Positions 1-64,000 of a DNA stretch of 64,000 nucleotides are shown here, in pieces. The stretch lies in contig NC_090364.1 in assembly GCF_035084215.1 (NCBI RefSeq), forward strand, positions 4,588,001 through 4,652,000. Reading direction: 5' to 3'. This stretch comes from Heptranchias perlo. Its lineage: Eukaryota. Both the position numbers and the translations under genes were made by a program. Numbering within the stretch: the first letter of the stretch is position 1; every line of letters starts with the position of its first letter. Under the pieces are notes generated by a model. It was not told the origin of the DNA and did no database searches. It saw only the letters and a program-made list of their open reading frames with translations.

Positions 1-15
1 TAGGATACAGGAAAG

Positions 16-1912
<1,897 letters not shown>

Positions 1913-3504
1913 ACTGACGGCAGGGATAAAGTTTATTAGTGTTCATGTTCATGTTGTCTTGACACTCCCCCATCCTGTAGCAGTCATGACTTGTGTGGCT
2001 TTGTACAAAGAACTGAGACCTGGGCTCTTGTGAAATGTAATAGGAACTGTCAATAAATTGTTGAACTCGATTTTGTTGTCTCAAATTGAGTGGTTGCTGA
2101 TTTCTCAGTAACCTAACTTAGTTTACATCTAACAATTACATTGGGCAGTGTAAGAGTCAGTCCATTGTCAATTTAACCCCCCCCCCCCCTGCCATTCCTG
2201 TAGTAATTCCAATTTTTTGACTTGGATGTTGATGATCAAATTTCAATTCTGTGTTTACCTTGAATACTAATAGCACATTCCAATCTTTGCTGGTTTTAAT
2301 ACAAGTTACTGTTACCACTGAATATTCTCTTTCCAAAAGGGCATCTTCCTTTTTAAACATCCCCACTCCAGGACAAGATATCAGCTACTGTAACATTGTG
2401 TTAAAATATCAGGATAATGAGCTAATGTTAAACCAGATCAGTCTGCTGAACAATCCCATTTCAAAAAAGTTATTGCTATGGGATACACTGGAGGTAGCTC
2501 ATGAAACCAAACTCATCATTGCTGCTCTGGGCTTTCCAGTAAGCTTAGTGGTCAAACAATTACAGACCAGTAATGTGAACTCAGAGTACTTGGGGGAGGG
2601 AGGCAATGAACATTGGCACATTTGCTTTGTATCCACTGGCTTCTTAGGGGACAGTATAGATTTGGTGGAGAAGTTATGGCTTGATTAAAAACTTTTTTTT
2701 TTGCCCCACGTTTGCACCCACTGTCCAGGTAAAGAACCTGCAACACTCACTGTTGATCTCATGAGAAGCAATTGAGTAATGTACTCATGGGAGAGTAATA
2801 TCTGTGCAACTGAAATCCTTTTGGAAGGAGTAAATATATTTCATTGTTTAAATTTGCTTTTTGATTTCAAGTTAAATAGATATTTCTCCTGCAAAACCCT
2901 CCCACATCCCTGTCCCATCAATTCATAAACCCAATACAATCAGCTCCTCCCTTAAATGTATCAATTTGTATTTGGTCCTATTGTGCATTTCATACCAAAT
3001 AGTAATCATCCTTTCCAAATCCTATTGGTTCTCCATTTGTCACCTTCAACCCTATGAATGGATCAAATGTTGATGCTGTATCTGTAATTATCCAGTGTTT
3101 ACAAGTGAAGTTTAGGAACTTAGTTGTGAACTGCACTGGGTGTGATGGAATTGCAGTCTTCAGTCATTCCACGTTAATGTCTGCTTCTCTCAAAAGCACT
3201 TTTGGGGGATCAATTTCACCACATTTCATTCATTGCTGAGCCACAATTGTACAAGTCGGTTGGATTTGCTGATGGCTTTGACGGCTTCATATTTCGAGCA
3301 AAAAGTATTCAGCTCACTCGATGTGCTGAAACTGGATGAGGATCAACTGCAAACATTCCCCACACGGAGGTCACAACTGGGCTAATGGGGGTGAACTCTT
3401 TGGCCTGTTTTTCATTTGAGGTGTAATTCACACTGCTGATCCGTTCCCCACAATCTGATTGCAATGAAGCACGGCCAATAAGTACTTTTGAAATTAAAAA
3501 AAAA

Positions 3505-4947
3505 TTTTTTTTATTCGTTCACGGGATGTGGGCGTCGCTGGCAAGGCCGGCATTTATTGCCCATCCCTAATTGCCCTTGAGAAGGTGGTGGTGAGCCGCC
3601 TTCTTGAACCGCTGCAGTCCGTGTGGTGACGGTTCTCCCACAGTGCTGTTAGGAAGGGAGTTCCAGGATTTTGACCCAGCGACAATGAAGGAACGGCCGA
3701 TATATTTCCAAGTCGGGATGGTGTGTGACTTGGAGGGGAACGTGCAGGTGGTGTTGTTCCCATGCGCCTGCTGCCCTTGTCCTTCTAGGTGGTAGAGTTC
3801 GCGGGTTTGGGAGGTGCTGTCGAAGAAGCCTTGGCGAGTTGCTGCAGTGCATCCTGTGGATGGTGCACACTGCAGCCACAGTGCGCCGGTGGTGAAGGGA
3901 GTGAATGTTGAGGGTGGCGGATGGGGTGCCAATCAAGCGGGCTGCTTTATCTTGGATGGTGTCGAGCTTCTTGAGTGTTGTTGGAGCTGCACTCATCCAG
4001 GCAAGTGGAGAGTATTCCATCACACTCCTGACTTGTGCCTTGTAGATGGTGGAAAGGCTTTGGGGAGTCAGGAGGTGAGTCACTCGCCGCAGAATACCCA
4101 GCCTCTGACCTGCTCTCGTAGCCACAGTATTTATATGGCTGGTCCAGTTAAGTTTCTGGTCAATGGTGACCCCCAGGATGTTGATGGTGGGGGATTCGGC
4201 GATGGTAATGCCGTTGAATGTCAAGGGGAGGTGGTTAGACTCTCTCTTGTTGGAGATGGTCATTGCCTGGCACTTATCTGGCGCGAATGTTACTTGCCAC
4301 TTATGAGCCCAAGCCTGGATGTTGTCCAGGTCTTGCTGCATGCGGGCTCGGACTGCTTCATTATCTGAGGGGTTGCGAATGGAACTGAACACTGTGCAGT
4401 CATGAGCGAACATCCCCATTTCTGACCTTATGATGGAGGGAAGGTCATTGATGAAGCAGCTGAAGATGGTTGGGCCTCGGACACTGCCCTGAGGAACTCC
4501 TGCAGCAATGCCCTGGGGCTGAGATGATTGGCCTCCAACAACCACTACCATCTTCCTTTGCGCTAGGTATGACTCCAGCCACTGGAGAGTTTTCCCCCTG
4601 ATTCCCATTGACTTCAATTTTACTAGGGCTCCTTGGTGCCACACTCGGTCAAATGCTGCCTTGATGTCAAGGGCAGTCACTCTCACCCCACCTCTGGAAT
4701 TCAGCTCTTTTGTCCATGTTTGGACCAAGGCTGTAATGAGGTCTGGAGCCGAGTGGTCCTGGCGGAACCCAACTTAGCATCCGTGAGCAGGTTATTGGTG
4801 AGTAAGTGCCGCTTGATAGCACTGTCGACGACACCTTCCATCACGTTGCTGATGATTGAGAGTAGACTGATGGGGCGGTAATTGGCCGGATTGGATTTGT
4901 CCTGCTTTTTGTGGACAGGACATACCTGGGCAATTTTCCACATTGTC
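3505..4947 (-). mobile_element. 5'-truncated CR1/L2-group LINE (RT domain, inactivated)
   Basis: ORFs 4701-5099 and 3649-4728 give NYRPISLL, LDIKAAFDRVW, GVPQGSV and FAHD (catalytic D to H), with a frameshift between them. A-rich 3' end at ~3505. Interrupts a DeuSINE. Confidence 0.9.
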
Positions 4948-5290
4948 TGTTGTAATGTCAGAAACGCAGCAACCAAGATGGCCACAGCAAGATCCCACAA
5001 AGAACATGAAATATTGATTAGATAATCTGTTTTAATTACATTGGTTGAGGGATAAATATTAGCAGAGACACCAGGGAGAACTCCCCTTCTCTCACTCAAA
5101 TTAGTGCCATGGGATCTTTTACATCCTAAGTGAGCAGACGGGGCCTCGGTTTAATGTCTCATCCGACTGTACAGCACTCACTGGGTGCTGTGGTGAAGTA
5201 TCAGCCTGGACTTTGTGCTCAAGTCCCTGGAGTGGGACTTGAACCCACAACCTTCTGACTCTGAGGTGAGAGTGCTGCCACTGAGTCACA
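4948..5290 (-). mobile_element. tRNA-derived DeuSINE (SacSINE1/AmnSINE-like), array-unit copy
   Basis: tRNA-like head with B box GGTTCAAGTCC on the - strand and Deu-like core (ttaaaccgaggccccgtctg...aaaagatcccatggcact). Family name from recall. Confidence 0.75.
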
Positions 5291-5545
5291 GCTGACACAA
5301 ATGGAGATGTTTGTGTGGGTGACATTGCATTCAGTAATCTTCACTCCCTCTCATTCTCACTGAATATCCTGAATTTTACCAAACAACATTTCATGAGAAT
5401 CAAAACCAAAACAATGACACATCCCACAATGCTTTGCCCAGTTGATGCCCCCATGCTGCCAATCCTCAGACACACCCATTCTCTATATTAGAACTGGGGA
5501 CGATTCACACCATCCATGGGATGGAATTTCCATTTCTCTGACCAA
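5291..5545. repeat. Near-invariant upstream block repeated in every array unit
   Basis: gctgacacaaatggagatg...ccatccatgggatggaatttccatttctctg recurs at ~9945, 15528, 30302, 35543, 40975, 46606 and inverted at 54385-54638 with very few differences. Confidence 0.9.
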
Positions 5546-5799
5546 TGGATGGTTTGCAAATTCACGCAAGACTATTTGATTCCTTTGAATATTGTCTCAG
5601 CATCACAATTACTAACAAGTAATAAACTTGACCAGATTATGAAAAGCCACTTCAGTGAAAATATCAAATTATTCTCAAATAATTCAAAGTTGTCATTCCA
5701 AGAGATTTAAACAAAGAGACACTTTCGGATTTGACGGAGGTCAAAGAACTGAAAAGCAGTGACATCACCGAGACTGATCATCCAAACCGGCCTGTATTC

Positions 5800-5966
5800 C
5801 AAAGCTCTGATTGGCTCTGGGAATAAATCCCTCCCTCACAACGCCACTCCTTTGTTAGTTGGTTTCTGGATTCATGGACGATTCCTGATTGGCTATCGGG
5901 GATTGTCAATCATCATTGGTGATGTCATTGCTTACCAAAATGCAGGCTGTCCCAGGAGTATAAATA
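5800..5966 (+). promoter_or_regulatory. Ferritin copy 2 promoter (inverted CCAAT boxes, TGATGTCA, TATA)
   Basis: ctgATTGGct twice, catcATTGGtgatgtca, TATAAATA at 5959, 87 nt before the ATG. Same layout in all copies. Confidence 0.75.
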
Positions 5967-6045
5967 TAAGAGCTTGTGAGAGAAGAAGTTAGTTTTAGAG
6001 CTTTCTGAGTAATAGTGAATAAGTACTATTATAGAAATAGTGACA

Positions 6046-7929
<1,884 letters not shown>

Positions 7930-9569
7930 ACTGACTGCAGGGATAAAGCTTATTAGTGCTCCTGTTCATGTCATCTTGAAACTCTCCCATCTTGTAGCAG
8001 TCATGACTTATGTGGCTTTGTACAAAGAACTGAGACCTGGTCTCTTCTGAAATGTAATAGGAACTGTCAATAAATTGTTGAACTGGATTTTGTTGTCTCA
8101 AATTGAGTGGTTGCTGATTTTTCACTAAATCTAATTTAGTTTACATCTAACAATTACATTGGGCAGTGTAAGAGTCAGTCCATTGAAAATCTAACCCCCC
8201 CCCCCCCCCCCCATTCCTGTAGTAATTCCAATTTATTGACTTGGATGTTCAGGGTCATATGTTGAAGATCTAATTTCAATTCTGTGTTTACCTTGAATGT
8301 TCATAGCACATTCCAATCTTTGGTTTTAATGCAAGTTACTGTTGCCACTGAATATTCTCTTTCCAAAGTGGCATCTTCCTTTTTAAACATCCCCACCCCA
8401 GGACAAGATATCAACTACTGTAACATTGTGTTAAAATATCAGGATAATGAGCTGGTGTTAAACCAGATCAGTCCACTGAACAGTCCCATTTTAAACAAGA
8501 CTTTTGCCCTGCGATAAGAAGTCCAGGTATTAAAGTGAGTTGCTGCAGATCTCTGTTATTGCTGTGGGATACACTGGACGTAGCTCAAGAAACCAAACTC
8601 ATCATTGCTGCTGTGGACTTTCTAGTAAGTTTAGTGGTCAAACAAGTACAGACCAGTAATGTGAACTCAGAGTACTTGGAGGAGGGAGGAAACTAACATT
8701 GGCACATTTGCTTCGTATCCACTGGCTTCTTAGGGGACAGTATAGATTTGGTGGGGGAGAAGTTATGGCTTGATTAAAAACTTTTTTTTTTTGCCCTATG
8801 TGTGCACCCACCGTCCAAGTAAAGAACCTGCAACACTCACTGTTGATCTCATGAGAAGCAATTGAGTAAGGTCCTCATGGGAGAGTAATATCTGTGCAAC
8901 TGAAATCCTTCAGGAAGGAGTAAATATATTTCATTGTTTAAATTTGCTTTTTGATTTCAAGTTAAATAGATATTTCTCCTGCCAAATCCTTCCACATCCC
9001 TGTCCCATCAATTCATAAACCCAATGCAATCAGCTCCTCCCTTAAATGTATCAATTTGTATTTGGTCCTATTGTGCATTTCATACCAAATAGTAACCATC
9101 CTTTCCAAATCCTATTGGTTCTCCATTTGTCTCGTTCAACCCTATGAATGGATCAAATGTTGATGCTGTATCTGTAATTATCCAGTGTTTACAAGTGAAG
9201 TTTAGGAACTTAGTTGTGAACTGCACTGGGTGTGATGGAATTGCAGTCTTCAGTCATTCCACGTTAATGTCTTTGCTTCTCTCAAGCACTTTTGGGGGAT
9301 CAATTTCACCACATTTCATACGTTGCTGAGCCACAATTGTACAAGTCGGTTGGATTTGCTGATGGCTTTGACGGCTTCATATTTCGAGCAAAAAGTATTC
9401 AGCTCACTCGATGTGCTGAACCTGGATGAGGATCAACTGCAAACATTCCCCACACGGAGGTCACAACTGGGCTAATGGGGGTTAACTGTTTACACCTCAA
9501 ATGAAAAACAGGCCAATGTTCAGCTCACTCTGTGCTGATCCGTTCCCCACAATCTGATTACAATGAAGC

Positions 9570-9945
9570 ACGGCCAATAAGTACTTTTGAAATGTACTCA
9601 CTGTTGTAATGTAGGAAACGCAGCAACCAATAAGGCCACAGCAAGATCCCACAAACAGCATGAAATGATGATTAGATAATCTGTTTTAATTACATTGGTT
9701 GAGGGATAAATATTTGCAGAGACACCAGGGAGAACTCCCCTTCTCTCACTCAAATTAGTGCCATGGGATCTTTTACATCCTAAGTGAGCAGACGGGGCCT
9801 CGGTTTAATGTCTCATCCGACTGTACAGCACTCACTGGGTGCTGTGGTGAAGTATCAGCCTGGACTTTGTGCTCAAGTCCCTGGAGTGGGACTTGAACCC
9901 ACAACCTTCTGACTCTGAGGTGAGAGTGCTGCCACTGAGTCACAG
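9570..9945 (-). mobile_element. DeuSINE, array-unit copy
   Basis: Near-identical to 4948-5290, not interrupted by a LINE. Confidence 0.72.
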
Positions 9946-10401
9946 CTGACACAAATGGAGATGTTTGTGTGGGTGACATTGCATTCAGTAATCTTCACTC
10001 CCTCTCATTCTCGCTGAATATCCTGAATTTTACCAAACAACATTTCATGAGAATCAAAACTAAAAATGACACATCCCACAATGCTTTGCCCAGTTGATGC
10101 CCCCATGCTGCCAATCCTCAGACACACCCATTCTCTATATTAGAACTGGGGACGATTCACACCATCCATGGGATGGAATTTCCATTTCTCTGTCCAATGG
10201 CTGGTTTACAAATTCACTCAAGACTACTTGATTGCGTTGAATATTGTCTCAGTGTCACAATTACTTACAAGTAATAAACTTGGCCAGATTATGAAAAGCA
10301 ACTTCAGTGAAAATATTAAATTATCAAATAATTCAAAGTTGTGATTCTGAAAGATTTATACAAAGAGGCACTTTTAAGAAGGTCAAAGAACCCAAAAAGC
10401 A

Positions 10402-10747
10402 TCAAAGGTGACCATCCACAGGTCCTGGCTGGATGCGGCCCGTGGGGGCGGTCGCTCCGACTCTCTGCCTCGCTTCCGCAGCATTCTCTGCGCCCGGGTG
10501 GCCCTGGAGAGGGAGCACACGGTGTCTGCTGGTAAACTTGAGGCTTTCCGAGACCGGTGGGAGGCGCAGAGCTCGGAGTACGTCCTCGACTCCGACAATA
10601 AAGTTATGATTTGAATCTGGTTTTGTTGGATTTCGTATTAAAGAAATGAAGGTGACAAAAATACAGGTGACACTGGGTCTAAAGACAGCAACACAAGTGT
10701 CCCATCTTAGAATTATTTTAGTCAAACAGAAGAAAAGAGGGAAAAAC
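10402..10747 (+). mobile_element. Old Tx1-group L1 3' fragment in ferritin promoter-upstream region
   Basis: KVTIHRS...RVALEREHTVSAGKLEAFRDRW...DSDNKVMI* is homologous to the ORF2 C-terminus at 19907-20120. Probable 13-bp TSD aaccca(a/t)aaagca at 10389-10401 and 10748-10760. The empty site is visible in copies 2, 4 and 7. Confidence 0.88.
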
Positions 10748-10804
10748 AACCCATAAAGCAGTGACATCACCGAGACCAATCACCCAAACCAGCCTGTATT
10801 CCAA

Positions 10805-10968
10805 AGCTCTGATTGGCTCTGGGTATCAACCCCTCCCCCACACCCCTTCTCCTTTGTTAATTGGTGCCTGGATTTATGGAAGATTCCTGATTGGCTATCA
10901 GGGATTGTCAATCATCATTGGTGATGTCATTCCTTGCTCAAATGGAGGCTGTCCCAATAGTATAAATA
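10805..10968 (+). promoter_or_regulatory. Ferritin copy 3 promoter
   Basis: Four ATTGG boxes, TGATGTCA, TATAAATA at 10961. Confidence 0.72.
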
Positions 10969-11042
10969 CAAGAGCTTGTGAATGAAGAGGGTAGTTCTAG
11001 AATTGTCCAGGTGATAGTGAAGAGTGAAAACAGAAATAGATG

Positions 11043-13255
<2,213 letters not shown>

Positions 13256-15109
13256 ACTGACTGCAGGAATAAAGCTTATTGTGTACAGTAGTCCAGTTTA
13301 TATAGTCTGGTGCATGATGATTTGTGTGACTTTGGAGAGACCTCTGAGACCTGGGCTGTTGATTTGGAATATGATAGAAACTGTAAATAAACTGTGTTTA
13401 ACATTGGACTGGGTTTGGTCTCCTTTTTTTAAATTTTAAGCTGCTTATTTTTCAGTAAGAAGAACTACATTGGGCTGTTCGATACTGAACCATGTAATGA
13501 TATTAGGACAGGTGAGCAAAAGGTAGGTTTTAAGAAGTATATTGAAGGAGAGGGAGGAAATGCTGAAGCTTAGGATTGAGGCAGCTGCATAGAAGTAACT
13601 GTTTCACCATTCGTGAATATCCCCTCTCCCACGTGTGTAACTTTTTTTTCTTAAAACACAAGGCCAGTGAATTAGTATTGCACCATTTCAATCAATGAAC
13701 ATCCTGTAAGAATGGTATCAGCCCTGGGACTAGCAGTTCAGGGTTTTTTTTAAAAAGTAAGGTGCTATGGCTCTTCAGTTATTTTGGGGTAGCTCACTAA
13801 ACCAAACTGATCACGCTGCTCTAGACTTTCTGAAGGATTGTGAGCAAAGCAGCACATGATGGCTCTGAAGTACCAGCACTGTCGAAGTTCATAATGTGAG
13901 CTCACAGAACTGAAGTGGACTTCAATTGGGTGAGAGGGAAACCAACAACTATTGGCCTCTTGATGGGAATGTGGGGACATTTTTTTTTCTGGGCCCCTCC
14001 TCTGCCAAAGGAGACTTTTCATCTCTGTAATCGCCAATCCTACCAATTTAAGATCCTCCATGAACAAGAAATTGGGTGAGTTACTGGAGGCAGAATAATC
14101 CCTGTGGAACTGAACTTGAGCAAAACAACTTTCTGGAAAAAGCAAATATATTTTGTAAAACTCACATCTTAAAATGCCAAGTTCACTATGACTAATTCTT
14201 TCGGGGGGGAAATTTTCCACTGTTCCATTCATTCACAAATCCTATACAATCAGCTCCACCATGAATTTATCAATTTGCCTTTAGTCCCATTGTGTATTGG
14301 ATTCCAGAGTGACCATCCTTTTGCAATTCTGTTCGTTCTCCATTTGTCTCCTTCACTCCTATGAATGGATCAAATGTTGATGCTGCAGCTGTAATTATCC
14401 AGTGTTTACAAGTGAAGTTGTGAACTGCACTGGGTGTGATGGAATTGCAGTCTTCAGTCATTCCACGTTAATGTCTTTGCTTCTCTCAAGCACTTTTTGG
14501 GATCAATTTCATTACATTTCATACGTTGCTGAGCCACGATTGTTCGAGTGGGTGTGGATTTGTTGACGGGTTTGATGACTTCATATTTCAGACAAAAAGT
14601 CTTCAGCTCACTCTGTGCTGAATCTGGATGTGGATCAGCTGCAAACATTCCCCACACTGAGGTCACAACTGGGCTAATGGGGGTTAACTGTTTACACCTC
14701 AAAGCAAAATAAGGTCAATGTTCACCTCACTCTGTGCTGATACATTTCCTACAGTCTGATTACAATGAAGAATAGCTCTGGTAGCAACTCCCCTGGTGAT
14801 GGGCTAGAAAATACACATTTGTTCTTATGGAAGAGAAGTTTCTGTGTTTACATTTGAAGGAATTGTTTGATGCGGGAAACAGTTTATTCCAAGGGAACAT
14901 ATCTCATCACCTAATCCAGGACTGAAAACCTCAACCATTTTGCAATGAAACCAGATGTCAAGACTTTGGATCTCAGAGAAACACCAGTGTGATGAGCCAG
15001 ACTGTCAGACAATGTCTGAGTCTCATCATTTCAATCAGATTCAAATATTCTTCAGCCTCATTGGAAGCTGATCATAAAAGGACTCACCGAACATGCTGGA
15101 GGGAATAGA

Positions 15110-15527
15110 AAGAAGGAACTTGCATTTATATCGCGTTTTAATGACCTCAGGACATCCCAAAGCGCCTACAGCCAATGAAGTACTTTTGAAATGTCGTCGC
15201 TGTTGTCATTAGGGAAACACAGGAGCCAATTTGCCCACAACAAGGTCCCACAAACAGCAATGTGATAATGACAAGATAATCTGTTTTAATTATGTAGGTT
15301 GAGGGATAAATATTAGCAAGGACACCACAAAGCACTGCTCTTCTCTTACTCAAATTAGTGCCATGGGATCTTTTATATCCACCAACGTGAGCAGACAGGG
15401 CCTCAGTTCAATGTCTCCCTCGGTGTTGCAGTGAGGTATCAGTCTAGACTTTGTGCTCAAGTCCCTGGAGTGGGACTTGAACCCACAACCTTCTGACTCT
15501 GAGGTGAGAGTGCTGCCACTGAGTCAC
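15110..15527 (-). mobile_element. DeuSINE, array-unit copy (with 3' tail)
   Basis: Same head and core, plus tail (cttgcatttata...acctcaggacatcccaaagcgc). Confidence 0.72.
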
Positions 15528-16272
15528 AGCTGACACAAATGGAGATGTTTGTGTGGGTGACATTGCATTCAGTAATCTTCACTCCCTCTCATTCTCGCTG
15601 AATATCCTGAATTTTACCAAACAACATTTCATGAGAATCAAAACTAAAAATGACACATCCCACAATGCTTTGCCCAGTTGATGCCCCCATGCTGCCAATC
15701 CTCAGACACACCCATTCTCTATATTAGAACTGGGGACGATTCACACCATCCATGGGATGGAATTTCCATTTCTCTGTCCAATGGTTGGTTTGCAAATTCA
15801 CTCAAGACTACTTGTTTCCTCTGAATATTGTCTCAGCGTCACAATTACTAACAAGTAATAAACTTGACCAGATTAAGAAAAGCCACTCTGGTGAAAATAG
15901 CAAATTATTATCAAATAATTCAAAGTTGCCATTTCGAGAGATTGAAACAAAGAGAAACTTTCAGATTTGAGGAAATTCAAAGACCCCAAAAGCAGTGACA
16001 TCACCGAGACTGATTATCCAAATCGGCCTTTATTCCAAACCTCTGATTGGCTCTGGGTATCAACCCCTCCCCACACTGCCTCTCCTTTGTTAATTGGTTA
16101 AATGGACGATTCCTGATTGGCTATCGGGGATTGTCAATCATCATTGGTGCTGTCATTGCTGACCAAAATGCAGGCCGTCCCAGTAGTATAAATACAAGAG
16201 CTTGGGCAGGTAGAGGTTAGTTCTAGAAGTTTTTGAGCAATAGTTGAAAGTGATATTATTGAATTGGTGATG

Positions 16273-17234
16273 ATGGCATCCCAAGTGTGTCAGAATTACC
16301 ACAAGGAGTGTGAGGATGGTGTCAACAAGCAGATCAATATGGAGCTCTATTCCTCCTATGTTTACCTCTCCATGGTAAGTCTTTTATTAATTGCCACTGC
16401 ATTCTCAGGAGTTGGAATTTCTCCAGTTCAATAAACTGGCTTTAAAGTATGTTTCTCTTGATTTCTTTCCACCTCCCTTGGAAGGCAAAGCTTTGGCCAG
16501 TGAGTACTTCCAGTGTGTAATACAGGGTGATCTTGTTGAGTTAATGGACTGCTCCTTGCAGTAGTTGCACTCCATTGTGGGGTTTAATATACTCCTGGCT
16601 CAGCTGCTGCCTGAGTTTGTAACAAATGCAGAAACCTGGTCAAGTGCTTGTCAGCATTTGTCCAATTTCAGTTTCAATGGGGTGACTGCAGCCAGTGAAA
16701 TGTTGACAGGTCCTCACTAGTTTTCTTGCCTTGAGACTCCTAGTGATGAAGCTTTCTTTACTGAGCCTAGATCTCTATTACACTAAATGATTGTACAGTG
16801 TAAAACTACTGGAATGGAGTAATGGTCCCTTGTTCCTCTCCTAATTTTAGATTAGAATGGAGAGTAAATGTAGTACTAGCTCAGAAGTGAAGTTTGAGAT
16901 GAAATGTAATCCCTGACCTTAATTGCTATTTCTCTCTGACCATTCATTATCCTATTGGGGAGGGGGAAGCTATTGAACATCTTGTGAAGTAAATTGAATT
17001 TCACTAGTAAACAAATGGTATCTAATTTCTAAAACTTTGAGCACTAATTGTATGTAGGTGAGATCTCTGTCTGACATGATGCTGTTTTCAATATTCTCTC
17101 CACAGTCCTGTTACTTTGACCGGGATGATGTTGCCCTGCGTCACTTTACCAAGTTTTTCAAGGAGCAGTCTCATGAGAACTGGGAGCACGCTGAGAAACT
17201 GCTGAAATTCCAGAATCGACGTGGTGGCTGTATT
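16273..17234 (+). pseudogene. Ferritin copy 4, divergent exon-2 subtype, truncated by a Tx1 insertion
   Basis: TATA 16187, exon 1 16273-16374, exon 2 from 17106 ([43 protein letters not shown]) cut at 17234 by a poly-T. Exons 3-4 absent. Confidence 0.92.
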
Positions 17235-19652
17235 TTTTTTCTACATTGTGAATCTGGGTATAACTGACTGTTTCTGGACCCACCAAGATGCCCATCAATT
17301 GTCCAAGAGATGGGATAACTTAGAACCGATTGTGCTCGACACTATCTGCGGGATGGGATTTCCATTTGTAAACTCATCGATCTCTGATATGTTGTGAAGC
17401 TCTGATTCTGGGAACAGATTTTTTTTTGTGATTTTTAGGCCCCCCTTTTATAAGATGGGGGTGTGTAGGGTGTGCTTAAATACTAGAAAACCAAATAATC
17501 CACAACCAAGTTTCAAATTAAAATTTTATTCTCCTCGTCCAGGATGCACTCCAGCCCCTGCGGTGCCCACCGGTCGCGGAAAGCCTCGAGCGTACCGGCA
17601 GACACCGCGTGCTCCATCTCCAGGGCCACCCGGGCGCGGAGCATTCGAGCAGGTCCTGGGAGAGGTCGAGCCGAGGGCAGACTAATTCAGCCGCAACGGC
17701 CTCGCCCACCAAGGACGCCCGACCCGGTGAAAGGGATACTGGCGTCAGTACACGGATCTGCGACCCCGCCCCCCCATCAGCAGGGTCTCCCCATCCCCCC
17801 CGAGAGGCACGGGCTCGGTCTCCTCCCCCAGAGAGGCGGACGTCCCCCGCCGCTGGTTAGAAATAATGGGCGGGGCCGCAGGATCCATGGCTGGCGCCAC
17901 CTCCCCTTCCACGGTGGGCCGTCCCTTAGCAGGGACCCCCCTCCGCTTCCAGGGAGTGGGGCCTTTCCTTCCCGGAGGGTCGCGGAGCTCCATGTCTGCT
18001 GGGGCCCCCACCTCCGCTCCCTCCTGATCACCCGCCAACCCGGGCTCTGTCGTGACCGCGAGATGTTGACTGGCCGCGGTCACGGCCTCGGGCTGACTGA
18101 GATCTTCTTTGTCCTGGGGACCAGCCTGTAAGTTCTTCCTCTTCCTCCGCGCCTTTCTCTGGCAAGGGTTCCCCTCCTCCCCCCCGCCCCCCCAGGCGGA
18201 GGCCTCGACGCCAACCTCCACCCGCGCAGTTGACTCTCCCGACGCGGGGGCGGGGTTGGGGGGAGGAGCGGTGGCGGCGCCAGCCCCGGCCGCCGTAGCT
18301 GTTTTGGCGGCCTGAGAGGCAGGGCAGTTCCTCTTCAGGTGCCCCACCTCCTTACAGGCATGGCACCGCCCACCCTCTGCCGTCCAAAAGACGCGGTAAG
18401 GGGTCCCCTCGTGGAGGGCGTTAAAGCCCCCCTCCGTAACCTCCTCCCGTGCCAGCTTGACGAATGCCTGGCGACGGAAGGAGTAAACATGCCGGAGGCT
18501 GTTCTCCCTGAGTCCGAGCGGCAGCGGCGTTACCCCCGACCTCACCTCCCCCAGTTGACGTAGGTGGGGGAGGAGGAGCTCGTCCGACAGGAAAGGCGGG
18601 ACGTTAGATAGAATGACCCGCTGCGCGGTGGCCTCCAGCGGGTCCACCAGCAGGAAGGTCCCGCCCACCGTGAGCCCCTTACTAAGGGTCAGGGACACCG
18701 CCCGCTCGGACCTCAGGAAGAACACCGCCCTCCCGTACGTTTTTGAGGCCGCGACGATGGCCGAGGGGCCGACAACCTCGGCCATGGCCTTTACGCAGGC
18801 CTCATTGGTCATGTTGGGGTGGGCGTAGCTCTTCACCCCATGCTTCCTTGTAATGAGGCGGAAAGGCGCCGGCCCAGCAGGAGCGGCACGAACTGTAGGA
18901 GCGGCCCCCGAGGTAACCGCCGCATACGTCCTGCTGGGTCCCGGCACCGGCGAAGATGGTGAAGCCATGACTTCAGGAGCCACACCTACCCCAAGTCTCA
19001 GGCCTTCGGATGGAAATTGGCCTGTTTTGAAAAGAATCCTTGAGGAAACCTCTGTCCCCGAATCCCAGTGCTTGGTTGGGAGAGGGCCCCTTTGTTGGTT
19101 TTTAAATTTTCCCCAAGAACACCCTGGAGAGCAAGGGAATATCCTGGAGAGCAAGAGAAGGAAGGAGGAAGGAAGGATGGATGGCAGAATGGGAAGGAGG
19201 GAGTCTGCAGGGGTAGGCTGCTGTGGAAGAGGGGCGGGGTTGCACCTTAAAAGGTGGATCTTCTTCTGGTGGGCAGGGGGAGGAGATGTCTTCCCCGAGA
19301 CAGCTGGAGCTGCCGAGGCTCAGTCCTCCAAAGATTTGAAAAAGAAAGAAAGTATCTTCACCCAGGCAGCTCCAGCTGTCCTGGGCCAGACACTTGGGGG
19401 GGACCCCTGTCCTCTAGTCTTCTTCCTCCCCCTACCTTCAGCCGACACACCTCACTGCACCGACCACCTCTTCCTCCCACTGGTTGGTGCTCTTTTTCTC
19501 CTTCTCCCTCCCTCCTTGTTGATGGTGGTTTCTCCTTCTTTCTCCTTCTCCCCAAGGGACCCAGGCAAGGGCCTGCTCTCTCTGCTCTCTCTGCTCTCCA
19601 CTCCACTCAGTGGCAGTCCAGCCACAAACACCTCCAAGGCCGAGCTGGTCTG
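17235..19652 (-). mobile_element. Tx1-group L1 element A: intact 5' end, ORF1, ~4.5-kb internal deletion, ORF2 tail, captured 3' segment
   Basis: 5'UTR and ORF1 (ATG 18968, MASPSS...CHACKEVGHLKRNC) match element B. At ~17646 ORF1 sequence is joined directly to the last ~130 nt of ORF2. Hairpin and A-tract at ~17420-17460, then unique 17241-17418 and a second A-tract. No TSD. Confidence 0.92.
17745..18968 (-). CDS. Tx1 ORF1 (truncated by frameshift), CCHC zinc knuckle
   Basis: ORF track 17745-19154; true start probably ATG 18968, by alignment to 25885. CX2CX4HX4C motif. Confidence 0.8.
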   Translation of the reverse strand: MASPSSPVPGPSRTYAAVTSGAAPTVRAAPAGPAPFRLITRKHGVKSYAHPNMTNEACVKAMAEVVGPSAIVAASKTYGRAVFFLRSERAVSLTLSKGLTVGGTFLLVDPLEATAQRVILSNVPPFLSDELLLPHLRQLGEVRSGVTPLPLGLRENSLRHVYSFRRQAFVKLAREEVTEGGFNALHEGTPYRVFWTAEGGRCHACKEVGHLKRNCPASQAAKTATAAGAGAATAPPPNPAPASGESTARVEVGVEASAWGGGGEEGNPCQRKARRKRKNLQAGPQDKEDLSQPEAVTAASQHLAVTTEPGLAGDQEGAEVGAPADMELRDPPGRKGPTPWKRRGVPAKGRPTVEGEVAPAMDPAAPPIISNQRRGTSASLGEETEPVPLGGDGETLLMGGRGRRSVY

Positions 19653-19681
19653 AACAAAGACACTTTCAGATTGGAGGGAGG
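19653..19681 (+). other. 29-bp remnant of ferritin promoter-upstream sequence between the two Tx1 elements
   Basis: aacaaagacactttcagattggagggagg resembles aacaaagagacactttcagatttgaggaagg at ~35934. Confidence 0.75.
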
Positions 19682-19906
19682 ATTTTTTTCTCTTTTTTTT
19701 TCTCTTTGGATGTTGTCAGAGTCCGTGGCCCACGGACTCTGCCTCAGGCTGATTGGGACAGACAATTAGTGCCAGTTAACAGCACTGCGATAAAGAGAGG
19801 AGTCGGTTCTCCATTTTTCTTTTTTTTTCCAAATTAGGCCCCCCTTTTATAAGAAGGGGGGGTGTGGGGTGTGCTTAAATACTAAAACCAAACCAAAACC
19901 AAGTGT

Positions 19907-22900
19907 TCAAATTAAAATTTTATTATCCTCGTCCAGGATGCACTCCAGCCCCTGCGGTGCCCACCGGTCGCGGAAAGCCTCGAGCGTACCGGCAGACACC
20001 GCGTGCTCCATCTCCAGGGCCACCCGGGCGCGGAGCATTCCGCGGAAGAGAGGCAGACAGGCCGAGCGACCGCCCACACGGACCACGATCATCCTAGACC
20101 TGTGGATGGCCACCTTGGACAGGCCCAGGAGCAGGCCCACGAGAACGTCCACCGACCTGCCCGCCCCCCTCCTCACCGGGCGGCCAAAGATCAGGAGCGT
20201 GGGACTGAAATGCAGCCAGAACTTGAGGAGCAGCCCCTTCAAATAATGGAACGGGGGCTGCAGTCTCGCACACCCGGTGTACAGATGGAACACGGACTCC
20301 TCCAGGCCGCAGAAATCGCAAGCGGCCTGGGTGTCCGTGAAATGGCGTAACCGGCGGTTGCACGCGACTGCTCCGTGCGCCACCCTCCACCCCAGATCCC
20401 CAAAGTAACACGGGAGGACCCCTGTATAGAGAGCCTCCCAATGGGGACCCCCGTCTCCGCCGGACGGCAGGATGGCACGCCAGGGCGTGTCCGGCCGAGA
20501 GACGAGGGCGAGGAAGTGGATGGTGTGCAGGAGCAGCCCGTACAGGAAATCCCTCCGCGCGGTGTGAAACGGCACGGAGGGAATTTCCGAGAGACGGCTC
20601 AAGTTGTGAGGCGCGGCCCCCCGAGGGAGGTTCCGGGGTTTGGCGCCGAGGAGGAATTCCGTCCGAACGGGGGTCAGGTCGGACGGGATGGCTCCGCACG
20701 CCTGAGCCGCCTCCACACCCCGAGTGGAGTCAGGGCCGAGCGCCGATTTCAACGCCCGGATGGCGGCGGCCGCGTCCCCGGCACGCCACAAGGACATCCG
20801 TGCGGCGAGCGCCCACGGCTCCAACCAACCCGACCCACCGCCATCCAGGACGTCCCTGACTCTGGTCACCCGACCGGCCACGGCCCTCCGCACCGACAGC
20901 CGCAAGTGGCCGAAGCCGATATCGCGGAGGAACGGATTCCCGAGCAGCGGCTCCTGCAGGACGGCCGCTACCCCTGACGGGCGAGAGCACCGACCGGAGG
21001 CGACCATGTTCCAGACCCTGAGCAGATCCTGGTAAAAGACAGGCAGCTCCTGCAAAGACGTGCGGCCGCCCACCAGCGAGACGAACAGGAGCTGCGTGTC
21101 GTAGTTCAGGCCGTGCAGCTGGCGGAAAAAATACGTCGCCAGCGCACGCCATCTAAGAGGACGCTCCGCGTACAGGTATCGCCGCAGCGTCCGAAGGCGG
21201 AAAGTTGCCACCTGGGTGCGGACGCACACCAGCCCCTGACCGCCCTCCCTAAGCGGGAGACTCAGGACCGCGGCAGCGACCCAGTGCATCCCTTTGGCCC
21301 AGAAGAAGTCGACGAACTTCCTCTGAATCTTGGCGACAAAATCAGGGGGGGGGGTCAAAGGAACCAACCGGTACCACAACATGGCGGCCACCAGCTGGTT
21401 TATGACCAGCACTCGACCCCTGTAGGATAACACTCGGAGCAGTCCTGTCCAGCGCGCCAGGCGAGCGGTGACTTTGGCCTCCAGCTCTACCCAGTTCGCC
21501 GGCCAGGCTTCCTCGGCAGGGCCGAGGTAGACTCCCAGGTACCGGAGGTGCGTGGTACTCCAGGCGAAAGCCCTGAGCTCCTCCGGCATGGAGTCCACCC
21601 GCCACTGACCCACCAGGAGTCCGGAACATTTCTCCCAGTTGATTCTTGCGGAGGACGCGGCAGAGTAGACCTCTTGGCACTCGCGCATTCTCCGCAAGTC
21701 AAGGGGATCGGTGACCACGAGGAGCACGTCGTCGGCGTAAGCCGAAAGGACGACCTCCACGCCCGGCTCGAGCAGAGCCAGTCCCGACAACCTCTTTCGC
21801 AAGAGGTGCAGGAAAGGCTCTACGCAGATGGTATATAATTGGCCGGACATGGGGCACCCCTGACGCACTCCTCTCCCGAAGCGAAGGGGCGCCGTCAAGG
21901 ATCCGTTAACCTTAATCAGACACTCCGCGGCGGCGTACAGAAGTCGGATCCGGGCGACAAAATGCGACCCGAATCCGAAAGCGCGCAGAGTCCCGAATAG
22001 ATACTCGTGATCCACCCTGTCGAACGCCTTCTCCTGATCCAAGGAAAGGAAGGCGACCGACAGACCAGCCCTCTGGGAGTGGTGGATCAGGTCCCGGACC
22101 AGGTGGATGTTATCGTGGATCGTCCGGCCCGGGACCGTGTAGGACTGGTCGGAGTGGATCATGTGGGCCAGCACGGTGCCCAGGCGAGCAGACATCGCCT
22201 TGGCAAAGACCTTATAATCCGTGCTGAGGAGGGAGACCGGGCGCCAGTTTTTAAGGTTGCGGAGATCCCCCTTCTTAGGCAGCAGGACCACGACCGCCCT
22301 GCGCCACGAAAGGGGCATCTCCCCGGTCGCCAGACATTCCCCCAGGACCCGCGCGTAGTCGCCCCCCAGGACGTCCCAGAAGGCCCTGAGGAACTCCACG
22401 GTCAGCCCGTCCAGCCCCGGGGATTTGCCCCTAGAGAGCTGGTGGAGGGCGCCGGTCAGCTCCGCCAAACTGAGCGGAGCGTCCAGACGCTCGGCGTCCT
22501 CCGGGCCGACCTTCGGCAAGTCCTCCCACAAAACTCTGCGCGCCTCCTCGCTGGACGGATCCGGAGAGAACAGAGCCTCGTAGTAAGATCGAGCACGGGC
22601 CCTGACTCCCTCCGGGTCCGAGACGAGGGACCCGTCGTCGGCCAGCAGCGTAAGGAGCTGCTTACGAGCCCCCCGCCGCTTTTCCAGCGAGTAGAAGAAG
22701 GGAGAGCCGCGGTCCAGGTCCCGCAGGAGCTGGAGCCGCGACCTCACGTACGCTCCTCGGGACCCGACCAGTTGCAGGTCCCTCAGAGCGTCCTTCCTCT
22801 CCTCGTACACCTGCCGCAGGGCCGGATCCTCGGCGGCCTGACCGAGACGGGACTCCAGGCCAAGCACCTCCTGCTCCAACCGCTTGACCTCGGACTCCCG

Positions 22901-23813
22901 CCCCTTAGTCGACCCCCTCGCGTACTCTTGACAGAAGAGGCGGACGTGAGCCTTGCCCACGTCCCACCATAGCCTCAAGGAGGAGAAGCCTCCCCGCTTC
23001 CCTCTCCAGTCGCTCCAGAACAGACGGAACGAGTCCCGGAACCGCGCGTCCTCCAGCAGCCGGTTGTTAAAGTGCCAGTACGCGGACCCCGACCGGGCGC
23101 GGAGCAGAGCGAGCTCCATCCACACCAGGTGGTGGTCCGAGCACGACACCGGCCGGATGGAGGCCGACGGGACGCAGGAGGCGTACGCCCGCGAAACGTA
23201 CAGGCGGTCGATTCTGGTGCTCCCCCCTCCGGCCCTCACAAAGGTGAACTGGCCGGAGTCGGGATGGAGATTCCGCCAGACGTCCACCAAGTCGAAGGAC
23301 CCGACCAGGTCCCTCAACTTCTCCGTCGCCGTTCGGGCACGCGCGGGACCGGAGCGGTCCCTCGCCTCGAGGGTACGGTTAAAATCCCCCCCGAGGATAA
23401 TGCACTCGCCGGCGTCGACGGAATTTAGGTAAGTGGACACTTCTTCAAAGAAGCTCACTTGCTCGCCCTCGGACCAGGGGGCGTACACGTTCACCAGGTG
23501 AAGCGGCACGTCCCCGTGGCGAAGGGCTACGTGGAGCAAGCGGCCCGGCACCGGCTCCTTGACCCCCAAGATCTCCGGCTGAAAAGTCGGGGCCAACAAG
23601 ATGGCCACCCCGCTCGAAACGCTGGCGAGGTGACTCAAGTAGACCCCCCCCTCCCCATTCCAGGATCCACGTGGCCTCGTCTCCCGGAACGGTGTGGGTT
23701 TCCTGCAGAAAGCACACCGCATACTTCCCGTCCCGCAGGACCGAGAACTTGTCAAATCTACGGCGGGCGTCTCTGCCGCCGTTGATGTTGAGGCTGGCTA
23801 TGGTTATCTCCAT
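19907..23813 (-). CDS. Tx1 ORF2: APE endonuclease + reverse transcriptase + C-terminal zinc finger (single +1 frameshift in a G8 run)
   Basis: MEITIASLNING...LQETH...LEWGGG (frame of ORF 23445-23831) continues as VYLSH...GDFN...RIDRLYVS...SDH...NWRPVSLL...LDQEKAFDRV...GVRQGCPMS...YADD...CDFCGLEESVFHLYTGC (frame of ORF 19907-23755). Removing one C from 23644-23651 joins the two frames. Confidence 0.93.
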
Positions 23814-23842
23814 GGCAAGAGCACAGCGCAACCTACTTAAAC

Positions 23843-25885
23843 CTAACGCGCGGAGGGAGCGGGGCCGCTAGTCGACCGCCACTCCCTCAAGAGCCCGGTG
23901 AGGAGGGATCTGAGCCGACGCAGCCCGACCCCGCCGTCGTCCCCTTCCGCGGCCACGGACGCGACGGCGGCCCGGACCGAGCGGATTAACTGCGCCGGCT
24001 CCGACCAACGGTCGAGGGCCAGCCGGACGCCATCGCGACGATGGCTCCAAACGGACACAAAATCCCGGAGTTCCTCAACGGGGATGAGGAGAGACTCGGT
24101 GCAGGGCACGAGGGCGTCCACCACCTCACTGGCGGCGAACTCCAAATCCTCCCCAGTGCCCACCACCGAGTTCCCGTCCTCCTCCGGGTCATCGTCGCTC
24201 GCGGCCGACCCACTCCCCGCACAGGGTGCGGAGAACGAGACGGCCGCGCCGGCCGGCCCCGCCTCTGTCACGATCCCACCCCCCGGATCGTCGGCAGAGG
24301 AGTCCCCCCCGGGCTCTACCGGGGGCTCCGGGTCAGAGGGCGGCGCCGGGCGGGGACCCTCCCCATCCTCCGAGCGGTGAAAAACCGGCACCCGGATATA
24401 AGGGGAACCCGGGGAAACCGGGGAGAACGTGTACTCAAGTTCTCCCACCTCCCCCGGCTCCGAGCCCAGATACTGGGAGGAGGGGGTCTCCCCACCCACG
24501 TCGCCACCGACCGACCCGGCCGGTGAGATATTTTGATTAAAACCCACCACCAGGTCGAGCAGGTCCTGGGAGAGGTCGAGCCGGGGGCAGACGAATTTGG
24601 CCGCAACGGCCTCGCCCACCCCGACACCCAGGACGCCCGACCCGGTGAACAGGGTAGTGTCGGGTAACTGCGGAGCCGCGACCCCCCCTATCGGCGGGGT
24701 CTCTCCATCCCCCCCGGGAGGCACGGGCACAATCTCCTCCCCCCGAGAGGTGGATGACCCCCGCCGCTGTTCGGATGTCACGGGCGGGGCCGCAGGATCC
24801 GCGACCGGCACCGACTCCCCTTCCACGGGGGGCCGTCCCTTAGCAGGGAGCCCGTTCGCTTCCGGGGAGTGGTGCCTCTTTTTCTTCCAGGAGGGTCGCG
24901 GAGGGAGGGGGGACTCCATGTCTGCTGGGACCCCCGCCTCCGCTCCCTCCTGATCACCCGCCAGCCCGGGCTCTGTCGCGACCGCGAGATGTTGACTGGC
25001 CGCGGTCACGGCCTCGGGCTGACTGAGATCTTCTCTGTCCCGGGGACCAGCCTCTAAATTCTTCCTCTTTCTCCGCGCTTTCTTCTGGCGAGGGTTCCCC
25101 TCCTCCCCCCTGGCGGAGGCCTCGACGCCAACCTCCACCCGCGCAGTTGACTCTCCCGACGCGGGGGCGGGGTTGGGGGGAGGAGCGGTGGCGGCGCCAG
25201 CCCCGGCCGCCGTAGCTGTTTTGGCGGCCTGAGAGGCAGGGCAGTTCCTCTTCAGGTGCCCCACCTCCTTACAGGCATGGCACCGCCCACCCTCTGCCGT
25301 CCAAAAGACGCGGTAAGGGGTCCCCTCGTGGAGGGCGTTAAAGCCCCCCTCCGTAACCTCCTCCCGTGCCAGCTTGACGAATGCCTGGCGACGGAAGGAG
25401 TAAACATGCCGGAGGCTGTTCTCCCTGAGTCCGAGCGGCAGCGGCGTTACCCCCGACCTCACCTCCCCCAGTTGACGTAGGTGGGGGAGGAGGAGCTCGT
25501 CCGACAGGAAAGGCGGGACGTTAGATAAAATGACTCGCTGCGCGGTGGCCTCCAGCGGGTCCACCGGCAGGAAGGTCCCGCCAACCGTGAGCCCCTTACT
25601 AAGGGCCAGGGACACCGCCCGCTCGGACCTCAGGAAGAACACCGCCCTCCCGTACATTTTTGAGGCCGCGACGATGGCCGAGGGGCCGACAACCTCGGCC
25701 ATGGCCTTTACGCAGGCCTCAATGGTCATGTTGGGGTGGGCGTAGCTCTTCACCCCATGCTTCCTTGTAATGAGGCGGAAAGGCGCCGGCCCAGCAGGAG
25801 CGGCACGAACTGTAGGAGCGGCCCCCGAGGTAACCGCCGCATACGTCCTGCTGGGTCCCGGCACCGGCGAAGATGGTGAAGCCAT
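23843..25885 (-). CDS. Tx1 ORF1 (nucleic-acid-binding protein, CCHC knuckle, long disordered C-terminus)
   Basis: Uninterrupted ORF from ATG 25885, with ILSNVPPF and CHACKEVGHLKRNC motifs. Confidence 0.9.
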   Translation of the reverse strand: MASPSSPVPGPSRTYAAVTSGAAPTVRAAPAGPAPFRLITRKHGVKSYAHPNMTIEACVKAMAEVVGPSAIVAASKMYGRAVFFLRSERAVSLALSKGLTVGGTFLPVDPLEATAQRVILSNVPPFLSDELLLPHLRQLGEVRSGVTPLPLGLRENSLRHVYSFRRQAFVKLAREEVTEGGFNALHEGTPYRVFWTAEGGRCHACKEVGHLKRNCPASQAAKTATAAGAGAATAPPPNPAPASGESTARVEVGVEASARGEEGNPRQKKARRKRKNLEAGPRDREDLSQPEAVTAASQHLAVATEPGLAGDQEGAEAGVPADMESPLPPRPSWKKKRHHSPEANGLPAKGRPPVEGESVPVADPAAPPVTSEQRRGSSTSRGEEIVPVPPGGDGETPPIGGVAAPQLPDTTLFTGSGVLGVGVGEAVAAKFVCPRLDLSQDLLDLVVGFNQNISPAGSVGGDVGGETPSSQYLGSEPGEVGELEYTFSPVSPGSPYIRVPVFHRSEDGEGPRPAPPSDPEPPVEPGGDSSADDPGGGIVTEAGPAGAAVSFSAPCAGSGSAASDDDPEEDGNSVVGTGEDLEFAASEVVDALVPCTESLLIPVEELRDFVSVWSHRRDGVRLALDRWSEPAQLIRSVRAAVASVAAEGDDGGVGLRRLRSLLTGLLREWRSTSGPAPSAR

Positions 25886-26594
25886 GACTGAGAGCCACAC
25901 CCACCCCAAGTCTCAGGCCTTTGGATGGAAATTGGCCTTTTTTTAAAAAGAATTCTTGAGGATACCTCTCTCCCCGAATCCCAGTGCTTGGTTGGGAGAG
26001 GGCCCCTTTGTTGTTTTTATATATTCCCAGAATACCCCGGGGAGCAAGGGAATATCCCAGAGAGCAGGAGAAGGTGGGAGGGATGGATGGTAGAATGGGA
26101 AGGAGGGAGTCTGCAGGGGTAGGCTGCTGCAGAAGTGGGTGGAAGAGGGGCGGGGTTGCACCTTAAAAGGTGGATCTTCTTCTGCCTGTCTTCCGGTGGG
26201 CAGGGGGAGGAGATGTCTTCCCCTAGACAGCTGGAGCTGCCTAGGCTCAGTCCTCCAAAGATTTGAAAAAGAAAGTAACTTCACCCAGGCAGCTCCAGCT
26301 GTCCCGGGCCAGACACTTGGGGGGGACCCCTGTCCTCTGAAGTCTTCTTCCTCCCCCTACCTTCAGCCGACACACCTCACTGCACCGACCACCTCTTCCT
26401 CCCACTGGTTGGTGCTCTTTTTCTCCTTCTCCCTCCCTCCTTGTTGATGGTGGTTTCTCCTTCTTTCTCCTTCTCCTTCTCCTTCTCCCCAAGGGACCCA
26501 GGCAAGGGCCTGCTCTCTCTGCTCTCTCTGCTCTCCACTCCACTCAGTGGCAGTCCAGCCACAAACACCTCCAAGGCCTTGCTGGTCTGTATTG

Positions 26595-26760
26595 CAAAGC
26601 TCTGATTGGCTCTGGATATCAATCTCTCCCCCAGAGCCCTGTCCTTTGTTAATTGGTGCCTGGATTCATGGAAGATTCCTGATTGGCTATCAGGGATTGT
26701 CAATCATCATTGGTGATGTCATTCCTTGCTTCAATGCTGGCTGTCCCAGTAGTATAAATA
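26595..26760 (+). promoter_or_regulatory. Ferritin copy 5 promoter, head-to-head with the Tx1 5'UTR
   Basis: ATTGG at 26605, 26652, 26682, 26709; TGATGTCA; TATAAATA 26753. Confidence 0.75.
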
Positions 26761-26832
26761 CAAGAGCTTGTGAATGAAGAGGGTAGTTGTAGAAGTGTCC
26801 AGGTGATAGTGAAAACATAGGATACAGGAAAG

Positions 26833-28732
<1,900 letters not shown>

Positions 28733-29954
28733 ACTGACTGCAGGGATAAAGTTTATTAGTGCTCCTGTTCATGTTGTCTTGACACTCCCCCATCCTGTAG
28801 CAGTCATGACTTGTGTGGCTTTGTACAAAGAACTGAGACCGGGGCTCTTGTGAAATGTAATAGGAACTGTCAATAAATTGTTGAACTGGATTTTGTTGTC
28901 TCAAATTGAGTGGATGCTGATTTTTCAGTAACCTAATTTAGTTTACATCTAACAATTACATTGGGCAGTGTAAGAGTCAGTCCATTGTCAATTTAACCCC
29001 CCTCCCCTCCCCTGCCATTCCTGTAGTAATTCCAATTTATTGACTTGGATGTTGACGATCTAATTTCAATTCTGTGTTTACCTTGAATACTAACAGCACA
29101 TTCCAATCTTTGCTGGTTTTAATACAAGTTACTGTTACCACTGAATATTCTCTTTCCAAAATGGCATCTTCCTTTTTAAACATCCCCACCCCAGGACAAG
29201 ATATCAGTGACTGTAACATTGTGTTAAGCTCATTTTCTTGATATTTTATGTTAAACCAGATCAGTCCACTGAACAATCCCATTTTAAAAAAGTTATTGCT
29301 ATGGGATACACTGGAGGGAGCTCATGAAACCAAACTCATCATTGCTGCTCTGGGCTTTCCAGTAAGCTTAGTGGTCAAACAATTACAGACCAGTAATGTG
29401 AACTCAGTGTACTTGGGGGAGGGAGGCAATGAACATTGGCACATTTGCTTTGTATCCACTGGCTTCTTGGGGGACAGTATAGATTCGGTGGAGAAGTTAT
29501 GGTTTGATTAAAAACTTTTTTTTTGCCCCATGTGTGCACCCACTGTCCAGGTAAAGAACCTGCAACACTCACTGTTGATCTCATGAGAAGCAATTGAGTA
29601 AGGTCCTCAAGGGAGAGTAATATCTGTGCAACTGAAATCCTTTTGGAAGGAGTAAATATATTTCATTGTTTAAATTTGCTTTTTGATTTCAAGTTAAATA
29701 GATATTTCTCCTGCAAAATCCTTCCACATCCCTGTCCCATCAATTCATAAACCCAATACAATCAGCTCCTCCCTTAAATGTATCAATTTGTATTTGGTCC
29801 TATTGTGCATTTCATACCAAATAGTAACCATCCTTTCCAAATCTTATTGGTTCTCCATTTGTCACCTTCAACCCTATGAATGGATCAAATGTTGATGCTG
29901 CAGCTGTAATTATCCAGTGTTTACAAGTGAAGTTTAGGAACTGAGTTGTGAACT

Positions 29955-30300
29955 GCACTGTTGTAATGTTGGAAACGCAGCAACCAATATGGCCACAGCT
30001 AGATCCCACAAACAGCATGAAATATTGATTAGATAATCTGTTTTAATTACATTGGTTGAGGGATAAATATTTGCAGAGACACCAGGGAGAACTCCCCTTC
30101 TCTCACTCAAATTAGTGCCATGGGATCTTTTGCATCCTATGTGAGCAGACGGGGCCTCGGTTTAATGTCTCATCCGACTGTACAGCACTCACTCGGTGCT
30201 GTGGTGAAGTATCAGCCTGGACTTTGTGCTCAAGTCCCTGGAGTGGGACTTGAACCCACAACCTTCTGACTCTGAGGTGAGAGTGCTGCCACTGAGCCAC
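29955..30300 (-). mobile_element. DeuSINE, array-unit copy
   Basis: As 4948-5290; left end removed by a deletion at a cactg microhomology. Confidence 0.7.
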
Positions 30301-30780
30301 AGCTGACACAAATGGAGATGTTTGTGTGGGTGACATTGCATTCAGTAATCTTCACTCCCTCTCATTCTCGCTGAATATCCTGAATTTTACCAAACAACAT
30401 TTCATGAGAATCAAACATAAAAATGACACATCCCACAATGCTTTGCCCAGTTGATGCCCCCATGCTGCCAATCCTCAGACACACCCATTCTCTATATTAG
30501 AACTGGGGACGATTCACACCATCCATGGGATGGAATTTCCATTTCTCTGTCCAATGGTTGGTTTGCAAATTCACTCAAGACGACTTGATTGCGTTGAATA
30601 TTGTCTCATCATCACTGTTACTTGCAAGTAATAAACTTGACCAGATTATGAAAAGCCACTTCAGTAAAAATGACCAGATTCAGTGAAAATGTCAAATTAT
30701 TATCAAATAATTCAAAGTTGTGATTCTGAGAGATTTAAACAAAGAGGCACTATGAGGGAGGTCAAAGGTCCCAAAAAGAA

Positions 30781-31105
30781 CCAAAGGTGACCATCCACAG
30801 GTACAAGACGGACACGGCCTGTGGGGGCGGTCGCTCCGACTCTCGTCCGCAGCATTCTCTGCGCCCACTTGGCCCTGGAGAAGAGCATTCCGTGTCTGCC
30901 GTTATGGTTGAGGCTTTCCGCGACTGGTGGGAGCAGCAGGGACTGGAGCGAATCCTCGACTCTAACAATAAAGTTATAATTTGATTCTGGTTTTGTTTGA
31001 TATCGTGATAAAGAAAACAAGATGTCCAAAAAAAAATACAGGTGACACTGGGTCTCAAGACAGTTGCACAAGTGTCCTATCTCAGAATTATTTTAGTCCA
31101 AAAAA
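30781..31105 (+). mobile_element. Old Tx1 3' fragment (duplicate of the 10402 insertion)
   Basis: Same site and breakpoints; EAFRDWWEQQGLERILDSNNKVII*. Confidence 0.85.
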
Positions 31106-31393
31106 AAGCAGTGATATCACTGAGACCAATCACCCAAACCAGCCTGTATTCCAAAGCTCTGATTGGCTCTGGGTATCAACCTCTCCTCCACCACGCCCCT
31201 GTCCTTTGTTAATTGGTGCCTGGATTCATGGACGATTACTGATTGGTTATCGGGAATTGTCAATCATCATTGGTGATGTCATTCCTTGCTTCAATGCGGG
31301 CTGTCCCAGTAGTATAAATACAAGAGCTTGTGGGGGAAGAGGGTAGTTGTAGAACTATCTAGGTGATAGTGAAAATATAAAGATATAGTGACA

Positions 31394-33209
<1,816 letters not shown>

Positions 33210-35119
33210 ATTGACTGCAGGGTTATAGCCTATTGTTTATGTCGTCTTGAGACTGCCCATCCTTGACTGAATGATGATTTGTGACTTTGTAGAGAGCTGA
33301 GAGTGCTGGGCTCTTGATGTGGAATGTGGTAGTAACTGTCAATAAACAGTGAACACTGGACTGGTTTTGTTTCCTTGTTAAGAGCTTGAGCTGTTGCTTA
33401 TTTATCAGAAACATAATTTGCTTTACATCTAAGAACAACTACATTATGTGCCTGAGTGCAAACAGCCCAATGAGATGTTTGATCAGGTGAGCAAAAGGTA
33501 GGTTTTAGGAGGGAGGCAGAGATTGAGGGTAAATGCCAAAGCTTAGGACTGAGGTCGCTGTATACAAGTAACTGTTCCCATTGGTGGTGAATATCCTCTC
33601 TCCCCTGTCTGTAAATGTTAACTCTCTACTACCCCTCCCTGCCAATATCAGCTGCTTAACTTTTTTTTCTCTTTTGTTAAACCACAATGCCAGTGAAATA
33701 GTATTGCACCATTTCAGTCCAATAGCCAACCTGTAAGAATGGTATCTGCCCTGGGCATAGCAGTTCACGGTTTGATTAAAAAGTCAAATGCTATAGATCC
33801 TCAGTTAATTTGGGGAGCTCACTAAACCAAAATCATCACTGCTTTAATAGACTTTCTGAAGGTTTGTGAGCAAAGCAGCACATGATGGCTCTAAAGTACC
33901 AGTAATGTTGCAGTTCATTGTGAGCTTCCTGAACTCATGGCATAAAAGGGCTTGATGTGAGTGAGCAATCAACAGCAATTAGTCTCTTGTGTGTATTCTG
34001 GGGGTGGAGAATCTTTTTCCTTTTTTTAAACCCCCTCCACCCCCAATCCTGCCTATTTAAGATCTTCTGTGAACAAGAATTTGGGTGAGGTACTGGAGGG
34101 AGAATTATTCCTCTGGAACTGAATTCAAGCAAAATGTAATCATTCAGGAAGGAGCAAATATTTCCATAAATGCACATCTTAAAACACAGTTAAATATCAC
34201 TAGGTCTCGGTGGGGGGTTAACTTCCAGCACCCCCACTGTTCCATTAATTCATAAACCCAATACAATCAATTCCTTCATGAATTGAACAATTTGCCTTTA
34301 GTTCCATTGTGCATTTCATTCCCAATCCTATTGGTTCTCCATTTGTCTCTTTCACCCCTATGAATGGATTCAAATATCGATGCTGTAATTATCCAGTGTT
34401 TACAAGTGAAGTTTAGGAACTTAGTTGTGAACTGTACTGGCTGTGATGGAATTGCAGTCTTCGGTTATTCCATGTTCATGTCTTTGCTTCTCTTACTTGC
34501 ACTTTTGGGGGATCAATGTCATCCCATTTCATATGTTGCTAAGCCACAATTGTACAAGTGGGTGTGGATTTGTTGATAGGTTTGATGACTTCATATTTCA
34601 GACTAAAAGTCCTCAGCTCACTCTGTGCTGAACCTGGATCTGGATCAGCTGCAAACATTCCCCACACTGAGGTCACAACTGGGCTAATGGGGGTTAACTG
34701 TTTACACATCAAAGCAAAATAAGGTCAATGTTCACCTCACTCTGTGTTGATATGTTTCCTGCAGTCTGATGACAATGAAGAATAGCTCTGGTAGCAGCTT
34801 CCCCTGGTGATGGGCTAGAAAATACATGTTTGTTCTTCTGGAAGAGGAATTTCTGTGTTTACATTCAAAGGGATTGTGTGATGGGGGAAATAGTTTTATT
34901 CCAAGGGAACACATCTCATCACCTAATCCAGGACTGGAAACCTCAACCATTTTGCAATAAAACCAGATGTCAAGACTTTGGATCTCAGAGAAATACCAAT
35001 ATGATGAGCCAGACTGTTGGAGAACATCAGAATCTCATCATTTCAATCAGATTCAAATGCTCTTTAGCCTCACTGAAAGCTGACCATAAAAGGACTCATC
35101 TAATATGCTGGAGGACATA

Positions 35120-35540
35120 GAAAGAAAGAATTGCATTGAAATAGTGTCTTTAATGACCTCAGGACATCCCAAAGTGCTTTACAGCCAATTAAGTACTTTT
35201 GAAGTGTAGTCCCTGTTGTAATGTGGGAAAAGCATCAGCCAATTTGCCCACAGCAAGGTCTCACCAATAGCAATTAAATAATAACCAGATAATCTGTTTT
35301 AATTATGTTGGTTGAGGACTAAATATTAGCACAGACACCACAAAGTACTCCCCTACTCTTGCTCAAAATAGTGCCATGGGATCTTTCACATCTACCAAAG
35401 TGAGTAGACAGGGCCTCAGTTCAATGTCTCCCTCGGTGTTGCACTGAGGTATCAGTCTAGACTTTGTGCTCAAGTTCCTGGAGTGGGACTTGAACCCACA
35501 ACCTTCTGACTCTGAGGTGAGAGTGCTGCCACTGAGTCAC
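35120..35540 (-). mobile_element. DeuSINE, array-unit copy
   Basis: Head, core and tail as at 15110. Confidence 0.7.
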
Positions 35541-36243
35541 AGCTGACACAAATGGAGATGTTTGTGTGGGTGACATTGCATTCAGTAATCTTCACTCCCT
35601 CTCATTCTCGCTGAATATCCTGAATTTTACCAAACAACATTTCATGAGAATCAAAACATCCCAGCATTCTTTGCCCAGTTGATGCCCCCATGCTGCCAAT
35701 CCTCAGACACACCCATTCTCTGTATTAGAACTGGGGACGATTCACACCATCCATGGGATGGAATTTCCATTTCTCTGTCCAATGGTTGGTTTGCAAATTC
35801 ACTCAAGACTACTTCACTGCTTTGAATATTGTCTCAACATCACAATTGCTAAGAAGTAATAAACTTGACCAGATTATGGTGAAAATATCAAATTATTCTC
35901 AAAAATTCAAAGTTATGATTCCATGACATTTCAACAAAGAGACACTTTCAGATTTGAGGAAGGTCAATGAGCCCAAAAGCAGTGACATCACCGAGACTCA
36001 TCACCCAAACCGGCCCCTGTTCCAAAGCTCTGATTGGCTCTGGGTATCAATCCCTCCCCCACACCGCCTCTCCTTTGTTAATTGGTGCCTAGATTCATTG
36101 ACTATTCCTGATTGGCTATTGGGGATTGTCAATCATCATTGGTGATGTCATTGATTACCTCAATGCAGGCTGTCCCAGGAGTATAAATACAAGAGCTTGT
36201 GATGGATGAGGGTAGTTCTGGAACTTTTTGAGTAATAGTAAAG

Positions 36244-38132
<1,889 letters not shown>

Positions 38133-39565
38133 ATTGACTGCAGGGTTATAGCCTATTGTTTAGTATTCCTGTCTTATATATTCTAGTGTGTGAGACCTCC
38201 TACTGAATGATGAATTGTCTGAATTTGTACAGAGCTGAGAGAACTGGGTTCTTGATGTGGCAGTAACTGTAAATAAACAGTTAACATTAGACTAGTTTTT
38301 GTTTCCTTTTTCAAAACTTGAGCTGCTGCTTATTTATCAGTAACACAATTTGCTTTATAACTAACAAGAACTACATTTGGCTGTTTGACACTGAGGCACA
38401 TAATGAGCTATGAGGACAGGTGACCAAAAGGTAGGTTTTAAGAAGGGGAGGAAATGCCAAAGCTTAGGATTGAGGCAGCTGCATACAAGTAACTGTTTCC
38501 ATTAGTGATGAATATACTCTCTCCTGTCCATAAATGTTAATTCTCTCCCCCTCAAAAATATCAGCTGCTGTAACTTTTTTTCTTTTCTGTTGACACCACA
38601 ATGTTAGTGAGTTAGTATTGTACCATTTCAGTGCAATGAACAAGCTGTAACAATGGGATCTGTCCTGGGAATAGCAGTTTGGGTTTTTTAAAAAGTAAAA
38701 TGCTGTCGATTTTCAGTTACTAATGTGGGGGGAGCTCATTAAACCAAACTCATCACTGCTGCTAGAGACTTTCCAGAGGTTTGTGAGTAAAGCAGCACAT
38801 AATGGGTCCACAGCACCACCACTGTCTAAGTTCAATGTGTGAGCCCCTGAACTCATGCAACTAATGGGATTAGACTGGGGTGAGAGGGTGATCAACAACA
38901 ATTGGCCTCTTAGGTGGAAGTGTAGATTCTGAAGGTGGAGAATCTTTGCTTTTTTTCTTTCCTTACTACCACCCCCTCCCCACCTCAAATGCAAAATTCT
39001 GTACCTCTTTTTCTCTCCTCCAACCCCCAATCCTGCCTATTTGAGATCCTCCATGAACAAGAAATTGGATGAGGTACTGGAGGGCGAATAATCCCTCTGG
39101 CACTGAACTCAAGCAAAATGTAATCTTTCTGGAAGCAGCAAATATTTCATTAAAGGCACATCTTTCAACACCAAGTTAACAACGAGTTTTCCAAGGGGGG
39201 GGGGAAACTTCCACCACCCCCGCTGTTCCATTAATTCATAAACCCAATACAATCAACTCCTCCATGAATGTAACAATTTGCCTTTTATCCCATTGTGCAT
39301 TACATTCCAAATACTCACCATCCTTTCCAAATCCTATTGGTTCTCTATTAGTCTCCTTCAAACCTATGAATGGATTCAAATGTTGATGCTGTAGCTGTAA
39401 TTATCCAATGTTTACACGTGAAGTTTAGGAACTTAGTTGTGAACTGCACTGGGTGTGATGGAATTGCAGTCTTCAGTCATTCCACGTTAATGTCTTTGAT
39501 CCCCCAAAAGTGCTTTTTGAGAGAAGCAATGTCACCACATTTCATACGTTGCTGAGCCACAATTG

Positions 39566-39982
39566 GAGTTCAGAAGAATGAGAGGCGATCTTATTGAAAC
39601 ATATAAGATTGTGAAGGGGCTTGATCGGCTGGATGCGGTAAGGATGTTCCCAAGGATGGGTGAAACTAGAACGAGGGGGCATAATCTTAGAATAAGGGGC
39701 TGCTCTTTCAAAACTGAGATGAGGAGAAACTTCTTCACTCAGAGGGTAGTAGGTCTGTGGAATTTGTTGCCTGTGGAAGCTACATCATTAAATAAATTTA
39801 AAACAGAAATAGACAGTTTCCTAGAAGTAAAGGGAATTAGGGTTTACGGGGAGCGGGCAGGAAATTGGACATGAATTTAGATTTGAGGTTAGGATCAGAT
39901 CAGCCATGATCTTATTGAATGGCGGAGCAGGCTCGAGGGGCTGATTGGCCCAGTCCTGCTCCTATTTATTATGTTCTTATGT
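39566..39982 (+). mobile_element. CR1 LINE 3' fragment
   Basis: EFRRMRGDLIETYKIVKGLD...TRGH...RRNFFTQRVVGLWN is a CR1 ORF2 C-terminus; ttatgttcttatgt tail; TSD aattg at 39561-39565 and 39983-39987. Confidence 0.9.
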
Positions 39983-40554
39983 AATTGTACAAGTGGGTGT
40001 GGATTTGTTGATGAGTTTAATGACTTCATATTTCAGATGAAAAGTCTTCAGCTCACTCTGTGCTGAACCTGGATGTGGATCAGCTGCAAACATTCCCCAC
40101 ACTGAGGTCACAACTGGGCTAATGGGGGTTAACTGTTTACACCTCAAAGCAAAATAAGGTCAATGTTCACCTCACTCTGTGCTGATATGTTTCCTACAGT
40201 CTGATTACAATGAAGAATAGCTCTGGTAGCAGCTTCCCCTGGTGATGGGCTAGAAAATACATGTTTGTTCTTCTGGAAGAGGAATTTCTGTGTTTACATT
40301 CAAAGGGATTGTGTGATGGGGAAACAGTTTTATTCCAAGGGAACCCATCTTATCACTTCATCCAGGACTGAAAATCTCAACTATTTTCAATAAAACCAGA
40401 TGTCAAGACTTTGGATCTCAAAAAGAAATACCAATGTGATGAGCCAGACTGTTGGAGCACATCAGAGTCTCATCATTTCAATTAGATTCAAATATTCTTT
40501 AGCCTCATTGAAAGCTGATCATAAAAGGACTCATCCAACATGCCAGAGGACACA

Positions 40555-40975
40555 AAGAAAGAATTGTATTGATATAGTGACATTCATGACCTCAGGACAT
40601 CCCAAAGTGCTTTACAGACAATTAAGTACTTTTGAAGTGTAGTCCCTGTTGTAATGTGGGAAAAGCATCGGCCAATTTGCCCACAGCAAGGTCCCACCAA
40701 TAGCAATTAAATAATAACTAGATAATCTGCTTAAATTACGTTGGCTGAGGAATAAATATTCGGAAGGACACCACAAACCACTCCCCTACTCTTGCTCGAA
40801 GTAGTGCCATGGGATCCTTTACATCCACCAAAGTGAGCAGACAGGTCCTCAGTTTAATGTCTCCCTCGGTGTTGCACTGAGGTATCAGTCTAGACTTTGT
40901 GCTCAATTCCCTGGAGTGGGACTTGAACCCACAACCTTCTGACTCTGAGGTGAGAGTGCTACCACTGAGCCACAG
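40555..40975 (-). mobile_element. DeuSINE, array-unit copy
   Basis: Head, core and tail as at 15110. Confidence 0.7.
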
Positions 40976-41433
40976 CTGACACAAATGGAGATGTTTGTGT
41001 GGGTGACATTGCATTCAGTAATCTTCACTCCCTCTCATTCTCGCTGAATATCCTGAATTTTACCAAACAACATTTCATGAGAATCAAAACTAAAAATGAC
41101 ACATCCCACAATGCTTTGCCCAGTTGATGCCCCCATGCTGCCAATCCTCAGACACACCCATTCTCTATATTAGAACTGGGGACGATTCACACCATCCATG
41201 GGATGGAATTTCCATTTCTCTGTCCAAGATTTGGTTTGCAAATTCACTCAAGACGACTTGATTGCGTTGAATATTGTCTCATCATCACTGTTACTTGCAA
41301 GTAATAAACTTGACCAGATTATGAAAAGCCACTTCAGTGAAAATATCAAATTATTATCAAATAATTCAAAGTTGTGATTCTGAGAGATTTATACAAAGAG
41401 GCACTATGAGGGAGGTCAAAGAACCCAAAAAGC

Positions 41434-41762
41434 ACCAAAGGTGACCATCCACAGGTACAAGACGGACACGGCCTGCGGGGGCGGTCGCTCCGACTCTCGT
41501 CCGCAGCATTCTCTGCGCCCACTTGGCCCTGGAGAAGAGCATTCCGTGTCTGCCGTTATGGTTGAGGCTTTCCGCGACTGGTGGGAGCAGCAGGGACTGG
41601 AGCGAATCCTCGACTTTAACAATAAAGTTATAATTTGATTCTGGTTTTGTTTGATATCGTGATAAAGAAATCAAGATGCCTAAAAAAAAATACAGGTGAC
41701 ACTGGGTCTCAAGACAGTTACACAAGTGTCCCATCTTAGAATTATTTTAGTCCAAAAAAAAA
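41434..41762 (+). mobile_element. Old Tx1 3' fragment (duplicate of the 10402/30781 insertion)
   Basis: Near-identical to 30781-31105. Confidence 0.85.
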
Positions 41763-42043
41763 GATATCACCGAGACCAATCACCCAAACCAGCCTGTATT
41801 CCAAAGCTCTGATTGGCTCTGGGTATCAACCTCTCCTCCACCACACCCCTGTCCTTTGTTAATTGGTGCTTGGATTCATGGACGATTCCTGAGTGGTTAT
41901 CGGGAATTGTCAATCATCATTGGTGATGTCATTCCTTGCTTCAATGCGGGCTGTCCCAGTAGTATAAATACAGGAGCTTGGGCTGGAAGAGGGTAGTTGT
42001 AGAATTATCTAGGTGATAGTGAAAATATAAAGATATAGTAAAG

Positions 42044-44242
<2,199 letters not shown>

Positions 44243-46184
44243 ACTGACTTCAGGGGTATAGCCTATTGTTTATATTGACTTGAGACTACCCATCCTCTAC
44301 TGAATGATGATTTGTGTAACTTTGTATAGAGCTGAGCGTGCTGGGCTCTTGAGGTGGAATGTGGTAGTAAATGTAAATAAACAGTGAACACTGAACTGGT
44401 TTTGTCTCCTTGTTTAAAATCTTGAGCTGTTGCTTAGATATCAATAACATAATTTGCTTTACATCTTAGAACAACTACATTATGTGCCTGAGTGCAAACA
44501 GCCCAATGAGATGTTAGATCAGGTGAGAAAAAGATAGGTTTTACGAGGAAGAGGTTGAGAGGAAATGCCAAAGCTTAGGACTGAGGCAGCTGTATACAAG
44601 TAACTGTTCCCATTGGTGATGAATATCCTCTCTCCTGTGTCCACAAATGTTAACTCTCTACCACCACCACCCCCCCCCCCCCTGCCAATATCAGCTGCTT
44701 ACCTTTTTTTTTCTGTTTTGTTAAACCACAATGCCAGTGAAATAGTACTGTATCATTTCAGTCCAATAACCAACCTGTAAGAATGGTATCTGCACTGGGA
44801 ATAGCAGTTCACGGTTTGCTTAAGAAGTCAAATACTATAGATCCTCAGTTACTATGGGGAGATCTAAACCAAACTCATCACTGCTGCTATAGACTTTCTG
44901 AAGGTTTGTGAGCAAAGCAGCACATGATGGCACTATAGTACCAGCAATGTCGCAGTTCATTGTGAGCTCCCTGAACTCATGGCATGAAGGGGCTTGATGT
45001 GAGTGAGCAATCAACAGCATTAAGCCTCTTGTGTGTAGGTGGGGGGTGGAGAATCTTTTTCCTTTATTTAATCCCCCCTCCACCCCCCCCAAACCAATCT
45101 ATTTAAGATCTTCCATGAACAAGCATCTGGGGGAGGTACTGGAGGGAGAATTATTCCTCTGGAACTGAATTCAAGCAAAATGTAATCGTTCAGGAAGGAG
45201 CAAATATTTCATTAAATGCACATCTTAAAACACACAGTTAAATATCACTAGTTCTCATAGGGGGGTTAACTTCCACCACCCCCACTGTTCCATTACTTCA
45301 TAAACCCAATACAATCAACTCCTCGACTTGCACAATGGAACTAAAGGAAAATTGTTAATTTCATTCCAAATACTCACCATTGTTTCCAAATCCTATTGGT
45401 TCTCCATTTGTCTCGTTCACCCCTATGAATGGATTCAAATATAGATGTTGTAATTATCCAGTGTTTACAAGTGAAGTTTAGGAACTTAGTTGTGAACTGC
45501 ACTGGGTGCAATGGAATTGCAGTCTTCATCATTCCATGTTAATGTCTTTGCTTCTCTCACTTGCACTTTTGGGGAATCAATGTCACCACATTTCAGATGT
45601 TGTTCAGCCACAATTGTACAAGTGGGTGTGGATTTGTTGATGGGTTTGATGACTTCATATTTCTGCTAAAAAGTCTTCTGCTCACTCTGTGCTGAACCTG
45701 GATGTGGATCAGCTGCAAACATTCCCCACACTGAGGTCACAACTGGGCTAATGGGGGTTAACTGTTTACACCTCAAAGCAAAATAAGGTCAATGTTCACC
45801 TCACTCTGTGTTGATACGTTTCCTACAGTCTGATTACAATGAAGAATAGCTCTGGTAGCAGCTTCCCCTGGTGATGGGCTAGAAAATACATGTTTGTTCT
45901 TCTGGAAGAGGAATTTCTGTGTTTACATTCAAAGGGATTGTGTGATGTGGGAAATAGTTTTATTCCAAGGGAACACATCTCATCACCTAATCCAGGACTG
46001 AAAACCTCAACCATTTTGCAATAAAACCAGATGTCAAGACTTTGGATCTCAGAGAAATACCAATGTGATGAGCCAGACTGTTAGAGAACATCAGAATCTC
46101 ATCATTTCAATCAGATTCAAATACTCTTTAGCCTCATTGAAAGCTGATCATAAAAGGACTCATCTAATATGCTAGAGGACATTG

Positions 46185-46605
46185 AAAGAAAGAGTTGTAT
46201 TGATATAGTGTCTTTAATGACCTCAGGACATCCCAAAGTGCTTTACAGCCAATTAAGTACTTTTGAAGTGTAGTCCCTGTTGTAATGTGGGAAAAGCATC
46301 GGCCAATTTGCCCACAGCAAGGTCCCACAAACAGCAATGAAATAATGACTAGATAATCTGTTTTAATTATGTTGGTTGAGGACTAAATATTAGCACGGAC
46401 ACCACAAAGTACTCCCCTACTCTTGCTCAAAATAGTGCCGTGGGATCTTTTACATCCACCAAAGTGAGCAGACAGGTCCTCGGTTTAACGTCTCCCTCGG
46501 TGTTGCACTGAAGTATCAGTCTGGACTTTGTGCTCAAGTTCCTGGAGTGGGATTTGAACCCACAACCTTCTGACTCTGAGGTGAGAGTGCTGCCACTGAG
46601 CCACA
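46185..46605 (-). mobile_element. DeuSINE, array-unit copy
   Basis: Head, core and tail as at 15110. Confidence 0.7.
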
Positions 46606-46984
46606 GCTGACACAAATGGAGATGTTTGTGTGGGTGACATTGCATTCAGTAATCTTCACTCCCTCTCATTCTCGCTGAATATCCTGAATTTTACCAAACA
46701 ACATTTCATGAGAATCAAAACATCCCAGCATTCTTTGCCCAGTTGATGCCCCCATGCTGCCAATCCTCAGACACACCCATTCTCTATATTAGAACTGGGG
46801 ACGATTCACACCATCCATGGGATGGAATTTCCATTTCTCTGTCCAATGGTTGGTTTGCAAATTCACACAAGACTACTTGATTCCTTTGAATATTGTCTCA
46901 ACATCACAATTGCTCACAAATAATAAACTTGACCAGATTATGAAAAGCCACTTCAGTGAAAATATCAAATTATTCTCAAATAAT

Positions 46985-47005
46985 TCAAAGTTATGCAATG
47001 CAATG
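46985..47005. other. Array orientation switch (inversion breakpoint)
   Basis: + oriented promoter-upstream sequence ends at aattcaaagttatg. It is followed by caatgcaatgtcatccacacaaaca, the reverse complement of ~46620-46646. All array units to the right are on the - strand. Confidence 0.88.
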
Positions 47006-47037
47006 TCATCCACACAAACATCCCTATTTGTGTCAGC

Positions 47038-47372
47038 TGTGGCTCAGTGGTAGCACTCTCACTGAGGGTTCAAGTCCCAATCCAAAGACTTGAGGACAAA
47101 ATCTAGGCTGACTGACAGAGTGCTGCAGTTTCGGAGATAGAGTCTTTCATTAAACAGAGACCCATTCTGCTCTCTCAGGTGGACATAAAAGATCCCTAAG
47201 CACTATTTTGAGAAAGAGCAGGGGAGTTCTCCCCAGTGTCCTGGCCAATCTTTATCCCTCAAACAACATCACTAAAACAGATTATCTGGTCTTTATTTCA
47301 TTGTTGTGTGTGGGATCTTCCTGTGGGCAAATTCACATCAACATTACAACACTTCAAAAGTACTTCATTGGC
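47038..47372 (+). mobile_element. DeuSINE in inverted array unit (divergent variant)
   Basis: gtggctcagtggtagcactctc...gggttcaagtccc head and Deu core; shares variants with 54639-54990. Confidence 0.7.
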
Positions 47373-47726
47373 CGCGCTTCTTTGTGGTCAGACTGTAGGA
47401 AACGTATCAGCACGGAGTGGGGTGAACTTTGATCGAATATTTTTTGAGGTGTAAACAGTTAACCCCCATTAGCCCAGTTGTGACCTCAGTGTGGGGAATG
47501 TTTGCAGCTGATCCACATCCAGGTTCAGCACAGAGTGAGCTGAAGACTTTTTGTCTGAAATATGAAGTCATCAAACCCATCAACAAATCCACACCCACTC
47601 GTACAATTGTGGCTCAGCAACGTATGAAATGTGGTGATATTGATCCCCCAAAAGTACTTTTAAGAGAAGCAAAGACATTAACATGGAATGACTGAAGACT
47701 GCAATTTCATCACACCCAGTCCAGTT

Positions 47727-50133
47727 ATTTGTTATTCATTCATGGGATGTGGGTGTCGCTGGCGAGGCCAGCATTTATTGCCCATCCCTAATTGCCCTTG
47801 AGAAGGTGGTGGCGAGCCGCCTTCTTGAACCGCTGCAGTCCGTGTGGTGAAGGTTCTCCCACAGTGCTGTTAGGAAGGGAGTTCCAGGATTTTGACCCAG
47901 CGACGATGGAGGAACGGCGATATATTTCCAAGTCGGGATGGTGTGTGACTTGGAGGGGAATGTGTAGGTGGTGTTGTTCCCATGTGCCTGCTGCCCTTGT
48001 CCTTCTAGGTGGTAGAGGTCGCGGGTTTGGGAGGTGCTGTCGAAGAAGCCTTGGCGAGTTGCTGCAGTGCATCCTGTGGATAGTACACACTGCAGCCACT
48101 GTGCACCGGTGGTGAAGGGAGTGAATGTTGAGGGTAGTGGATAGGGTGCCAATCAAGCGGGCTGCTTTGTCCTGGATGGTGCCAAGCTTCCTGAGTGTTG
48201 TTGGAGCTGCACTCATCCAGGCAAGTGGAGAGTATTCCATCACACTCCTGACTTGTGCCTTGTCGATGGTGGAAAGGCTTTGGGGAGTCAGGTGGTGAGT
48301 CACTCGCCGCAGAATACCCAGCCTCTGACCTGCTCTTGTAGCCACAGTATTTATATGGCTGGTTCTGTTCAGTTTCTGGTCAATGGTGACTCCCAGGATG
48401 TTGATGGTGGGGGATTCGGCGATGGTAATGCCGTTGAATGTCAAGGGGAGGTGGTTAGACTCTCTCTTGTTGGAGATGGTCATTGCCTGGCATTTGTGTG
48501 GCGTGAATGTTACTTGCCACTTATCAGCCCAAGCCTGGATGTTGTCCAGGTCTTGCTGCATGCGGGCTCAGACTGCTTCATTATCTGAGGGGTTGCGAAT
48601 GGAACTGAACACTGTGCAATCATCAGCGAACATCCCCATTTCTGACCTTATGTTGGAGGGAAGGTCATTCATGAAGCAGCTGAAGATGGTTGGGCCTCGG
48701 ACACTGCCCTGAGGAACTCCTGCAGCAATGTCCTGGGGCTGAGATGTTTGGCCTCCGACAACCACTACCATCTTCCTTTGTGCTAGGTATGACTCCAGCC
48801 ACTGGAGAGTTTTCCCCCTGATTCCCATTGATTTCAATTTTACTAGGGCTGCTTGGTGCCACACTCGGTAAAATGCTGCCTTGATGTCAAGGGCAGTAAC
48901 TCTCACCTCACCTCTGGAATTCAGCTCTTTTGTCCATGTTTGGACCAAGGCTGTAATGAGGTCTGGAGCCGAGTGGTCCTGGCGGAAACCAAACTGAGCA
49001 TCGGTGAGCAGGTTATTGGTGAGTAAGTGCCGCTTGATAGCACTGTCGCGACACCTTCCATCACTTTGCTGATGATTGAGAGTAGACTGATGGGGCGGTA
49101 ATTGGCCAGATTGGATTTGTCCTGCTTTTTGTGGACAGGACATACCTGGGCAATTTTCCACATTGTCAGGTAGATACCAGTATTGTAGCTGTACTGGAAC
49201 AACTTGGCTAGGGGCGCAGCTAGTTCTGGAGCACAAGTCTTCAGCACTACAGCCAGGATGTTGTCGGGCCCATAGCCTTTGCTGTATCCAGTGCACTCAG
49301 CCGTTTCTTGATGTCACGTGGAGTGAATTGAATTGGCTGAAGACTGGCTTCTGTGATGGTGCGGATATCTGGAGGAGGCCGAGATAGATCTTCCACTCAG
49401 CACTTCTCGCTGCAGATGGTTGCAAATGCTTCAGCCCTGTCTTTTACACTCACGTGCTGGACTCCGCCATCATTGAGGATGGGGATGTTTGCAGAGCCTC
49501 CTGCTCCCGTCAGTTGTTTAATTGTCCACCACCATTCACGACTGGATGTGGCAGGACTGCAGAGCTTTGATCTGATCTGTTGGTTGTGGAATCGCTTAGC
49601 TCTGTCTACAGCATGTTGCTTCCGCTGTTCAACATGCATGTAGTCCTGAGTTGTAGCTTCACCAGGTTGGCACCTAATTTTAAGTTATGCCTGGTGCTGC
49701 TCCTGGCTTGCTCTTCCATGCTCCTCATTGAACCAGGGTTGATCCCCTGGCTTGTTGGTAATGGTAGAGTGAGGAATATGCCGGGCCATGAGATTACAGA
49801 TTGTGCTGGAATACAATTCTGTTGCTGCTGATGGCCCACAGCGCCTCATGGATGCCCAGTTTTGAGCTGCTAGATCTGTTCTGAATCCATCCCATTTAGC
49901 ATGATGATAATGCCACACAACACGTTGGATGATGTAATCAGTGCGAAGACGGGACTTTGTCTCCACGAGGACAGTGCGGCGGTCACTCCTACCAATACTA
50001 TCATGGAAAGATGCATCTGCGACAGGTAGATTGGTGAGGACGAGGTCAAGTAGGTTTTTGCTTTGTGTTGGTTGGCTCACCACCTGCTGCAGACCCATTC
50101 TGGCAGCTATATCCTTCAGGGCTCGGTCAGTAG
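47727..50133 (-). mobile_element. 5'-truncated CR1/L2-group LINE (same family as 3505-4947), degraded ORF2
   Basis: ORFs 49685-50098 (endonuclease end, LDLVLTN...SD), 48921-49247, 48568-49296 (FADD) and 47788-48561, with several frameshifts and stops. Confidence 0.9.
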
Positions 50134-50999
50134 TGTGGTGGGAGAGTGTCAGAATATCTATTTAACATGGTTTAAATTATTTACTTCCAGAAGGATTACA
50201 TTTCGCTGGAGTACAGTCCCACAGGTATTACTCTCCCTTGAGTACCTTACCCAATGGCTTAATCATGGGGGGTGGTGGTAGTAGAAAGTGAGTTAATAGA
50301 ACCAAGGTCAATCCTCTCCCCCCTGGGAAACCATACTTTCCCCATAGAGGTCAGTGGATAGTCAGCAAATGTGCCAATTCGGTTGATTTTAACCGGTACC
50401 CCCCTCCACACTGAATTGCAGTCCCCCTAGTGCCAGGCGTTCACACAATGCTGGTCTGTATAGCAGTTATGTGCTGCTTTACCACACAGCTTGCCCAACC
50501 ATCTACAGCAGCAAAGATGAGTTTGGTTTAGTGAGCTCCGCCCCTGTGTCCCACAATAATAACTGAATGAGAACTGTAGCAGTTTAGTTTTTATAAAAAA
50601 CCTGGCTATCTCATCCCAGGGCAGATGCCTTCTGTAAATAGGATTGTTCATTGGACTGAAATTATTAACACCAGCTCACTTCCCTGCTGTTTTAAACAGG
50701 GGAAAAAGTGTTACAGCAGCTGCTATGTTGTTGCACTGAGGGGTTAAAGAGAGTTGCCATTTTCACCAGGAGAATATTCATCACCAGTGGTAACAGTAAC
50801 TTGTGCTGCAGCATTGCTCTTCACTGCTGGTTTGAAATTAACAAATACAATTTGTATTCAAGGTAAACACAGAATTGAAATTAGATCTTCAACATGTGGC
50901 CCTGAACATCCAAGTCAATAAATTAGAATTACTCCAGAAGGGGATTAAAAAAAATTTACAGGTCTCAATCCCAGGCTAAAGTTATGCCACAGTATAGTA

Positions 51000-51299
51000 T
51001 AATTCAGGTTTGACAAACTAAATGTTAAATTAAGTGGTTGCTTATTTTTCAAATTGTGACAACAAAATCCAATTCAATATTAAACAGTTTATTTCCAGAT
51101 AGTGACAGTTACTATTAGATTTCACATCAAGAGCCCAGGCCTCACAGGTTTGTGCAAAGTCACACAAGTCATCACTGCTACAGGATTTGGGGGGGGTTGG
51201 AAAGAAGTGGGGTGTCAATATTATACAACAGGAGCATGACCAATAAGCTATACCCCTGCAGTCAGTTTAATCACTCTCCCCCAGCATGTGCTTGTCAAA
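51000..51299 (-). pseudogene. Relic of another ferritin copy: last codons of exon 4 plus 3'UTR
   Basis: The - strand tttgacaagcacatgctgggggagagtgattaa (FDKHMLGESD*, 51299-51267) is fused via a tttg microhomology to the 3' flank of copy 9. Confidence 0.82.
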
Positions 51300-51481
51300 T
51301 TATGTTACTGATAAATAAGCAACAGCTCAAGATTTTAAACAAGGAGACAAAACCAGTCCAGTGTTCACTGTTTATTTACAGTTACTACCACATTCCACCT
51401 CAAGAGCCCAACACAAATCATCATTTAGAGGATGGGCAGTCTCAAGACTATAAAAAAATAGGCTATAACCCTGCAGTCAGT

Positions 51482-53566
<2,085 letters not shown>

Positions 53567-53851
53567 CTTTATTATATCTTATATTTTCACTATCACCTGG
53601 ACAGTTCGACATCTACCCTCTTCCCTCACAAGCTCTTGTATTTATGCTACTGGGACAGCCCGCATTGAAGCAAGGAATGACATCACCAATGATGATTGAC
53701 AATTCCCGATAACCACTCAGGAATCGTCCATGAATCCAGGCACCAATTAACAAAGGACAGGGGTGTGGTGGAGGAGAGGTTGATACCCAGAGCCAATCAG
53801 AGCTTTGGAATACAGGCTGGTTTGGGTGATTGGTCTCAGTGATATCACTGC

Positions 53852-54178
53852 TTTTTTTTGGACGAAAATAATTCTAAGATGGGACACTTGTGTAACTGTC
53901 TTGAGACCCAGTGTCACCTGTATTTTTTTTTGGACATCTTGATTTCTTTATCACGATATCAAACAAAACCAGAATCAAATTATAACTTTATTGTGAGAGT
54001 CGAGGATTCGCTCCAGTCCCTGCTGCTCCCACCAGTCGCGGAAAGCCTCAACCATAACGGCAGACACGGAATGCTCTTCTCCAGGGCCAAGTGGGCGCAG
54101 AGAATGCTGCGGACGAGAGTCGGAGCGACTGCCCCCACAGGCCGTGTCCGTCTTGTACCTGTGGATGGTCACCTTTGG
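53852..54178 (-). mobile_element. Old Tx1 3' fragment (duplicate of the promoter insertion)
   Basis: Reverse complement of 30781-31105. Confidence 0.85.
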
Positions 54179-54638
54179 TGCTTTTTGGGTTCTTTGACCT
54201 CCCTCATAGTGCCTCTTTGTATAAATCTCTCAGAATCACAACTTTGAATTATTTGATAATAATTTGATATTTTCACTGAAGTGGCTTTTCATAATCTGGT
54301 CAAGTTTATTACTTGCAAGTAACAGTGATGATGAGACAATATTCAACGCAATCAAGTCGTCTTGAGTGAATTTGCAAACCAACCATTGGACAGAGAAATG
54401 GAAATTCCATCCCATGGATGGTGTGAATCGTCCCCAGTTCTAATATCGAGAATGGGTGTGTCTGAGGATTGGCAGCATGGGGGCATCAACTGGGCAAAGC
54501 ATTGTGGGATGTGTCATTTTTATGTTTGATTCTCATGAAATGTTGTTTGGTAAAATTCAGGATATTCAGCGAGAATGAGAGGGAGTGAAGATTACTGAAT
54601 GCAATGTCACCCACACAAACATCTCCATTTGTGTCAGC

Positions 54639-54990
54639 TGTGGCTCAGTGGCAGCACTCTCACCTCAGAGTCAGAAGGTTGTGGGTTCAAGTCCCAATCC
54701 AAAGACTTGAGGACAAAATCTAGGCTGACTGACAGAGTGCTGCAGTTTCGGAGATAGAGTCTTTCATTCAAAAGAGACCCAGTCTTCCCTCTCAGGTGGA
54801 TGTAAAAGATCCCTAAGCACTATTTTGAGAAAGAGCAGGGGTGTTCTCCCCAGTGTCCTGGCCAATGTTTATCCCTCAAGCAACATCACTAAAACAGATT
54901 ATGTGGTTTTTATTTCATTGCTGTTTGTGGGATCTTGCTGTGGGCAAATTCACTTGTACATTACCACACTTCAAAAGTACTTCATTGGCC
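54639..54990 (+). mobile_element. DeuSINE in inverted array unit
   Basis: tRNA-like head plus Deu core. Confidence 0.7.
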
Positions 54991-57708
54991 GTGCTCTTTG
55001 TGGTCAGACTGTAGGAAGCGTATCAGCACGGAGTGGGGTGAACTTTGATCGAATATTTTTTTGAGGTGTAAACAGTTAACCCCCATTAGCCCAGTTGTGA
55101 CCTCAGTGTGGGGAATGTTTGCAGCTGATCCACATCCAGATTCAGCACAGAGCGAGCTGAAGACTTTTAGTCTGAAATATGAAACCATCAAACCAATCAG
55201 CAAATCCACACCGACTCGTACAATCGTGGCTCAGCAATGTATGAAATGTGGGGACATTGATCCCCCAAAAGTGCTTTTGAGAGAAGCAAAGACATTTACA
55301 TGGAATGACTGAAGACTGCAATTCCATCACACCCAGTGCAGTTCACAACTCAGTTCCTAAACTTCACTTGTAAACATTGGATAATTACAGCTACAGCATC
55401 AACATTTGAATCCATTCATTGGGGTTAAGGAGACTAATGGAGAACCAATAGGATGTGGAATGAAATGCAGTTTAATGAGCTGCAAACATTCCCCACACTG
55501 AGGTCACAACTGGGCTAAGGGACCGGACAGATGGTCTGAGAAAGCAGGGCAAAGACCAAGGGAAGTCTAGATTAAACTGCATTTATTTCAATGCAAGAAG
55601 TCTGATGGGCAAGGCAGATGAACTCAGGGCATGGATGGGTACATGGGACTGGGATGTTATAGCTATTACTGAAACATGGCTAAGGGAGGGGCAGGACTGG
55701 CAGGTCAATGTTCCAGGGTACAGATGCTATAGGAAAGATAGAGCAGGAGGTAAGAGAGGAGAGGGAGTTGCGTTCTTGATTAGGGAGAACATCACGGCAG
55801 TAGTGAGAGGGGATATATCCGAGGGTTCGCCCACTGAGTCTATATGGGTAGAACTGAAAAATAAGAAGGGAGAGATCACTTTGATAGGATTGTACTACAG
55901 AGCCCCAAATAGTCAACCGGAAATTGAGGAGCAAATATGTAAGGAAATTACAGACAGCCGCAAGGAAAATAGGGTGGTAATAGTAGGGGACTTTAACTTT
56001 CCCAACATTGACTGGGACAGCCATAGCATTAGGGGCTTGGATGGAGAGAAATTTGTTGAGTGTATTCAGGAGGAATTTCTCATTCAGTATGTGAATGGCC
56101 CGACCAGAGAGGGGGCAAAACTTGACCTCCTCTTGGGAAATAAGGAAGGGCAGGTGACAGAAGTGTTAGTGAGGGATCACTTTGGGACCAGTGATCATAA
56201 TTCCATTAGTTTTAAGATAGCTATGGAGAATGATAGGTCTGGCCCAAAAGTTAAAATTCTAAATTGGGGAAAGGCCAATTTTGATGGTATTAGACAGGAA
56301 CTTTCAGAAGTTGATTGGGAGAGTCTGTTGGCAGGCAAAGGGACGTCTGGTAAGTGGGAGGCTTTCAAAAGTGTGTTAACCAGGGTTCAGGGTAAGCACA
56401 TTCCTTATAAAGTGAAGGGCAAGGCTGGTAGAAGTAGGGAACCTTGGATGACTCGGGAGATTGAGGCCCTAGTCAGGAAGAAGAAGGAGGCATATGACAT
56501 GCATAGACAGCTGGGATCAAGCGGATCCCTTGAAGAGTATAGTGATTGCCGGAGTAGAGTTAAGAGAGAAATCAGGAGGGCAAAAAGAGGACATGAGATT
56601 GCTTTGCAGATAAGGCAAAGGTGAATCCAAAGAGCTTCTACAAATACATAAAGGGCAAAAGAGTAACTAGGGAGAGAGTAGGGCCTCTTAAGGATCAACA
56701 AGGTCATCTATGTGCGGAACCACAAGAGATGGGTGAGATCCTAAATGAATACTTCGCATCGGTATTTACGGTTGAGAAAGGCATGGATGTTAGGGAACTT
56801 GGGGAAATAAATAGTGATGTCTTGAGGAGTGTACATATTACAGAGAGGGAGGTGCTGGAAGTCTTAACGCGCATCAAGGTAGATAAATCTCCGGGACCTG
56901 ATGAAATGTATCCCAGGACGTTATGGGAGGTTAGGGAGGAAATTGCGGGTCCCCTAGCAGAGATATTTGAATCATCGACAACTACAGGTGAGGTGCCTGA
57001 AGATTGGAGGGTAGCAAATGTTGTGCCTTTGTTTAAGAAGGGTGGCAGGGAAAAGCCTGGGAACTACAGACCGGTGAGCCTGATATCTGTAGTGGGTAAG
57101 TTGTTAGAGGGTATTCTGAGAGACAGGATCTACAGGCATTTGGAGAGGCAGGGACTGATTAGGAACAGTCAGCATGGTTTTGTGATAGGAAAATCATGTC
57201 TCACAAATTTGATTGAGTTTTTTGAAGGGGTAACCAAGAAGATAGATGAGGGCTGTGCAGTAGACGTGGTCTACATGGACTTTAGCAAAGCCTTTGACAA
57301 GGTACCGCATGGTAGGTTGTTACATAAGGTTAAATCTCACGGGATCCAAGGTGAGGTCACCAATTGGATACAAAATTGGATTGACGACAGAAGACAGAGG
57401 GTGGTTTTTCAAACTGGAGGCCTGTGACCAGCGGTGTGCCTCAGGGATCGGTGCTGGGTCCGCTGTTATTTGTTATTTATATTAACGATTTGGATGAGAA
57501 TTTAGGAGGCATGGTTAGTAAGTTTGCAGATGACACCAAGATTGGTGGCATTGTGGACAGTGAAGAAGGTTATCTAGGATTGCAACGGGATCTTGAGTTT
57601 GACTTATAGGGAGATGTTGGATAGACTGAGACTTTTTTCCCTGGAGAGTCGGAGGTTTAGGGGTGATCTTATAGAAGTCTATAAAATAATGAGGGGCATA
57701 GATAAGGT

Positions 57709-57916
57709 CGTCATGATGTGGAGATGCCGGTGATGGACTGGGGTTGACAATTGTAAACAATTTTACAACACCACGTTATAGTCCAACAATTTTTATTTGA
57801 AATCTACAAGCTTTCGGAGGCTTCCATTTACCTGAGGAAGGAGGAAGCCTCCGAAAGCTTGTAGATTTCAAATAAAAATTGTTGGACTATAACTTGGTGT
57901 TGTAAAATTGTTTACA
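57709..57916. mobile_element. Penelope-like element terminal fragment forming a ~76-bp-arm hairpin
   Basis: Arms 57750-57825 and 57843-57918 are reverse complements with about one mismatch; TSD atagataaggt at 57698-57708 and 57917-57927; hammerhead motif in the loop and right arm. PLE assignment rests on the inverted-end architecture plus the hammerhead. Confidence 0.75.
57826..57866 (+). ncRNA. Minimal type I hammerhead ribozyme motif
   Basis: Stem I AUUUAC/GUAGAU, core CUGAGGA (57832-57838) plus A, stem II GGAGG-AAG-CCUCC, GAAA, palindromic stem III AAGCUU, predicted cleavage after 57860. Confidence 0.7.
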
Positions 57917-58116
57917 ATAGATAAGGTAGATAGTCAAAATCTTTTCCCAAAGGTAGGGGGCATACCGAGGGGGCATAGATTTAAGGTGAGAGGGGAGAGA
58001 TACAAAAGGGTCCAGAGGGGCAATTTTTTCATAGAATCATAGAATCATAGAAGTTACAACATGGAAACAGGCCCTTCGGCCCAACATGTCCATGTCGCCC
58101 AGTTTATACCACTAAG

Positions 58117-61058
58117 CTAGTCCCAATTGCCTGCACTTGGCCCATATCCCTCTATACCCATCTTACCCATGTAACTGTCCAAATGCTTTTTAAAAGACAA
58201 AATTGTACCCGCCTCTACTACTGCCTCTGGCAGCTCGTTCCAGACACTCACCACCCTTTGAGTGAAAAAATTGCCCCTCTGGACCCTTTTGTATCTCTCC
58301 CCTCTCACCTTAAATCTATGTCCCCTCGTTATAGACTCCCCTACCTTTGGGAAAAGATTTTGACTATCGACCTTATCTATGCCCCTCATTATTTTATAGA
58401 CTTCTATAAGATCACCCCTTAACCTCCTACTCTCCAGGGAAAAAAGTCCCAGTCTGTCTAACCTCTCCCTGTAAGTCAAACCATCAAGTCCCGGTAGCAT
58501 CCTAGTAAATCTTTTCTGCACTCTTTCTAGTTTAATAATATCCTTTCTATAATAGGGTGACCAGAACTGTACACAGTATTCCAAGTGTGGCCTCACCAAT
58601 GCCCTGTACAACTTCAACAAGACATCCCAACTCCTGCATTCAATGTTCTGACCAATGAAACCAAGCATGCCGAATGCCTTCTTCACCACCCTATCCACCT
58701 GTGACTCCACTTTCAAGGAGCTATGAACCTGTACTCCGAGATCTCTTTGTTCTATAACTCTCCCCAACGCCCTACCATTAACGGAATAGGTCCTGGCCCG
58801 ATTCGATCTACCAAAATGCATCACCTCACATTTATCCAAATTAAACTCCATCTGCCATTCATCGGCCCACTGGCCCAATTGATCAAGATCCCGTTGCAAT
58901 CCTAGATAACCTTCTTCACTGTCCACAATGCCACCAATCTTGGTGTCATCTGCAAACTTACTAACCATGCCTCCTAAATTCTCATCCAAATCATTAATAT
59001 AAATAACAAATAACAGCGGACCCAGCACCGATCCCTGAGGCACACCGCTGGACACAGGCATCCAGTTTGAAAAACAACCCTCTACAACCACCCTCTGTCT
59101 TCTGTCGTCAAGCCAATTTTGTATCCAATTGGCTACCTCACCTTGGATCCCATGAGATTTAACCTTATGTAACAACCTACCATGCGGTACCTTGTCAAAT
59201 GCTTTGCTGAAGTCCATGTAGACCACGTCTACTGCACAGCCCTCATCTATCTTCTTGGTTACCCCTTCAAAAAACTCAATCAAATTCGTGAGACATGATT
59301 TTCCTCTCACAAAACCATGCTGACTGTTCCTAATTAGTCCCTGCCTCTCCAAATGCCTGTAGATCCTGTCCCTCAGAATACCCTCTAACAACTTACCCAC
59401 TACAGATGTCAGGCTCACTGGTCTGTAGTTCCCAGGCTTTTCCCTGCCGCCCTTCTTAAACAAAGGCACAACATTTGCTACCCTCCAATCTTAAGGCACC
59501 TCACCTGTAGCGGTGGATGATTCAAATATCTCTGCTAGGGGACCCGCAATTTCCTCCCTAACCTCCCATAACGTCCTGGGATACATTTCATCAGGTCCCG
59601 GAGATTTATCTACCTTGATGCGCGTTAAGACTTCCAGCACCTCCCTCTCTGTAATATGTACACTCCTCAAGACATCACTATTTATTTCCCCAAGTTCCCT
59701 AACATCCATGCCTTTCTCAACCGTAAATACCGATGTGAAATATTCATTCAGGATCTCACCCATTTCTTGTGGTTCCGCACATAGATGACCTTGTTGATCC
59801 TTAAGAGGCCCTACTCTCTCCCTAGTTACCCTTTTGCCCTTTATGTATTTGTAGAAGCTCTTTGGATTCACCTTTGCCTTATCTGCAAAGCAATCTCATG
59901 TCCTCTTTTTGCCCTCCTGATTTCTCTCTTAACTCTACTCCGGCAATCACTATACTCTTCAAGGGATCCGCTTGATCCCAGCTGTCTATGCATGTCATAT
60001 GCCTCCTTCTTCTTCCTGACTAGGGCCTCAATCTCCCGAGTCATCCAAGGTTCCCTACTTCTACCAGCCTTGCCCTTCACTTTATAAGGAATGTGCTTAC
60101 CCTGAACCCTGGTTAACACACTTTTGAAAGCCTCCCACTTACCAGACGTCCCTTTGCCTGCCAACAGACTCTCCCAATCAACTTCTGAAAGTTCCTGTCT
60201 AATACCATCAAAATTGGCCTTTCCCCAATTTAGAATTTTAACTTTTGGGCCAGACCTATCCTTCTCCATAGCTATCTTAAAACTAATGGAATTATGATCA
60301 CTTGTCCCAAAGTGATCCCTCACTAACACTTCTGTCACCTGCCCTTCCTTATTTTCCATGAGGAGGTCAAGTTTTGCCCCCTCTCTAGTCGGGCCATCCA
60401 CATACTGAATGAGAAATTCCTCCTGAATACACTCAACAAATTTCTCTCCATCCAAGCCCCTAATGCTATGGCTGTCCCAGTCAATGTTGGGAAAGTTAAA
60501 GTCCCCTACTATTACCACCCTATTTTTCTTGCAGCTGTCTGTAATCTCCTTACATATTTGCTCCTCAATTTCCCGTTGACTATTTGGGGGTCTGTAGTAC
60601 AATCCTATCAAAGTGATCTCTCCCTTCTTATTTTTCATTTCTACCCATATAGACTCAGTGGGCGAACCCTCGGATATATCCCCTCTCACTACTGCCGTGA
60701 TGTTCTCCCTAATCAAGAACGCAACTCCCCCTCCTCTCTTACCTCCTGCTCTATCTTTCCTATAGCATCTGTACCCTGGAACATTGAGCTGCCAGTCCTG
60801 CCCCTCCCTTAGCCATGTTTCAGTAATAGCTATAACATCCCAGTCCCATGTACCCATCCATGCCCTGAGTTCATCTGCCTTGCCCATCAGACTTCTTGCA
60901 TTGAAATAAATGCAGTTTAATCTAGACTTCCCTTGGTCTTTGCCCTGCTTTCTCAGACCATCTGTCCGGTCATGTTCTGTACACTCTCCCTTACTGCCTT
61001 TTGTTTCTGTCACCATTTTATTTCCCACTGATTTCCTGCATCGGTTCCCATCCCCCTG
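58117..61058 (-). pseudogene. CR1 ORF2 (APE + RT) with one frameshift (~59885) and one nonsense codon (59491)
   Basis: ORFs 59868-61220, 59491-59871 and 58117-59469: [50 protein letters not shown]. Confidence 0.9.
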
Positions 61059-61063
61059 CCACA

Positions 61064-62011
61064 TTAGTTTAAACCCTCCCCAACAGCACTGGCAAACACT
61101 CCCCCTAGGACATTGGTTCCAGTCCTGCCCAGATGCAGACCGTCCAATTTGTACTGGTCCCACCTCCCCCAGAACCGGTTCCAATGGCCCAGGAATTTGA
61201 ATCCCTCCCTCTTGCACCATCTCTCAAGCCACGTATTCATCTTAGCTATCCTGTCATTCCTACTCTGACTTGCCCGTGGCACTGGTAGCAATCCTGAGAT
61301 TACTACCTTTGAGGTCCTACTCTTTAGTTTAACTCCTAACTCCCTAAATTCAGCTTGTAGGACCTCATCCTGTTTGTTACCTATATCGTTGGTGCCTATA
61401 TGCACCACGACAACTGGCTGTTCACCCTCCCCCTCCAGAATGTCCTGCAGCCGCTCCGAGACATCCTTGACCCTTGCACCAGGGAGGCAACATACCATCC
61501 TGGAGTCTCGGTTGCGTCCGCAGAAACGCCTGTCTATTCCCCTTACAATCGAGTCCCCTATCACTATAGCTCTGCCACTCTTTTTCCTGCCCTCCTGTGC
61601 AGCAGAGCCAGCCACGGTGCCATGAACCTGGCCACTGCCACCTTCCCCTGGTGAGCCATCTCCCCCAACAGTATCCAAAACGGTATACCTGTTTTGGAGG
61701 GAGATGACCGCAGGGGACCCCTGCACTGCCTTCCTACTCTTCCTCTGTCTGTTGGTCACCCATTCACTATCTCCCTCAGTAATTTTTATCTGTGGTGTGA
61801 CCAACTCACTGAACGTGCTATCCACGACTTTCTCAGCATCGCGGATGCTCCAAAGTGAGTCCATCCGCAGCTCCAGAGCCGTCAAGTGGTCAAACAATAG
61901 CTGCAGCTGGACACACTTCCCGCAGGTGAAGGAATCAGGGATACAGGAAGGAGCCCTGAATTCCCACATCTCACAAGAGGAACATGACACGGCTCTAGGA
62001 TCTCCTGCCAT
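61064..62011 (-). CDS. CR1 ORF1 (zinc finger/leucine zipper + SGNH esterase-like domain)
   Basis: CSSC...CGKC, heptad leucines, VIGDS, VHIGTND, DGLH; intact 315 aa. Confidence 0.9.
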   Translation of the reverse strand: MAGDPRAVSCSSCEMWEFRAPSCIPDSFTCGKCVQLQLLFDHLTALELRMDSLWSIRDAEKVVDSTFSELVTPQIKITEGDSEWVTNRQRKSRKAVQGSPAVISLQNRYTVLDTVGGDGSPGEGGSGQVHGTVAGSAAQEGRKKSGRAIVIGDSIVRGIDRRFCGRNRDSRMVCCLPGARVKDVSERLQDILEGEGEQPVVVVHIGTNDIGNKQDEVLQAEFRELGVKLKSRTSKVVISGLLPVPRASQSRNDRIAKMNTWLERWCKREGFKFLGHWNRFWGRWDQYKLDGLHLGRTGTNVLGGVFASAVGEGLN

Positions 62012-62319
62012 GACTCAACCCTTAAGTTAGCTTAACAACAACTGCAATGTCAAGAGAAAAAAAAGGAAAGAAAAACTACTTACCACTCCCTTTAAGGAGT
62101 TTACTCCTTTAAATTGTTCTCAATTTAGAGAATGTTAACTACACTAGGGACCTTGATTCACTAAAAAATAAACGCTACTTCCTATAAGACCTGCAGACCT
62201 TCCCTTTCCTTTTACTTTAGTTACTGTAGATAAGTAGAAATACTCACCTGAACCTACTCCCCAATCAGGTGCCTCCCCTGTGTCGCGTCCCGATCTGATT
62301 CCTGACGTCACTTCGAACT

Positions 62320-62670
62320 CGGTCGCAGCTCCGCTCGGCTCGGCTCCTCTCAGCGCTCTGAAATCCCGCCTTTTATCAGACGCTCCCTCCGCTCGGCTCG
62401 GCTCCTCTCAGCTGTTCTCAGCGCTCTGAAATCCCGCCTTTTATCGGATGCTCCCTCCGCTCGGCTCGGCTCCTCTCAGCTGTTCTCAGCGCTCTGAAAT
62501 CCCGCCTTTTATCGGACGCTCCCTCCGCTCGGCTTGGCTCCTGTCAGCTGTTCTCAGCGCTCTGAAATCCCGCCTTTTATCGGTCGCAGCTCCGCTCCGC
62601 TCGGCTCCTCTCAGCTGTTCTCAGCGCTCTGAAATCCCGCCTTTTATCGGACGCTCCCTCCTCTCCTCTC
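62320..62670 (-). repeat. Five ~68-bp GC-rich tandem monomers at the CR1 5' end
   Basis: gccttttatc recurs at 62368, 62436, 62504, 62572 and 62639. Confidence 0.92.
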
Positions 62671-63859
62671 AGACACTCACCACTCTTTTCACTCAAAGAG
62701 TGGTGAGTGTCTGGAACGAGCTGCCAGAGGCAGGTACAATTTTGTCTTTTAAAAAGCATTTGGACAGTTACATGGGTAAGATGGGTATAGAGGCCAAGTG
62801 CAGGCAATTGGGACTAGCTTAGTGGTATAAACTGGGCGACATGGACATGTTGGGCCGAAGGGCCTGTTCTATGTTGTAAACTTCTATGAAATGCACAATG
62901 GCACTAAAGGCAAATTGTTAAATTCATGGAGGAGTTGATTGTATTGGGTTTATGAATTAATGGAACAGTGGGGGTGGTGGACGTTTACCCCTCAATGGAA
63001 AACTAGTTGTCGTTAACTTGGTGTTTTACGACGTGTATTCAATGAAATATTTGCTTCTTCCTGAAAGATTACATTTTGCTTAAATTCAGTTCCACAGGAA
63101 TTATTCTCCCTCCAGTACCTCACTCAATTTCTTGTTTATGTGGGAGTGGAAAGAAGGTAGAGAATTCTCCATGGGCCTGGGGTAAAGATGAAAAAAAAAA
63201 GGGAATGGAGAAAAATAAATTCTCCACCCCCACACTTTGACCTAAGAGGCCAATTGCTGTTGATTGCTCTCTCACGCAAGTCGAAGCCCCTTCATGCAAT
63301 GAGTACAGGGGGTTCAGACTATGATCTTGACAGTTCTACAGAACCAGCAGTATCATATGCAACTTTACTCACAAAACATCAGAATGTTTAAGTAGCAGCC
63401 ATTAAGGGAAGCTCACTAAACCAAATTAGCTGATCCATGGCATTTTACTTTTAAGTCAAAACACTGCACTGCTGTTCCCAGGGGAGCTACCATTTTGCAG
63501 GTTATTCATTGGACTGAAATAGTGCAATACTAATTCACCGGCCTTACGGTTTAATAAAAAAAGTGAGAAAAGTTACAGCAGCTGCTATATTGAGGGGTAG
63601 AGAGTTAACATTTATGGACAGGGGAAAGAGAATTTATCACCAATGGGAACAGTAACTTGTATGCAGCTGCCTTAGTTCTAAGCTTTGGCATACCCTCCTG
63701 AAATATCTACCTCCCCTCCCAAAACAGACCTTCCCTCCCAAAACCTACCTTTTGCTCACCTGTCCTAATATCTCATTAGGAGAGACAGTGTCAAAAGAGC
63801 CCAATGTAGTTCATGTCCAATGTAAAGCAAATTCTGTTACTGGTAAATGAGCAACAGCT

Positions 63860-64000
63860 CAAGGTTTAAAAAAAACAAAACCAGTCAAATGTTAACTGTT
63901 TATTTAGTTACAACCACATTCCACATCAAGAGCCCAGGTCTCCTGGCTCAGTACAAAGTCACACAAATCATTCAGTAGAGGATGGGAGGTCTCAAGACTA
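63860..64000 (-). other. 3'UTR of a further - strand ferritin copy beyond the window
   Basis: Reverse complement of the ferritin 3'UTR (compare 44280-44400); AATAAA on the - strand at ~63899-63904. Confidence 0.8.

Follow-up and report, generated by a model that had tools for sequence, protein, structure and literature searches.

3′ transduction has, to our knowledge, been quantified almost only for the mammalian L1 and SVA elements. A nanopore study of human L1 puts the share of insertions with a 3′ transduction at ~25%, with 71% (248/349) shorter than 100 bp, and the accessible text of this source describes transductions that often have poly(A) on both sides, differ in length with their source, can be passed through generations and have a poly(A) signal before 79% of their ends (PMC13009371). 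A short-read survey in humans gives, in the part available, a median L1 transduction of 63 bp and a rate of 2.72% per element (PMC9311842). Ten dog L1 insertions, described as ‘parentless’ in the accessible text, share one transduced sequence that has no known source (PMC13103737). For Tx1 elements, the accessible parts of one source deal with target preference and with 5′ extensions of SINEU, not with 3′ tails (PMC4494074), and for stickleback the available excerpt invokes 3′ transduction by Tx1 as a possibility only (PMC4989455). The word ‘transduction’ is absent from the accessible portions of PMC3381678 and PMC3747384, and the literature searched (mostly non-subscription, without Repbase entries or supplements, and in part as excerpts) yielded no measurement of 3′ transduction in a Tx1 family or a cartilaginous fish.

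The window, the whole stretch of 64,000 nucleotides of Heptranchias perlo DNA analysed here (contig NC_090364.1, positions 4,588,001 to 4,652,000), holds four Tx1 insertions, and all four (4/4, a tally that counts an old insertion whose family's normal 3′ end is uncertain) are composed of a Tx1 3′ end, a short A-run, 63-178 bp of foreign sequence and a second A-run. The presumed process is a known one, and well known in mammals; the clade is new for it, and it may be unusually common at this locus.

Tx1 insertions in a tandem ferritin array

Most of the window is a tandem array of ferritin genes, whose repeat units are ~77-97% alike by self-BLAST; the Pfam Ferritin match (E 2.8e-10) comes from a paralogous exon 2 in the array. 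One ferritin unit, at 46997-55460, is inverted relative to the rest. A host segment at 5448-5538 recurs in seven paralogues, 5′ of each ferritin gene, with ~70 bp near-invariant among the eight, and is possibly a conserved regulatory element or an old repeat. The array also holds two RT-bearing insertions of another LINE family (3507-4947 and 47728-49167, 96% identical), and a further LINE with endonuclease and RT is present as two inverted copies (55521-57596 and 58883-60971, 97.5% identical), with an esterase-type ORF1 at 61064-62014. A tandem repeat of 4.7 copies of a 68-bp unit occupies 62348-62665.

A motif and tblastn scan located seven Tx1 ORF2 ends in the window, all of them from four insertions: elements A, B and C, and one older insertion represented by four array copies (Table 1). 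The four sites are a promoter (twice), an exon 2 and an intron 1, with no evident common target (n=4). The ORF2 of element B carries the Pfam domains RVT_1 and Exo_endo_phos (AP endonuclease and RT); a single frameshift interrupts it in a G-run near 23650. Over 1253 aligned residues (96% of the query) it matches the 149 kDa protein of Xenopus Tx1 at 50% identity. Among partial matches to the element protein, the best come from a stingray (70%, covering 34% of the query) and a horn shark (67%, covering 27%), which points to a cartilaginous fish as the host. The 681-aa ORF1 product has a weak zf-CCHC zinc knuckle (E 0.0016; 18.9 bits, just below the cut-off of 20.8). On these comparisons the family of element B is assigned to the Tx1 clade of LINEs, an assignment made from domains and pairwise identity.

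Table 1. Tx1 insertions and their 3′ features in the window
Feature	Positions	Strand	Description
Tx1 element A	17233..19652	-	complete 5′ end, 5′ UTR and ~400 ORF1 codons joined to last ~130 bp of ORF2, 3′ UTR and extension (self-BLAST, tblastn, junctions)
A, C-run/G-run hairpin	17440..17461	-	TATAAA at 17447-17452 in loop
A, first A-run	17419..17427	-	A9
A, extension	17241..17418	-	178 bp; no poly(A)-signal hexamer
A, second A-run	17233..17240	-	A8, abutting ferritin exon 2
Ferritin promoter remnant	19653..19682	+	30 bp between 3′ end of B and 5′ end of A; alignment to 7 promoter paralogues
Tx1 element B	19683..26589	-	full length; ORF1 23843-25885, ORF2 19907-23813
B, C-run/G-run hairpin	19839..19862	-	TATAAA at 19846-19851 in loop
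B, first A-run	19814..19828	-	A9 G A5
B, extension	19708..19813	-	106 bp; palindrome with 12-bp arms at 19717-19741 (fold z -2.99)
B, second A-run	19683..19707	-	G-interrupted, 25 nt
Tx1 element C	42687..43013	+	5′-truncated, in ferritin intron 1; 7-bp target-site duplication 42680-42686 / 43011-43017
C, first A-run	42815..42830	+	
C, extension	42831..42999	+	169 bp; AGTAAA variant 9 nt before second run
C, second A-run	43000..43013	+	
Old insertion, copy E	30779..31107	+	3′ fragment with ORF2 tail in ferritin promoter; 7-8-bp duplication
E, first A-run	31028..31036	+	A9
E, extension	31037..31099	+	63 bp
E, second A-run	31100..31107	+	A8
Old insertion, array paralogue F	41435..41762	+	
Old insertion, array paralogue G	53852..54178	-	
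Old insertion, array paralogue D	10402..10757	+	same 5′ junction; second A-rich run longer and more mixed

Elements A and B (17233-26589) lie head to tail, 30 bp apart, share an identical complete 5′ terminus and both sit at target deletions, without target-site duplications. Between the flanks of A, on its 5′ side, ~3.6 kb of ferritin repeat is missing; in its other flank (17204-17232) exon 2 of one ferritin copy is disrupted and the remainder of that gene is missing. Element B sits between the next ferritin copy and that copy's upstream promoter sequence, ~54 bp of which is missing at the 5′ junction. The internal joint of element A, from mid-ORF1 to the end of ORF2, has a 2-nt overlap, and A may have arisen from two elements fused by a later deletion.

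The ORF2 tails of A and B agree at 131/132 positions and that of C with either at 50/52 (96-99%), which is in keeping with the view of a sequence-only reading of this DNA that the three are young copies of one family. The same view fits less well with the 3′ UTRs, which are only 87-89% alike (63/71, 65/75 and 62/70), and A, B and C are therefore separate lineages. Comparison of A (17645-19652) with B (24555-26589) gives 98-100% identity over the first ~600 bp of ORF1, then 146/188 in a later block, with many UTR indels, a contrast that suggests mosaic or fast-evolving segments. A perfect inverted repeat of 15 bp, flanking a loop rich in pyrimidines, is kept in the 5′ UTRs of both elements (19299-19380 and 26227-26302), although the loops differ in length.

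Extensions between two A-runs

That A, B and C each carry unrelated sequence followed by a second A-tract, as the sequence-only reading had claimed, is correct, and its limits for the extensions of A and C stand; the start it gave for that of B, ~19700, falls inside the second A-run, the true one being 19708. The reading had counted three copies of three and proposed a fairly fixed read-through length. It had overlooked the fourth, older insertion, which has the same build with only 63 bp, and the lengths over the four insertions thus span an almost threefold range, which speaks against a fixed length; transductions this short are usual for human L1. Among the four, five of the six pairs of extensions are mutually unrelated (150-475 of 500 shuffles score as well), and the sixth, A with C, is marginal (10/500) on account of a common 9-mer. 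A stretch of 49 bp in extension A is weakly similar to the near-invariant host segment 5′ of the ferritin genes (E 0.004, against 1.4 for the best of 500 shuffles).

Empty paralogues exist for all four insertion sites. In C, the second copy of the 7-bp duplication comes after the second A-run and the paralogous introns are empty, and in the old insertion too the duplication lies after the second run. Behind the second run of A and of B, host sequence resumes directly (with ferritin exon 2 and the ferritin promoter, respectively), and the paralogues lack the extension. The paralogues reject a pre-existing host flank as the source, and together with the duplications at C and the old insertion they show that the extensions arrived as part of the Tx1 insertions. 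As a control for chance, an A-run of at least seven was found 50-250 nt from a random host position in 2.6% (plus strand) and 11.7% (minus strand) of 5000 draws. None of the window's copies has stacked tails.

Several other identities for the extensions were considered and rejected. Element A does not draw its 5′ UTR from extension B: A and B begin with an identical terminus, and a 30-bp piece of ferritin promoter separates this extension from A. Known RNAs gave no Rfam match at the gathering score, and the 14 weak matches lie far below it; the three of these that touch an extension do so only in the first 15-36 bp of that of C and are centred on the hairpin. Coding exons are not indicated by the five open frames, which have no Pfam match above noise, and weak searches with two peptides of extension A found no relative. 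A 56-aa antisense frame in the extension of C had three matches (E 7.5e-6 to 6.5e-5) to repeat-rich Ig-like proteins, two with prokaryote-style names and one unnamed, through a Thr-rich motif that reflects composition. The reverse strand of extension B has what we take to be an LTR-like look.

The family's own 3′ end offers a possible processing site. A hairpin shared by the copies can be drawn, as had been proposed, yet the folds of the 3′ UTRs of A, B and C are not more stable than those of shuffled sequences (z 0.42, 0.35 and -0.76), and its interpretation as a selected structure was rejected. It had also been stated that no AATAAA adjoins the first A-tract; none does, but TATAAA lies in the hairpin loop 17-19 nt 5′ of the first A-run in all three young copies, and AATAAA occurs ~100 nt upstream of that run, at the end of ORF2. 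The loop TATAAA is a variant poly(A) signal. Before the second A-run, a signal-like hexamer is present in one of the four tails only, the AGTAAA of C at 9 nt. The loop hexamer at 19846-19851, 17447-17452 and 42799-42804 reads TATAAAAG and is followed by a G-run; this combination, ~25 nt before the first A-run, also fits a TATA box, and a 3′ promoter at this point is conceivable from the letters.

Copies in contigs of related animals

Part of the end of element A is contained in 13 public runs, none of which (0/13, in a search of DNA kind) is an RNA data set. Four were compared: X1 and X2 (one sample, organism A), and X5 and X9 (organism B). Contigs were placed at 85% likeness on 17180-19900, which covers extensions A and B; the summed contig depth is not equivalent to copy number. 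Fixed differences from the window mark organism A as another individual or species. In it, the shared Tx1 3′ end reaches 31,830x at 19856, single-locus-looking contigs have 10-13x, and extension A has 407x at 17343 (6 contigs) and extension B 184x at 19795 (2 contigs), or ~1.3% and ~0.6% of the 3′-end depth, respectively, as contig depth and not copy number. The value at 19795 was taken for extension B and a bin of 592x, into which contigs of the A-run can spill, was set aside. Because they are multicopy yet make up ~1% of the 3′-end depth, extensions A and B are neither a family-wide UTR, a possibility that the sequence-only reading had itself raised against its proposal, nor tags of a single locus. 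Its suggestion that each copy is barcoded by its donor locus is accordingly too strong, and extensions A and B are at best tags of donor lineages.

One contig of 12.5x (~19756-19863) bridges the hairpin, the A-run and extension B independently of the window assembly, with a junction 3 nt shorter, and ends before the second run. The other contig at 19795 (~170x) does not reach 19807, and its copies are either without Tx1 upstream or clipped there. Among the contig joints listed (12 of 18), A-runs abut extension B at 19760 in two cases, one of them with a UTR that ends short of the hairpin, and at 19762; a register at ~19810 also occurs in the contigs, as against 19813 in the window. A B-type end runs on into 32 other letters and an A-type end into 29 other letters and another ORF2 tail; behind one hairpin come A8 and a further ORF2 tail, behind another A-rich letters only (again among these 12 of 18). 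No target-site duplication was seen at these 12 of 18 joints. The three joints at 19760-19762 of extension B are too few (n=3) for calling a target. Two contig joints also place Tx1 pieces 29-32 nt apart, in a joint table that covers gaps of up to 40 nt.

In organism B, the UTR of the family of A, B and C is nearly absent (0-5.6x at 19819-19900), as is extension B. In extension A, depth is 120-157x across 17271-17361 but zero at 17343 and 17348, and the match is thus partial; this cover suggests a host sequence that exists independently of this Tx1 family. In organism B, the ORF2 tail (17544-17634) has a summed depth of ~390,000x but a different 3′ UTR, which points to a sister Tx1 family that is far larger and ends differently. 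A search for further copies in metagenomes gave no pattern match (0) and 138 peptide-pattern stretches, none of which was confirmed.

Origin of the extensions and comparison with known systems

The extensions are best explained by 3′ transduction, the origin proposed from the sequence alone, which is on the whole partly supported. In the form that we consider probable, a LINE of the Tx1 clade carried out partnered 3′ transduction and its tails were inherited by daughter lineages. The 3′ end of the family, with a TATAAA variant in the loop of a C/G hairpin, would be a weak processing site; donor transcripts would run through the A-tail into the flank, ending 60-180 nt further on, and the read-through RNA would be copied by target-primed reverse transcription. 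A full-length daughter bearing a tail would hand it on, and each tail would then mark a donor lineage of tens of copies rather than one locus. With tails A and B each at ~1% of the 3′-end depth, the number of tail lineages would be on the order of a hundred if most copies are tailed. Priming on the next genomic A-run was rejected as the routine ending, as host runs of A7 or more within 50-250 nt, found in 3-12% of draws, are too rare unless donors were selected.

Several observations weigh against transduction. A donor locus (a full-length element with a duplication and the extension without the second A-run) is not among the contig joints listed, a signal hexamer precedes the second run in only one of four tails compared with 79% of human L1 ends in the accessible text of PMC13009371, and the stacked tails expected from routine read-through in every generation are missing. 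In addition, the 5′ registers of extension B vary, whereas one donor should fix the boundary, a variation that calls for template switching or for several donors located within one repeat. Because of this variation a reading with two templates stays alive, although we hold it to be unlikely: the extensions would be short poly(A)-tailed RNAs or non-autonomous retroposons, one of which the reverse transcriptase copied before jumping to the Tx1 A-tail, or a short element later inserted into the Tx1 A-tail with its duplication invisible. Ragged 5′ truncation would give just such a multicopy sequence that adjoins A-runs at variable registers, once after a UTR ending before the hairpin; extension B also has a stable fold, and template jumping is discussed in the accessible part of PMC4494074 for the crocodilian SINEU, which Tx1 mobilises. 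This reading nevertheless needs four of four insertions to have involved four unrelated RNAs, and the extensions have no Rfam match of their own, neither at the gathering score in the window nor at E values up to 5, a comparison that speaks to known RNAs and not to SINEs as such.

Inherited transduction differs mainly in rate from a further scenario, in which each tail dates from a single ancient acquisition and by now simply serves a subfamily as its 3′ UTR, with transduction today no commoner than usual. The divergence of the UTRs into separate lineages, the multicopy state of tails A and B and the lack of stacked tails are in keeping with this scenario, which we judge rather improbable: with each tail at ~1% of the 3′-end depth, on the order of a hundred subfamilies would be needed, which is itself frequent acquisition, and both B-type and A-type ends run on into other sequences. 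Far less credible still is an artefact or host rearrangement, whether mis-assembly or filler DNA from the repair of deletions at A and B. It is true that neither of these two elements has a duplication and that each lies at a deletion (~3.6 kb for A, ~54 bp for B), and the frameshift of B in a G-run may be a sequencing error. However, clean duplications follow the second run in both C and the old insertion, four paralogues share the old tail, the junction of hairpin and extension B recurs in independent contigs, and filler would not end in an A-run every time.

At a transduction rate of 25%, three tailed copies of three would have P = 0.016 and four of four P = 0.004, and the one-sided 95% lower bounds are 37% and 47%, respectively; these figures overstate the case, as the window had been flagged for the pattern, the end of the old family is uncertain and the sample is biased. 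A high tail rate in the family is plausible. The stronger claim of the sequence-only reading, that transduction is routine, finds no support, as it rests on four insertions in a window picked for the feature. Given the transduction model, the odds that tailed copies form the majority of the family are roughly even. We put forward as a tentative and somewhat doubtful extension that the family lacks a functional 3′ end, that almost all insertions stop 60-180 nt inside borrowed flank, in most cases with no poly(A) signal, and that donor lineages with heritable tails number on the order of a hundred. Under this extension the whole donor genealogy could be read from one assembly. Should most copies be tailed, active donors could be counted and their descendants traced in a shark or ray genome, it would be seen how a LINE RNA ends without a canonical signal, and the consensus of repeat libraries for this family would stop short, leaving the tails unannotated. 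A rate like that of mammals would make the locus an ordinary example of 3′ transduction in a new clade.

Compared with described systems, element B resembles the Tx1 of Xenopus laevis (149 kDa ORF2) in its two ORFs, its AP endonuclease and RT, and its 50% identity. Many Tx1 families are target-specific according to the accessible parts of PMC4494074 and PMC3747384, whereas the four sites here have no evident common target. Partnered 3′ transduction by human L1 and SVA, as described in the available text of PMC13009371 and PMC9311842, shares with the present locus the element end, A-run, short flank, second A-run and duplication, as well as the short lengths; it differs in its rate (~25% or ~2.7%, against 4/4), in its signal (79%, against 1/4) and in that the donors have been mapped. 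The multicopy tails found here resemble the shared transduced sequence of canine L1, although that case, in the accessible portion of PMC13103737, concerns a mammalian L1 and draws on whole-genome mapping.
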